Below, piece after piece: positions 1-64,000 of a stretch of 64,000 nucleotides of DNA. Position numbers and translations under genes: made by a program. The notes under the pieces were generated by a model. The model saw only the letters and a program-made list of their open reading frames with translations, was not told the DNA's origin and made no database searches. Source of the DNA: Blasia pusilla (taxonomy: Eukaryota); assembly GCA_050084515.1 (NCBI GenBank), contig CM114271.1, positions 1,798,001 to 1,862,000 on the forward strand, read 5' to 3'. Positions within the stretch are counted from its first letter, which is position 1. Each line of letters begins with the position of its first letter.

Positions 1-383
1 TTAGGAGGTTTCATCCTGGAGATTACGTGTATTTACAGCAGGCGGCACCCACGACACTAGATGTCACTGTAGGGCGCACGATCCTACGTGTGCGCGAGGT
101 ATTACCGACCGGAGTCCTCATGTTGGAGGGATGAGATGGTATGGTTTGGAAGGATCATATGCGCGATTGTGCGCCATGTCATCTTCCGAACGTAGATGGG
201 ACGGTGGATCCAAGCTTGGCAGTGGTACCTGCAGGCTTGAGGTGTATGTTGTGCGGATCTGCGAGGGGTGCAGCCACCATGTTGGTATGTGATGGTTGTT
301 CTCGAGGGTGGCATATGTCATGTCTGACCCCCCCTCTTGATGTGGTTCCCACGGGACGATGGATGTGTCCGAGATGTGTATAG
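1..383 (+). pseudogene. 3' end of Ty3/gypsy-type pol (copy 1): integrase C-terminus plus PHD finger
   Basis: Frame reads RRFHPGDYVYLQQAAPTTLDVTVGRTILRVREVLPTGVLMLEG*DGMVWKDH...CMLCGSARGAATMLVCDGCSRGWHMSCLTPPLDVVPTGRWMCPRCV*, a C4HC3 PHD pattern with one in-frame stop. Clearly homologous to 31441-31823. Confidence 0.9.
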
Positions 384-461
384 GGTAGTAGGTCATGTCA
401 GAGAGATGTGATATTTTCTATCTCGGAGTTAGGGGATCCAACCGCCCCACTAGGGGGCGGT

Positions 462-1222
462 TGTGTGATCTCCATGTATATGTATGAGTTTATTTTTGTA
501 CATGTGTGGATCGACCCGTGTGTGGGGAAGATCGGTGTTGTGTGGTGTAGATGTGACCAGCGATGTATGTTGTGTAGCGATATGTATGCGCACGACATAC
601 GGTGTCATCACATCTCGAGTAGCCGATAGGCCGAGATCTATCGTGGATAGGGCGTAGGAGCCAACGGACTATCTTGAGTGTAACTTTGTCCCACAATGTC
701 GGATGAGGTTGAGGATAGGTCCATTGTGTCAGGACCGTTGTTTCTGATGACTTTCATGTTGAGGTCTTTTACAACCGGGTGACTTGTTGACCAGGTCACC
801 GCCTGGTAACTGTCTTGCGCGCGAGTTACCAAGGGAAGGGCTATTTTTAGGAGAAGAGCCTTTTGGCTCTTCCCAACCTATATAAGAGAGGAAGATGGCT
901 TTCCTAAGCCATCTTTCTCATGTTGGGCCGTTGGAGCACCTCCCTTGTATGTGTGTGAGCTAGGACTAGGGTGCTAGCGTCCGGATTCCTTGATAGCACA
1001 AGGTGGACGAGGCTCGATATGCCGATGTAGATTGAGGAGTGGAGTTTTAGGCCGGGTGTGCCGTTTTTACTACTCTTTATTTTTGTTGTGTGATCTCCAT
1101 GTATATGTATGAGTTCATTTTTGTACATGTGTGGATCGACCCGTGTGTGGGGAAGATCGATGTTGTGTGGTGTAGATGTGACGAGCGATGTATGTTGTGT
1201 AGCGATATGTATGCGCACGACA
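462..1222 (+). repeat. 3' terminal repeat block of copy 1: 136-bp direct repeats (462-597, 1087-1222) flanking a promoter-like segment (603-1086)
   Basis: The two 136-bp copies (TGTGTGATC...GCGCACGACA) differ at 3 positions. Junction is CGACA-TACGG-TGTCATCAC. TATA-like TATATAAG near 879. Confidence 0.9.
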
Positions 1223-3227
1223 ATATGAAAATTGAAAAATATTTAGTCCCATAAGTCAAAATCAGTTAATGCAAGGCTCGATAAAAAAATATTATAGAGG
1301 AATTATGAACTAAATTCATATATCCAATGTATACTAGTATCAATTTAAACTCCACCATACAAGTCCATAACACATCTTTGCAATACCGGTAGAGCCCTCC
1401 AAGGTTGCACAAAAATGGACTTGTTTGCATGTGGGACCCTAAAACCTTTTTTGGTACGTGGGTCACGTGTGCGGGCTTGGGACACAAGAAAAGGTGTGTT
1501 CTTAGATTGAGGATGCAAGGCAAGGACCAAATGGGTATGCGAGCTTAATGCGGGCCAGTATGGGCTCGGCGGGGGTTGGATGCGGGCTAGAAAACGGATG
1601 GCAAGAACCAACAGGGGTCACTAGGCTGGTCTAACCCAAGTCTACGATGAGGTCAGGGTAGGACTAGGTACACGCAGTGGGAACTCGGGCCTGCATGGAC
1701 ATGTCCGTCCTAAGGACGAACATAAGTCTGCAGACACATAATTTTTCCGTGCGCAACCTTGCAGCCTTCCTCTCAAATTCTCTCTTGGGTATCCTACACT
1801 TAAAAATATTGCAATAGGAGGGTAAAAACCCCTCTTGCATATAGTAGTATATATTCAAAATAAATATGAATGGATCTGTGAGAGAAGAAAATAGCCTTGT
1901 GGACTGTATGTACAACTTTCTTTAAATGAGGAGAGTTGTCCTCACCGACCCACAAATAGCTTTGATCATGAAAAATAGGAATAGTCACAATCCAAGCCAC
2001 GCACTCGAAAAATCAACCATGAAAATTTGGAGTGTCAATCCTCTAGCACTAGAAAAAAAATCAAACCATCTTTCATAAGGATAACGAGTTCAATCATGAA
2101 ACTGCAAAATGGCGCCCCGATTTACCCATCTCTACTTCCAAAGATGAAAAATGCATAATCATAAGTGTTGACTAATACAATAGTGGTAAGGCAATGATTC
2201 CCCCTTGAATAGAGAGATGGGCCTAACCATAATGAAGATATTTTTCTTCACATGAAATGGAAAAGCTCGGAGCCTACCTTTAGAATAGATAGAATTGCAA
2301 GGTGACCAAGTGTTGGAAGAACTATTCAAAAATCTCTTATCGTGTGTGAGAGGGAAAAAAGGTTAATTTGTAAGAGGGCATTCCTTGATTTTGAAAACTT
2401 ATTTCAAACCTAAGATCTAAATATAAACAATCGATACTAGTTCGGGGAGTTGTCTTCAAGGTTGTCTTGTGGAAATGCTGAATAGGAAATCAAGGAACAT
2501 CCAATGTTCATACAAAATCCAAATAAATGCAAGAGGGAGGCAACATGATTCCAATTCATCTGAATTTGACTGTTATCTTAGCTCTCTAGATATATACAAC
2601 ATCCAAAACATTTGTGTTAAACTCTCACGAAAGTGGAAAAGAACGTAGGAAATTTTGACTAATCGGACCGAAAGAATCCTCTCTTTTCAAGTGTGACAAC
2701 TCCTTGATCTAAATTATTTTTCTCCTCTATCAAATCATGATAGATTATGAAATATCCATGAATAATTGTAATAAATACCAGAAAAAACTTGGCTAAAGAA
2801 ATATGCAAGCCAAGGTAATAAAAATAATGACAAATGACCTACAACAAAGAAGCTTAATCATGTCCTTGATTCTCATAATTTGGCCGAGCCATCGAGACCT
2901 TCAAATTCAAGGTTTTTGCAAAGTCTGGATTTAGCAATGAAGAGGAAAATATAATCCAAGAGCAACACATTGAAGTAAACTCAAGAACAATTATGGGCAC
3001 AATTTTCATTTCTCTTGAAAGATGTGAGAACCAAAGAACTTTGGCAACTTTGAGTTTTAGATATTCCATGACCTAATAAATTATATAAATAGCAAGAAAG
3101 GCCTCTACAATATTTTCACATCTCAAAGGATCTCTTTGTGTACAATGTGTAGCACTATACATATAATGTTTGCTATGATGACCTAGATACGTTATGGATG
3201 AAGCTTGTGAGATGAATATAATAAGCG

Positions 3228-3425
3228 TTAGTGTAAGCCCATGCGATGCATGGGTTTGAACTTCCTCCCATGATTAACTCTCAAAATTCGCAAATGTCAT
3301 TTTTAAAATCATTTTGAACAATCCCATTGGCTCAGAGGGCGAGCGGTCCTATTGGCTGAATGTGCCAAGTTTCAAGAGGAGAAAAGTTTGCAAAATGAAT
3401 GGGCACTCTCCAATAATAATATAGA
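3228..3425 (-). mobile_element. Non-autonomous mini-Helitron
   Basis: Minus strand begins A|TCTATATTATTATTGGAGAGTG and ends with hairpin CCCATGCATCGCATGGG followed by CTAA. Termini resemble 33324-33569 and 55595-55892. Confidence 0.65.
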
Positions 3426-3889
3426 TGAAACCTTGGTAGGTTTGGGTTGTAGAATTCTCAAAATGTAAGAAATTTAATCATTAGTGATAGAGGCCTATGC
3501 AATAGTGGACAAAGAAGAAGACTCATATCATATATATCGTTCCTTATGCACACACAAGCAAGTGTAGAATAGGAACAAGAGTAGGGAGAATATGGAAAAT
3601 ACAGTGGGGAGGAGGGACTATAAGAGAGGTTCCAAAGTATTTCCAAAGTTCCAAAGCATATCAAGCAAGGAGTGATAGTCAAAGAAGACAATAAGGTTTT
3701 GGAATATTTAATGTTGCAAGTGTTCAAATATAGTAAACACGTTGTAAGGAAGGAAGTAGAATATCTCTTCTTGGTCTTTTTGAATATGCGATCACTTGAA
3801 TGTTACTACCTACTTTTGCTTCTAGGAAGAGTTACACAAAATTTCAATTTACAATACTTGCAATATAAAAGCAAAAAATTGGAGTGAAG

Positions 3890-4423
3890 ATATATTATAT
3901 ATTCCACGTATCCCAAGAGGACGAGCATCGATACTTGCAGTCCAAGAATAATCTATTGGGAAGATGAATTTTCATGTGTAAGTTAATGGACCATTTGGGG
4001 CTATTTATTGGAATTAATTCTTAGAATTACTCTCTTGTTTTGAGCATGGTTGTATTATCTATTGGGATAGTGCCCTTGATATGCTCTGTTGGATTAGGGT
4101 TGGAGAGGTGATTTGTGTGCGCTTATCACCAAGGAGGGACTTTAAAAATATATAAATAAAAACCTATTTTCATAAGATTTTGTGTACCTTTTCTAATAGC
4201 CCAAACCCCTCACTAACTATGAGAGAGGGTTTCGTTTGAGATGGAAGAGATTCTATGAAATATATGCAAGATTTTTGTGATTATTTAATTTATTGGAGAT
4301 TTTTTTTTGGCATATGATCGTATATGTTTTTAGTTTCTATGTTTGAGTGTGATATCTAGTTCGATGAATTGTACGAATGATTACAAGGATGTATGTTGTA
4401 TAGTGATGTGTATGCGCAAGACA
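3890..4423 (+). mobile_element. Degenerate solo terminal-repeat unit related to 603-1222
   Basis: Ends GATGTATGTTGTATAGTGATGTGTATGCGCAAGACA, matching the end of the 136-bp repeat. Internal GTGCGCTTATCACCAAGG resembles GCGCGAGTTACCAAGG. Left boundary uncertain. Confidence 0.5.
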
Positions 4424-5329
4424 ACTTGATAAGAAATTTATTCCCATGAACCAAATTAGAGTACAATATTACCAAAGTTATTTAACAAGTGTAGAGCTAA
4501 TATTTCAAAAGGATTTTTTTTTTTAACAAATTAGTTTAATAGGCCTAGGTTCATATGTCAGCAAGTATAAATTTTTACCAAGTGGATTTTTGAGTAACAC
4601 ATGGAACTATTTAACCTTTGGCTTCAAAAATATTTTCTTACCTTTCTCAAGTACCTTTTTGAGACAACTTACCGGAATGATTATTCTCAGGTAGAAGACA
4701 CAAGGTGAAAAAACTGAAACTTTCCTATTCTAGGAAGCTTGCAATGGCCTTAATAGTATACATTCTAGGATTATTATTTCTTCAAAGTCAAACTTGGATT
4801 TTCCCTCTTTTTTCAAACGTCCATTTGGTCGTCCTCAATTCTTTTTCCATCTTGAATAAACTAAATTTGCAGCCCTTTAAAAAAATTCCCAGCAGTATTT
4901 TGACGAGGTCACAAAAATACTGCAAGGTATCAACTCTATTTCTGAAAATTGAGACAAATGTCTTGCGCCAAAATTAGCCATCCTTTAATAAACTCTAAAA
5001 CTGAAAACAATCCAAAATTTACTAATTATAGACTAATTAACCACATATAAATAATTCCAAAACCCATGCGTAAGTTTTGGCACGTCATTAATAAATAAAT
5101 AGATAAATTTATTATCACCCCTCCTTTGCGAACTTGCGAAGCAGCAGCATCAGCAAGGACCACATCCTCGATATGGGCAGACAAGTTCTCCTGCCACCGC
5201 GAAAGAAGCACCGCTCTCTCCAAATATAGAAAGCCATCCTCCGTGTTACGAAACCGGTCTGCTAGTCTACTCCCCTCCCCAACTAACGTAGATGTCTGCC
5301 AAACAGAGAAGCGAAACGATGAGTATAGT

Positions 5330-5443
5330 AGTATACCGACCGACCTACCTACCTACCTACTTCTCTCCCTATCTACCTATTACATACTTACCTACTAGCC
5401 CTACCGGCCCTACCGGCCCTACCAGCCCTACCAGCCCTACCTA
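5330..5443. repeat. Low-complexity (CCTA)n and (CCCTACCRG)n tandem repeats
   Basis: Directly visible short tandem units. Confidence 0.8.
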
Positions 5444-5939
5444 AACGTAGCTCCAAGCCTCCAACGAACAAAGGGAGCGGGAAAAAGCAACGACTGCGGC
5501 AAACACGTAGTAGTCGTTTTGTTGACGGATGCGTGCGTGCAGAAGTGGTGACGGTATGCATGGCGGCGAGTTGCGTCCCGGCGATGGCGTGTTGGCGTTG
5601 AGAATGCTCGGAAGCGTACGGGCGTTTTTGTCAGTTACGTGTGCGCGTTGCCGTCTTTGTGTGTTGCCTGCCTGCCTGACTCGTTCAAACGGAATCGGGG
5701 GGAGTGGGAGGGCCAGCGATGGAGTTTCCGGTTGTCGGAGTGTATCGGTGTCTAGGTAATTTCTTCAGGCTGGTGTTTTGTTTTGTTTTGTTTTCTCTAC
5801 GGTTTCTAATTTATCAAAGTGTCCTTCACACACACGAGTATAACAACTAATTTTCTTCTCAAGTTCTTTCCTCTCAAGGTTGCACATTGGATCGGTGTTA
5901 TTATGAGGGGTTTTCGTTTCTCTTTTGAATTGTAGAATC

Positions 5940-7800
5940 CATTTTTGAATTATTAATTTTTTTTGAAAGAGGACAAAATAATGCAACAAAATTCCGCGGA
6001 AGGAAAGAGGGAGGAAAAGCAAAAAAGGCTACATGCGGACGCCTGAACCAATTTCGCGAGTTTTGCGATGAATAGTTTGAAACAAATTAGACATAAACAC
6101 TAGTGATTGGTTGCATGTGAGTGGACAATGAGGTGAGTGGCCACCAACCACTTGGGTTCCACGTATCAACGCCAGTGATTGTGCAGGTTCACGTTGTAGT
6201 GCTATTGAGATAAATTGACGAAAAGAAGTGGTGACAACGAAGAGAGAAGAACTATGAGAAGGGGCGAGTTGACGATTCTTGAAGGAATGGTGAGCGCTTG
6301 TTTTCAGTTAAGTACCAAAAGATGTATGTAAGTACCAAAAAAATTCCACTGTAAAAGGAATAAATCCATTGGTTGCATGTCTCACTCCATAACTTAACTC
6401 CTTCATTCTTACTATTGCATCCATTGCGAAACCTTTAATATGTGCAACCCAATACAAAAAGTTAGAATATGTTGAATCAACAACCACAACATCATCCAAT
6501 AGATAAAGCCGTCTCGAGATATAATAAGATCAACTCCTTCACAAGGTTGCTTCTGTAGTAGAAGGTAGGATATATAGCTTCTCTTGCCAAGTAATGTTCC
6601 ATGTAATACGAGGCACTCATGTTACTAAGTCTTTGATCACATTGTGGATTGTCGTTCATTCTTCACCATGTGCTCATCGAAGATATGGATACCCTTTGCA
6701 TTAATGGGCCTTCCACGTACTCAATTAAACATACCTAAAAGAGAAGGACGAGGAACTCCAAGGTGTAATCACAAAACTACTGAGATTATACTCCGTGGAA
6801 GACCAATTAGAAGAATACGAGGATTTGCAATAAACCATCCCCCACGCTTGTACCCACACACACATGCATACAAGCTCGATGCGTCTTAGAGGATTCCCCA
6901 GAGAGAATGTTGGTAAAGTTGATTTGGTGCAAATTCTCAGAAAAAAGCTTTTGAAGTCAATCAAACCCTTATGTGATCAATTGATTGAAACATGATAGAA
7001 TGGCTTGTGTAGCAAGTGGAAGAAGATCCTCGGTAGATCTTAGATGTTTTTGGAATAATAGACTCCCCTCCTATACATGGGTCACATGATCCATCAAGAT
7101 AGGTGCATCTCCTTGGAGAAACCTTGAAGAAAAACCCCACACCTCCATAGAAATAGGAAAGATATCTTATCTTGATATCATTACCTCTTTAAAATATATT
7201 TAGACCAAGAATTTGATCAAAATTTGCCATGATAGAAGAGTCAAAAGAGGCCAACTGATGTGAACTCTGAAATGAGAGGATAAGAGTAACAAAGCTAAGA
7301 CAAATATCATAGAAGATACTATGAGAGAATCCCATAAGCCACTTAAGTATCCCATAGCTGAGGAAAAAAATGAAGCCATTCTTCAATTTTCAAAATGCCT
7401 CATCCAAGAACTTAGTTACATAGTCTATAAAGCCATTTGGGACAACAAGGATTTGAGCTCCTTTGGTACAGATGATATAATCACAAGGAGGTGGAGTGAA
7501 TTTTAAGGGAAGGTATGAAGGAGACGATATTCGATATTTACTAGGTTGGACTTTAAGGTTTATAATAAACAATTGCTCCACAAAATGGATAAAAGCAAGA
7601 ACCAATTTAGAAGAAGGACCTATAATACGAGTATCATAAAAAATACAAGGGAAGAAAAAAATGGCCTAGCTATGGGATCACCTTGACGCATGCCATATGT
7701 TGATTGGAGAATACTATATTCTCGAGAAGTAGCATGGTGAGAATAGATAATGAGCGTATCCCAGACAAGGTTGCATGTGGATAAAGTTAGTGGTCGCAGA
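5940..7800 (-). mobile_element. Decayed, 5'-truncated CRE-like non-LTR retrotransposon (RT plus restriction-like endonuclease)
   Basis: Fragments GMRQGDPIARP, DDVVVVD...KELSYGVRHATNGFIPF and LGVPRPS are collinear with the better-preserved copy at 41590-43555. Many stops and deletions. Confidence 0.8.
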
Positions 7801-8122
7801 CATGTCCACATTCATTTTATGAAAGAACTTGTCTATGCAGATCCCACCTTCCCCTTCTTTCTCATCCCCCCACTTGCCTCCGTGTTCCATTTCTTCCTCC
7901 TCCCAACTCTACTCCGTCCTCCCTTATTGCCTTGCCTGCCTCAGCCTTGCCTTCCACCATGAGTTATAAGTGTAGGTCCCACTTCTTGTAATCCATGTCC
8001 GTGGATGTGTCTAGTTTTGTAGAAAACTGCTAAAGAATCATAATTGGTGGGAAACGGCTCTCACACTCATACACCACTATGGAGAACAAAATTTTGCTAT
8101 GAAAGAATGAGTGGAGGCTGGT

Positions 8123-9129
8123 TGTCGCGCCCCTACTCTCCTTGAACGTCAATCTTTAGTGTTGCGGAAGCGTACGTTCAGTAGGTCACGATCTCATCGC
8201 CAATCTGCACCCAAACACACACTCTAGTTAGTCGGGTCTGGGCCAACCAGCGTTCCAACCCACCGAGTCCTCAACTCGGCGTCTCATCAAGCTCAACCTT
8301 CCTTAGTTCCTAGTTTCCAAAACACGGCAAGTCCTTCAAGACTTGGAACAGACTTCCTGGTTAGTCCAGGGATCTGAAACGGCACTTGCGCGCCTAGCAA
8401 TCCCAACTGTTCAACGGACCTCGTGTGAGTTCCAAACCGAGACCCAAGTAATTGAGTCGCAGTGTGAAATCCAAGAGGGATGTCTAAAATCACCTCAATA
8501 GACTTGGTGCAAGTTTTCCAACCCAACCCCCAAACTCGCGTTCCGATCCATGCCCTTGAGCCGCCCCGCGGCGCCCAAAGTGGGGTTCGGGTTCCAAGCA
8601 CTCTCGAAGACCTTCCCCCTTACTATTACTTCTGGGGTTCTCCAATAATCCCCCCCCCCCCTTTGGAAGAGGAAGGTCGGGCCCTTCATTGTGGCCCTCA
8701 ACCCGACTCTACTTATAGTCATTTATGGGTTGTTTCTCAGCCGCTGCTGAAGCGTTTGTAGAGATCTTTAGTGCATTTGAACCGACTTTCCATAAGATTT
8801 CTAACGCATCCTTATTTAATCCAAACGCATCTTGGCGCTAAAAGTTATGGCCATAAATACAGTCAGAAACTCTCAAACGCTAGTGGCATTCCAAATCCGG
8901 ATTCTTCCTTTGGCAACCCACTTCCTAGACTCAACTTCTTTCAAGTCTCATTCCGTGTTTGGTCCAGGTTTCTCGGTCGCGACCACAACATCTTAAACGC
9001 GAAGCCTCGCTTGCGTCTCGTCTCTTGTCTCCTCTTTGAGACTACTCCAACGCGCAAACTATCTTAGCGTGAGCCCGCTAATGTTCCGATGTTCCGCTTG
9101 GCACTCGTTTGGTCATGAGGGTCGCGACA
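8123..9129 (-). mobile_element. Solo LTR, 1007 bp
   Basis: TGTCGCG...CGCGACA inverted termini with an exact 5-bp TSD CTGGT at 8118-8122 and 9130-9134. Orientation inferred from a minus-strand TATAAG near 8717. Confidence 0.85.
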
Positions 9130-12100
9130 CTGGTCCCCTTCTCAATTATATAGGGTATGTACAAGAAACCCTAACCCTAATCTTAACCGTAGTCTCGAGT
9201 TAGACTACTTGTGATTAACTAACCCTAGTTAAGATAATCGTGCTTAACTGACTAACCAAGATTAAGCTTCCCTACTTCGTGTGAGTACCAAATGTAGCAG
9301 TTTGGATGTCTGATGAGCTTGCATGTATCTCAATCTTTAATAGATTTGTCTGTCCATGTCCGTCTTAGGGATGGACTTGTCTGTTCTTGTGCGACCATGA
9401 TAATAGGCATAGAAGGAGCAGAAAAATGGAATGAGACTCGCTAGCTGTAGAGTTTATGAATTTTGACAAGACTACTCTTTTGCATCCTTGTACTTAATAC
9501 AAAACTCTTAGCATAGGATTTCTTATTAATTTCCCCTTTCAAAATTTCTCATTTATAAACTTATCTTAAGTTAAATTATTCTTGGGAAAATCATCCCTTC
9601 CAATGACACCATCTTAGTTTTAGCGGGAAAAAAATCCATGTTTCCTCCTTATCACCTAGAAATCATTTTTTTCATTTCATTTCTTCGTTATTGGGATTTT
9701 TTTCATCATTCCCCTCCTTGCCTCTCCACTTCGTTCGTTGAAAAAATAAAATTATCTTATCTTCTCTTTGAAAATCTCATATGATAAATATTTTTTCTTG
9801 AATTTTTTAATATCCTTAAATTTGCAATAACTATTCTTTGAGTGAGTCATACATATTACTAGAGTATCATGCTTGTAATGCCCATGGATTTTCACTCTTT
9901 TACTTGAATTCATTATGTTCCTTGTTCACATTCCTAAAGATTTTTTTTAGGAGTTTAGAAATACTTATAGTCTAAGAATATAAATTACTTTCCAAAATGG
10001 AACATAAGATAGGAGAAATACCAAGAAATAGTTTTATTACATAAGTAAAATTTCATCGAGAAAGAAAAATCTGAAATAAGAAAGAATAAGAAGATCCCCC
10101 AAAAACTTGGAGAGAGAGGACTTCAAAAATTAAAGAACATCAAGATCGCGTCCTTCTTGGAAAATTTAAAGAAATCAAGAGGGAAAGGATGTAAGAAATA
10201 TAATAAAGATTGAAAAGAAATGGCAACAAACCACTAATTGCACATGATGTTAAGAGAGGATATGTCATTAATTTGTTAACACTGTCTCATATTTTAGGAT
10301 AGATTGGTGAGATCTAGTAGAGCGCCCTTCTCAAGTACTGGAGGACAGGCTCAAGAGGTTGAGGATGACTTGCTGAGGCCCCGAGAAACCTGAGAGAGCA
10401 GGTTTCCCTTTCGTTTCGGATCATTTGGAGCCATATTAAGGAACTTACTATTTTAGATAAGTACCATTTTGAGCATATGGTCGACTTTCTATTTTTGATA
10501 AGTGGTCCTTGACCTGCTACATCAGGTCAAGACCCAAGGAGGTGACTTGGGAGCAAAGGTTACCATGGAGAGAGCTTGGGGGAGGGAAGGGGTATACCTC
10601 AAGGAGAGAGAGTTTGAGAGCTCATTCTCTCTTTGTTGAACCTCTTGGCATGAGTTGGCGGAGCTATGATCTTGCTTGCCTTGTGTGTGTAACCCAAGCC
10701 TCTCATTAGGAGAGTGGGTTTGGTTTGACATTGAGAGAGACATGTGAGAGTGCACACATTTGAGAGTTATGGTGTTGAGAGAGATTGGATCTTGATTTAC
10801 AAAGAGAGAATGAGATGAGTGAGAGAGCTTCATGGGGGAGCTCGCTGGTCACTCGCTGGTTTTGCAAGTTGGGGATGGTGTTCCCCATTCAGCGGTTCAT
10901 GGGAGTGCTCCTCGGAGCCAGAGCCGCTCATTTTTTTGTTTCCTTTGCCGATTTTTCGTTGCAGAAGAGTGGCGCGTAGAAGCGCTGCCCAAGTTTTGAT
11001 AGGGATTGAGTATTGGGGCCAATTTCCCCATGCTGGTGCTCTCGGGAGCACCATGTACCGTGCTGATTTTTATTTTCATAGGTTTTAAATTTTTGTTGGG
11101 AGAAATCAGTGTGGAAGCGCTACCAAAATTTATGGAGGTGAAAGACACGTTGGGCTTTACGACAGTCCCCGTCAATTTTTACTGGAATGCCTTATTCAAA
11201 ATATTTTTTGACTTTGTTGTAGATCGTGAAGCTATGTACGCTGTGCAATGGTGCGCAATTGGGAGTTGCAAGCAAAAAGTTGTAGTCAATCTTGCAAAAT
11301 TGCCATTGCTAGGCGATTTTTAGGGTTAAATTGTTCAAACCCTAAACCAGCCGTCGTGCCGGCGGCGGCCGTAGCCATCATAGTCATCACCAATCGGGTT
11401 ATGGTGTCTGAGTTTTCATTTCATGTTGCTATGTTGTGATCGATAGCCGCTCGACGATGATCGAGTACCGTGCCGTGACGCCTGTAGCCGCAACGCGCCG
11501 CTTGTGGCCGCACCGCACCATCTCGATCGTGGAGCCGCTCCTTCAATAAGGAGTAGAGCGTGTGAATTTCTGATTGAGGAGGGTATACTACTGAGTGCCG
11601 CATCCCATTCCCGAGTGCTGTGCCATTTGTAGTCGTTCTGTGCCGCCAGTGCCGCACCAAACCTGCACCATACATCGAGGAGGTTTGAGCAGCATTAGTA
11701 TGAGAGAAGTATAACTTGTTGATTGGAGGATTTGTCTTCACGATTGAGTTGGAGTCGAGATTTGCAGTTGCCGAGGAGCGACATCGACATTATTGTCAGG
11801 TTACCCATTTTGGTCTCTTACCTTGCATGTGTGAGGGATTTCCGAGTATTGGGAAGTTATTTGGGATATTGGGTTTCATGTTGATGTTGAGAGCATCGAT
11901 GATGTATGGGTTTAGGGGACATAGACCTATGTGGGATGTCCTGAGTTGAGGATGGTTTGTCGATGAGACGATAGATCAGTTGATTTGCCGCACCACGCTG
12001 CTTGTAATCGCACAACACACGTCTTAGTGACAGAGTGTAGATTGAGTGCCGTATGTTTAATTTGAGTGATTGAGGGATTACTCGCGAGATTGAGAGTGAT

Positions 12101-12249
12101 CGTGTGATAGGGGCACGAGGGCAGTCACGGCGTCCTTTCAAGATTTTGAGAGGCGAGGTAGTGGACCTGAGAGTAGCTCTTGAGGGTTTACCCGGAGTGG
12201 TGCAAGGTTTCGAGGATCTCCACGTGAGAGACCACCTCGATCTCCTTCT

Positions 12250-12552
12250 GTGTCATCTTTAGACGAGGGGGAGCATGTAGAGGAGTGTGCTGGTGATCCA
12301 CCGTACACATTGAGTGGTCCTACCCGTTGGGCGTACAAGATGGACGACCGAGGTAGAGGACCGCGTAGGTTTTCGGGTGTTGTAGGCACTATAGAGCTAC
12401 ACGACTTCATTGCAGAGTTTAGGAGTTGGTGTGACTCACAACGGGCTAGGAACTCTAGAGAGTTCAACCCTTTTACAGCATGGAACGGTATGTTCTAGCA
12501 TTTAGAGGGGGCGCCCATGGACTATTACCATGAGTTCTCCCACAGATATGCC
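12250..12552 (+). pseudogene. gag, 5' part (before the DNA transposon insertion)
   Basis: GPRRFSGVVGTIELHDFIAEFRSWCD...F*HLEGAPMDYYHEFSHRYA. The frame continues as QEIEAWRLYYDPHY at 25043 once the insertion and one TSD copy are removed. Confidence 0.8.
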
Positions 12553-12946
12553 GAGGTGCGGTAAGAGGAGAGGAAGAGAGGAGAGAGGAGAGAGGAAACT
12601 ACCTTCAACCAAAAGAGATACTTTTTTTTGAAGAGAGTTTCCGTTGGGTTGAAAAGAGGAAACTTTTTGTGTGAAATTTTTTGCACTTTTTTGCTCAGTT
12701 ATTAAGCAGTCCCACATTTGTTTTTCCTCTTCCATATTTTGGCAACCCATGTGAGTCCGACGAGTTGCAAATTGCACAAAATTTAGAAAACTGAAAAATT
12801 AGTGGAATCATAAGTGTGGAACCAATCACTTTTTCCGTCCAAGGTATGGAAAAAATCTATCATTTGCCCCGGGCAAAATAGAGTTGAAGCTCAAAGTGAA
12901 GATTCTGGAAAACTGAAAGTACAATCTAAAACCTCATTTTGCATCC

Positions 12947-15900
12947 TCAAATTGGTTTGTTTATAATACTTTGCACTTCTTTGAGGGACAAAATTGGTTG
13001 GTGGATTCCTACTCCTACCTCCGACTCTCTTAAAACTACAAGCAACACATAGTACATGTGCTTACAAGGGAAATACCTTTTGCCACTTGTCTCTCTTTGG
13101 ACAAAGTCATCACATGAACATGTGGGAAAGCAGTAGATGTGCACCACATACACCCCTGTGACACTCAAATTTACAGTTTTGTTCCTGACCCAATACATCC
13201 TTCCTATTCCATTGCCATTGTGGACATCTTTTGTGGCGATGATCTCCATTTTTGCCTCTCGAGCTGATGCAATTCACTTTGCTCTCTCCGTCGTTGGCAT
13301 ACACATTTTGTTTCTCTTCACCCCATTTCTAGACTCAAACAGAAATAGTGGATTGAGATCATCCACCTTCTCCGGGTACATGTTGACATCAATCTTGGGT
13401 TGAATATGAAATGCAAAGGTCTCTGTAATGCGAACATGCTCCGAACTTCCTCCGTCTACGAGTCTGAAACCGGCACTTGTAAGATTGTCGACTTTGTCTT
13501 GAGTGCAATTCGTACTTGCGGCGATGGGCCAAATCGTGGGGGTATTCCCTGGAGCTCCAATGGCAGCCGGATAAGGCTTCCGAAAAGTGAAAGTTTCATT
13601 TGGGCAGAAGAAGTACTTCAATTGATCCCCGGTCCTCGTGAAACGATCAAAGGTTTTGAGTCCCCAAAACCCAGGCAGTGGTCGTCTAGTCCTTGTACAG
13701 TTCTTATTTAGGAAAGTGCATCATGCTCTCCTAATGCCATCAGATCCTGTCGTGGAAGTGGATCCACGTCCGGGGTTGCTCCGAGATATATGCCACCGTT
13801 TCAGATTGCAGTCCATCTCCATGACCGGAATCCCATATTGTTGAACCATCCCAGCAACCGGATGTTGCGAACTTCTAGCAACGGAGGGCTTTTGAAATAA
13901 AACATTCATTGATTTTGGAGAAGTTACTCCATCACGGATTTGGGAGCGGTCCGGGGTCCCTGAATACCTGGGCGGCGTAATTTCCTCATCCAAATCAATC
14001 ACCGGATTCGTTCCTCGATGCTCCCTCTTCACCTGCCTGAAGTCAAGATACTTATCTGGTCTTCACGAGTCTCGCTCGGACTGCTCTACCACCATATGTA
14101 TGGGACGTCTTGAAACCTGCCCACGAATACCCCCACCAATGTGTACATCTTGCTCAAGGGGAGTTCCTGCTACGCACCCGTTGAAGGCATCCACATAGAG
14201 TTTTTCATCACCAGATCTCACAGCCGTCCTGACATAGAGCTCGTAGATCGAAGGCCCTCTTCCTTTTGTTATACCTTTTGTGAGGAAGATATGAGATGCT
14301 GCAGACTGTAGCATTGCTCTTGCCTGGTCTTGTTGGCATGCCTCCACAAGTGAAATTCGTTGGCATGCTTGTGACGACCTCCAGGAGGAATGAACACTTT
14401 CTGCTCCACTTGTGTTGGGGCAGAGGGCATTTTCATGAATGTTCAATCCCTGCAACGACGGCAATGTGAGAAGGGAACGAAAATAGCTCAGAAGTCAAAG
14501 AAATAAGCTACCTGTCGGAACCAGACGGGTTGCAAAGTTGAGGCATCCCATGAACGACTCTGCGACCCGTCGGATCCCGACGTGTTCAACCCGTCCTGTG
14601 TTGAATGACTATTGCAACCCGTCCGATTCCGACCGGTTGCAAGAACCTTTGGCCACTCTGGGCTGGAAGATCCAAGAGGCAAGTCATCCGAAACCCATGC
14701 GGGTCAAACTATTTGCAGGCCTTGTATACATGCGACTTGCATACTTGAATACAGGTTGCACCAAAATTCTTGATGCAACCCGTCGGTTTCCGACTGGTTG
14801 CACACTCAGGCAACCCGTCCGTTTCCGACGGGTTGCACACTCGAGCAACCCGTCGCATCCGACAAGTTGCTTGGTTTCTTCAGTTTGAAATCCCTATAGT
14901 TCCCACGCTTCTCAACTTGAGCTGCAACTTTTCAAACAATTCTCAGCGTGAGCTTGACAAGACGAAATAGTGAACTCACCTGCCGCATGAAGTTTCCCCA
15001 TTGTCTCATACGTATAGTCCACCAACTCAGCCAAGAGCACAACTCTTTGTACTTCCCCTCAATCGCATGCTTCCTCCACCACCCATGAAGTTCTTCTTGG
15101 CATTCCATGGCCTGTTTCAAGGTTTTGCTGTCCTTGCAGCGTTGGAGTAGAGTGACATGCTCTGTCCTCTTATTCTCCTTGATGCAAGATTTGGTATACC
15201 GGGTCACAGTCTGTTGCCAATGGAAAGCATCCAACCTTTCCCTCTTCGGTTGAACCTCTCCACCCCAGAATACTTCCCTGATATCAATCCACCCAGGTTG
15301 TGCATTGTCCACCATGAACCCATAAATTTCCGGAGGTGGCCTTTTGTTTTCCTTTACCACCTCCAATAAGAGTAACCAGCACATCTTCAAACTGCCAACG
15401 TCTTCTGCTTTTACTTCATACACAAATATAGTTTTGAGTCCCTTCTCCACATGGTCATAAACGTGAGCATCCATTGTCAACCATCCGTTTAGCACTCTGT
15501 AGCAAATATCAAAGCTTACCCAGCTGCCGTAAAGATCTTCCCCTTCCCTCATTCGATCTATAAGATTGAGGCCACTCGACGGACTTGACGTTGATATTTT
15601 GAAGACATAGGCCCTAGATCCTTCGCCTCCCTGGCCCATGAACATGAACTGCCATCTCTGAATGAATGGAAATCTGGAGTTGGCCTTGATTCTGGCAATG
15701 GCATCCATTTTGGCCGTCTTTCCATCCAGTACCCGTATTTGACGCAGCAAATTCTGGAAGCATTCAGGATCAGCGAGAAATGCGAGATTTTCCTAGAGTT
15801 GTTTCTCCTCAACAGCGGTGATCTCGCCCTGTCCAAGGATTCCAAGCAATTGTTCACAAATTTTTGATGCTGTTGTGAGCTTAATCACTCCGGGCTTTGA

Positions 15901-16997
15901 ACCCGGAGAGTTTATGTAGACCTTGGCCACTTTCTTCGCCACATCCTCCTTGATGTGTCTCTGAATTGCATCGGTCACAAGATGAGTGTGGGAGCCAACA
16001 TGAACTGCCAGCCTTGTGTACTGTGACGTGGAGCCAAATTCGTGGACAATGAAAAATACGTATGCAGGACATGCTCCAACGCAGAAAGGGGATGCCTGAC
16101 AATGAGGACATCGATGGCCTCCCGGCGGTATGGTGGCACCGACCTCATATGGAGTTTCTGCATTCTTGGGGGGAATTGTGACGTATTGACCCGCCCATTG
16201 CGCTCTAGATACGGGCATGCTGGACTTCTACAATCCAAGGCTCCAACGTATTGGTGGCGGGAGAAAATCCAAGGACCATCTGGAATTGAAGCACTAGTCC
16301 GTTGAAGCTTGCACCATCGATGACAATCAGAGTTTCTGTCCATACCCTTCAAGCGTCCTCCATCTTTCTTTTGAGGAGGAGTAGCAAGTGGAGGGAACTG
16401 AAAAATGCAATTACCATCGTACGTGGGCAGAAGTTCGTCGACAAGAATGTGCTTGAACATTTTCAAGGCCAAAGACCATTGCAAACTATTGCCTGATATT
16501 CGCAAGAGTAACGAGTAGGCGGACAGAGGGCCCGATTGGTGTCCGACAGATCCACTGAGGTTGACAACATCCGGAATGTCTTCTGGAAGTACAACATTGT
16601 TACGAGCGTGTGAAGTTGGAGTCAAAGTCGGATCTACTGAGCTAGGAGTTGCAAACGTAGAGCTCGGTGCACTAGGAAATTCTTGACCGTCTACTTGGGA
16701 AACTGAGGAATTCGGAGGCAAGCCGTAAACTCTGTATTGACCATTTGCTAGAGGTAGGAGATTCCATACTTTACGGTCTTCAATCACTGGCTAGACTGTC
16801 TCACCTATAATGTCCTCCGTACCGTCCACCCTAACATCCTTGGATACAAAGATGGTTCCAATTTGGAGAAGAAATCGAACTGAGAGAAAATTTTCATCCA
16901 CTACTATGAAAGACTCACGAGCTTGCGGTCGAACGATTTATGATTGAGGAAGGGCCACTAGATGACTACCACAAGTGAGCTTCACATAATTATCCAT
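12947..16997 (-). pseudogene. MULE-type transposase with N-terminal GCM-like zinc domain, DDE core and C-terminal SWIM finger
   Basis: Motifs SFDICYRV (D), FMVDNA (D), AFHW, PNTSGAESVHS (E) and SWIM CSCDDF...PCKHMYYV. A GT-AG intron at 14450-14979 joins WGNFMRQ|GLNIHEN. Several stops and frameshifts. Confidence 0.8.
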
Positions 16998-18027
16998 TCC
17001 CAGAAGATTCCATCGGGAGGAGATTGAGAATAAGAATGAGGATAAAAATGGGATTGGGAATGAGAATGAGAATGAGAATGAGAATGTTTCATTTATAGTG
17101 AATAGGGACTCAGATTCTCTTGACAGAATTTGATTGACAAGATGAAGTTTGGTAGGTGAGAATGTATGACATGATGGATTCAATTCTGTTGCAACCTGAC
17201 AAAGTCCGATGGGTTGCATAATTTGGGAATCAGAGATGTGGGTTGCGAAGCACCCACTTCTATTTTTTGTTTCCGTGTCCCAATGCAAGTTGTAACCCGT
17301 CAGAGTCCGTTGGGTTGGTATCCCCTTCTTGCCAATCAATGGTCTTTTGAGTCAATTTTGCTAGCATCAAACACGAGAAATCGCTTGCATTTGCAAAGGC
17401 AACCAATCGTTGGGGACTTTTGCGGGATTGTCCAACTCAGGGTAGATGTTGTGACCCGTCGGATTGCTAAGGGTTGCCTCGGAACTATGCATTGTCGCAT
17501 TGTTACCCGAGGGATAGAAAAGCGGATCGCTAAGAAAAGCGCCATTACCCCAAGATAAAGCGCTGCAACCCGCCTCCGCGGTTGCCTGGTACCTCGCCTT
17601 ATTACCCCAAGATAAGCGTGCAACCCGTCGGCCCAGACGGGTTGCGGCTTTGTAACGCTTACATGAAGCGAAGGCCTCGTACAAGTTGCCTTCTTACCCA
17701 AAGACGGTGGAGGCGCGCAACCCGTTCGCCTCAGACGGGTTGCGCAAGTGCCTCGCCTTGTAACGCTTACATGAAGGAAGCGTGCAACCTGTCGGCCTGC
17801 GACGAGTTCCGTGGGTAGCCCGCGTTCTTTCCCGAAGATGGCGGAGGCGCGCAACCTGTCGGTTTCCGACAGGTTGCCAAGAGGACGGATGCCTGGAACC
17901 CGCGGAAAGCGTGCAACCCGTCGGAGCCGTCGGGTTGGTGTTTTTCACGTCCAGACTTCCATAACGGCCGACACGTCACCGTCAGAACGACAATGCGACC
18001 CAACGGTTAGCCCAACGACTCGAAAAG

Positions 18028-18035
18028 TATAAATA
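18028..18035 (+). promoter_or_regulatory. TATA box of the transposon cargo gene
   Basis: TATAAATA about 245 bp upstream of the ATG at 18274, within the divergent intergenic region. Confidence 0.5.
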
Positions 18036-18273
18036 GCCGAGGGTTCGCTCATTTCCCGTTTTTCGTTTCGCGATCTCAATTGCTCTTCCGCGCAGCGGCT
18101 GACCAGATACCAAGGGGTGCTTTACACGACGACTCATTGCGAGACGATTCGAGCTACTCATCAAGGTGACTCATCGCGACATCAGCAAGGCGACTCATCA
18201 AGACGACTCCTCAAGGCGACTAATCGTGCACAGAAAGCAATTTCCTTGTCCATAGGAGGCATTTTTGGGAACA

Positions 18274-21200
18274 ATGATGAGGAAAAAAACTCAAGCAAGC
18301 AAGGTTGGGAGCTTCACTCCCAAGGGTGGGAGGACTCCTGCATCACCATCTCTAGGGCCTCATTCGGCCAATGAGATAAGCCAGCAAGAAATCGAGGAGC
18401 GGGAAAGGGAAGTGGAGATGCACAAGCAGGAGCTTCTTGCAAAACGTTTTAAGGAGGCGCTCAAAAAACAGAACGCAAAGGCTGAGGCATCGCAGTCCTT
18501 GAAGAAAAGGATCGCTGATGAAAAGCGTGAGAAGAAGCGTCTGGACGCGTCGGTCAGGAGAGCGGAATTGGCAAAAGCTCGAAGGGAAAAAGCGATTGCC
18601 ATTGAAGAAAGCCCGGCCCGTCCAACCGAAAGTGTTGAGATGTAGGAAATGTCCCCAATGAAGTCCGAGGACACAATCAATATAGCGGAAACGGACAAAG
18701 TTCGAGTGACGGACGATGAGGTCATGAGGACCGCCAGCGTGGAGATGGTGAACATTGTTGAAGAAGCAAGAGAGCGGTCTTCCTCATCTCTTAGCCCGGC
18801 GGAAGAAATCGACCTCTATCGGATCGACAAGTTTCCAGTGGACTTGCCAACTGATGTCCCAGAGTAGTTGGTTGGCCAAGACACCGACCCAATCTTCGAG
18901 CGGTTAAGAAACGATCTTGGATCTTTGAGTTATGTGAAGGGCCATGTTGCAATTCATTGGCAATTCAGTGTAGTTTATTGACCTTATCCCTGTTGTGACA
19001 CATGGTAAAGCAGATGGCACTGATGGAGGGCTAGAACGCCCCGAGAATTCCACTTTTCCGATTGCGGACAATGGAGTACGTCCACAAAATTCAGTCTGAC
19101 GAGGATATTGCAAAGCTGAAACAATTAGTAGCGACAACATCCTACGTCGACAGCTTCCCTCCGTTCTATGTTCAGCCTTACGATGAATATGGAACCCAAG
19201 CGCTGGTTACGGAGGAGGACTTGGAAGCACTCGACACATTCTGGAGGATGAGAGATCAGGAATTCAGAAGGGCGATTGAGGGGACGGAATTCAGTTGGAT
19301 GCGGAACCTGTATTTCTTCATCTGGGATGGAAACCATAGGTTCATGGCGTGGACCCAGTTTGCAGAGGAGCGCCCAAACTCATTGGAGGTGCATTTTTGC
19401 GTGAAGGAAGTCGTGCTACATCCATACCCTCATCACATGGCGACGATGGAGATGGCAATGCATGCCATGAACACGTAAGTTTCCTCTTGCCGCACATCGT
19501 CGGACTCCGACAACTTGTTTGACTCGCCACTATTTTTGGCATGTTTTTGGCTCAAAGCAACTCGTTGGAGTCAGACGAGTTGCTCGACTAGCCGTTGTTT
19601 TAGGATGTTTTTTGCCGAAAGCAACTCGTCGGAGTCCGACGAGTTGTTCGACTGACCACGGGTTTAGGATGTTTTTGGCCGAAAGCAACTCGTTGGAGTC
19701 CGACGAGTTGCTCGACTGGCCGCTATTTTTGGATGTTTTTGGAAGAAAGCAACTTGTCGGAGTCCGACGAGTTGCTTGACTGGCCGCTATTTTTGGATAT
19801 TTTTGGCCGAAAGCAACTCGTCGGAGTCCGACAGGTTACATTCGCCGACACGGGAAGGTAATCGGAGTAGGGGAGTTTGATTTTTGGCGTCAAATTGCAA
19901 CTTTAATTGAAATTGCACAACGTGTTAGACTTCGACGGGTTGATATGTTCACTTTTCTTGCGGAGACAACTCTCTAAATACAAATTATTTGACAGCCCGT
20001 CGGAGTCCGATGGGTTGAAACCAGGCAATCACAAATCTGAATGCAATCCATCGATGGGTTAAAAAATTTAGCTCGTAGCTCCCATTCCGACCATGAGCTG
20101 TGACAACGTGTCGGAGTCCGACGGGTTGCAGGGACCCATGTAGCTTGCAAAAATTCTGATATTGAGTTTGGATGTGCAGGATTGTATCAGAGGGGAATGT
20201 CACCCAGCATTGGATCCATGATTGCGATCGGGTGAAGAAAGTGCTAACGACGCACCTGGCAGAGTACAAGGGGTTCTTGGGCGACGCCCTTGTAAATGAG
20301 ATGCTGGCAAAGGGTGCTCAAATAAAAAAAAGACTTGGGCAAATACATTTATTTCCCAAGATGCAACCGTGACAATCCTTTGCTGGTCAAAGATACAGGC
20401 CGCCAAGAAGAGCGCTGCATTGGAGCTAGAGCCGAGGGAGAAAGTGTATGTGTCTCAGCGTGCTAAATTCATCAAAGCTGCAATATCTGCAGGCACGAAG
20501 TACACGGCAAGCAAGATGCAGCGCTACATCGCCATTCTCAACCCCAAACTTGGCCCCGATTTCTACAAGGAGCTGAAGGGGATAATCAAGCGCCAGCGGA
20601 AGAGGGATGAAGATCCGTAGGGTCGGATTGGGGAGAAAGTGTCTCTCGATTGCGTGCATCGATTTTTCTTGTCCAGAATTTCAGAATTTAAGAGAATCCG
20701 ACTGATGAAAATCAGTCTCGAGGGCACAAAGGCCCAAAAGAGGGCAGCACACCATCCTCTGGGTGTATCTGATCCAGTGATCTCCCACTGGCTCCGTGAA
20801 TGGTCATTCTGGGACGGGTTGTGGCTTCTCGGGAAGTCCATGCTCATGGGTCTCCAAGCGGAGCTGAAAAGAATAGAGCCAGTTGCCGAGGAAGCAAACC
20901 TGGAGAGTGCTGAAGATTTTGAACTTTGGCTGGATGACATGCGGGACAAGCCCATAAAAAACCCAGGCTTCAGGACGATGTTCAAGGATCGCATCCTCCC
21001 TCAAGCAGACCTTGATGAAGAAATAGAGGCGAAGAAAAGGGATTTCGCAAAGAAGAAGCAGATCTTCAAGAGCAGGCGGCCAATGCATCTCGACTAAGAG
21101 CTGCCCAACGGATGGTGTTCAGGTACCTCGTCCATTGTAAGAATATAGGTACATGGCGAAAAATACCGGCAGCCTGAAAATTGTGGGCTTCTCCGCCTCA

Positions 21201-23240
21201 TGGAGAGACATTTTCCATGTACGACATGGAGATGGCTCAAAGCATGTCCGACTGGGAAGTGGAGAATTTCCGATCTGGCTGGACTTCAACGACCCTGAGG
21301 ACATAACCAAGAAAAATATATGCCTGTTCTATGATGCAATGACCGTAGGTAGGGACGACATCCCCAATTTTGTGCAGGCTGAAGACTTTTTCAAAGGAGA
21401 TGCGGAGGAGCAAGCCCTCGAGATAGCAGAGTTGGTGTCCAAGGTCGTCACCGCCAAGGACAAATCTACAACGGGTCTCAAAGCCAAGGCGAGGGATCGA
21501 AGAATTCCAAGGCCGAGTCTTCCCAAAGAGAGGTTGAGAATTCAAGGCGAGAGCCGAAATCGTCCGGGCAAGCGGGGAGACAAGGTCGGACCAGGTCCTC
21601 CGCAAAAAGAACTCCACTAGAGTCTGAGGTAATAGAGACCCCAACAAGCCGACCGCAGACTGTGGAGAAGCGGAAGCGAGAGGCGTCAGGGTTGTCCCAG
21701 GGAGCAGACCAGGATGTGGAATACACTCCATCATCCTTGGGAAGACATAGAGAAACAACGACCCGGACAAGCGTCATCATTCAATGCAGTAATCTTTTGG
21801 ATGAGCTGAAAAGTTTCAGTTCCCAAGCGTTGACACCTACCATCGAAAAATTGACAACGCTGGGACAGAAGCTTCAACGAACGGGCACGCTCCCTGGACG
21901 GCCCATGGGGAGGTCAAAGAGGTGGCGGTGGATCTCCTTGTCGTTGATTTGCCCTCGGGGTTGCGCTTGTGGGACGAGAATCCATCCGACGGGGTCCCAG
22001 ACTGGAATGTCCCTCTTTCTTATGACCAGATCGCACTCCTGTTTTTGTTTGCAAACGCTTATCTCAGTGACAGGGGCTGTTTCTTAGTTTTGACTGGAGG
22101 GAGCGAGGACAAGCTCTTCAACCACCAGTGCGTCAAGAGGTCGCTGAAGTAGAGGACGGCGCAATCGTGGTTCATGAAGAACGAGTATCCACTCCGATCC
22201 GCGACGAGTCAAATTCGGGTAAGGGCTCTAAATCCGTATCCAAATTTTCTTTCTCCGACAGGTTGCATCTCTGCATGCAACCCGTCGGATTGTTTGAGAC
22301 TAGAGACTTTGGTGGTGCAATCCGTCTGAAAGCAACGGGTTGCAAATTTACCATAAGTCTCCATTGGGTGAATGCAACCTGTCGGAACCCGAAGGGTTGC
22401 AGTGCTTATGCTTTTTCCTTGTGTTTCTGGAATGATGCAACCTGTCTGAGAGCAACGGATTGCTCTTAGCCAACCATAGGCTGCTCTAAGCCAACAACCT
22501 GTTGCCTTCCGACGGGTTGCTCATGGACAAAAAAATCACAAGCACTTGTAAAACAACCCGTCGGACTCTGACAGGTTGCTCCAATGTTAGGATTATAACG
22601 AAGTTCTATGGGATTAAGCGAAGTTCTTTGGGGACGTGTTGCATATTATGTCACCATACTGAGAGTAGACCAATGGTCAAGTAGCTCTTTCTCGTTGCTG
22701 ACATTGTTTCCAACGTGCTTCTTTACAGATGGACCACTCCTATGTTTACTGCTTTGTTCGGCCTGAGCACAACTTCCAAGTGTTTAAGATCCTGGATCTT
22801 GTGGATCCATGCTCCGATGGGTACAACTTAGATAGTTTATACAATTCCCCCCGGGAATTTACATGCAAGACGGTAACCCCTTACTTGGAGGAAGGGAAAA
22901 GTCGCGAGCCCTGATGCAAACGCTTATCGAGCTCTGCTCAAGGCCGAGTGACTTGGTGTTTGACTTAGTGGGCCTTTCAGAGGCGAGTATCAGAGGCGCA
23001 TGGCAGAGTGGCAGGAACATTCTCTACCTTGAGGGAAGGCAACAACTGTTTGACCTTTGGAAAGAGGCAAAGGCAGATTACGATAGGCTAGTTGGGGCGT
23101 ACAACTCTCCTTCGAAGCCGAGAGCTCCGGTTCCAGACCCACCATTGGTAGTGACACCATCGTCACTTCCCACGATTCCAAAAATCGGGAGGGCAAGGCC
23201 GACAATAAATCAGGAAGAGCTCTCGGACAATGACAAGTGA
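18274..23240 (+). pseudogene. Transposon cargo gene: coiled coil, ParB/Srx-like domain, and beta-class amino (N4-C/N6-A) DNA methyltransferase-like domain
   Basis: FFIWDGNHRFMAW (DGNHR at 19326-19340); VDLLVVDLPSG (motif IV-like, to 21960); GREKSRALMQTLIELCSRPSDLVFDLVGLSEASIRGAWQSGRNILYLE (motifs X-I-II-like, about 22890-23035). Frame-preserving GT-AG introns at 19475-20179 and 22219-22728. Stops and frameshifts present. Confidence 0.7.
19493..19838. repeat. 64-bp tandem array (about 5.5 units), each with the palindrome GCAACTCGTCGGAGTCCGACGAGTTGC
   Basis: Units start at 19493, 19557, 19621, 19685, 19749 and 19813, inside intron 1 of the cargo gene. Confidence 0.9.
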
Positions 23241-23280
23241 GTTCAAAGAACTCAAGGACCCAACTTGATTGCAACGTTTG

Positions 23281-24380
23281 GAGTAGGGATTTATTTGATG
23301 ATGAGGCAAAAGAATTCATAGAATAGATCAAATGTACAGTTTCGAGCTTCTTTCGGATGTAATAAAGGACAAGATTTTTTCGAACGATGATGGTGTTTGT
23401 AAAAGTTTGCTGAATATCTTTTTTGGTCTTGTCGAATATGATCGTCTATGCACTCGAGGACTTCTATTTTGCAACCCGTCGGATTTCCATGGCTTGCAAC
23501 TTTTCACTTTTTGACCACTACACCTTTTTAACCACTTCGAGGCAACCTTTCGGACTCTTTCCCTGTTGGTCCAACTTTAGAGGCATTCTGGCGGACTTCT
23601 TCACTTTGGCACCTTCCCCTAGTATCGTCAAACAAGGCGTAGGCTTCTTCTCTTCTCTAAGACGTGTTGGATTCCTACTACCTGTTGGATTGCCATCATG
23701 GAATTTCCAAGGACAGAGCACATATTGATACTGGATGAGTGTTACATTGCAGAGCGTACAAGATATACTGCCGAGGAAGGCAGTGGGACTCAAATTAGGT
23801 TACATGGGACCGTTATGGTGTACCTAGGGGGGGCCAAGGCTCTCCAATTCGCCAACATTTTCGATCCCCGTCTACAATCGGCCAGAGGAGCCACTTGTAT
23901 CCCAAGATATTCCTTTTGTACACGAACCTAGGAGAGTTAGGAGTAAATTTGTAGATGACGAGGCTGAAGAAATCATAGACTAGATCAAATGTACATTTCC
24001 GAGCTTCCTTCGGATGTAATAAAGGACGAGATTTTTTCAAACGATAACAGTGTTTGTAAAAGTTTGCTGAATATTTTTTTTGGACTTGTCGATTGTGTTC
24101 GTCTAGCTACTCAGAATGTTTATTTTGCAACCCGTCTGATTCCGACGTGTTGCAACTTTTCACTTTTTGACCACTGCAACTTTTCAACCCTTTCCAGGCA
24201 AGCTGTCGGATTCCAACAGGTTGGCTGCTTGAGTGATCGGACTCTTTCCTTGGGAGACCAAATTCTGAGGCATTGTGGCGGGCTTCTTCACTTTTGGCTC
24301 GTTCCCCTAGTATCATCAAACCAGTCTTAGGCTTCTTTTCTTCTCTAAGACGTGCTGGATTCCCAAACAGTTGGATTTTT
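23281..24380. repeat. Imperfect duplication of a roughly 420-440 bp block (23281-23700 and 23941-24380)
   Basis: Shared TAGATCAAATGTACA...CGAGCTTC.TTCGGATGTAATAAAGGAC...TGTTTGTAAAAGTTTGCTGAATAT...TTCTCTAAGACGTG.TGGATTCC. Confidence 0.85.
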
Positions 24381-25042
24381 GTGGGTGCAGGGTGGAATGG
24401 AATCACTTCTCAAAATCTTTCCTTTGTTATGGTGAGCTTGCTTGCAAGGGGTGCAAGCCATCTGATTCTGACGGGTTGCAAGAGTTGGAACCTGTTAAAT
24501 TCCGATGGGTTGGGAGGGGTGCAACTTCTCGATTTATCAGATTTAGGATCTGAATGAAGGGACATCAGTTCCTCTTTACTCCAGACAGCTAACAATCTTT
24601 TGGTTTAATTATCGTCTCCTGTGTTCACATTTCACAAAGTTGGTCTTTATTTGAACCTTTCATTGAGATGAGATTGCTACTTCTGGTCAAATTATTTGCC
24701 AATGGTCCTCCAACAAAAATCCCCCCACAGGCACAGTTCATTATCAGACTCGAGACAGCAATGTGAAGAAACTTAGGCTCACATGGAGAGTGATGGAAAA
24801 TTTTTGTAGTGGTCTTATGATGTCTACTTGTTTTTGCCCTCTGGAAAAAGGAGGTTTCTTTAGGCCCGAATAAGGACCACTACCTACTCTCTTCTAAAGA
24901 TTTCATGAATTTGAAAGCAAATAGAAATTTCAAATATGTCAAAAAGTTTTGAAGAGAGGAGGCACATTTGGCCCTTTTTATTTGAAGAGAGACTCTCCTC
25001 TCTTCCTCTCTCATGCCAGAATACCAGCCCCCCAGATATGCC

Positions 25043-27250
25043 CAAGAGATTGAGGCATGGCGACTCTACTATGACCCACACTATATGTCATGGATGGAGC
25101 CGTTCCGAGATGAGGAGGAGGAGTTAGGAGAGGCTACTTCCTCTTCCACTTGTGATGTTTTAGGAGGGGTCACTCGCACTGGAAGAGTTGGACCGTCTAG
25201 CCGGGTTCGTCCCAGGTTCAACCCCGTGGTTGTGTTCTTTGCTAAGTTGAGGGCGAGCTACTAGGGGTACAGACGGAGAAGTTGTGGAGCATCCATGACT
25301 TGCAGAGGTGCCCGGTGAGAGTTTGCATGAGGCTTACATTCGCTTGCGCCGGTTGATCAACGTCATTCAGGGGGTGACAGAGGCTCAGGCTATCCAGTCA
25401 TGGTATGCGATGCTGGACCGGATCTTGTGGACACGAGTACGAGAGGGGTGCTTCTTATGAACACCTCCCCTACGTTGAGAGACGGTTTTAGGACCGCCGA
25501 GAACATTGAGCGCAACATGGTGGAGGAGAGCGTAGCCACCATGGGTTCTAGGCGAGAGCAGTCACGATTATCTGCACCACGAGTACAACAACGTGGACTC
25601 CAAGAAAGGTCGAGTGTGGAACCATGAGCTCAAGGAGGATATCGGGAGGCCGTGCCGCAGAGACGTACGCCTTCATATGCGGGTCAGTAGCAGCCGCCTA
25701 CGATTACTTGTTGGTCATGTGGTGGAGCCCATCATCAGCGTGATTGCACTCATCAGGGACATGGACGTGTGCCTCAGCATGAACGAGGAGATGGTGCTGC
25801 ACCAAGAGGTTATCAGTGTGACTATTGTCAGAAGTATGGTCACACATGCACAAGGTGTTTCAGTTTACACCCTGAGTTATGTCCGAGCGAGGGCCAGAGA
25901 GGACACCACAGCAAGTTATTGGTCCGGGTGGGCCTAGAGGACGTGCACGAAGTGGTCTTATTGGGGGACGAGGAGGTGGAATTGCCCGACAGGGTGGTGG
26001 AGCTGCTAGTGGAGGAGGTAGAGTCCCACCACCTAGACGCGTCGAGGGAGACGTCAGGCGTGAGGTTGGGATAGCTGCTTAGATACAACAACTACAGGAG
26101 CAGATTGCCGGTATGGCATTGAGGTTACCCGATGCCGGATCCATGGCATTGACATCATATGGAGCACCCAAAGATATGGAGGATCCTGGTTGGATGTGCG
26201 GGGTTGCCCAGATGGAGGCCGCCATAGTTGTGACGCGTGGAGCAACCGCAGAGTTGGATCCACAGCGAGGGGAAGCCAGGAAATAGACCACGTTTCCTTA
26301 ATCTTTCACGTTGTGCGAGGCAATGAGGATCCCATCGATGGGTCTTGATCAAAGTTCCCGGAGAGTTAATGATATTATTGGTGTGCAGGCACGGAGGGAA
26401 ATGAGAGAAATGAGTGGGACGACTCCTATTGCTAATGCTCAGGAGGAGCATGTGTCGAGTACGATGTTGGGGGCAGCCACGATGGTGTACTATGCTCCGC
26501 TGTTTATTGCTTCCGATGTTATGACGTTGGGAGGTACGTCCGTCAAGGTTTTTTGGCTAGCCGCTATGCTATGTGAGCGTGGAGTTGGAGTTCTTGCATC
26601 ACGTTCAAAGGAGGTGATGGACCTGCCCTTGGCGCGGATGCTCAAGCCGTCCATGTTAGATTCATCATAGGTTACGGCTGCTAGGATGGTGGAGATGCTG
26701 GCTAGACCCGCGATAGAGCGTGCCATGGCTTCTCCTGGTGTTGTGTTGTTGGATAACCGGGGAGAGGTCTTCCAGTTGGTGAGTCTAGGAGGTAGAGCTT
26801 TTAGTCCACAGCGCGTCTTGTTGGATTCAGGAGCGCAATCCCTGATATTGGGGAAAGCGTTATTTAGAGGATTGGGCTTGAAAAGAGCCGATATGGAGCG
26901 TTGTCCATACAAACATCCTTGGGTGGAGCGAGTACCACACAGTGTATTACCCGACAAGAGATAGTGGTGAGGATTTGCCCAGGATATCCTACAGATGAGT
27001 TGTGGTGCGAGCCAAGGTGATAGTGATTGATGTAGAGTCCTACGACATCTTAGTTGGTGGAGCAGTGTTATACCTGATGGCGTTTTCCCTGGATTAATGG
27101 GAGGAGTCAGCATCCTACAAACCAGGATGGCAGTCAGGTGATGGGCGCTTTAGCTCATTACCTATTTGATTCACAGGTGCAATGATTGAGCGACGACGAG
27201 GAGAGATGGCGACCTTAGCAGCATTTAGCAATGCCATCACTTGGCCTAGT
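25043..27250 (+). pseudogene. gag 3' part (two zinc knuckles) and aspartic protease
   Basis: Knuckles CWSCGGAHHQRDC (about 25708) and CDYCQKYGHTCTRC (about 25817); protease motif RVLLDSGAQSLILG (about 26812). Confidence 0.85.
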
Positions 27251-27522
27251 GATTTGATTGAGGGGCATGTCCATGCAGAGGATATTCCCGTTCTTGACAT
27301 TTCTATGGAGAGGAGTGTCATGGTAGCCACATGAGTCCGTGGAGGAGAGGTGCCGCTTTGGGGCTCGACTGAGGAGCTTCGATGCTTAGCCACTTAGCAT
27401 GTGCAGACCGCGTGGAACGAGACGTTTGCACTAGAGTGTGACGGGTCAGACCCCAAATAGGCAAGAGTGCTGCTATGACTCTTTTGGACACCACCCCGAT
27501 TGTGTGGTGCATCCCAGAGGAG

Positions 27523-28480
27523 GATATTTGGGTGTTGGATTTCTTTGGAAGGATCAGCACTAGGTTAGCTGGTATTTTGCAGGCTGGAGTGCGTGTGCAG
27601 TAGTAGCTATATGTGGAGATTGATGATATTGCAAGGCGCGCTTCACTTCACCATGTGGCGTAATTACGCCTCTGTTTTCCAGACTTGTTGTATACGTCCG
27701 CCATTCCGGATTACCAGAGTTCCCTACCGAGGGACATTTCATTGTTGGGGGTGCAAGACTTAGAGCGGGTAGGGACCATAGACTTGGTCATTGGTGGTTG
27801 GCCATATCAGGGCCAGTCGAGTGCTAGACGGGGTATCGGATTAGTTGACTCTTGGTCCAGGTTGTTTTGGGAGATGATGCGGATCTTGCGACATTTGTAG
27901 GATCATCATTCTTATCCTCCACCATACATTGTGGAGAATGTGGCGATTTTGGGAGATTCGAGGTCCCGTGTGGTGACAAGTGTACATCAAGTGCGCGCAT
28001 GGATCGGCACGGCAATTTTGTTGGATGTGGCGAGTGTGGGTTCACGAGCACATCGCCCGCGTCTTTGGTGGACCAACTTGGTACCACACGAGGTGTTGCG
28101 GAGGGCATATGCGAGAGTGGAGCGCCCCTCCGATTTGTTGGTGGATTCTATATTGGATCCATGCCATCAATCACAGGCATTGAGGCTAAATGATCAACCT
28201 CTGTTGACTGTGGTCAACAGGATTGGCATGCCACGGGCAACCTTTCCTACATTGGTGAGTTTTCTTGCTTCCTATGCATTCAAGGAGGCCGGACCTGGCT
28301 TGGTTTGGGATGACCAAGTACAGAGGTTGGTTGAGCCCAACGCCGATGAGCAAGAGCGAGTGATGGGATTCCCCATAGGAGTGACGGCAGATACTGTCAC
28401 TATCAGAGGCATCATGACGTCATGTCTTGGGTCAGGCGATAGACCTGAATTGCTTGACATGGATTTTCAGCTTAGGAGTA
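27523..28480 (+). pseudogene. DNMT3-like C5-cytosine DNA methyltransferase domain inside pol
   Basis: Motifs in order: I VLDFFGRIS, II YVEID, III RDI, IV DLVIGGWPYQG (PC changed to PY), VI YIVENV, VIII SRAHRPRLWWTNL, IX EQERVMGFP, X LGQAIDLNCLTWIF (after a frameshift). Confidence 0.9.
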
Positions 28481-28859
28481 GCTGAGCAACGTCATTTGAG
28501 GATGCGACAGATCACAGAAGTTGCGTTGGTGAGCCCCATGCCTACCAAGACGGTTGAGGCAGTGGCTGGGGGCGAGACCCGAGGAGATTGACACACCAAG
28601 GGTGATCAGGAGAGACACCCTTGGACTTCTTGGGATGTTTTGCAGGTACGCTAAGAGATGGTAGCCACAACATCGAGCGTGGTTCCGGATACTGCACATG
28701 GATATCCAATTTTGCAGTTGGATGTAGGGGAGCAGTCGAGTTTTATTGTTCGAGATGGGGTTGCACCATAGCAACCACCGGCACCCACGCCGGATAGTCC
28801 TACCGTAGTCACGATGGAGACTTGGGAGCCAGATATGGGCCCTAAGTTGGCAGGAGGAG

Positions 28860-31823
28860 AGCGGCGCCGGATACACCAGTTCCTAAGGAGTTATAGGAGC
28901 TATTTTTCATTTAGTATGCATGATTTGGGTACGTTAAAGGGTCCAGGGATCCGCATTGAGTTGTCGAGTGACACGTCGATCTTCCGATGACCCTACAGGT
29001 ACAGTGACATGGAGAGGGCTTTGATTCAGAGTAGGAGCCAAGACTTGGTTGGAGCAGGACTAGTAGAGATGTCTTATGGAGAGTATGCATCTGCCACTGT
29101 CATGCCCGCCAAGAAGGATGTGCATGGCAACTCGACGGATAGGCGGATATGTGGAGATTACCGACCTATCAATTGGCAGACAAAGTCCGATAGGTATGCC
29201 ATGCCCACGCTTGAGGATATCTTTGATGCGATTGGGCATGCAAAGGTCTTCAGTTCATTGGATTTGCGAGCTTGATACCATCAGCTGCCTATATGATTGG
29301 AGACTGGCAGAAGACAACAGTTTGGGGCATCAATCCACACGGGAAGGATTGTTTGTACCAATGGCGGTTCTTACCGTTCGGGTTAAAGAACGCCCCGGCT
29401 GAGTTTCAGAGGGTCATGGATAGGATCTTGGCAGGTCTAGATTTTGCTAGGTGTTATATTGATGACATCTTTTGATGATTGCAGTTACATGGGCTGAAGC
29501 TACATCCAAGAAAGTGCATGTTCTTCTACGACCATATTGAGTACTTAGGTCATACGATATACCCAGGGGGCCTTGGTGTGCAGTGGACGAAGGTAGAGGC
29601 TATTTTCACGCATTCCACGCCCTACAAATATGAGTCGAGTTTGTGCATTCATGTGATTGGCAAGCTTCTATCGACCGTACGTCAAAGGGTTTTAGTTTGA
29701 TTGCAAAGCCGCTAACCTTGCTGACCAAAGTGGATCAAGAGTGGCAGTGGGGGGATGAGCAGGAGAGATCATTTCAGCTGCTCAAGGATAGATTGACGTC
29801 CCCGCCCATTTTGAGAAGACCAATCACGGGGCGTCCTTTCTAGTTGCATACCGATTGGAGTATGTTGGAGCTTCGAGCCGTGCTCACCCAACATGACGAT
29901 GATGGTAGAGAGTTTGTGGTGGCTTAAGCTAGTCGCTTGAACAACAATGCAAAGGCAAAGTATAGCGTGTATGAGGGTGAGTGCTTGGATGCAGTGTGGC
30001 TTGTTGCACATTTCAGATGTTATATATTCGGCAATCCCTTTACCATCATTTCTGATCATCAGCCACTTAAGTGGTTGATGGAGTTCGACAAGCTTACAGG
30101 GAAGCTTGTGAGGTGGGCTCTTTTGTTGCAAGAGTATGACTTCTAGGTGGTGCATAGACCTAGGACGCTCAACCAAGATGTAGAGGGTTTGAGCCGTAAT
30201 CCATGCTAGAGTCACCGAGATGCAACTGGAGCTTGTTGGCATGGTGAGAGTGATGAGGAGTTGGTGCCAAGATGACACACATCAGCTTATTTGGGCTTGT
30301 TGGCTATGGGGAGCCATATTGCTGAAACTTTGATGACGAGGTTGATGGAGAGTCCTTAGATCGAGAGGCCGGTGAGGATACGACAGGTGGCCGAGACATT
30401 CATGATGATGGAGTACCTGTGTACTAGCAACGTCGTGAGCACAATGGGTGCTAGAGAGCGAGATCAGATCCTACAGTGAGCCAAACGGTTCCGATGGGAG
30501 GGGACACATGTGTTGCGAGTGTGGGAGGATGGTCGAGTGCGTGTAGTTCCTCATCCTTCATAGAGAGCACGTTTGGTGCGTCATACCTACAAGGAGTTGG
30601 GTCATTTTGGAGTGAAGCAGACGTACAACTTGCTCCAAATTCAGTATTGGTGGCGACGCATGCAGAATGACGTTCAACAATTTTGTTGCCAGATGCATGG
30701 TGTGTGATCGAGTCCAAGCATCGTTCAATGCTCCGACTCCATAGTTGCATCCACTTTCGATCATGGGTTTAGGTTATAGACGGAGTTTGGATTTTGCAAG
30801 ACCTTTGCCTTTGACAGAGCGCCATAGTCGTTATGTGTTGGTGATGGTCGAGTACTTCTCGAAGTGGATAGAGTTTGTTGCATTGCTTGACAAAGCGAGT
30901 GAGGGAGTAGGATATGCCTTCCTCGATTGAGTGTTGAGTCATTACGGTGCACTAGCTGAGGTGTTGACAGACCAAGGTATAGAGTTCCACGGGGAGTTCA
31001 GGCCTTGTGTGATCAGGCACTGATCGACCATCGCACTACTTTGCGAGATCATCATGAAGCAAATGGACTAGCGGAGCGGGTTGTGCAGACAGTGAAGAGA
31101 GGACAACGCAAATATGGCTTGCAGAGAGGTCACCTAGGATATTAAGACCTCCACTTGCCGTGGTTGGCGATGGGATACAGATTCAGCAGGCAGGCATCCT
31201 TAGCGTCTTTCTCACCGTACTTGCTTTTGTATGGCTGAGAGCCAGATTTACCTGCGGCCATTTGTTGAGATGTTGGTGAGGTGTTGAACCTTGATGATCT
31301 GATGTATGGATGCGAGCATGTTCTTAGAGGGCTGAATTATTTCGGAGAGTGATGCCCATGGTGTTTGAGAACTTGGCGATTGCGCAACATTGGGATACAT
31401 TGAGGTATGTGACTATTTGGGGGATGGTTATCAATCTACTATCCGGAGGTTTCATAAAGGAGACTATGTCTACTTGCAGCAGACGGCACCCACGACGTTG
31501 GATGTGACTGTAGGGCGCACCATCTTGAGAGTGTGTGAGGTTTTGCCATCAAGTGTTCTCTTATTGGAAGGACGCGATTGTATGGTTTGGAAGGACTATG
31601 TGTGTAACTATGCGCAGTGTCACCTTCCGAACATTGATGGTTTGATTAATCGAGCTTAGCAGTAGTTCTTGCAGGCTTGCGATGTATGTTATGTGGTTCT
31701 ACCCGTGGTGCAGCCACTATGCTAGTCTGTGATGGATGTTCGAGAGGATGGCATATGGCATGTTTGACGCCACCTCTCACTAGGGTTCCTCAGGGACGAT
31801 GGATGAGTTCCAGATGTACATAG
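28860..31823 (+). pseudogene. Reverse transcriptase, RNase H, integrase and PHD finger
   Basis: RT: RRICGDYRPIN, FSSLDL, LPFGLKNAPAEFQ, YIDD. RNase H: HTDWS, YSVYEGECL, SDHQPLKWL. Integrase: LDFARPLP, VEYFSKW, TDQGIEF, NGLAER. PHD: CMLCGSTRGAATMLVCDGCSRGWHMACLTPPL. Confidence 0.95.
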
Positions 31824-32726
31824 CATAGGTAGTTCTACATTCCTACTTGTGTCTGTGAGATGGATGACAAGAAGGCGACTAACGATGGGGCCACATGAGC
31901 ACCCGGCTTTCTTGCTCTTAGTGTCCGAGAGATGTATGTCATGGTTGGTAGGGATAGATGGCTATATGGAGTTAGAGGGACCTAACCACCAGCTAGGGGG
32001 GTGATTGGAGATATTTTCATACTTCTTGTCTCATTGTTTGGATGCCATGAGTTAGCATGGGATCGTGTGTGTGTTCGGTGACAGCGATGTGAATGTGCAT
32101 GACAACACCTTTGTGTTTGACATATGGTGGTGGAACAAGAAGAAATATTTTGGTGCAAGAAAATATGTTTTTGAATTTTTGGGAAATCATTTATTTTCTA
32201 TGGGGAAGGATGCAAGAAGTCTAAGTTTTTTTTTTTGTTTATTAAGTTATTGTAGACCACCATACACGAATGGATGATATTTTGGATTTGTTTGGCTTTG
32301 ACACGTGTCTTTGCTTCAAATTAAAACAGATTATGTAATAGTTTTCGCCCTACACACTATTTTCTATGCACAATATTATTTGTTACACAAGCACCTTTCC
32401 AATATATAGAAACATAGACCAATACAATATGCAACCTCCTTCATGTGAGGTTAACAAATTCTACAAATTGCATTTCTTATGTGATTTCCCCATTTGTTGT
32501 ACTTCTCATGGGTTCCCCCATCTCCCTTACATGCAAGGGAAACATGAAAGTGGGCATGGTAGGAAAGTCTTCACCAAATCTAGAGTGACTTCGTTGGAGA
32601 CTTGGATCCTCATGAACATAAAACTGTATTGCTCTGCGATTTTTGGCATTCATTATGGGCAATGGAAACTTGAAAGTGGGAAGAGAGTTTCCTCTCCAAA
32701 TTGGATTGACTCCTTTAGATGTTTTT

Positions 32727-32967
32727 GATCCTAAGGGCTAGATCCCATGCATGTGGGGTCGCGGCGACCATAAATGGTCGCCAATTTTTCTGCGCCCAAA
32801 ACTTTTGGGCGCAGAAATGGCTCAGCATCCTAGCGACCTCAACCTAGATGATAACTGAAAGTAGTTATGAAGTACCCATTCATTTTGTACTTTTTCCATT
32901 GGAAAATTTTTTTGGGCGCAAAAATGAGGTCGCCGCAACCTCCGTGCGTGTCCATGGGATTAGGATC
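32727..32967. mobile_element. MITE-like element
   Basis: Imperfect terminal inverted repeats GATCCTAA...ATCCCATG...GGT.GCGGCGACC, and internal palindromes such as TTTCTGCGCCCAAAACTTTTGGGCGCAGAAA. Confidence 0.55.
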
Positions 32968-33323
32968 TAAGAGTTGGATAACTTGGATCCTAGGTGGGTA
33001 GCGTCCTTACCACCCATTGTTGAATTTTCCAAGCCCAAAATTTTTGGACATAGGAAATATCCAATGACTCTCATAAGGGCTTTTGCTATGTTATTATATG
33101 TATCTATATTATAATTGGCTACCCAATAGGACAAAATAGTGATATAATAAGACAAAATAATAATAACTTTGAAGTTTTGAACCTTAATTCACACTTGATA
33201 AGGATTAATCACCCTTATAAGGTACACGTTGTTGTTTTTGCTCATCATGTAGGCTATCAACGTGTATATTAGTTACTTTCTTCCCCCACCCCTCTCAAAG
33301 GCCGCACACCGGTTACTTATCTA

Positions 33324-33569
33324 CTAGTAAGGACCAGTGCGATATACGGATCCCTTATTAATAGTTTATGCCTAAACGTAACTCTCCTTACCAATTTTTA
33401 TATGACCCCCTTCAAAGGGGGTCATATAAAATTGAAAGAAGACCCAAAGTATTTTTGAAAGAAGTTTAGTGATACGTGTCAGACCCAAAGTATTTTTGAA
33501 AGAAGTTTAGTGATACGTGTCAGACAGAGGAGGAGCTATAGAAACTGCACTCTCCAATAATAACATAGA
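33324..33569 (-). mobile_element. Non-autonomous mini-Helitron
   Basis: Minus strand A|TCTATGTTATTATTGGAGAGTG ... subterminal hairpin, CTAG|T. Contains a 41-bp tandem duplication (33440-33521) and a 17-bp-stem hairpin near 33396-33431. Confidence 0.7.
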
Positions 33570-35954
33570 TAATATATTGGAGAGTGCCTTGTTGATTTGC
33601 AAACACCTCTTTGATTGACATGTGACAACTGGACAACAAGAAAATATTTACCCCTTACAGATAACAAGAAAAAGATTTTGTGTGGAACATGATTAGTCCC
33701 TTCATTCGTGTGCATGGTATGAGCTGCCCACTAGTCATTTTGGTGCGCAAGCACGTGCATGTTCACTAGTTATTATATGGTTAGTTTGGATGGCCGCCGC
33801 TACTTGCACAACCTTGGGATTCGACCCTTAGGATCAGAAACATGTCAAGCATTTTATTCCAATTCGGAGAGGGCGTTCTTGCCATCCCACTTTCAAGTTT
33901 CCATTTTGCAGTTCTACATAATGAATGTGGAACTGCTCCACTCCACTCTTTATGGCCCCTACTGTATTTGAGCCGCGAGTGCATGGGCTGCAAAAGAAAA
34001 GTCATTTTACAGAATTCTCAATCCTCCCATGTGAATTTATGGATAATTTATGTCCTTTCCGAACTAATTACTCCCCCGTGTTAATATTAATGCTTTCCCC
34101 ACAATAATATTAACGCTTTCCCATGCTTCTTCTCGCCGTGTTGTATTCTCTTACCATCATGTTACCCTCTAAGTTGCATCCCACGGTGTTAGGCTTTGCC
34201 CTCGTTTCCCACCGTATCAGTCTAGTCTCCTACCCCATTAGTCCTAAACCCTCTCCCTGAACCCTATTTAAAAACCCGTAATACATAGTTCAATCGCTCC
34301 ACGATTTCCGGCGAGTCAGGCGGCGGACAAGATTGGATCGCTTGTCATAATCCGGAGTCATTCGGGTCCGATTCGTTCTAATGGGATCGTGAGTGAGATG
34401 GTGGACATGTGGAAACTGCGGAGTTAGTCCGATGGAACTCATTCGAACGGGATGGGGAGTGGGAAGCCGGACGAAATCGAACTGCCCCTTGTAATAGGAA
34501 GCAGTTCAGGTCGAGTTCGTTGATCCCAGGGAGTATTAGAGCTGCCTACATCCGAGTTCAGCTATGAGGTTGCGGTGGAAACCCTAGTCCGATTAGATCA
34601 GGTCTGGAAATGAAAGTGCGAGTGTGGTAGACATAAGGATCCACGTTGAGTAGCTTTCATTGCGCGTACCTTAGCTTTCGTAGCGCATAGGTGTTCGCAA
34701 TGGAGGGGTCGAGTATGGTGGCCGCCACAAATGGAAATCCGCTCTACTCAGGATATGAGCCGTGCAGTATTGGAAGGCGAAGTGAAGCGAGAGATCATCC
34801 TCAAACTTGCATGGCTGCATCGAAGGAGAGTGGTAGCGAAACTGACATAGCTGCAGGGTGTCAACCCAACTGAGCAGTAGATGCCCACCGTATGACAACG
34901 ACTTCCAAGAATTATGCTCGGTGCAGCCTTTTCGACATCTTGATGACAAAGGGGCTAGTTGTTGGCATCCACCATCCGAATTGAGCTTTCATAGGCTGGC
35001 AAAGCCACAACCACTTCACTGCAAGAATAGCATGCATACGTAATCCAGACTAGATCACACGACAGTTCAAAAGAGATGAACAATACGAAGGGGAAATGAT
35101 GGTTGAGAGTACAAAGCATGTAAGTGGGCAGAGGGTGAAAATTTCGAGAGTCGATATCAAATGATTGAAGATCCATCCAAGGATTCGCACAGAACTTAAG
35201 TCGCGGGCACTGGCCGATGTAAATATCTAAAAATCACGATATGGAGTACAAAGACATGGGATCCATTTTATCGTCCACACAGATTCTGAAAGAAGAGGGA
35301 CTGGGCTAACTGTTGTGCAAGGTTTGCCCGTTAAATCTATTTTATTGGTAGAATCTTGGACTACTTATCTAAGGCCTCATATGCGATTGCTTACACCGCA
35401 CCAGAACTCCCTCTCAAAAATAGTTCAACTCCATCCTAATACACCTAAACCATGCGCCTTCGAATCTTGCATTGATTTCAAGTAAATTACATCGGTTGCT
35501 AATTAGCATTTGGCCATTGGACAGCTTACGTCTAACAAATAATCCATTGAAAAAATGGAGATGCACCCCAGCTGACATTCAGACTCTTTGGGTATCAACT
35601 TTTCTGACTGATAGCTACCAATTTGTCGACACTATCTACCACGGCAGATAATAGAATTGCTTTCTCTGTTAATTGCTTGGGCCTGATGGACTCCAGGCCA
35701 TCCACACTATTTTCTGAGCCGTTTCCAAAAGTGCAAGAAACACTGATTGCTTGCAGCCCATTATAACGAGGTGAAAGCACCTTATGGTGACTTTCACATT
35801 GATTTCTTATCCACTGAGATTACTAACAGATCATATGACAGTCATAGTTCTGCTAGAGTGGACATCCATTCAGAAACTCCTGGCTAGCATTCCTCAGATC
35901 ATCAGCATTTGACATGCCGGCTAAAAGCCTAACCACAGGTGTCCACATCACACA

Positions 35955-38900
35955 CTAATCATCTTCATCACTGTCACTCACTACCACCCGCCTCCTCTGA
36001 GTGGATTTTCTTGGGGGTGACACATCGCGTTCGTAGTCTCTGTCACGCTGCCTCTTCCTATCTTCGTCATCCCTGTCATTTCTTCTCCTCTCCTGAAAAT
36101 TTCAGACAAAAATGAACGGAAAAAGTCAACAACTGCTAGTGGCAAAGTTGGGCCCAATACCAGTACTTCAGAACAAAGACGGTACATATACCCTTAGAGA
36201 TAGATTGCAGACCTGGGTAGAGCATATCCTTTTATGCTTCAATCTATGGGTCAGCCCACCTTGTAGAGAGGACCACAGTTCTGAATCCCTCTTCCTCCCT
36301 CACCCCATCAAACTTCTTCCTGAAAAAAACCAATTACCTCACGATGTGTAGTCTTTCCCTTGTCGGACCATTTTCTAGAATCCTCCTCTTCTTCCTCTTC
36401 TTCATCATCCTCATACTCCCTCTCTTCTTCCTCCAATGGAAGCTCTTCTTCGTCCTCAGGATCAGTCTCATATGCCGATTCTTCTCGCTCCTCCTCTGAA
36501 GTATCTTCAAGCATTTCCCGTCTGGAGGGTGCATGCCGTCTGTCCTTGACTGGGGGCCTCCTGGGAGGTGGTGCTTGCTGCACGATAGAGTGATTTTGAT
36601 CAATACAAGTAACCAAGATGTGCCAGTCACGAGACTTAAAAAGCGTGTATACACATGAACTTCAAACATCATCATTCAAACGACAGTGGCTGAAAGTTGA
36701 AAGCTTTCAACTGTCACATGAACGAAATAATTGAAGTACTTACTCCCAAATGAAAAACATGTAGTTGAGTAAGATTACAGAGTGTACATCCTTCACCTCA
36801 TCAGCAGCAAAATTTCTTCGTGCTTTCTATCATAACACTCCAAAGCTCTCAAGTCTTTGCCACTACAAACAAACGTTTGTTTTCCTATTTGAATTGGTGA
36901 GGAGATAGACATACCCGCTTAGCATTTAAAATCCGTCTTTCAGCTCCTCTCTCTGCCTCAAACTGCTGGAAACGACGTGTATCATTTCCTCTCCTACTGC
37001 CTCCCCCATAGTCATCAGCTTCTTCCTCCTGAGTAGACAGGACAATTGGAGACTATCATTCAGGCAAATACTGGTGGGGACAAGGAGTGACTACCATGTC
37101 AGAGCAACCTCTCCGATCACATTGCCTTTTCCTTGCAGTGTAGATGTACTGAAAAAATCAAACTTTGACACCAGCACGATGACACAGGATAGGAGCAGAG
37201 CTTCTTGCTAACATATAGAGCAAGCATTAGTTAGGATATGAGACTGGAGTAACGAAGCAAGCACGATAAATTTTTTTTTGCTGCCAAAGCGCCACTTAGA
37301 TTCTCATCAGTCAACAATCAATTGAGCTGGCAACCACCCACATTTGTGATTAAAAAGAGACATTCTCTATCGATTTTGGGATATAAGGAACTTCATTAGC
37401 TCACCTCTTCCAAAGCACCCTCAAGGTAGCCAGGAGATAGCTGTGCCTCTCGGTCCCGACTCGGCATGTGACTATACTTGCGAGTGATTTTATCTTGTTT
37501 CCGCTGCAGGTCTGACTTGCTTCTAATGCGTTGTTCCACAGCCTATACAAAGAAAGTAAGATCAATCATCAGTCTAACTATTGCTGTGGACAAGTACCTC
37601 ACAACTGAACCCTATTTGCCTCGGAATAGGTAAAAAGAACCCTAGACCGATTGTTCACTTCCTTATTAGGCTACATGTAAAACGAACTAATTTATAAGGT
37701 GAAAAAGGTGTACCTTCTCCTGTCCCTCTTTCTCTTTGTCAGGGTCAATATTTGTGACTATATTCTTTACTTTCAACACCTTCTTGTGCCTCGAGTCCAC
37801 AAGGGCAGTAAGCAATTTATGTGATTTGGATGACAAGGACGATGGCATGAACTTCATTTTGCGAAGAAGTCGTCCTTGTGATTGCAGAAGACTCTGCAAA
37901 CAAAATCAACTCCAACAATGTTACGTATTTGTTCCATAAATTTTAACATGTGTTAGCAAGGTTCAGATAATTAATTGTACACCTAATCTCCTCTCCCTGC
38001 GTACCATTTCTTAAGTCATCTTCTCTCTTTCAGAACTTTACCTTTGGATGTCGGATAAAAAGATGCGACTGATCATGGTGAGCATTTTGGACAGAAAGAT
38101 CCAAGACTTCACTACCAAGAAGCAATTGCATGCTCCCATCTGACCACTTCACAAACCTTGCATTGCTCTCATACTGCACCAATTTACCAACGAAGAAAAG
38201 TTATTTCTAGGTGGCAAACAGTGGATAGAATTTCAACTGCAGTGGTAGGGCACTACTCAATCCTTACATAGGACATTAGTCCAACAAGTGCCACAATGGA
38301 TGGTAAGCAAAGAAGTAATCATGCAAATCCTTGCTTCCAACCTCCTTGATTTGATAGTGTTGTTTCCAGGGTAATATTGGAAATGAGCATGACCTTTGTA
38401 TACACCTTAAATGTAGATCCTTCAAATCCAACCACACAATTCCTGAAACTTTCTAGCCATGTTGAGAACCTGAGAGATCACATCTATGCACTGAAACTAC
38501 ATTCCCTTCGACAATTTGGTAACACTACTCACAGATGTGCCTCCATCTCGACTCTGAACAATGCGCCATCGTGCAACATTTTCTTCAAGTCGTAAACGTT
38601 GTTTACGTCCCTCAGCATCAGTGACAAAAGTTGACTCCTCCACATACGTCTTCGGATCAAAAGGTTTAGGTTCTATGCCCATGATGTTTGAGACCCTCAC
38701 AAGATTGAGCTGCCCAAAAAAGAATATCAAATCACTTAGCCAAGAGTTTGAATTCCATTATTTACACTGTCTACATATCCAATATGGCAGTAAACGATGA
38801 GATGGTCATATGCAGAAAGATAGTGATCCATAGGTAACTAGTAAATGAGAAGAAAACATCAGAAATGATACAATGATTAGTGAACCAAAAGAGTAGGCAC

Positions 38901-40831
38901 CATGAGAAGCAACGATCAGTGCTCAAGACGGTCAATAGTCAGAGGTCAGTGGTATAGCTCGTCACAAGATTTTTGTTTCTATCCACAGCAAAAGCTGTAG
39001 CTGGTGTCCAGCGCGTGAGCACTCAAAAATAATCAGGCAGGACAAATTTAATGAAGCTATGCGATGGCCCCTTAAGAAACAAATTGGCTAATTTACCTGT
39101 TCTGATCTTCCAGGGGGAGGTCTTAGAGGAACTTCAAGTTCCAAGGGAGGGCCCACTGGTTTTTCCCTCTTTCGCTCAGCATGTCGGTCTTCTTCAGATT
39201 CATACTGGTCCTCCAGTTCATCTGCTCGCCCCCCTTCCTGGTCACTTCTCTCATCCTCTGATTGAACTCGCTGTGACAAACAACATAATTCTTCCATAAA
39301 TCAAGTTTCCAGTTGCAATATTTTCAGACGCACAAATCAGTGTGAGAAAATTCACCAGAGGACACAAATCACACCCTGCAATCTGATACTGACTTGCACG
39401 TGGATCCAGCTCTGCCAGGAAAATATTCTTGGTTGAATTCACAATGCAAGTTGGAAAGCCAAGTGGGCTGAGAAACAGTTTCTTTTTCAAGCTTGCCAGA
39501 ACCACACTTGATAAATTTGGAAGGAGAATTCTGAGACAATCACTGCCTAGAGGGAAGCTTTTAGGGTAAGTTTGGTACCTCTGCACTTGCAACAGGACTA
39601 GCTTCTTTACTTCTACTTGGGCGCCTCTCCACCTCCTGGTCATCAGAATCAGAATCACCAAAAACATCTCGTTCTACTGGACCACCCGCCGATGCTTGTT
39701 GTTCATCATCACCTTGCTCTTCCTCAACTTGCTCCTCATCAGCTTGTTCATCATCAGCTTGTTCATCATCAGCTTGTTCATCATCAGCTTGCTCATTCTC
39801 ACCTTGCTCATCATCACCTTGTTCACTGAATCATACAAATTGAAGTTTATTGCATTAAACTTTAGGATTTTAGGACATGGTCTTTGTTCACTGGTGCAAA
39901 GATATTAATTAAGTAGAAACAATACAGATCACACTTGGCGGACATGTTGACAAGTCTAACGGTTAACAATAAAGCAAGAGCCGATAAATCTTTCCACCTC
40001 AAGTTAGCCCATACAGGACATGAAAAAATTCTTTTACCTGGCTTCAGGGATTTCGTCCACTTCATTGTCATCATATTCTACAGCACGACGATCATGGTGA
40101 GAAGTCTCCGATCCACTCACACTCGGTTCAACTTCATCTCCTTCTCTATCACTGGCTCCTTCTCTGTCACTGGCTGGGTCTCTGTCGCTTGCTTCACGCT
40201 CAGCCTCACTCTCTACTTCTCTCCCACTTTCACTGACGGCACGTTCACTTTCTGCACCGTCCATATCACTCTCAACCTCGACATCACCCCCTCCCTCTCC
40301 TTCCCCCTCTTCATCATCTCTCGCCTGTGGTAAAGGGCTGCCTTAGTCCTTGCTCCAAGCAAAAAAGAGAAGGACATTGATGAAAGCATGTTAACCTACA
40401 CAGCGTAAAAGATTATGCATGAACCACGACTCTCTCCACAGGCATAGAGAAAACGGAATTGACCGAAACACTTGTTCCAGACCAGTTGCTCAGGGCAAAG
40501 GAGCCTGTATTATAAAATTTGGAAATTCGCACGACAGCAGTCATCGTGAAACACACCTAGGAGACGAGCTAACAACGCGTACACATCCGTTGCCAGGACG
40601 TGATCATAAGTAAGTTGCAGGGATAGAGTGCAAGGGCATTAGATGAAGGTCTCAATAAGTTAACGGCCGATCGACCAAAAGAGAAAATTCTTCTTCGTGT
40701 TGACTACTTACAGAATTAGCAGAGTTTGAATTGTTCGAATAGGACGGCTTGGGCTCCGGTTCATCATCGGAGTCACCTGACTCGGCTCCGAACAGAGATT
40801 CCATCATCTCATGCCGATTGTCGTCCCCCAT
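35955..40831 (-). CDS. LEO1: RNA polymerase II-associated Paf1 complex subunit LEO1 (VIP4 homolog), about 11 exons
   Basis: Start [15 protein letters not shown], acidic N-terminus, Leo1-domain exons [45 protein letters not shown] and [34 protein letters not shown]. Ends [17 protein letters not shown] introns. Confidence 0.95.
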
Positions 40832-41589
40832 GGTGGTCGAACACCACCACTACTTTCACACTCCTCCAAGTGCGACACCTTATAAAAGCACCAAAGTTGA
40901 GATCCGCCACCCAGAACCTCACTCGGGCAAGGGCGAGCCTACCGAGAACCATGAAAATGCGGTGAGAGATTCAGTGACACATCCTCTAGCAACACTGCAG
41001 CAGATATTCCATATCACACAACGCTACGCCTTCCAAATGACAAGCCCTACTCTCGACAAACACGAATCTCAACACACAAGACCGCAACCAACAACAAATA
41101 CTGCAGGAGAAAATCAATTTGAGAAGCACACCTGTGACACCTCTCCGACACTCCCCTCCGCTCCGCACAGCAACAGCTTAATGCTAGCCCTTATCTTTAC
41201 CTCGATCACTTAAATGCACTCTGTGCCTGTCACACCACTCTCTCTTCACAGCCAACTCGTCAAGAGAGACGACAGTTCGACCTACGCGCAATCTAAGCAT
41301 CGAGTCCCAATCCCATTCCCATTCCCATCTCCTTCGTCCTTCCCGTCTTCGCCTTCATGTTTCGAATGTTCAGCTGCAAATTGCACTCTCTATCAGCGGC
41401 ACTTCCAAACAAACAGACGAACGCAACTTCAACACTTCAAGTGCGAACCAAAACATCGACAAAACCTCCGGTTTGACTCGCGGCTTCTTCCAACGCTCAT
41501 TATTTATAAATAATGAGTGTTGGAAGCATAAATAGCCCTCTTAAGTAGCATTGATAACTATATATACTTCCTCATATGACATGAATCCA

Positions 41590-43555
41590 CTTTATTATAA
41601 AATAAACCTCTTTTATTATTATAAAAGAAAGGTAATAACTATTCAAAAGAGGAGTAAAAAAATGCATAAAAGAATGCAAAAAGAAAATGGCAACAAACTC
41701 ACGTAAACACCGGTTCAACGAGCAACACGATTGATTGCCTGAAACAAATCTGACAAGAACACGAGTGGTTGGTCAGACGTGAATGGACGACGAGGCGAGC
41801 GACCTCCCACCACCTCCGCACGACGTACTAATGCCAAGGCTTGTGCACGTCGTAAGGCCACTGAGATGCATTGCCTAAAATAAGTAGTAACAACCGAGAG
41901 AGAAGGACTACGGGAAGGGGCAAGGTGATGATTCTCGAGGGAGTGGTGAGCACATGTTTTCAGGAAAGTATCAAAAGACAGATGTAAATGACCGAATACT
42001 TCCACTGCAAACGGATAAATCCGTCAGTCGCATGTCTCACAGCATAACTTAACTCCTTGATTCTTGCTGCAGCTTCGGCCACCAAACCTTTGGTATGTGC
42101 GGCTCTACACACCAAGTCAGAACGTGTTGGATCAGCAACCACCACATCACCTAGTTTCCGGAATCCACCTCGAGACATAACAAGATCCACTCTCCGACGA
42201 GAAGTTACTTGTGTGGTTGAAGGTAGGACATGGAGTTGGTCTTGCCCAACGGTGTATCCTGCCGTACGAGCCACCGATGCTACCGCCTCTCTAATGACAT
42301 CATGTGTGGCCGTTCGTTCTCCACCATGTGCACATCGGAGAATATGGATACCCTTGGCATCAATGGGATCCCCGCATACACAATTCGGCACACCTAAGAG
42401 AGAAGGATGGGGAAGTCCAAGACGTAATCGCAAAGTCAGTCGAGAATATACTTGAGGAAGGAAATGGAAGAATAAGAGGATTTGCGATAAGCCCACCCCG
42501 CTCCCGCACGCAGCGCACATGAACGTAGACGAGCTCGATTAGCGTCGGAGGATGCCTCTGAGAGAATGCTGGAAAAGTTGTTGATGCAGATTCTCGGAGA
42601 TATGCTCTCGAAGTCGATCAAGCCCTTCTGTAATTAGTTGACTGAAAGGGGGTAGAATTGCTTGTGTAACAAGAGGAAGAAGAGCTCGTGCAGATCTTAG
42701 TTGTTGTTGAAATAACAAGTCCCCCTCCTCGACATGGGTGATATGATCCATCAAGATAGGTATATCTCCTTGAAGAAACCTTGAAGCCATAATCGGTGCT
42801 ACCAACGCCCAACTCCCCAAAAAGGCTGCGGGAGTAGATGTGACAGTGGAGGATAGTCCCACCCCTCCAAAAGAAATAGGCAAGATAGCTTGTCGTGAAG
42901 CAAAGACACCATCCTCTCCCTCAAAGGTATTCGGGCCAAGAAGTTGACCAAAAGTTGCCAAGATAGAAGCATCAAAAGAGGCCAGCCGATGTAAGAAGCT
43001 TGAAGTGGGAGGACAAGTGCGAAGAAGGTAGGAAGGACGTCGAAGAAAACATTGGGAGAGAATCCCATAAGCCACTTGGGGATCCCCAAGACGAGGTAAT
43101 AAATGAAGCCATTCCACGTCTTTCAAAAGGGCCTCATCCAAGAACTTTGAGACATAGTCGATGAAGCCAATTGGGACCCCAAGAACTCTAACCCCTTCAA
43201 TGTAAATGGGAAAATCAGGAGTAGGTAGGGTGAATGTTGAGGGAAGGCATGAAGGAGACCATACTCCACATTTACTAGGTTGGACTTTAAAGTTTAAGAA
43301 AGAGAGTTGCTCCACAAAATGGGTATAAGCAGGAACCACTTCAGAAGGAGGACCTAAAATGTGAGTGTCATCAGCAATAGAAGGGAAAAGACAAGATGGA
43401 AATGCTTGCGCTGATGCTCGGAGGGCACGAAAATGGGAAATGGCAAAGAGTGGGCCTCCCATGGGATCACCTTGACGTGTGCCACAAGCCGATTGTAGAA
43501 TACTATATTCCCCAGAAGTAGCATGATAGGAATAGATATGGAGTTCATAAAAATT
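41590..43555 (-). mobile_element. 5'-truncated CRE-like non-LTR retrotransposon (RT, CCHC finger, PD-(D/E)xK endonuclease)
   Basis: GTRQGDPMGGPLFA, SIADDTHI, VLGVPIG, GGVGL, LRLRLGL..CVCG...HILRC, RTATHDVIR, RRVDLVM...GDVVV...KELSY, MEVFG. A few frameshifts and an AT-rich 3' tail. Confidence 0.85.
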
Positions 43556-46031
43556 GTTAGAAGCCTTAATGCGTAATGCCAATATTAGAACCTTAATATA
43601 AATGTGTACTTACTTTTCTTAATTCTTTCTATAACAATTTCATGAAACAAAGATGAAAGAGAACAAAGAACACAATATGAATTAAATAGGTACAAAACCC
43701 AAATACAAAGTATTTAAAATTCTATCTCATATTAGAGGCATATCTGAACAAAATAATTAGTAATGTTTACTAATTTTTAATCACTTAATTTTAAAAGGTG
43801 AAAAGAGAAATGTTGGGATTTGGTTGAGGTGCGAAAAAAGAAATCAAAAATAATTATAGGATGTGAGAAATTTTTTGAATCCCCATATCTTGTTCAATAT
43901 TTTTCCCATCTTTTAAAATATAAAATTTACAAATATATCTGAAGGAAAATTCAGAAAAAAAGAAATGCTCAATTTTGGGGTTTAGCGAGGAGGGAAAATT
44001 TAGGGTTTAGAACTAGAGTTTAGAAAAAATCTGAACTATTAGGTCAATACAAGGAGGGGGGAATAGGAAGATGGTGGAAGGAGTTTCTTTTGTAAAATTA
44101 AGGGAGTGATTTTTTTGGGGGATTTTTTAATTATGATAAAAATGTGATAAAAATATTCTAAGAACATTCCAACTCTACATGAGTTAAGAGATGCCTCACC
44201 TTTTGTTAGGTTTCCATTATTTTTGAATATTATTTCCATAGTAATTAAATAATTCCCCTTTTTTGAATTATAGTATAGATGAAATTACAAATCTTTCATT
44301 CATGCATAATCCCATGTACTTTAATGACTCACCTTATTTCCTCTCCGTAGGTCATAATCCAGCAATTCAAAATATCCTTATGACCTTTACCATAGTTTAA
44401 GCTATGGAAATTTTCATAATTCCCAACCTCTTTAGGTAGCTTTAAGGGTTATGGTGAAAAATTGTGATGCCTTGTTCTTAGTTTCAAATGAAAAATAATT
44501 TCAAATAAATTATTTTCCAATTAAAAATCAAATGCGTTATCCTATGGGGACGATCAACCTTCCTTTGAAGAGCCTTAATATGACACTTAGCTTTGTTTAT
44601 GTTAAAAAATATTTCAACATAAAGTGCTAACCCCTATTCTAACAATATTATAGATCACCTAGGTAATGAATCGAAATGAAAAATCATTTGGATTCATTTC
44701 TTGTTTTAAATTTTCACTTTAAATAGCATACCATGTTTCTATTAATTAGCGTAACTTTTTAAGAGACTTCTTCCTTGACACATATGACTTAAGTAATAAA
44801 ATATATCTCACAAAAGGAAAATTTTCTTGAGTTATTTAAATAAAGCTAAGGAGAGAAAAGATCCATAGAAATGAGAAAGGAGATAAGAAAATTAGGAAGT
44901 TAAGAGAAGGAAAATGAACAAACCCCAAAGTAATTCTTTTTTCTTCCTAGTTCAGTTTGTTTCTTTTAATGAACAAGCTTGAAGTTATTATCTTGTTTCC
45001 CATTCAAAATTTCTTTCATTTGCTTGGGGAATTAATTTTGAATATGTAAATTTTTAAACTTCAAATCTAATGGTAACATAGAAATAAAGATATAAATCTA
45101 AAAATAGTCGAGGAAGTTGATTATTTCATCAAGCAATCCTTTTTTAATGGAAAAGAGTAAGGTAGTAGTATTAGTAGTTGAGGAAACAATTGATGATTTT
45201 GTCTATAATCAAGTGGAAAGATAAAAATAGCATAATATGAAAAAAATCATCTTCATAAAACCAAACTTCACCCTAAACGATGATGTGTTTGAAGCTTTCT
45301 GTAAAGTTTAAATCTTGAGTAGTTATCTTTTAAACTCGACATTTAACATCTCATATATTTTTATTAATGTTATATAAAACCAAATCATCCATATTATTAT
45401 CGGAAGGTGCCCCTCTGATTTTCGAACGATTCTTCTCTTAACATCCAACCAATAAAATTATTCAATATTGAATCAAGAGGTTCATTACAAAATAGTCAAT
45501 AGTCACTAAGTAACTCGGTGATATTAATTAAAATTACCACTTGGATCTTGAGTAGTAATTTAAATTGACTCTATATAAATAAATATAAACTTGTACAAAT
45601 CGCAATGACTTAGCATATTACTAGCAACTTTAGTGTAGAGCATTCAGATGAAAATTAAGAGTTGTAACTTCAACATGAGTTTACGCAGTGGAAGCTCTCC
45701 AGATTAATTCATATTCAGATCAGAAGGCAATCATAATTAAGTTCCTGAAATGTACATGTTATTGGGATGAGTTGTCTGCATAGCACACTGGAAGTTCTAT
45801 GGGTTGATTCTTCAGTTCATCGTTTTCAGATCAGAAGGCTATACATGATTAAGTTCCAGAAATGTAAGTCTTCTTGGCACTATTCGTCCTCGGAAACCTT
45901 GGTAAAGCTAAATAAATTGGCTTACATCCCTTGGACAACAAGGATGCCAAGAGAATTTGCTACACCTGAAACTCTGCATCCCACAGAGTTGACTGCAGAA
46001 TTGGATCGCTAAGAAGGACACCAAAATCTGC

Positions 46032-49000
46032 TCAGCCTCCAAAATTTATCCCTTGCGCTAGAGGCAGTGTCCGTCCATAATTGATTGTACTGCAGCCACG
46101 AGACACAAAAAGCCCAAAGTGTTATATTTACCACTAGCGAATCAGTTTCCAGCACAAATCATTCTGAGAGTTAACGAAAGATTGAAACCTGAGGAGATTG
46201 AATGCAGGTGAGAATCTAGGCCCAGTCATCTCACCAAGTCGTTCGTCGCATGTATTGTTTCCAAGAGTCGCTGCCTGCCTCTCGACCACCTCCAGTCTCT
46301 TTCTCACCACCAAAGGCTCCCCCGATTTCCGCACCATTGGTGGGGATGTTGACATTGGCAATACCACAATCACTTCCTGTTGGACTGTTTAACATGGGAA
46401 TGGATCAGCACTCACTATTCCATACTCTACTGAAGCTATTGAATTGCAATGACCTGTTGAATCTTTGGTGGAATGTGATGTTCCAGCCACTCACAAAAGT
46501 GATTGATTCATCCTGTTCCAGTGAATGCTGATACGATAAAGCTTTCCTATAAATGTGAATACAAAACAGCAGTCGTTTCAAAAAGATAGCAGATGGCAAG
46601 AGCAAAACTAGTGTAGTTCCACAAAGCTAGAAGAAATCATTGTTCATAGAAATGGCTCACGACTGCAGCCCCTCTATGTAGCACTAGCAAATGTCCAGGT
46701 AATTTATAGCTTATTTATAAGATAGGTACATACCCTGTCCACTTGAATATTGTTTCCAGATTCTGAGTGAATATGGAGCTGCTGAGCCCCTGAGGAACTG
46801 AGTTGTTCATCTCCACCGCTTCCTCAAAAGTCTGTCAAATGGGACGTTGAGAAAGGAAGTAAGCTAGTGGCTAATTTTTGGCAGATATCGTTCCACAGCA
46901 GAAACAGGATGGGAAGATCTTGGAAATGACAGTTATGCAAACTTCCGGTGATTACCTTGAATTTTATCACGTAGAGGATGGGACAAAATAGTTCCTCTCG
47001 GACGACAGGAGCATCATGAGATATTGCCACAACCGTAGGTTCCACGTAATTGCCCTCCCTCTCCATTACAGATCCACCAGTTAAAATGACTCCATTCTGT
47101 TACATTCAGGATCACTTTCTTCTTCAATGATCGGAATACTAAAAGCCCCTATGCCCTAGAATTACTGGAAAAGAAACATTAAAAAGCCATCATTCTGCTT
47201 CCTTCGCATCCATTGACGGCATTGAAAATAGCACAAAAGAGGTTGCTGGGGACCTGCACCTTGTGCAAAACACATGAAGGATAATGGAGCCCACAACAGT
47301 AACAGGGGGACTAGATTAGAGAAGAGGACGTTTGTCATCAAACCCTGAAAACCCAGTGAATTCTGAAAACAGTTGGTAACTGTTTGTATAACTATATAGC
47401 GCTTTCTAGAAAGATTGATGCGTCACATGTGCAATGAACCAAGATTGTTACTTTATATGTTTACAATTTGCACATTAGATGAGTGGTTGGGGGATGAAAA
47501 GAGAAAAAAAAAGAGAGTTCCTGGATACAAGTCAAATGGGAACCAAATGAACTCATCTGCACACCTTTTGCTGTAGCTCTAATGAGATTCCTTGATACAA
47601 GAAATAAAGAGAGAGTGATATATTTCATGCAAAACCGCAAAGTATGCCCATAGGAATGGAGAATTTTGAGCATGTAACAAAGGTGCTTCTCTCTCACTTT
47701 CATATGTTACAGAACTATGAGAATCACTTTACAAAAGGAATACTATCCTGCCAATTCCAAGGTTGGTATAATGGTCTACTTTTATCTTTCGGCAGTAATA
47801 TTAGGGACATGCTAAAATCAGCAACTTCCAAGAGAATCCAGATTCAAACAAAGAAAGAACAAGTACCTGCTCTTTGATTCTTCCAATGCCTTCTTTGAAG
47901 GCCATAACACCATCAGGTGTATGTAAGGGACCAAGGAGGGTGCCTTCAACCAGCGGATCACCAACTTTGACTTGAGAGTATGCTTTCAGAAGCCTGTCTA
48001 CAGTTTCTTTGTACACAGTCTCATGAACGAACTGTAGGCAGCAGCAAAACCATGTCAGACAAGGTCTTTCAGCAATCAGGCTCTACGGCAAGTAAGGCAC
48101 CAAAGTGCTTGTCATAGATGTGCTTAGTCCCATCTCCACAGAATATCAACAAAAGATTGATGTTCTTTAATCCTAGACCTCCACTGAACCTAAGACACAC
48201 AAGTGCTAGAGTATGATAAACTGTCAAAGCTGACCTGAGTCTGGCATTAATATGTACAGATGTAAAGAGAACAAGCATCTGAGAGTTTGCTCAACATTTA
48301 AGTGCAATTGACTGCATTTCTGGTGTGACAGTGAGCATGCAAAACTCTATGACTGACACACAAAGTTCACTCCTCGCCAGCACCTCTTTCGTTCTCAGTC
48401 ATGGACCCCTAGTCCCAGACCCTCAGACAGAAGAATGAGTGACCCTACACTACTGTTCAGAGCCAAGGACTTTGCAAAATGTGCAATTTAGTGTGGAGCT
48501 CAACTTGTTTCCGATGAGAACTTGAATTCCACAGAACTCCCAAGGGTTTCGCATCTGGTTGTAAAAGTGTGCAAGAGAGTCTCTTACCAGTCGACGGCAG
48601 CTTGTGCACCGTTGGCCAGCAGTACCCACAGATGCAAAAAGAACGGAACGAACTACCATTGAAATGTCAGCATCATCCATCACAATGATGGCGTTATTGC
48701 CACTTAACTCAAGCAGGCACTTGCCAAAGCGAGCATTGACCGCTTTCTGCACCAACTGTCCCACCTGCAGTTGATGCACCTTAAAAATCAGGACAACTAA
48801 ACTGAGCAGAGGTATACAAAAAAAACCTAAACATCCTCGTTCATCAAGATTACTACGAACATCATCACTCACACATCCTGCTTGTCTGGTAGACATATTG
48901 AAACAATAAATAAAATAGGCAACAAATGAAACAGAGAGGGAAAAAATAGAAAAACAAATGATTATCCTGAATATGTGAGATAATGGCTTGAAAATGGCAC

Positions 49001-52000
49001 ATACCTTTGTGCTACCAGTAAAGGAAACTAGATGAATTCTGCGGTCAGTAGAAATCTTTTCTCCGATCACAGCCCCTCCACAAAGGCCTGTGAAAATGGC
49101 TCCAGGAAGACCATTCTTCTCCAAAACCTGTTCAATAAGCTTGGTCACAGCTATTGTTATGAGAGGTGTTGTTGGAGCTCCCTTCCTGCACCATGATACT
49201 TGCCAGACTCAGATCTCTCCCTTAGAAGAATTATTAAACACGACCTTGACTGTTGATAACTCTGCACGATCAAAGATGTAAGCGAGGATATGCAATGTCC
49301 TCCATTGAGTTTGTGTTGTGTCCAACAAACTTTTTGAAAAGGCATAAAGTTGACACAGCAGATTCTAATTTTTTACCACTACAACCTTGCGGAGTTCTTC
49401 ACCACTCTTGCCCATTAAAGCTTGGACTGCTACAAAACACTATAGGCGATGGCTGAAGACTTATCTTTCCACTAAAGAACAGAGGAAAAACCAAGCCTAG
49501 CATGAATTACAGAATTGCAGTTGTTGTGCAGATAGCTGGAGGATACAATTCCCAAAACAATAACTCGGAGACTCACAACCTCTAGTAAGTACTTACCATA
49601 CAACACAACTCCCGCAGACCAATGCGATGCACGCATTCCATCCTGTATGAGACAGTTGACAACATGCGGCCTTTGAGATCTACAACATTCTAGGCTAAAA
49701 CCATACATCAACGAATAGAGACCCAAAATTCAGTATGTTATCTTTTGCAACACCAGTCTCTTTCAGGAATTTCTCAGTCACTTATGAGGGGACTCCAGGC
49801 CAGTAACAACTGACATACATTGTGTAACATGATAAGAAAAACTCCCTTGAAAGCTCTAGTATTGGAATGCCTAAAAGCAATGATAACTCAATAACTACTA
49901 CTTGATGGTAACAATTTCAGCGCTTCGTCACATACTAGAATTTCTATGGCAAACATTATCAAATCATAGTAGACAAGACTTGCGAGGAAAACAAAATTGT
50001 AGAACATGATCGTCCATACCAAGGACGGCACATGGGAAGTTGAACGCAGTGATGACACCAACAATTCCGAGCGGGTTCCAGACCTGCAAAAGAACAAAAT
50101 TGCCATAATACGCATTCTTCCTAAGATGGAGAAAGAAAGTTAACGATGAAGCTTCTCTTTCCACAATAATCTGGAAACAGTGAATCCTGGATTACCCCCA
50201 AACTTGCTGTCTGGAAGTTTTCACACAAGGCAGTCCCCATTCTGTGCCGCTAACAAAGATTTGGGATAGATAGAGATAGGCGCCATTAAAGGAAAGCAAA
50301 TCCTCTGAAAATTCGGGATAAGTTAAGAGAAACAAACCTCCAACATGACATGGTTTGGCCCTGCAAGTTGTACAAATGAGGGTACAAATCGGAATTAGCA
50401 TCATTTCTTTCAAAACCTAAAATACTCTGTTTATCGGTGATGGGGTACGTCACATGACTACTTGAGCTGTGATATATGATCGTCTCCTCAAAATTTATCC
50501 TTATCGCTTAGTTATTACCACGCTCAGGCATTCTGAGCCATCCCTAACTCAATAATCTTACAGGTCTAAGTACGACAATAAGAGCAAACTTACTTTCTGA
50601 TGGTATGACAGATCCATTAATCTGCCTGCTTAGACCCACTGCGAAGTCACACATGTCAATGAATTCCTGTGGACGCATTTGCAAGACTAGATTAGTGACA
50701 GAGCCTTTGGTGCTCGATCGGTTAAGAAACAATACTGTAAGCTATCCTGATAATGATACCTGCGAACTTGCAAACCCAATTGGTCTGTAGCTCCACAATT
50801 TGGAAGTTAGATGACATGATCAAACCAAGGGTTACCTGAACTTCTCCAATGCCCTCTGCCAAGATCTTCCCCATCTCCAGAGACACAAGTCTTCCGAGAG
50901 ACTCCAAGTTTGCCCGCAACACATCTCCAATTTGTCGGACTATCTCTCCTCTCTTGGGCGCTGTTGTCTGCATTCGTAGATTGCCAGTTGTCATATCATA
51001 GATCATTTTTTGAGTTCAAAGTGAGGAGAAATTCTATCCACCATCATCGCATTCCAACAGCTACACGAGAAGGGCGCGTACCTGCATCCATTGTTTCTTG
51101 GCTGCGTCACAGGCGACGAGAGCTTCTTCGTAATTGTCAGGGGACGCTTCTACCACGGTCGCTATTGGCTGCATCCAGATGAAAACCGTTTCATGTCATA
51201 ATTCCAACGTTTGAAGTATCTTTGCAAGATTGATAGAGAGGACCCAACTGAACGTCTGCAGCTGGCCGTGAAAGAAGATAAATTTTCCTAGCGTCATCCG
51301 ACAATTGATATTGTACATTTCTAAAAAGTACAAGGGAAGCTTCAAACTGCGTTGAGTCAACGAAATACGCGAAGTAAAGCCATAGTACATCGTCAGTGCG
51401 GATGGTCCATAGGGTTTCACGGCAATCGCACTTCAGACCATGAGGTTCAAATTCGTTTCAGTTCAGGTCTATCCTCTAGATTGCACTGCTTTCCGACTGT
51501 TCAACGACCACAAATTTGAAGAAATTCGGTAGAACTGAAGTTCAGGCGCTCCCTGACTCACGGAGATTTAGACAATAAGTCATTAAAGTCACCGATAAGT
51601 TCCTACGCGCGTTGTTTTCGGCCGCTAATACAACTCAATGAAAATTCCAAACCGGACACAGCGAAGATTTCAAACACAACAACGTTTGGTTCTCCCAATC
51701 TTCTGGCTTAAACTTCGTGGTTTTAAGATCTTCCTTGGCATGCAGCGCACAGTTCTCTTCCAAAACTACAAAGCTGAAGTTCACTGTGCCTAAGTAGATT
51801 CGACTACCCATCCCCCTCGAACTGCAAGCGTTCATCGGTAAAATTTCGAAGTTGTTATTAGATCCTAGATCTTAATTCAAAGAAAATTACGGAACAAGCG
51901 AATTAGTTGTGTTACGTTACGTCTAGGGGTGCCGATTCCGGACTCCTTACCTTGTTATTTGACGGGTTGACAGAGGTCACCGTAGGACCGTCGGCTTTCC

Positions 52001-52094
52001 ATTCACCGGCAATATAGCATCCCAGGTTGTGCCCCACCAAACCCAATCCTGCTAGAAACTTGTGCTCCTCTTTCTCGAAATCCAAACCCCCCAT
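46032..52094 (-). CDS. ALDH7B4: Aldehyde dehydrogenase family 7 (antiquitin), 14 exons
   Basis: [38 protein letters not shown], catalytic LELSGNNA and [33 protein letters not shown], ending [21 protein letters not shown] introns. Confidence 0.97.
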
Positions 52095-52985
52095 CTTGTT
52101 TAGTTCTCTTCAACCTGCTCTAAAAATTCACTTTTGGTCGATCTGGTGTCACACGTCGCAGTGGCAATCAACGAGAGCTCGAAAAGGAAAGTTGGAATCC
52201 CGGGATGATAAAAGGAAAAGCTGAGGGGACGGACTTCAATTTGAAAGACTCGTGGCTCTTCAAATTATTGTTTCTTTCGCAAGTTTCTCGTCAGTTTTTT
52301 ATCACACAAGTAGGCATTCCGTAGTACCTCTGTTTCCCTTGAGCTCTAAGGGGTAGCGCTGGTGAATGAGAATGTTCCGTCTGAACACCTACAGTAACGG
52401 ACAGCAACAGTAATTGACTGACAGATAGCTGACTCTCCTTGAAAACTAAATCGTCGAGGGTCCCGCCATTGGAACGAAAAGCGAGGAATCTACGACGATT
52501 GAAAATGGCCGTGCTTGCTCCTAAAGAAAGACAGAAAGAGAAAATGGTGGGGAATCTATGACGACTACGTGTACCTCTTTGCCCTACAACTTCTCGAGAG
52601 TCGGGCGCAGGTTGTCCACTCCGATCGGGTCCTTAAATTTGTACACTTCTACATTAAAGCCGCTTGATAGAAGCGGGCCAACAGTTTTGGATGGCATTGA
52701 AGGAAGAAGCCTCGGGCCGGCTCGTCAGGACTAGTGCCGGACCTCGGGAGTCTGCCCCACGAAAGTGAAGATGGATAGCGAAAGTCATAAGAGGGAACTC
52801 GCTCGCGATATTTGATCATGAGGCATGCCATGTACACTGAAGCGGTTTGGTAGATACATGTCGGTGACTCGGCATCGCTTTTCTTGGCCGTAGCAGCTGG
52901 CTCGCGTCGTAGCCTCGTGATATCAGTCCGCGACTCCGATCGCTCGATAGCGGTTGCTATGAAGGTGGGGATGCACGTGGCCGCG

Positions 52986-53321
52986 CATTCACCGCGACGC
53001 TGTTTAGGGGGAGTGTGGGAGTTGTAAATGTATGGAGCGAGTGCTTGATGGGAAACAAGAAGACGTATTTCATACTAGCCACGAATTGCGAGTCTCGAGG
53101 TCCGATTTCACCGACGGTGTTTAGGGAGAGTGTCGGAGTTGATTTTCTTGAACGAGTGCTTCATGAGATACCAGGAAACCTATTTCAGACGAACCATGGA
53201 TTTGCGAGTCTGGAGTTGCGATTCCACCTCAATGCTGTTTTGCGAGAGAGTCGGAATTCATTTTACGGAGCGAGTGCTTGATTCGAAACAAGAACACCTA
53301 TTGCAGACGAGCAATGAATTT
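52986..53321. repeat. Three diverged tandem units of about 117 bp
   Basis: Recurrent ...CACC..GCTGTTT.G.GAG.GT.GGA.TT...CGAGTGCTT.AT..A.AC.AG.A.AC.TATT.CA.AC... Confidence 0.7.
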
Positions 53322-54672
53322 CTCCAGAAGAGCTCAGGCCGTCCTCTGTGCGCCATCTACCCAAAGTTCCTAACTTGGATCGAAGAGCTTCTCATCCTCG
53401 CGTTCCTCGTGGGAATTCGCATCCCTACTACTTTTGTGTGATGCTTTTCGTCGCCATACATATCACGCCGATCTCTCGGATAAGAGAGGACCACCTCAAG
53501 CCTCAATGGAACGAACCGATAAGGTATGCAGGAGAGTGGGCTACTTTAAGTCTCGTACTATTATGAGGGGATCGTGCATCGCACGGTCCACTCCATCGTC
53601 CCCTCCCTACCCATTCTCCTTTTAGCCACCTGAAAATCACCTTAATAATTCGAAAAAATTCTTTTTTACAATTATCTACTTATAATATCAGAAAATAATT
53701 AATTATATATATTATTGTTGGAAAATGTATTTTATTTGGAAATATTTTTAGGATAATGGGCTGAAAAAAAATATTTCTCGTATGTAAGTAGATTTATTTT
53801 TTTTCCATTCACTATCTATGCACGGGTTGCCTATCATTATGGGAGAAATGTCTTTTTTTGAATTGTACTTTTCAAGAAAATATTTCAAAAAAACTAGAAA
53901 AAAAATTCAAACATTTTTTTAGTGGTTTGGACACTTTCGTTTTAAAATTACGAGTAAATTTTTTTAATTTTTTTAAATTGATTAGTATTTAAATGAGACA
54001 CGCATCAATTGAAAAACAGGTGTCCACATCTCTAACCCCATCCTTCCTTTCTCGGATATATAGATAGGGGACCCACTCCTGCGAGTAGCTGGAACCCCAA
54101 TGATCACGCCCGTTGGAAAACTGATGGGGTTTCCTACAGCTGCTGATGCCATCTGTCGGTAACACCATAGCCTCTTCCACATTCAAGCCGCCAACAGTCG
54201 CAGGAGTCCGTCCTATGGCTCTGGCTCAGTAGAGAGACGTACTCAAGGGAACTGGTGTCCATTTTCATGTGCGACGAGAAGACTTCTGACGAGAACATTA
54301 CCTCTTATGCACATCCCAAAGGCTATGCAGTGTTGTTGCTACGCACGGACACCATCACCGGAACGCTGGCGATTTGCGAAACAGGAGTTTCAATTTCACG
54401 GATCGCCTCAGGCTCAGAGTGATGACCATCCACGTGTTTTCTCAGGCCGAAAGCGAGGATCCCGACCACCAGAATGCTGTGAGGTGGTGTAATCAATACA
54501 CTACAGATGCTGACATGACATCGTTAGTGTGATGCCGCGAGCTCAAGCCCCTCACGCAAAACGACATAGGAGACACGAGACATGACAAACCCTCAGGAGA
54601 AATGCACCTAAATTAGCCGCGAGAGAGTGAGAGAGAGAGAGAGAGAACGACGACAGTGGGATATTCCGATCT

Positions 54673-54887
54673 CCAAACCAAAGGCATTCCAAACTCGCAC
54701 ACTTCAACATGCCAAATTTGGCGAAGTGAAAGAGACGCTCTTGACAATCCACTTTCTCTACTCATCATGCAACTGCTTCACCAAACCAAAGGCATTCCAA
54801 AATCGCACACTTCAACATGCCAAATTTGGCGAAGTGAAAGAGACGCTCTTGACAATCCACTTTCTCTACTCATCATGCAACTGCTTC
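54673..54887. repeat. Near-perfect 108-bp tandem duplication
   Basis: CCAAACCAAAGGCATTCCAAA...CATGCAACTGCTTC at 54673 and 54781, with one internal mismatch. A (GA)n tract precedes it. Confidence 0.95.
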
Positions 54888-55594
54888 TGATTCCATCAAA
54901 TCCATTCAAGTTGGCACAAAATCTCACTCTACACTCCTCCACCCACCCCACCCCACCCCACCGCACAGCACTGCTCTGCTCCCACGCTGACGGAATCGCC
55001 AAATTTTCTCCGTCCCCATACCCCATGTGCCCGCGAGCGCAACTGGCCATCCTTCCATAACACCTTCAGATTTCATAGCTAATCAGATCACGCTGAGCGT
55101 ACGAGTTCTTCTCATCTAATGGGGACCCATGTGAGGCCACGTGAATGCCTTGTCTTCTTTCGTAGGGTTTCCGACGAATGACGATCGTGTCAAGGAGGTC
55201 GGTCTCACTTGGATGATGATGTGCTCATGGGGAAGAAGACTTGCTATCTATGGATTAGTTGGAAAACCCAGCAGAATTGAACGCGGACTTCTCATGTCTC
55301 ATGGAAAGGCGCCATGTCCGGCCACGAGCAAGGACCCGGAAACGTGTCCTATTTATACGAGTGTCCGGAATAATGTAAACTTTAATTGAAACTTCCATGG
55401 GATACAAAGGAGGGGGGCATAGGGAGCCAAAATCGGCTCCGACGAGACATAAGACCCCCAACGACCAAAATCAGCACAATACGATACAATATCAGCAACA
55501 CCTACAATTATGGGTATTATTAAGTGGGCTTCTAATATTGGCTTCCTTTTGGGAGGTGGTTGGGGAGGCTGGAAATCTAAATTATCATGGGAAA

Positions 55595-55892
55595 TCTATA
55601 TTATTATGGGAAATTTCCTTAGGGTTTTGCAAACATATGTAGGCTGAGAGGTGATAATTGGATAGAAACAATTGTTTCCCCAAAAAAAGAATTGAACTTG
55701 TGTACAACATGGTTGGTCATCCATCCTCTCCTTTTCATGCATCCTCTCCTTTTGACACTTGGCATTTTCAACCAACGGAATCGCTCACCTTTAGAGCCAA
55801 TAGGATCGCTTAGAATTGAACTCAAATGGGACTTGAAAATTATAAGAGGTACTTATAAATACAAACCCATGTATCGCACGGGCCTATGCTAA
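55595..55892 (+). mobile_element. Non-autonomous mini-Helitron
   Basis: A|TCTATATTATTAT start, then hairpin CCCATGTATCGCACGGG followed by CTAA|T. Confidence 0.65.
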
Positions 55893-56799
55893 TAGCAAAT
55901 ATTAGCATAATCCTGTGCTACAAAATCCTAACCTATACCTCCCATGCTAAAATATTTTCTCCCATGTTCTTCTCTCCCTATGGATTACACATGGTTCTTC
56001 TACATTCTATTAATTAATAAGATAAAGCAAGTCATGTTTGATCCCATCTTTTCATCAGATTGGAAAGGCTAGGGACAATATTAGATTGGAGATGAGATAG
56101 ATGTTGTATAACTAGTTCATCCGATTGCAAAATAATCTTTGGAGAATAGGTGTAGGATAAGAAATCAGGAATTTGCTTAAGTGGCCCCTTGCCCTACTTA
56201 TGTTGCTTAAGTGGCCCCCCTACTAAATCTCTTGCTTGAGTGGCCCCCATGAACTGCCACGTCAGAGTTCCCACCGGTTGGTAGAAATGTTCTTCTACGT
56301 AGTTACTCTAGCCCAAATGTTTTGGATATAGGAACAATCCCGAGTTAGGGTTTGTCACTTTCGAGTTAGGACTGTTGATCATGCAAATCGTGATCAACAC
56401 TCATTTCTGATCTCGGCACATGTTAATTTGTTTACTAATCGGTGTTTACTGTTCATAAGCTTGATTAGAGAATGGATGGTGTCCACTACCCAAACATTCT
56501 CGACCTCTCGTGTACTAATGCGATTTTCCGGACTTGAGCGGACAACATTTTCTCTACGGATGACAATGGATTTTCTGGTTCTAGTCGCAAAGACCAAAAT
56601 TGTGGATCTTATGAACGAAGGCCATCATCAATAGAGTCATCGGCTGCTTTCGAGTTATGGCGAGCCTCCACGCCCAAGAATGATCCTGTCTCGAAGGGTT
56701 CAGCCTGGAAGAAGGTAAGATGACGCCGGGTTTAGTGGGCGTCAAAACGACGCCGAGATGGAAACTTCGATCGAAATGATGATTATTGTCGCAATAGCC

Positions 56800-57650
56800 G
56801 CCACCATAATCGAAATAGCCGCCGTTGTAGATTATTTCGTTTTACGAGAGGTGATCCTACCGAGAATAGCCGGAAAATATCCGCCGTTGTAGTTATTTTG
56901 ATTTCTGAGATGTAAGCCTCCTCACAAGTATAGCCGCCGAATTAGTTTGCCGTGGTAGTTTTGTAGTTATCCTGAGAGGGTCGCCTTCTCAAATTAGCCT
57001 CCGAATTAGCCGCCGTTGTAGTATTATTGTTGTCTTGAGAGTTGAGCCTAGTCATAAGAGTGGTCGACTTAGCCGCATTTGTAATTGATTTCCTTTCTTA
57101 AGAGCTTAGCCTACTGAGAATAACCACCGAGATAGCCACCGTTGTTGTTGTTTTGTTGTCATGAGAGGCGAGCCAACTCAGAATAGCCTCCAAATTAGCC
57201 GCCGTTGTAGTTGTTTTGTTCTCTTCAGAGGTGAGCTAACTCAGAATAGTCACCGAATTAGCCACCGTTGTAGATGTCTAACTTTCACTAGAGGTGAGCC
57301 AACTCAGAATAGCCGCTGAATTAGCCGTCATTGTAGGTGGTTTGGGTTTTGGGAGATATTGGGCTACATCGACTAGCCTCCGAAATAGCCGCCGTTGTAG
57401 TAATTTTGTTCTCTTCAAAGGTGAGGCTACTCAGAGTATCCTCCGTTGTAGTTGTTTGTACTTCTGATAGATGAGCCTACTCAAAGCAGTTGCCGTTGCA
57501 GTAAGAGGTGATAGTACTCAGAATAGCCGCCTAAATAGCAGCCATTGCAGTTGTTTTGTACTCCTGAAAGGTCAGCCTACTCTGAATAGCCGCCGTTGCA
57601 GTTGTCTTGTACTTCTCAGAGGTTAGCCTACTCACAGTAGCCGCCGCAGT
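56800..57650. repeat. Degenerate tandem array (about 60-bp unit) built on TAGCCGCC
   Basis: Recurrent AATAGCCGCC / TTAGCCGCCGTTGTAG. Confidence 0.85.
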
Positions 57651-57721
57651 GGATATTTGGATGACATGATGTAAGTCTTCATTTTGCGATTTGTATTGGC
57701 GTGGCGTAGTCATCAGCCGCT

Positions 57722-60700
57722 GTGAAAGTTAGATTCATTAACAACCCTGGGTCATCATGTGCAGTAAGGAGGCATGCCGAGCGGATACAATTGAAGCAAG
57801 TGTTCCGCAGCTTCGATGAGTTTGAGTTTTCACTAGATTGTTGGTGCTCGCTGAATTATAGAGCAAAGCATTGCGCACCCAACAAGAAATGGTACCGTCT
57901 TAGAATATGTAGATTTGGCGCAAAGATGAGAGGCAAAGGCCTTCCTATTTTCCATGAGGACAAACCCTCTAGCGGTTCGACGACTTCAAGAAATGGAACG
58001 TATCCTAAGAGGGAGAATACTCTTGTGAAGAAATGTAGTTTTGTATGCCATGGTATTAACAACATGTCCGACACGAGAGGATTGGAGGAAAATATTCAGG
58101 AATATTCAACGGCTGCTAATCACAGTGGAAAGAAGTCGCATGATGTTAGGGGGAGCATGGCGGTTAATGTCAACGAAGTTGCAGTTAATGTGTGTGAATC
58201 CTCACTTGGAGATATTGGGGGACATAGTGAAGAATTTCAAGACCCACGTATCTCGAGTCTTGCATGTGGAATGGGGATCTCGTGGAGACCTCAACATAGT
58301 AAGAGGCCGAACCAGCCAATTTTCAAGAATTCTTTCTCAAAACCAAGCGTAAGCTTAGACGTTCCCACGGAGAAAAGGAGAAAGAGTGGTGAAGCGAGAG
58401 TCCCCACCGCCAGGAATGGGCCATGTGGTCAATTTGCTAGGTACATACTCTCAGGGAATGAGAATGGTACATCATGTAAAGATGAAGTTTGTGAGTGGAG
58501 GATCCGTTGCCAACGACATAAAAGTACATGCCTATGTGAGATAACCGTGTGTAATTTGGAACACACTTGTCCGGGGCACATTCATACATGGAGGGGTCCT
58601 ACTCACAAGGCAAAGTGGTTATCAATGGTATTAGCAGATAGGGTTGTAAACCAACCAAGCATCCCTGTAGGTAGCCTTGTAGAAGTCCTTGCGCGGACGT
58701 ACAAGAAGCTTAACAACTTACTTTCTGCATGGAGATGCAAAGAAATATGTCGGGATTGGATGAATGGAGGTGAACGAAAGCAGGTTTCCATTTGATTCCG
58801 TCTTTTTCATACAGATAGAGGAAGCCGACCCTTTGCCACCGCTACTTGGGATGTTTGGAATTTAGAATCTGCCATCTTCAAGAGGCTATTTATTTGTCCA
58901 TCTGCCATGAAGAACATCATTCCTTATGTGCAAAAGGTAGTTGGATTGGATGCGTGCCATACAAAGAATAGGAATTATCCCATGCAGATTTTCATTGCGT
59001 CCATGTTGGATGGAAATGCCAATACGATCATTTTGGCATTTGGCATATCTCCTCGCGAGAACAATGAGGAATGGGAATGGTTTTGTGCACATCTGAAGAA
59101 AGCCATCCCCGACTTTAGATGATCCTAATTGTTATTGTTTCAGATAGACAAAAGGGCCTTTTACACGCCGTGCGTACAATATTCCCCCAAAATATACATA
59201 GCATGTGTGCCCAACATTTGAGACAAAATGTTCGAACACGGTATGGAAAAGTTGCCGAAGGATTTTTCATTGCCCGCCTTTACGCCAGGACGAGGAGAAG
59301 TAAGCAAACTATCCATTTCATTCTTCCTTACATTTTGCATGTGGGAGTCTTGCATATTGATGAAGGTGGAATCTTTGCATAGGTTGCGACTCATTTGATT
59401 TGCTCTCCTCTATAGGACGGTGGCTATTCACAAGTAAAGATGATTGCTATTCCCTAAAGGATAGCCACTTTGTTAGGACAATTTGCTATTTCCTATAGGC
59501 TATTCAACGTTAGGATGGTGGTAAATTGATACCTTGTTAGGAGGCGGAGGCTAATCGGGACAAATTCGTTCTCTAGATTCCAATCTTTTAGGACGGTGGC
59601 TATTTTCAGCTAAATTGGCGTCTGAATTTGAACCCTTTGTGGTCGGCGGCTAATGACAGATTATTTTTTTATTGCGTTATTCACAGTTATGCAGCGGTTA
59701 ACAACGGCTAACAACCATTGAGGAACTTGTTTTCCAGGTATGACATGTGGATTAACGAATTGGAAAGGCATCATATTCAACGAATAGCTGATGCAGCCTC
59801 GTACATACGAGAGATAGGACCAGAGAAGTTTGCGAGGTGTGCATTCCCTTTGCCACGCTATGGCAAAGTGAGTTCAAATCTTGTAGAGGTCATAAATTCC
59901 GCCATCAAACCTATCAGGGAGGGACCTCCACTTGTCATTGCTCGTGAGTTGTGGAATTACATGATGAAAACTTACGCAACAAGAAAAGTAGAGGCATGTC
60001 ACCCAGAGAAGTTCTCCAACAAACTGACTACTTATGCATTTATTCGTTATCGAGAGAATGAAGCCAAATGTCAAAGTTTTGATGTAGTAGCCTCAGATGC
60101 AACAAATGCACTTGTCACTTCCACAAGTAGTGCACACCAATTTCATGTCCGCTTGCATCCTGAGTGCAGTTGTTCATGCCTAGAGTTCCAAGATACTTGT
60201 TGGCCATGTACGCATGTAATGGCTTGGGATGTCATTCTTTGGAATGGACTCACGTAAACTTGTTGATCCTATCTGGACCAATGACTTCATAAGGAAGATC
60301 TACAAAAGCAGTATACCGGTTGTGAAGAGTGACGAACTTATACCATCTTGGGATTGCCGACCTCCCCTTCCTGCAGTTCGGCGTGGTAGACATCGTTATG
60401 TGCGCATTCCTGGTGGAAGAGGTGGCGAGATACAAAGAGGACAAGGAGGTGGTGAAGACATTTCTTATCATGTATATGAAGAGTTAGTGAATGAAGATGA
60501 TGTTGGGAGTGCCCAGCCTGAGTATATCCCACAACGAGGTCCGTTAGGTATTCGTAACGGGCGTAGAGCACCAACGACAAGGGTTGCCCGCACTTTTGAA
60601 AGACGTTGTGGCCATTGTGGACTTCAAGGGCATAATCGGAAAACGTGCCAAGTGCTGAAAGCGGACCAACTTGTAGGGAGATCTATATCTGATGTCCCAA

Positions 60701-61026
60701 CACGAAGACGTCCCGATGCAAGTCGGTTTGTAGCAGAGTATGGAAATCAGAGTAGGCTTTACTCAAGAGTGGAAAGTTTATATTCCCAAGAGACTAGAGC
60801 AGATACTACTGAAGAACTTAATGTAAAGGGTAGTGTTGTATCAGGGGAAAATTTGGTGCAGTCTACCATGGAGAATGTTTCCACTCCTATGGATCTTGGT
60901 AATAGCGCCTCTAATCGCATACCAAATAGTCTAGTATTTCCAAGTGTTTCTCTTGTTTATGGGAAGTCTGAATCTGATGAAGAGTCGATGACTGTGAGGA
61001 GCAAAATCTTGGCATATCCTTGGTAG
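57722..61026 (+). pseudogene. MURA-like transposase
   Basis: CEWRIRC...NLEHTC, VVGLDACH, LDGNAN..ILAFG, ENNEEWEWF, VSDRQKGL, CAQHL, SSNLVEVINS, SWIM CSCLEFQDTCWPCTH, knuckle CGHCGLQGHNRKTC. Intron from about 59300 and several frameshifts. Confidence 0.92.
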
Positions 61027-61421
61027 AACTTGGCATGCGATTCCCCAGTGGAATCCAGAGGAAGAAGCATTTTATATTAGCTTGGCAGAGGAAGCGAAAA
61101 GAATGTTAGATTGCAGAAAGAAATCTATAAACTCAGATGGAATTGTCATATGTAGCCCATTTTTTTCTTGGTGTGCAAAATTATGATATTTGTTCATGTT
61201 GGAATGCAAAGTATGTTCTCAGTGACGTATTAAAGTTCACAAACCATAATGGACCAAACCCTTCCCGGTTCAAGAAGAAACAGGCTTGGAGTGACGCCTA
61301 TTCTCCATGACTGCTAATCACACGCCGAGAACTGAATCACCAAACATTATACCTCGCTCTTTCTGAGGCTTTTGTTTGTTTAACTCCCTTCCCTCCCTCT
61401 CCTACCTTCTCCACTCAAGCC

Positions 61422-62362
61422 CGACGGCTATTCTCTGGACGGCTGCTATTCACAGGCCCGACGGCTACTCTCGGGACGGCGGCTATTGTCGGGCCGGCGG
61501 CTATATTCTAGGCGGTTGGCTCTTCTCTGGACGGTTGCTAATCACAGTCCGACGGCTAATCATAGGCCGGCGGATATTGTTGGGACGGTGGCTATTTTCT
61601 AGGCGGCTGCTAATCAGGCCGGCGGCCATGTTGTAGGCGGCTGGCTCTTCTCTAGACGGCTGCTAATCACAGTCCGGCGGCTAATCTCTGGACGGCCGAT
61701 ATTGTTGGGACGGCGGCTATTTTCTAGGCGGCTGCTATACACACGCCGACGGCTATGTTCTAGGCGGCTGGCTCTTCTCTGGACGGCTGCTAATCACAGT
61801 CCGGCGGCTAATCTCTGGACGGCGGCTAATCACAGGCCGGCGGATATTGTTGGCACGGCGGCTACTTTCTAGGCGGCTGCTATACATAGGCCGGCGGCTA
61901 TGTTGTAGGCGGCTGGCTCTTCTGTGGACGGCTGCTAATCACAGTCCGGCGGCTAATCTGTGGGCGGCGGTTAATCTCTGGACGGCGGATATTACTGGGA
62001 CGGCAGCTATTTTCTAGGCGACTGCTATACACACGCCGGCGGCTATGTTCTAGGCGGCTGGCTCTTCTCTGGACGGCGGCTATTCACAGGCCCGACGACT
62101 ATTGTCTGGACGGTTGCTAATCACAGTCCGGCGGCTATTCTCTGGACGGCGGCTAATCTCTGGACGGAGGATATTGCTGGGACGGCGGCTATTTTCTAGG
62201 CGGCTGCTATACACACGCCGACGGCTATGTTCTAGGCGGCTGGCTCTTCTCTGGACGGCGGCTATTCACAGGCCCGGCGGGCCTATGAATAGCCGCAAAA
62301 ATTTTCAGGACGGCTGCTAATCACAGTCCGGTGGCTACTCTCTGGACGGCGGCTAAGGGAGT
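61422..62362. repeat. Tandem array of 15-19 bp units built on GGCGGCTA / GACGGCTG
   Basis: Dense GGCGGCTA units with higher-order repetition; the motif is the reverse complement of that at 56800-57650. Confidence 0.9.
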
Positions 62363-62389
62363 TAGGCGGGCCTCAGGACGGCTTCTTTT

Positions 62390-63440
62390 CTTAACCCCTT
62401 CATGTTTTCTCCATTCCCTCCTTTATTTTTCCCTCCCCTTCCTTGTTTTTCCTCCGTCTTCAGTATCTTTTTTCCTCTCCTCCCTTCATTTCTCTTCCAT
62501 TCCTAGTTTTTCCTCCCTCTTCTTCAACTTTTTCCCTCTCTCTTCAGTATCCTTTTTCCTCTCCTCCCTTCATTTCTCTTCCATTCCCTCCCCTTCATTT
62601 ATTTTTCCCTCCCCTTCCTTTTTTTGCTCCCTCTTCTTCAATTTTTTTCCTCTCCTCCCTCCATGTTTCCTCCATTCCCTGCTTAATTTTTCTCTCCCCT
62701 TCCTTATTTTTGCTCCCTCTTCTTCAATTTTCTTCCTCTCCTCCCTTCATGTTTCCTGCATTCCCTGCTTTATTTTTCCCTCCCCTTCCTTTTTTTTGCT
62801 CCCTCTTCTTCAACTTTTTTCCTCTCCTCCCTTCATTTCTCTTCCATTCCTAGTATTTCCTCCCTCTTCTTAACCCCTTCATGTATTCTCCCCCCCCCGG
62901 TCTCCTTCATTTCTTTCCCTCTCCTTCCTCAATTTTCTCCTCCCTCCCCACCTTAGTTTTTCCACCCTCTTTTATTCAATTTTTTTTCCTCTCCTCCATT
63001 CCTTCACTAATGTAAACCCCTTCAACTTTTTCGTCTCCTCCCTTCATGTTTCCTCCCCCCGGCGGCTAATTTCCTCCCTCTCCATCAATTTTTTCCCTCC
63101 CCCCTCTCCTTCATTTCTTTCCCTCTTCTTCCTCAATTTTCTCCTCCCTCCCCACCTTAGTTTTTCCACCCTCTTTTATTCAAATTTTTTTCCTCTCCTC
63201 CATTCCTTCACTAATGTAAACCCCTTCAACTGTTTTCGTCTCCTCCCTTAATGTTTCCTCCCCCCGGCGACTAATTTCCTCCCTCTCCATCAATTTTTGG
63301 AACTCCCCCCTCTCCTTCATTTCTTTCCCTCTCCTTCCTCAATTTTCTCCTCCCTCCCCACCCTAGTTTTTCCACCCTCTTCTCCCTGTTTTTTCCTCTC
63401 TTTTCCTCAATTTTCAGATACCTTCATCCCCTTCCTCTCA
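62390..63440. repeat. About 1-kb polypyrimidine low-complexity tract with internal duplications
   Basis: Predominantly C/T on the plus strand. Blocks near 62900-63100 recur near 63105-63300. Confidence 0.9.
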
Positions 63441-64000
63441 AAATATAGCCGCTGGTACAGAAGTGCGGCTAAGGGAGTTAGGCCAGCCTGCGGCTACGGT
63501 GCGCAGAAGGGAGTCAAGCCCGCCTGCGGCTATTCTCTGGACAGAAGGGAGTGAAGCCTGCCTGCGGCTACGGTGCGGAGAAGGCAGTCAAGCCGGCCTG
63601 CGGCTATAGTGCGTACTAGGGGACGGGCTAGCGTCTAGGTATGTAAATCGACCTTGGATATTGAATAGAAACCTAGAATGCATGTGCGGGAGTGGTGGAC
63701 GGGCATGCAGGGCTAGGACGTGAGGCCAATTTTCAGATTCAACGTTGAGATTTCAAATATTAGGTCAATTTTCAGATTTCACATTTCAGAATTGAGGATG
63801 ATGAAGGTCGAATGTGCTCTTGGGCCGCTTGCGATTGCAGAGCGGAAGCGGCTACTGTGCGGATTGGGGACGAGCTTTTCGGCTGATTGCAAATGCAAAG
63901 GGACGGCTATCCTCTTGGGCGGATTACGATTGTGGAGCTTTGGCGGCTAATGTGTGGATTTCGGACACTAGGGTCTCAAGTGCAGCCCGCGGCAGGTTTG

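Follow-up and report, generated by a model that had tools for sequence, protein, structure and literature searches.

Why does one palindrome of 27 bp recur about thirty times within some 12 kb of DNA from Blasia pusilla, and which protein, if any, might recognize it? The original prediction, made on the 64,000-nucleotide stretch that we call the window (contig CM114271.1), placed these palindromes in the non-coding parts of a transposon and regarded them as the cis half of a two-part system. In the present study, we counted the palindromes, determined the boundaries and gene content of the element, examined how the palindrome arrays grew and decayed, and compared the element with known systems.

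The consensus of the palindrome is GCAACCCGTCGGA-N-TCCGACGGGTTGC, and CCGAC is present in each arm. When 13-nt halves were paired with up to 4 mismatches per half and a spacing of 12-16 nt, we found 31 copies, all between 12742 and 24479, which bears out both the predicted number of about 30 and the predicted positions. The consensus and its recurrence hold, but every copy contains mismatches: none of the 31 is a perfect 27-mer, and the best four copies have 2 mismatches each. A search with the full 27-mer at up to 3 mismatches gave 12 matches in the window, all inside 14614-24153; at this threshold, 100 dinucleotide shuffles yielded no match at all. About four additional degenerate palindromes, with 5 mismatches in one arm, were seen by eye near 17564, 19917, 22494, and 24487. 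The palindromes (and neighboring half-sites) are placed as follows:

12640 to 12768: left subterminal region, with a lone half-site (12640-12652) and one palindrome (12742-12768)
14450 to 14979, minus strand: transposase intron (GTGAGT...CAG, frame continuous across it), with 7 palindromes at 14507-14870
17191 to 17938: 8 palindromes in the intergenic region of the divergent gene pair, with spacings of 62-97 bp among the last five
19475 to 20179, plus strand: accessory intron 1 (GTAAGT...CAG, frame continuity matched to Riccia relatives), with 8 palindromes at 19492-20129
22219 to 22728, plus strand: accessory intron 2 (GTAAGG...CAG), with 4 palindromes at 22317-22579 and lone half-sites at 22254, 22277, and 22508
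23471 to 24479: 4 palindromes 3' of the accessory gene, one at 23471 and three (24127, 24198, and 24453) within 24127-24479

The element itself is wider than the predicted span (12742 to 24515), although the palindromes do lie inside that span. Its boundaries are as follows:

12553 to 25032: transposon proper, 12,480 bp, inserted in another abundant repeat
12543 to 12552: left copy of the 10-bp target-site duplication, CAGATATGCC, a 10-mer found exactly twice in the window
25033 to 25042: right copy of the 10-bp duplication, CAGATATGCC
12568 to 12585, plus strand: GA-rich 18-mer set 15 nt inside the left end, one half of a terminal inverted match
24993 to 25010, minus strand: other half of this GA-rich inverted match, set 22 nt inside the right end

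The insertion was confirmed by the empty-site joint from 12542 to 25033, which was observed in 326 X15 reads (154 + 172). The 10-bp duplication agrees with the predicted transposon and with the length of about 8-11 bp expected of Mutator-like elements (MULEs); the target duplications of Muta1 are 8-9 bp long (PMC5499845). Long terminal inverted repeats of the classical Mu type were not found, and the sole inverted match between the ends is the pair of GA-rich 18-mers. Such vestigial ends are compatible with MULEs having degenerate terminal inverted repeats, the likeness that had been proposed. The other 51.5 kb of the window is repeat-rich, with at least one host gene fragment. None of the 31 palindromes lies in those 51.5 kb, and only one half-site with up to 2 mismatches (at 29127) was found outside 12640-24515, where about one is expected by chance in 51.5 kb on both strands by an arithmetic estimate. 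None of the 31 lies in coding DNA either, which makes up 6,695 bp (54%) of the element. The prediction of no copies in exons or outside the element thus holds throughout the 64-kb window. However, restriction to non-coding DNA is expected for any insert-like repeat in a once-functional element and alone is no evidence of function.

Two divergent genes were recognized in the element:

12947 to 16790, minus strand: MULE-like transposase gene, whose exons span about 14980-16790 and 12947-14449
18256 to 23240, plus strand: accessory ('cargo') gene, divergent from the transposase gene, with coding parts at about 18256-18645, 19035-19474, 20180-22218, and 22729-23240
19035 to 19474, plus strand: accessory exon with a predicted ParB/Srx fold (structure model) and a nearly invariant D-G-N-H motif
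22836 to 23240, plus strand: 3'-most coding stretch, weakly resembling DNA methylases around motif I (PF01555, E 0.05; phrog_6952, E 0.008)

As the transposase gene has an in-frame TAG at 15793-15795 and is 1 nt short at 16167 when compared with 432 of 1211 reads, we regard this copy of the element as dead. An in-frame TAG is also found in the accessory gene, at 20618-20620. The RNA depth on the element was low at 90% identity or above, and no intron joints were among the joints shown. The transposase has a C-terminal SWIM finger, in 12947-13273 on the minus strand (PF04434, E 5e-4, with 19.9 bits where the cut-off is 19.6). No Pfam match to PF10551 was obtained in the exons of the element at E ≤ 0.1 or in the homologue P0001 at E ≤ 1; the closest ESM-Atlas clusters of P0001 carry PF10551, PF04434, or PF21056, at a score of 0.88 that lies below 0.9 and serves only as a lead. 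Motifs resembling D...D...E (WVSFD, FMVDNA, and NTSGAES) were seen by eye, and the N-terminus of the transposase, for which a GCM-like domain had been proposed, gave no match in Pfam or PDB sequence searches.

The structure model of the accessory exon at 19035-19474 has a pLDDT of 91.9. In the VIA comparison all eight matches at Z ≥ 5 were chains of the ParB/Srx superfamily (Z 5.3-7.9; the next match was at 3.4), and the top Foldseek matches were ParB, Noc, and sulfiredoxin (E 0.01-0.1), with KorB lower down. Judged from this model, the accessory protein carries a ParB/Srx-fold domain. The ParB-like part corresponds to the N-terminal NTP-binding/nuclease-type domain, not to the parS-reading helix-turn-helix. 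When the relative P0016 was modelled at full length (mean pLDDT 52.7), the ParB-like domain alone was confident; the helical region that follows it has mixed pLDDT, and ParB alignments across that region gave an rmsd of 13-18 Å. The C-terminal region appears to be a remnant resembling motif I of PF01555 DNA methylases. In the Riccia relatives P0121, P0119, and P0122, PF01555 was matched with E-values from 5e-5 to 9e-6, a little short of the curated cut-off and in motif I only, and four phage DNA-methylase PHROGs matched P0121 (best E 8.7e-7). The likeness spans only about 55 residues around motif I, under the Pfam cut-off; NCBIfam gave no match, and the expected DPPY position, as placed by eye rather than by profile alignment, reads DLPSG, DLPTG, or DMPSG. 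For the predicted ParB/MTase-like cargo protein, the ParB/Srx fold is supported, as is a sub-threshold likeness to PF01555 and phage DNA methylases in the motif-I region. Among 29 relatives of the accessory protein that were looked up, 16 are from Riccia sorocarpa and one is from Adiantum nelumboides. A scan of 15 ORF translations of the element revealed no ParA-type family, no VANC, and no family beyond those described above.

Of the element's seven non-coding segments, all but 18646-19034 hold palindromes, and the flanking sequences of these are unrelated from cluster to cluster. Since point mutation cannot remake a 27-bp word repeatedly, the palindrome must have been copied to each segment and then kept. 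Within segments, the arrays grew through tandem duplication that included the spacers. Counted from positions, 18 of the 31 palindromes lie in four tandem arrays. The duplications include a 35-bp array (× 2.8) at 14775-14870 inside the transposase intron, a two-palindrome tandem unit in the intergenic array, a 64-bp array (× 5.2) at 19497-19832 in accessory intron 1, and a tandem duplication of about 660 bp (23297-23691 and 23954-24377, 78% identical) that contains 3' palindromes. The non-coding arrays that had been claimed are thus tandem-duplicated sites in introns, intergenic DNA, and 3' DNA.

Pairing between the arms amounted to 81.9% of cells against 81.7% in shuffles, and 225 of 500 shuffles were as high. 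Double-changed pairs numbered 2 against 3.9 expected, and compensated pairs were only array-inherited or at CpG. The arms thus decay independently, without covariation, and it is the sequence that matters, not a hairpin structure. In the 64-bp array, palindrome columns were more alike than spacer columns, both in units 1-5 (85% vs 75%, Fisher p 0.003) and in units 2-5 (92% vs 82%, p 0.004). In the 660-bp duplication, palindrome columns were no better kept than the rest (27/34 vs 309/366). The best-kept palindrome positions are A/T and non-CpG, and CpG transitions make up 31 of 117 substitutions, so mutation bias alone could explain the conservation profile.

Split X15 reads showed an intact palindrome in other family copies where that of the present copy has decayed or been partly deleted. 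Joints were observed from 19480 to 19646 (133 X15 reads), from 24176 to 17851 (93 X15 reads, with a 21-nt unalignable spacer), and from 17878 to 23550 (69 X15 reads), and 243 loose-end X15 reads before 17837 carried ...GGTTGC followed by a spacer unlike that of the present copy. The read depth fell to about 120-180 in palindrome-rich bins, the lowest of the element, compared with 900-1330 across the transposase exons; the palindrome-rich regions therefore differ in most of the relatives at 90% identity or above. Coverage of the transposase region was also 4-5 times that of the accessory gene, and thus many family members may lack the latter.

These observations are open to several readings. 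One that we consider somewhat unlikely is that the palindromes are a neutral by-product, a hairpin-prone repeat that spread by slippage, template switching, and ectopic conversion and was tolerated where reading frames were left unbroken. Purifying selection on exons would confine any such repeat to non-coding DNA; the tandem growth of the arrays, the absence of covariation, the unexceptional palindromes of the 660-bp duplication, and a conservation profile that fits mutation bias all agree with it, and rearrangements may be driven by the palindromes, as suggested by inversion-type and back-jump joints located at them in reads from other family copies. However, local slippage does not account for one 27-mer in six segments with unrelated flanks. 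Palindromes also surpass the spacers in conservation within the 64-bp array and are intact in other copies whose spacers have diverged, and similar arrays stand beside ParB-like accessory genes in distant lineages (10.1101/2025.02.11.637652). That the palindromes are binding sites of the transposase, whose N-terminal zinc-finger domain would use them for end recognition, synapsis, or autoregulation with the accessory protein uninvolved, is less probable still. There are precedents: the Muta1 MULE transposase binds repeated subterminal motifs and a terminal palindromic motif (PMC5499845), and the AtMu1c transposase binds end motifs of its own family and hypomethylates them (10.64898/2026.08.24.746577). 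In the element, palindromes and half-sites are found 88-216 bp inside the left end and again in the final 1.6 kb, the densest short array is in the transposase's own intron, and the deeper coverage of the transposase region means that many family members may lack the accessory gene. Against this, 24 of the 31 sites stand farther than 1.9 kb from both ends, no sites are found in the 520 bp next to the right end, the termini share only the GA-rich 18-mer, which is unrelated to the palindrome, and inverted-repeat arrays in the literature go together with ParB-like accessory genes in elements whose transposases belong to unrelated superfamilies (PMC12477816, 10.1101/2025.02.11.637652).

The remaining readings carry less weight. 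Enhancer-like sites for a host transcription factor driving both divergent genes would suit the five palindromes within 420 bp upstream of TATAAATA at 18028, before the accessory ATG (the intergenic array ends 90 bp upstream of this TATA box), and the CCGAC of the arms, which we take to be the core of plant DRE/CRT elements. Nevertheless, 23 of the 31 sites are intronic, subterminal, or 3' rather than intergenic, and the other 51.5 kb has no copies in spite of its host gene fragment, so that we regard this origin as quite improbable. Hairpins of RNA or single-stranded DNA (intron structures, small-RNA precursors, or replication signals) seem very improbable. All five copies that were folded (of 31) form a stable hairpin of 11-12 bp (DNA fold -8.8 to -14.5 kcal/mol, z -5 to -6.4) and 19 of the 31 copies are intronic, but pairing equals that of shuffled controls, covariation is absent, and copies are also found between and beyond the genes. 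The palindromes had no Rfam match at E ≤ 1, and a stem of only 12 bp would make a short substrate for Dicer. We give equally little credence to an independent miniature mobile palindrome of the MITE type that colonized the element: the 13-bp arms resemble abutting inverted terminal repeats, yet direct repeats of at least 3 bp do not flank the edges of any of the 31 palindromes (one 4-bp match appears if the edges are moved out 2 nt), no copies are found in 51.5 kb of repeat-rich flanking DNA, and the arrays are plainly tandem duplications that take in spacers.

The reading that we prefer, with a probability of roughly 40%, is that the palindromes are putative recognition sites for the accessory protein and would form the cis half of a self-recognition module belonging to a large Mutator-like family. 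Binding by a protein, the identity of that protein, and the effect of binding are inferred. On this view, a dimer of an element-encoded protein would dock at each dyad-symmetric palindrome; the accessory protein, with its predicted ParB/Srx-fold domain and PF01555-like methylase remnant, is the most likely candidate. Sites would have been copied into six of the seven non-coding segments and then multiplied locally via tandem duplication, which would produce a high site density only on members of the family. The bound protein might then act on copies of its own family by modifying or opening chromatin or by countering silencing; alternatively, the array upstream of the TATA box might serve, once bound, to control both divergent genes. 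In favor of this reading, all 31 palindromes lie in the element, they are spread over segments with unrelated flanks, their arrays grew in tandem, the arms decay without covariation, palindromes surpass spacers in the 64-bp array and are intact in other family copies, the accessory protein, on its model, is a plausible reader, and algal elements with unrelated transposases offer an independent precedent (PMC12477816, 10.1101/2025.02.11.637652). Against it, the N-terminal domain of bacterial ParB does not read parS, the methylase likeness is short and sub-threshold, palindromes in the 660-bp duplication are kept no better than their surroundings, mutation bias could explain the conservation profile, most relatives at 90% identity or above differ in the palindrome-rich regions, and the present copy is dead, with low RNA depth. 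The two-part system of the original prediction is supported in part, by the element, the ParB/Srx domain, the arrays, and the likeness to VANC.

That analogy was drawn accurately from the published work (PMC5735166). In Arabidopsis, the targets of VANC21 carry a short motif in non-coding DNA, including introns and upstream regions, which is tandem-multiplied and rare elsewhere (Hosaka et al. 2017, PMC5735166). VANDAL21 and the Blasia element are alike in being Mutator-like, in having an accessory protein, and in their dense, tandem-grown non-coding motif. However, the VANC motif is 9 bp long, asymmetric, and in one orientation, with binding and hypomethylation demonstrated (PMC5735166), whereas the motif here is a 27-bp dyad and a putative binding site, and a VANC protein there stands against a ParB/Srx and methylase-like accessory protein here. 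A VANC-type protein in the element was considered and rejected, as the only second gene encodes the predicted ParB/Srx fold and PF01555-like tail. Muta1 and AtMu1 also have several copies of a short non-coding motif bound by an element-encoded protein, and in Muta1 a palindromic terminal motif matters for binding; those motifs are located in the terminal 145 bp or in terminal inverted repeats, whereas here the copies are mostly internal and the termini have none (PMC5499845, 10.64898/2026.08.24.746577). The bacterial ParB-parS, Noc-NBS, and KorB-OB systems share a predicted ParB/Srx-fold N-terminal domain and palindromic, often multicopy sites with the Blasia element. They differ from its 27-bp site repeated about 30 times within 12 kb, its eukaryotic host, and its transposon context, and no ParA-type family was found among the 15 ORF translations.

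Accessory modules of algal transposons offer a further comparison. Red-algal Plavaka elements have a ParB-like accessory gene (PAG3) next to tandem inverted-repeat arrays, and the Bostrychia element holds tandem arrays of inverted repeats; the same preprint mentions Mutator elements of Chondrus (10.1101/2025.02.11.637652). The best HHpred match of PAG3 is PDB 7BNR (10.1101/2025.02.11.637652), which is also among the Foldseek matches of the Blasia accessory exon. In Ectocarpus, Sola1-1_Ec32 has a ParB-like and DNA-methylase accessory gene opposite its transposase (PMC12477816), and the authors propose that the algal accessory protein binds and modifies its own transposon (PMC12477816, 10.1101/2025.02.11.637652). 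Like these modules, the Blasia element is a DNA transposon with an extra gene that joins a predicted ParB-like N-terminal domain to a DNA-modifying domain (a putative one here, methylase-like and sub-threshold), with inverted-repeat arrays (31 palindromes) inside the element and, as in Ectocarpus Sola1, the accessory gene on the strand opposite the transposase. The transposase is MULE-like here but of the Plavaka or Sola1 type there; the named relatives of the accessory protein are from a liverwort and a fern; and the palindromes lie in the introns of both genes and in intergenic and subterminal DNA, not only beside the accessory gene. The same idea is thus already in print, as a proposal, for algal transposons; we regard the present element as a further member of such systems, seemingly the first in a land-plant-type MULE.

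The 31 palindromes of the window were obtained by searching the 13-nt arms singly, with up to 4 mismatches each, and pairing them at an offset of 12-16 nt. They range from 12742 to 24479, and every one lies within the clusters named in the original prediction, so that both the palindrome observation and its clusters were borne out. About four more copies with 5 mismatches in one arm were seen by eye near 17564, 19917, 22494, and 24487. No copy is perfect, and the best four have 2 mismatches. With no more than 3 mismatches allowed, the window contained 12 matches to the consensus GCAACCCGTCGGA-N-TCCGACGGGTTGC, and none of 100 dinucleotide shuffles contained any. Outside 12640-24515, the best half-site was a single 2-mismatch match at 29127; by our own arithmetic, about one such half-site is expected there by chance. 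The pattern is real and highly non-random. Palindromes occupy six of the seven non-coding segments of the element, the exception being 18646-19034, and the flanks of the clusters are mutually unrelated; on these two grounds, an explanation by one local satellite only was rejected. An exact-pattern scan with GCAACCCGTCGGNNNCCGACGGGTTGC gave no match in metagenome contigs, prokaryote genomes, or viral contigs, a weak result in that none of the 31 window copies matches the pattern either. A literature search with the half-site letters returned only two primer matches, both unrelated.

To map reads, a whole-genome run of the same organism was sampled at about 1% (DNA reads, X15) and aligned to 11000-26000. 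In X15, 326 empty-site reads linked 12542 straight to 25033, and the window contains just two copies of the 10-mer CAGATATGCC (12543-12552 and 25033-42). Thus, the element extends over 12553-25032, a length of 12,480 bp, and is flanked by a target duplication of 10 bp. The 326 reads reflect an insertion into another abundant repeat. A GA-rich 18-mer, located a few nucleotides inside each end, is the sole terminal inverted repeat. The host repeat around the element (12002-12542 and 25033-25528) had a summed X15 depth of about 600-700, and the empty site was crossed by RNA reads (10 in X18 and 2 in X19). An ORF at 25691-26074 has zinc-knuckle-like CX2CX4HX4C strings and gave no Pfam match at E <=0.001. 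Another ORF, at 48450-49208 on the minus strand, clearly matches aldehyde dehydrogenase (PF00171, E 2e-25) and, by this match, represents a predicted host gene, whole or fragmentary, that lies about 23 kb away from the element.

Gene features of the element (coordinates, strand, description)
14979-14450, minus strand: transposase intron of 530 nt (GTGAGT...CAG, frame runs through), with seven palindromes
18028 (TATAAATA) and near 18274 (ATG), plus strand: start of the accessory gene, which begins after both
19475-20179, plus strand: accessory intron 1, with eight palindromes; frame continuity with relatives confirms the intron
22219-22728, plus strand: accessory intron 2, with four palindromes

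The intergenic region also has a (GAGAAT)n microsatellite on the transposase side (17020-17086), and the presumed 5' UTR of the accessory gene has a 13-bp repeat of 5.5 copies (18156-18225).

The copy in the window is dead, because both genes contain an in-frame TAG (15793-15795 on the minus strand in the transposase gene, and 20618-20620 on the plus strand in the accessory gene), and at 16167 there is a 1-nt deficit relative to 432 of 1211 reads, in which an extra G is found and against which the frame of the window copy shifts. The copy belongs to a large and old family: among 59,897 mapped DNA reads, just 196 were at least 99% alike, against 50,562 at 90-95%. The summed depth, counted from reads of at least 90% identity in about 1% of one sequencing run, reached about 900-1,330 in the transposase exons but was about 180-430 in the accessory gene and only about 120-135 in 17012-18514. 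The depth over the transposase gene (12553-17011) was 4-5 times that over the accessory gene and about tenfold that over the intergenic array (17012-24526 compared). Many family members may be without the accessory half or may have a replacement, or the non-coding parts may turn over fast. Just behind 24647, 256 X15 reads leave the window copy and share one different continuation; the last ~385 bp of the window copy (24647-25032, no palindromes) may differ from most family members. RNA depth was 0-16 per strand and bin, with nearly all reads 90-95% alike, and there were no splice joints among the RNA joints listed.

In the case of the transposase gene, a SWIM finger (PF04434), barely over the cut-off, was found in the C-terminal exon. 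A word-indexed protein search with the 286-residue exon gave only one homologue, P0001, which is 43% identical and aligns over 16526-14935. Pfam gave no match for a catalytic domain in the window exons or P0001, and a sequence search of PDB with P0001 returned no meaningful match. In the ESM Atlas, the clusters closest to P0001 are of MULE/SWIM families, at a score of 0.88 that makes them no more than a lead. The transposase alignment gave no relatives among 164 pattern matches in metagenome contigs.

In the case of the accessory gene, a full HMMER search with exon 19035-19474 gave 117 relatives (best E 5e-20), and a word-indexed search with the same ParB-like exon gave no relative among longer proteins. 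Of 29 relatives whose source was checked, the liverwort Riccia sorocarpa contributes 16, as hypothetical proteins, and the fern Adiantum nelumboides one; the other 12 are unnamed. Some relatives are carried by JGI metagenome contigs, and the ParB-like alignment gave none among 103 pattern matches in viral contigs. The exon was modelled at a pLDDT of 91.9 (56 relatives aligned, 57 rows). Foldseek placed ParB, Noc, and sulfiredoxin at the top and KorB lower (E 0.01-0.1), and in an all-against-representatives structure search all eight rows with Z >=5 (5.3-7.9) were of the ParB/Srx superfamily, with the next row at 3.4. The residues D-G-N-H are nearly invariant in the 57-row alignment. In X18 and in X19, some 35 RNA reads apiece match just 37 nt of this exon (19059-19095) and have unrelated flanks; their source is probably an abundant transcript, otherwise unrelated, that matches by chance or through a fragment.

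The C-terminus of full-length relatives matched the N6/N4 DNA methylase family PF01555 with E 9e-6 to 5e-5, slightly below the Pfam cut-off, and four phage DNA-methylase PHROGs also matched (best E 8.7e-7); the match of the last exon in the window was weaker. These matches are confined to the motif-I region, and the expected DPPY position, placed by eye on the sequences and not by alignment, reads DLPSG, DLPTG, or DMPSG. Twelve long accessory-protein relatives returned no Pfam match, and NCBIfam gave none. The full-length model of one relative, P0016 (mean pLDDT 52.7), is confident in the ParB-like domain alone; a DNA-reading helix-turn-helix behind that domain and the methylase fold are hypothetical.

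The palindromes have multiplied within clusters via tandem duplication. A 64-bp unit is repeated 5.2 times and a 35-bp unit 2.8 times, a two-palindrome unit is duplicated in the intergenic array, and the 3' region contains a tandem duplication of about 660 bp (23297-23691 / 23954-24377, 78% identical). In the first copy of the latter, a palindrome near 23542 appears by eye to have lost part of its length between short direct repeats. Reads from other copies skip one 660-bp unit, with joints (reads linking two positions) at 23487->24150 (196 reads) and 23696->24357 (72 reads). Joints flagged 'opposite strands' or 'goes back' also occur at palindromes in DNA reads from other copies (14510-14837, 19480-19646, and 22224-22535), for example 22224->22535 (74 reads, side 53) and 14586->14837 (56 reads). 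These suggest inversions or re-orderings between palindromes among family members, and some are perhaps mapping effects of the shared 27-mer.

We consider the palindromes to be an element-specific array of predicted docking sites for the ParB/methylase-like accessory protein, with a probability of about 0.4. That they are instead a neutral, hairpin-prone repeat is doubtful, and evidence on constraint bears on both sides. Within the 64-bp array, palindrome columns are 85% alike vs 75% for the spacer in units 1-5 (p 0.003), and 92% vs 82% in units 2-5 (p 0.004). Reads from other family copies have intact palindromes where those of the window copy are decayed or partly deleted, and the adjoining spacers are unalignable; the joints with intact palindromes are 19480->19646 (133 reads), 24176->17851 (93), and 17878->23550 (69), and 243 loose-end reads before 17837 end in ...GGTTGC. 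Against constraint, the palindrome-rich bins have the lowest read depth of the element, and in the 660-bp duplication palindromes were kept no better than the rest of it (27/34 vs 309/366). Mutation bias could also shape the conservation profile, since the best-conserved columns are A/T or non-CpG and 31 of 117 substitutions are CpG transitions. A CpG observed/expected ratio of 1.06 in palindromes vs 0.77 in other non-coding DNA was discarded, because the copies were chosen by their likeness to a CpG-rich consensus.

It is extremely unlikely that the palindromes act as hairpins. In the 31-copy alignment, paired cells amounted to 81.9% vs 81.7% in shuffles, with 225 of 500 shuffles scoring as high; double-change pairs numbered 2 vs 3.9 expected, and Rfam gave no match. 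As pairing is at the shuffled level, a conserved RNA or DNA structure is ruled out, and the arms decay independently from one palindromic sequence. An independent mini-element is hardly probable at all, as a flanking direct repeat of at least 3 bp at the palindrome edges was found in none of the 31 copies. With respect to the protein that would read the sites, a host factor is very unlikely, and the transposase is unlikely. Binding of repeated end motifs is reported for the MULE transposases of Muta1 (PMC5499845) and AtMu1c (preprint 10.64898/2026.08.24.746577). We favour the accessory protein over the transposase because inverted-repeat arrays accompany the ParB-like gene together with unrelated transposases.

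It is quite unlikely, on present evidence, that the accessory protein is a self-targeting epigenetic writer of a non-5mC mark on its own element. CcrM/HinfI-type adenine methylases, members of PF01555, act on GANTC, and this sequence stands at the dyad centre of the consensus (columns 12-16), where 15 of the 31 copies have it; by our own calculation, such a centre has a probability of 1 in 16 in any palindrome with odd spacing. In such a mechanism, the ParB-like part would load on the palindromes as a dimer, the methylase-like part would then mark the element's own non-coding DNA with 6mA at the central GANTC, or with 4mC, and the non-5mC mark would keep the family transcribable against host silencing. 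Were this so, a land-plant lineage would for the first time be shown to have a transposon-borne self-marking system based on adenine or N4-cytosine, with a cis code readable from sequence.

If the palindromes are docking sites for the accessory protein, the family would offer a clean test system for a hypothesis so far just suggested in papers on algal genomes, namely that DNA transposons are equipped with prokaryote-derived modules of a 'bind and modify my own DNA' type. Such a system would be tractable, as the 27-bp cis site is long, has dyad symmetry, and is easily mutated, the family is very abundant, and relatives of the accessory protein exist in a liverwort and a fern. Sequence-specific anti-silencing, of which VANC in Arabidopsis is so far the only demonstrated case and AtMu1 and Spm are suggested ones, would be extended to a different protein fold and possibly a different DNA mark. 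If the arrays are neutral, they still illustrate that a palindrome can spread through non-coding segments of a transposon and favour rearrangements among its copies.

The analogy with VANC drawn in the original prediction is accurate: according to PMC5735166, VANC21 binds YAGTATTAY, a motif concentrated in the non-coding parts of VANDAL21, introns and upstream regions among them, and multiplied through tandem repeats. We found no report of a ParB-like accessory module in a land plant in the literature searched. In Ectocarpus, PMC12477816 describes for Sola1-1_Ec32 a 1104-residue accessory protein, ParB-like plus DNA-methylase, encoded opposite the transposase, and its authors propose that proteins of this type attach to the transposon encoding them and modify it. 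Among the systems described in these sources, the algal transposons with ParB-like accessory genes are the closest precedent to the Blasia element, which, judged by its sequence, would join a recently proposed kind of transposon module, known so far as a proposal.

Follow-up and report, generated by a model that had tools for sequence, protein, structure and literature searches.

The window, that is, the whole stretch of 64,000 nucleotides from Blasia pusilla analysed here, contains on its plus strand the remains of a retrotransposon whose parts are listed in Table 1. A DSG protease, RVT_1, RT_RNaseH, Integrase_H2C2 and rve follow one another in Ty3/gypsy order; the rve match to the integrase core (E 0.0021) lies under the curated cut-off, and tblastn aligns the integrase to the related locus L021 at 59-77% identity. 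The earlier note had placed a DNMT3-like cytosine methyltransferase (MTase) between the protease and the reverse transcriptase (RT) of a Ty3-type pol, and both Pfam searches of three frames and tblastn put the domain at this site. The polyproteins of L021, Marchantia and Calypogeia are collinear with the window element (tblastn). We are confident that the family order is gag (CCHC), protease, DNMT3-like C5-MTase, in-frame stop, RT, RNase H, integrase and PHD finger, and that the window holds an old, broken copy.

Table 1. Parts of the retrotransposon copy and related features, in window coordinates.
Feature	Position	Strand	Evidence
N-terminal gag fragment, same element	12187..12552	+	L021 aa 53-173, 43% identity, E 3e-22
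Other repetitive DNA inside gag (~12.5 kb), inferred nested insertion	12553..25036	.	gap in query
gag, two CCHC zinc knuckles at 25709-25858	25037..25918	+	collinear tblastn to relatives' ORF1
Protease region, LLDSGAQ, DSG at 26824-26832	26062..27430	+	ORF 26671-26964; collinear L021 aa 469-948
DNMT3-like C5 cytosine methyltransferase, inactivated	27484..28389	+	PF00145; DNMT3A/B; 62% to L021
TAT (Tyr) at motif IV catalytic-Cys position	27805..27807	+	sequence read directly
TAG CAA CCA, candidate readthrough site, between DNMT linker and RT	28769..28777	+	read directly
Reverse transcriptase, frameshifted pieces	28778..29692	+	RVT_1 29302-29472, E 1.3e-9
RNase H	29748..30137	+	RT_RNaseH E 1.9e-27; RT_RNaseH_2 E 1.3e-24
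Integrase, H2C2 30555-30689, catalytic core 30802-30990	30555..30990	+	Integrase_H2C2 E 7.4e-10
PHD finger, integrase C-terminus	31683..31817	+	PF00628 E 8.1e-8, 32.6 bits (cut-off 24)
3' limit of family-level sequence, no recognisable 3' LTR	32090..32274	+	read depth drop
Second-copy fragment, integrase C-terminus to PHD	3..377	+	75% nucleotide identity to 31445-31823

The gag gene is split. Residues 53-173 and 172-453 of L021 are contiguous in the query while the second piece resumes only at 25037 in the window, and we therefore infer that some 12.5 kb were inserted into gag; residues 8-74 of the Marchantia ORF1 likewise match 12352-12552 at 64-65%. Within the insertion, genomic read depth reaches 580-1220 over 22001-24802, about 400 bp are duplicated (23297-23691 and 23954-24377), and the ORFs tested gave no Pfam match. 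Downstream of it, the zinc knuckles CWSCGGAHHQRDC and CDYCQKYGHTCTRC lie within ORF 25691-26074, and L021 also has a zf-CCHC domain. The protease region of the relatives is recognised as Pfam PF13650. By tblastn, RT residues 1274-1720 of L021 are spread over three frames of the window, and a PHD finger is similarly placed in relatives of both architectures described below. At the 3' side, genomic depth is still about 2,000 in bin 31808-32274 but only 0.06 in bin 32275-32741, and more than 1,000 reads pass into different sequence at positions 32072 and 32090; the copy seems to be cut near 32090-32274. The fragment at the very start of the window also aligns to residues 1542-1667 of the related protein P0260 (tblastn, 50%).

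The frame-1 translation of 27523-28480 resembles a C5-MTase, with FFGRIST, GGWPYQ, IVENV, AHRPRLWWTNL and ERVMGFP in canonical order. The motif series reported earlier for this part of the polyprotein region is thus borne out by the translation and by the Pfam model DNA_methylase (PF00145; E 1e-5, 25.6 bits, cut-off 22). Among PDB sequences DNMT3A and DNMT3B rank first (E 4e-6 to 5e-5), with DRM2 only at E 0.85; in the alignment to DNMT3A, SRAHRPRLWWTNLV stands opposite SAAHRARYFWGNLP and DEQERVMGFPIGVT opposite TEMERVFGFPVHYT. With the intact relative L021 as query, tblastn covers 27484-28389 at 62% identity over 302 residues (E 0), a sequence match far beyond chance. A family profile compared with PDB entries, host plant DNMT3 not being among them, finds DNMT3A at E 5.9e-19 in three collinear stretches, DNMT3B/3C at about 1e-16, M.HaeIII at 3e-6, DNMT2 at 1e-5 to 2e-4, and DRM at 6e-12 to 6e-11 (DRM2 5.8e-11) in a permuted register. 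For the intact L021 domain, an AF2 model (pLDDT 95.3) was compared with the PDB using Foldseek: the best 50 matches listed were all DNMT3A/3B/3C, with E values from 2.5e-20, and the target-normalised TM score to catalytic-domain-only DNMT3 chains was 0.79-0.84. A model of P0002 (18 sequences) was set aside at a pLDDT of 47.

Animal DNMT3A/3B/3C (PDB 6w89, 6u8p, 8tci) are hence the best matches in both sequence and fold. Motifs I-X are collinear and AHRxR..W.NL and ERxxGFP are shared, at an overall identity of about 20%. The family differs from the animal enzymes in a target-recognition region about 60 residues longer (349-residue model, chains of about 285 residues) and in its reader domains: no Pfam match to PWWP or ADD was obtained in the window frames, L021, P0260, P0170 and others, and the PHD finger lies far downstream, after the integrase. 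Plant DRM2 (PDB 7l4c, 4onj) is a de novo MTase of the same superfamily, but DRM aligns only via profile positions 30-157, and there with its C-terminal part (residues 225-350), as expected of its circular permutation. A DRM-type enzyme was rejected, the family being unpermuted and DNMT3A the better match. The collinear gag-PR-DNMT-RT order and an approximately 1,000-fold excess in genomic read depth at the domain led us to reject a host DNMT3 gene lying beside a transposon as well. With motifs I, IV, VI, VIII, IX and X in canonical order and DNMT3 nearer than DNMT1, DNMT2 or DRM, the earlier reading of a DNMT3-like domain, not permuted as in DRM, agrees with PDB matches, profile and Foldseek alike. 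Region 27484-28389 is very probably a non-permuted DNMT3-like C5-MTase domain of a Ty3/gypsy-type element; it is the only DNMT domain in the 64-kb window.

The window copy itself is dead, since its DNMT domain contains four in-frame stops and Tyr in place of the catalytic Cys, frameshifts are present, no LTR pair is recognisable and gag is split. The codon at 27805-27807 is indeed TAT, giving the PYQ noted earlier, where aligned relatives have Cys; motif I reads FGR as opposed to FGG in relatives. As a set, the catalytic residues motif IV Cys and motif VI Glu are kept by the family and not by this copy. Ahead of the RT, the reading frame is broken by one additional base at 28391. Neither self-BLAST nor a sensitive BLAST of 31801-32400 against 1-25100 revealed an LTR pair for the copy, while LTR pairs are present in the relatives L041 and L005. 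In genomic reads, the copy has A/T where the family has G/C at 640 places and the opposite at 324, an excess indicating decay. CpG observed/expected is 0.68 in the element and 0.70 on average in the window, so that there is no separate signal of methylation decay. An active enzyme cannot come from this copy, and the locus is a relic without a function of its own.

To place this relic within its family, genomic reads of the species were counted at a likeness of at least 80% to the window copy, the summed depth including partial alignments and thus giving a rough copy number. Depth was 1,680-2,370 over the DNMT bins, equal to that over RT and integrase, as compared with about 0.9-2 in 34143-36000. 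The genomic reads of the species therefore contain some 10^3 copy-equivalents of the family. The earlier note had raised the possibility that the domain occurs in this copy only, and this does not hold. That a host DNMT3 fragment was captured once, in or beside this one retrotransposon, and plays no part in the family of elements might be read from the single, stop-ridden domain in the window. This explanation can practically be dismissed, however, in view of a read depth about 1,000 times that of the flank and the same as over RT and integrase, the gag-PR-DNMT-RT order in Marchantia, Calypogeia, Sphagnum and 60 metagenome loci, and the purifying selection described below.

The family is transcribed on the sense strand: RNA depth was 28-73 sense and 1-6 on the opposite strand in three runs of one study. 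Only 206 of the 161,022 genomic reads were at least 99% like the window copy and 116,299 were less than 90% alike, showing that the family is old and diverse. It is quite possible, though not probable, that the family has died out in this genome, leaving nothing but relics, and that the RNA stems from read-through or from transcription of silenced repeats. The rarity of near-identical reads and the A/T-ward decay of the window copy would fit such an end, as would the mostly broken state of the metagenome relatives, whose DNMT core is open in 3 of 25. Against it speak the strong sense bias of the RNA along the whole element in all three runs and the intact ORF1s of 1,280-1,335 aa in related clusters. 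Moreover, many family reads do not share the indels that break the window copy; 842 of 1207, for instance, lack the additional base at 28391.

Relatives at 50-62% identity with the order gag-PR-DNMT were found in Marchantia, Calypogeia, Sphagnum, Mesostigma and many metagenome contigs, the named hosts of close relatives being the land plants Marchantia, Calypogeia, Riccia and Sphagnum. The retrotransposon lineage that the earlier note had proposed is thus real and no single capture, given the recurrence of this order and the high read depth. We collected 61 related proteins of near length and nine longer ones; cluster representatives numbered 8,627 at E<=1e-3 and 382 at E<=1e-30, many of them polyproteins of 1,000-3,456 aa. 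Among the 60 metagenome loci with relatives, L057 and L058 (34-41% identity) were left out for lack of an ORF of at least 120 aa. L021 is one open frame over 6.5 kb apart from two stops, and its DNMT shares one frame with gag-PR and RT, as in L003 and L005. LTR pairs lie about 8.7 kb apart in L041 (342 bp, 92% identical, TG..CA ends) and also in L005.

The rates of substitution indicate that the MTase domain of the family is under purifying selection, with the catalytic Cys and motif VI Glu retained. Between the window and the loci, dN/dS was 0.06-0.23 (22 of 25 pairs computable), and between L021 and the L003 group it was 0.16-0.27; among dead copies of one group it rose to 0.43-0.85. Of the 42 type-A rows of the alignment, 41 have the catalytic Cys, as does each motif class listed for the 105 type-B rows; WPCQ is kept in 19 of 25 loci. 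A family-wide dN/dS near 1 with the catalytic Cys lost, which the earlier note had named as grounds for refutation, is therefore at odds with values of 0.06-0.27 between lineages and a nearly invariant type-A Cys.

Just 3' of the MTase, 37 of 38 related loci and the window have an in-frame TAG or TAA followed by CAA-CCN, which is a new observation. The stop occupies the same codon throughout and CAA always comes next, while flanking codons diverge; the end of ORF1, the stop and the start of ORF2 share one frame in 36 of the 38 loci. Overlapping assemblies have contributed many near-duplicates to these loci, which therefore represent about three independent lineages in addition to the protein ends: ORF1 proteins from Marchantia, Calypogeia and metagenome clusters terminate at this stop. 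It is absent from the outer type-A lineages P0262, P0095 and P0237. UAG CAR YYA is the plant readthrough consensus, UAG/UAA-CAA is leaky in plants, and the type I leaky stop of tobamoviruses, which sets an abundant upstream product apart from the polymerase, has UAG, CAA and a pyrimidine-rich codon, as does the window element (PMC2754532). TAG CAA CCA in the window and L021 and TAG CAA CTA in L052/53 fit this consensus. Judged from sequence conservation, the stop may well be a programmed readthrough site with the MTase on the Gag side, a reading we moderately favour. Working copies would then make abundant Gag-PR-DNMT, and the RT-RH-INT-PHD extension would be a minor readthrough product.

Readthrough between gag and pol is also used by gammaretroviruses. 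In the window family the candidate stop follows protease and MTase rather than gag directly, and the second codon after it is mostly CCC. This deviation of most loci (TAG/TAA CAA CCC) from YYA in the last base would also fit a true terminator, with ORF2 (RT-RH-INT-PHD) expressed by reinitiation, splicing or a separate transcript. Reinitiation is conceivable in L001-type loci, which have an ATG two codons past the stop, and no conserved RNA structure was found 3' of it (consensus energy -7.4 kcal/mol, almost no covariation). We regard termination as unlikely nevertheless: the ATG is missing from the window, L021 and L052/53, ORF1 end, stop and ORF2 start share a single frame in nearly all loci, the stop-CAA hexamer is conserved amid varying neighbour codons, and such contexts are established as leaky in plants (PMC2754532). 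The preferred reading, a leaky stop, yields a testable idea on the dosage of the enzyme relative to RT and integrase.

What the MTase does for the element can be proposed with caution. Released by the protease or carried with Gag in the particle, it could methylate the element's own new DNA around integration, a hypothesis put forward by de Mendoza et al. (2018; PMC5890265). Such self-methylation of cDNA is a tentative candidate for the selected function. It is somewhat doubtful that the domain was instead kept for m5C in the genomic RNA, for methylation of host DNA near insertions (self-damping) or for non-catalytic DNA binding. RNA methylation and self-limitation are among the options named by those authors, and the DNMT domain of the Klebsormidium nitens Gypsy element produced no methylation of yeast DNA, a result they call inconclusive (PMC5890265). 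The domain is encoded ahead of the stop, together with Gag, which is the usual place for retroelement proteins that bind nucleic acids, and this could point the same way. On the other hand, conservation of the catalytic Cys and motif VI Glu argues against a non-catalytic role, and the nearest enzymes are the DNA methyltransferases DNMT3A/B (E 5.9e-19), the tRNA enzyme DNMT2 being far weaker (1e-5 to 2e-4). Chromoviruses are Ty3/gypsy elements with a chromodomain after the integrase. They share with the window family a small chromatin-reader module at the integrase C-terminus, which here is a PHD finger (PF00628); in the chromodomain's place, it could act as a chromatin reader guiding integration alongside the proposed self-methylation.

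Retrotransposons with a host silencing enzyme are a recognised oddity, documented so far in dinoflagellates and one charophyte, Klebsormidium nitens (PMC5890265). In the open literature (subscription journals and supplements lying outside), we found no DNMT-carrying Gypsy element of bryophytes or land plants beyond that 2018 study, and two later papers cite 'streptophytes (Gypsy-DNMT3)' in general terms only. KnitGypsy-Dnmt3 could be compared by description rather than by sequence, its main text giving no domain position, PHD finger or internal stop (PMC5890265). To that extent, both it and the window family are LTR Gypsy-type elements of streptophyte hosts with an intronless, non-rearranged DNMT3-type domain in the polyprotein, conserved key residues and low Ka/Ks (<0.2 in KnitGypsy-Dnmt3); the Gypsy-DNMT3 features of a non-rearranged in-frame domain, many copies and purifying selection are all found in the window family. 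The paper describes few copies and a DIRS-like repeat layout for the Klebsormidium element (PMC5890265), in contrast to about 10^3 copy-equivalents here and plain LTR pairs in the relatives of the window element. No K. nitens protein appears by name among the named relatives listed, the 8,627 representatives carrying no names. In the large plant genome examined here, Gypsy-DNMT3 elements are both numerous and transcribed, with annotated and apparently unremarked relatives in the model bryophytes Marchantia and Sphagnum, where their function can be tested genetically. Censuses and phylogenies of plant DNMT3 must keep such transposon copies apart from host genes.

A second arrangement, RT-RH-DNMT-INT, occurs in chlorophytes, e.g., Scenedesmus sp. 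PABB004 and Haematococcus lacustris (QJQ45_005506), and in metagenome relatives. These elements share with the window family the RT-RH-INT backbone, a PHD finger at the C-terminus and a homologous DNMT, which matches the family profile at E 1e-60 to 1e-75; they differ in carrying the DNMT between RNase H and integrase, as opposed to PR-DNMT-RT in the window, and in being single ORFs without the stop. An ancient Ty3/gypsy lineage spanning the green lineage might have paired a DNMT3 domain with integrase-PHD, its MTase moving once, so that chlorophytes have it between RNase H and integrase while in streptophytes, land plants among them, it follows the protease, with the land-plant branch placing it upstream of a leaky UAG-CAA-CCN; we advance this scenario as speculative and rather doubtful. 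If it were true, the MTase of the land-plant branch would be made in Gag-like amounts because of its position upstream of the conserved leaky stop, the roughly 10^3 transcribed copies could supply a good deal of de novo methyltransferase in addition to that of the host genes, and DNMT3 sequence could have been exchanged between elements and host genes as plants evolved. In a FastTree phylogeny of the DNMT domain, midpoint-rooted and without a host DNMT3 outgroup, one branch separates the RT-RH-DNMT-INT type from the window type.

A C5 cytosine methyltransferase is read in frame 1 at 27523-28480, where FFGRIST, GGWPYQ, IVENV, AHRPRLWWTNL and ERVMGFP follow one another in canonical order. Pfam DNA_methylase matches this domain over its curated cut-off (E 1e-5). 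The solved-structure sequences ranking highest for the domain were DNMT3A and DNMT3B (E 4e-6 to 5e-5), with DRM2 reaching E 0.85 only, and the two DNMT3 resemblances named previously are both visible in the alignment to the solved-structure sequence. The Tyr codon reported at the catalytic position (TAT, 27805-27807) was found as described, and the observation of the earlier note, made from the sequence alone, that the C5-MTase motifs lie in order inside the polyprotein is confirmed. The window copy is more damaged than had been stated: motif I reads FGR where the relatives have FGG, and one extra base at 28391 breaks the frame ahead of RT. Four in-frame stops also lie within the methyltransferase reading frame.

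In 24001-32501, the Pfam matches over the three forward frames were, in order, DNA_methylase, RVT_1, RT_RNaseH, Integrase_H2C2, rve and a PHD finger. Searching by tblastn with the relatives' polyproteins gave several collinear segments across the element, with a linker and then RT, RNase H and integrase 3' of the methyltransferase. Since the two gag pieces directly adjoin each other in the query, repetitive DNA has been inserted into gag. No LTR pair was found for the window copy. This copy seems to lack its 3' end, because the family-level read depth drops abruptly between 32090 and 32274, where more than 1,000 reads run into other sequence.

Positions of the retrotransposon features in the window
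Feature	Position	Strand	Evidence
Fragment of a second copy	3-377		
First ~120 residues of gag	12187-12552	+	tblastn; 12.5 kb upstream of the remaining gag
gag, two CCHC knuckles	25037-25918	+	collinear tblastn
Protease region, LLDSGAQ	26062-27430	+	collinear tblastn
Methyltransferase	27484-28389	+	collinear tblastn
TAG CAA CCA	28769-28777	+	direct reading
PHD finger	31683-31817	+	Pfam

The ~12.5 kb of other repetitive DNA splitting gag (12553-25036) showed a genomic read depth of 580-1,220 over 22001-24802 and + strand RNA reads. It contains a ~400-bp internal duplication (23297-23691 and 23954-24377), one unit of which is missing from many family reads (joints skip ~660 bp), and minus-strand ORFs of 200-286 aa at 14932-17944 without a Pfam match.

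Public reads of the same species were aligned to 22001-36000 (80% likeness), with the genomic run sampled at about 1 in 100. Summed over both orientations, the genomic depth was 1,300-3,150 across 24803-32274 and 1,680-2,370 over the methyltransferase bins, compared with ~0.9-2 in 34143-36000. This corresponds to about a thousand copy-equivalents of the family, in order of magnitude only, since the alignments of many reads are partial. Read depth suggests a genome of ~1-2 Gb. Only 206 of 161,022 reads were at least 99% like the window copy. At sites where it differs from at least a fifth of the reads, the window copy has A/T against G/C 640 times and G/C against A/T 324 times, an A/T excess that is the pattern of C-to-T decay. 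Several of its frameshifts are missing from many reads, and the extra base at 28391 is absent in 842 of 1207.

The whole element was covered by three RNA runs of one study, mostly in one orientation, with a depth over the methyltransferase bins of 28-73 versus 1-6 in the other orientation and of up to ~200 near the 3' end. The main orientation seen here corresponds to sense RNA in most stranded libraries. As the majority of RNA reads were less than 95% like the window copy, other copies are the source of the RNA. In the flanks, RNA reads were found in both orientations at 33209-33675 and in the orientation opposite to the element at 35544-36000, suggesting other transcribed units nearby.

With the window domain as query, 61 proteins of comparable length and 9 longer proteins were retrieved (50-62% identity), with named hosts including Calypogeia fissa, three Sphagnum species, Riccia sorocarpa and Marchantia polymorpha. 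Against 1.84 billion cluster representatives, an 18-domain profile gave 8,627 matches at E<=1e-3 and 382 at E<=1e-30, many of them polyproteins of 1,000-3,456 residues. Further named hosts are Scenedesmus sp. PABB004, Haematococcus lacustris, Mesostigma viride and Sphagnum fallax. The nearest named relatives of the window element are bryophyte elements. Among 60 metagenome loci collected, the near-intact relative L021 has one open frame over 6.5 kb except for two stops, with zf-CCHC, DNA_methylase, RVT_1, RNase H and integrase domains. In two further loci, L041 and L005, LTR pairs lie ~8.7 kb apart (in L041, 342 bp, 92% identical, TG..CA ends), indicating a family of ordinary LTR elements ~9 kb long. 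L021:321-6809 is strongly CpG-depleted (observed/expected 0.28, TpG+CpA 1.43), the ratio being 0.56-0.68 in the window copy and other relatives.

The thousand-fold read depth over the domain, the three RNA runs and the relatives in other hosts argue against a one-off captured host fragment. The interpretation in the earlier note is partly supported: the domain is DNMT3-like, non-permuted and part of a real, large, transcribed and conserved family. The window locus itself is a dead relic.

When 280 proteins with a domain match were classed by domain order, 59 had the order of the window (PR-DNMT, then RT-RH-INT where present), 108 had RT-RH-DNMT-INT and 113 the DNMT domain alone. A PHD finger after the integrase ends both architectures. 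The window's order was found in the named streptophytes Marchantia, Calypogeia, Sphagnum and Mesostigma, and RT-RH-DNMT-INT in the named chlorophytes Scenedesmus and Haematococcus. On a FastTree of 203 domains a single change suffices for the two labels; all 42 rows of the window's architecture fall in one 73-row clade (support 99), and the window lies in a 21-row clade (support 100) sister to liverwort, moss and related metagenome rows. Since this tree is midpoint-rooted without a host DNMT3 outgroup, it fits one capture followed by relocation as well as two captures from similar sources.

Against DNMT3A the family profile reached E 5.9e-19, aligning collinearly in three parts (motif I, motifs IV-VIII and motifs IX-X), and against DNMT3B/3C ~1e-16, whereas DRM enzymes were matched at 6e-12 to 6e-11 in the permuted register only, in agreement with the earlier reading of a DNMT3-like enzyme not permuted as in DRM; DNMT2 followed at 1e-5 to 2e-4. 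The intact L021 domain was modelled with AlphaFold (46 sequences) at a mean pLDDT of 95.3. In a Foldseek search of the PDB, all matches listed to rank 50 were DNMT3A/3B/3C (E from 2.5e-20), and among the matches listed the target-normalised TM against catalytic-domain-only chains was 0.79-0.84.

In an HMM-guided alignment of the 203 domains, 41 of the 42 rows of the window's architecture have the catalytic Cys, and for the other architecture all motif classes listed keep it, as PCQ or ECQ. The motif VI Glu is nearly invariant. Nei-Gojobori dN/dS over a 335-codon core was 0.06-0.23 between the window and the loci in 22 of 25 pairs (dS saturated in the other three) and 0.16-0.27 between L021 and the L003 group of loci; with between-lineage dS saturated (>=1.6) these ratios are rough, yet far below 1. 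Together with the retained Cys, the between-lineage range of 0.06-0.27 speaks against a dN/dS near 1 without an intact catalytic Cys, the case that the earlier note had set against its reading. Among copies inside one group the ratio was 0.43-0.85, as expected for decay after insertion. WPCQ is kept in 19 of 25 loci, and the core is free of stops in three of the 25. In RT-RH-DNMT-INT rows (P0170, P0116, P0091 and other chlorophyte-type proteins), motif IV is mostly ECQ instead of PCQ and motif VI is ENT or ENA instead of ENV, the Cys and Glu still being present.

An in-frame stop lies ~100 residues past motif X, immediately ahead of RT. Of 38 loci spanning the site, 37 share it at one and the same codon, as does the window. 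It is mostly TAG (TAA in 7-8 loci); the exceptions are L013, with TAC, and L030, with a stop out of register. CAA follows in all loci except L044 (TAA), and then CCC, CCA, CCT, CTA or CTC. The flanking codons differ among the three divergent lineages. ORF1 proteins (gag-PR-DNMT, 1,159-1,437 aa) of Marchantia, Calypogeia and several metagenome clusters end at this site, and in the sole Marchantia model with DNMT fused to RT, the linker and the stop are skipped. Tobamoviruses use UAG followed by CAR YYA as an established leaky stop in plants (PMC2754532). The conserved site suggests programmed readthrough, which would yield mostly Gag-PR-DNMT and only rarely the RT-RH-INT-PHD extension. Against readthrough, many loci have CCC, a search for conserved RNA structure 3' of the stop found none, many of the loci are near-duplicates, and outer lineages with this architecture have a single ORF.

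The family belongs to the known Gypsy-DNMT3 kind, described as KnitGypsy-Dnmt3 (PMC5890265); later papers in the field, in the text available, mention Gypsy-DNMT3 in 'streptophytes' in general terms (PMC12344493; bioRxiv 10.64898/2026.05.21.726589). A search of the openly accessible full-text literature returned no explicit report of DNMT-carrying Gypsy elements in bryophytes or other land plants, nor of a PHD finger, two architectures or a conserved stop in such elements. These family-level features may set it apart, depending on the make-up of the K. nitens element.

Beyond the anatomy, abundance, transcription and selection shown by the data, the methyltransferase may methylate the element's own reverse-transcribed DNA, a hypothesis taken over from de Mendoza et al. 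2018 (PMC5890265). Encoded together with Gag ahead of a leaky stop, it would be present in the particle in Gag-like amounts, and the PHD finger would be a likely integration-targeting reader. RNA methylation, host DNA methylation and self-limitation are possible alternative roles. In the sole experimental test of a Gypsy DNMT3 domain in the text available, the K. nitens domain expressed in yeast produced no methylation, a result that its authors called inconclusive (PMC5890265).

Elsewhere in the window, the minus strand has a 252-aa open stretch at 48453-49208 with a Pfam match to aldehyde dehydrogenase (E 2e-25). This is probably a host-gene exon, and no other clear coding sequence outside the repeats was noticed. 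Another repeat occurs twice, at 6078-7653 and 41740-43387 (73-75% identity, 35.7 kb apart), its second copy overlapping an ORF on the minus strand (42542-43609) that matches RVT_1 weakly (E 0.002). Tandem-repeat arrays were found at 61416-63441 (units of ~18/91/145 bp and 84-206 bp), in 56810-57659 (63-bp units at 56.9-57.3 kb) and at 19497-19854 (64-bp units).
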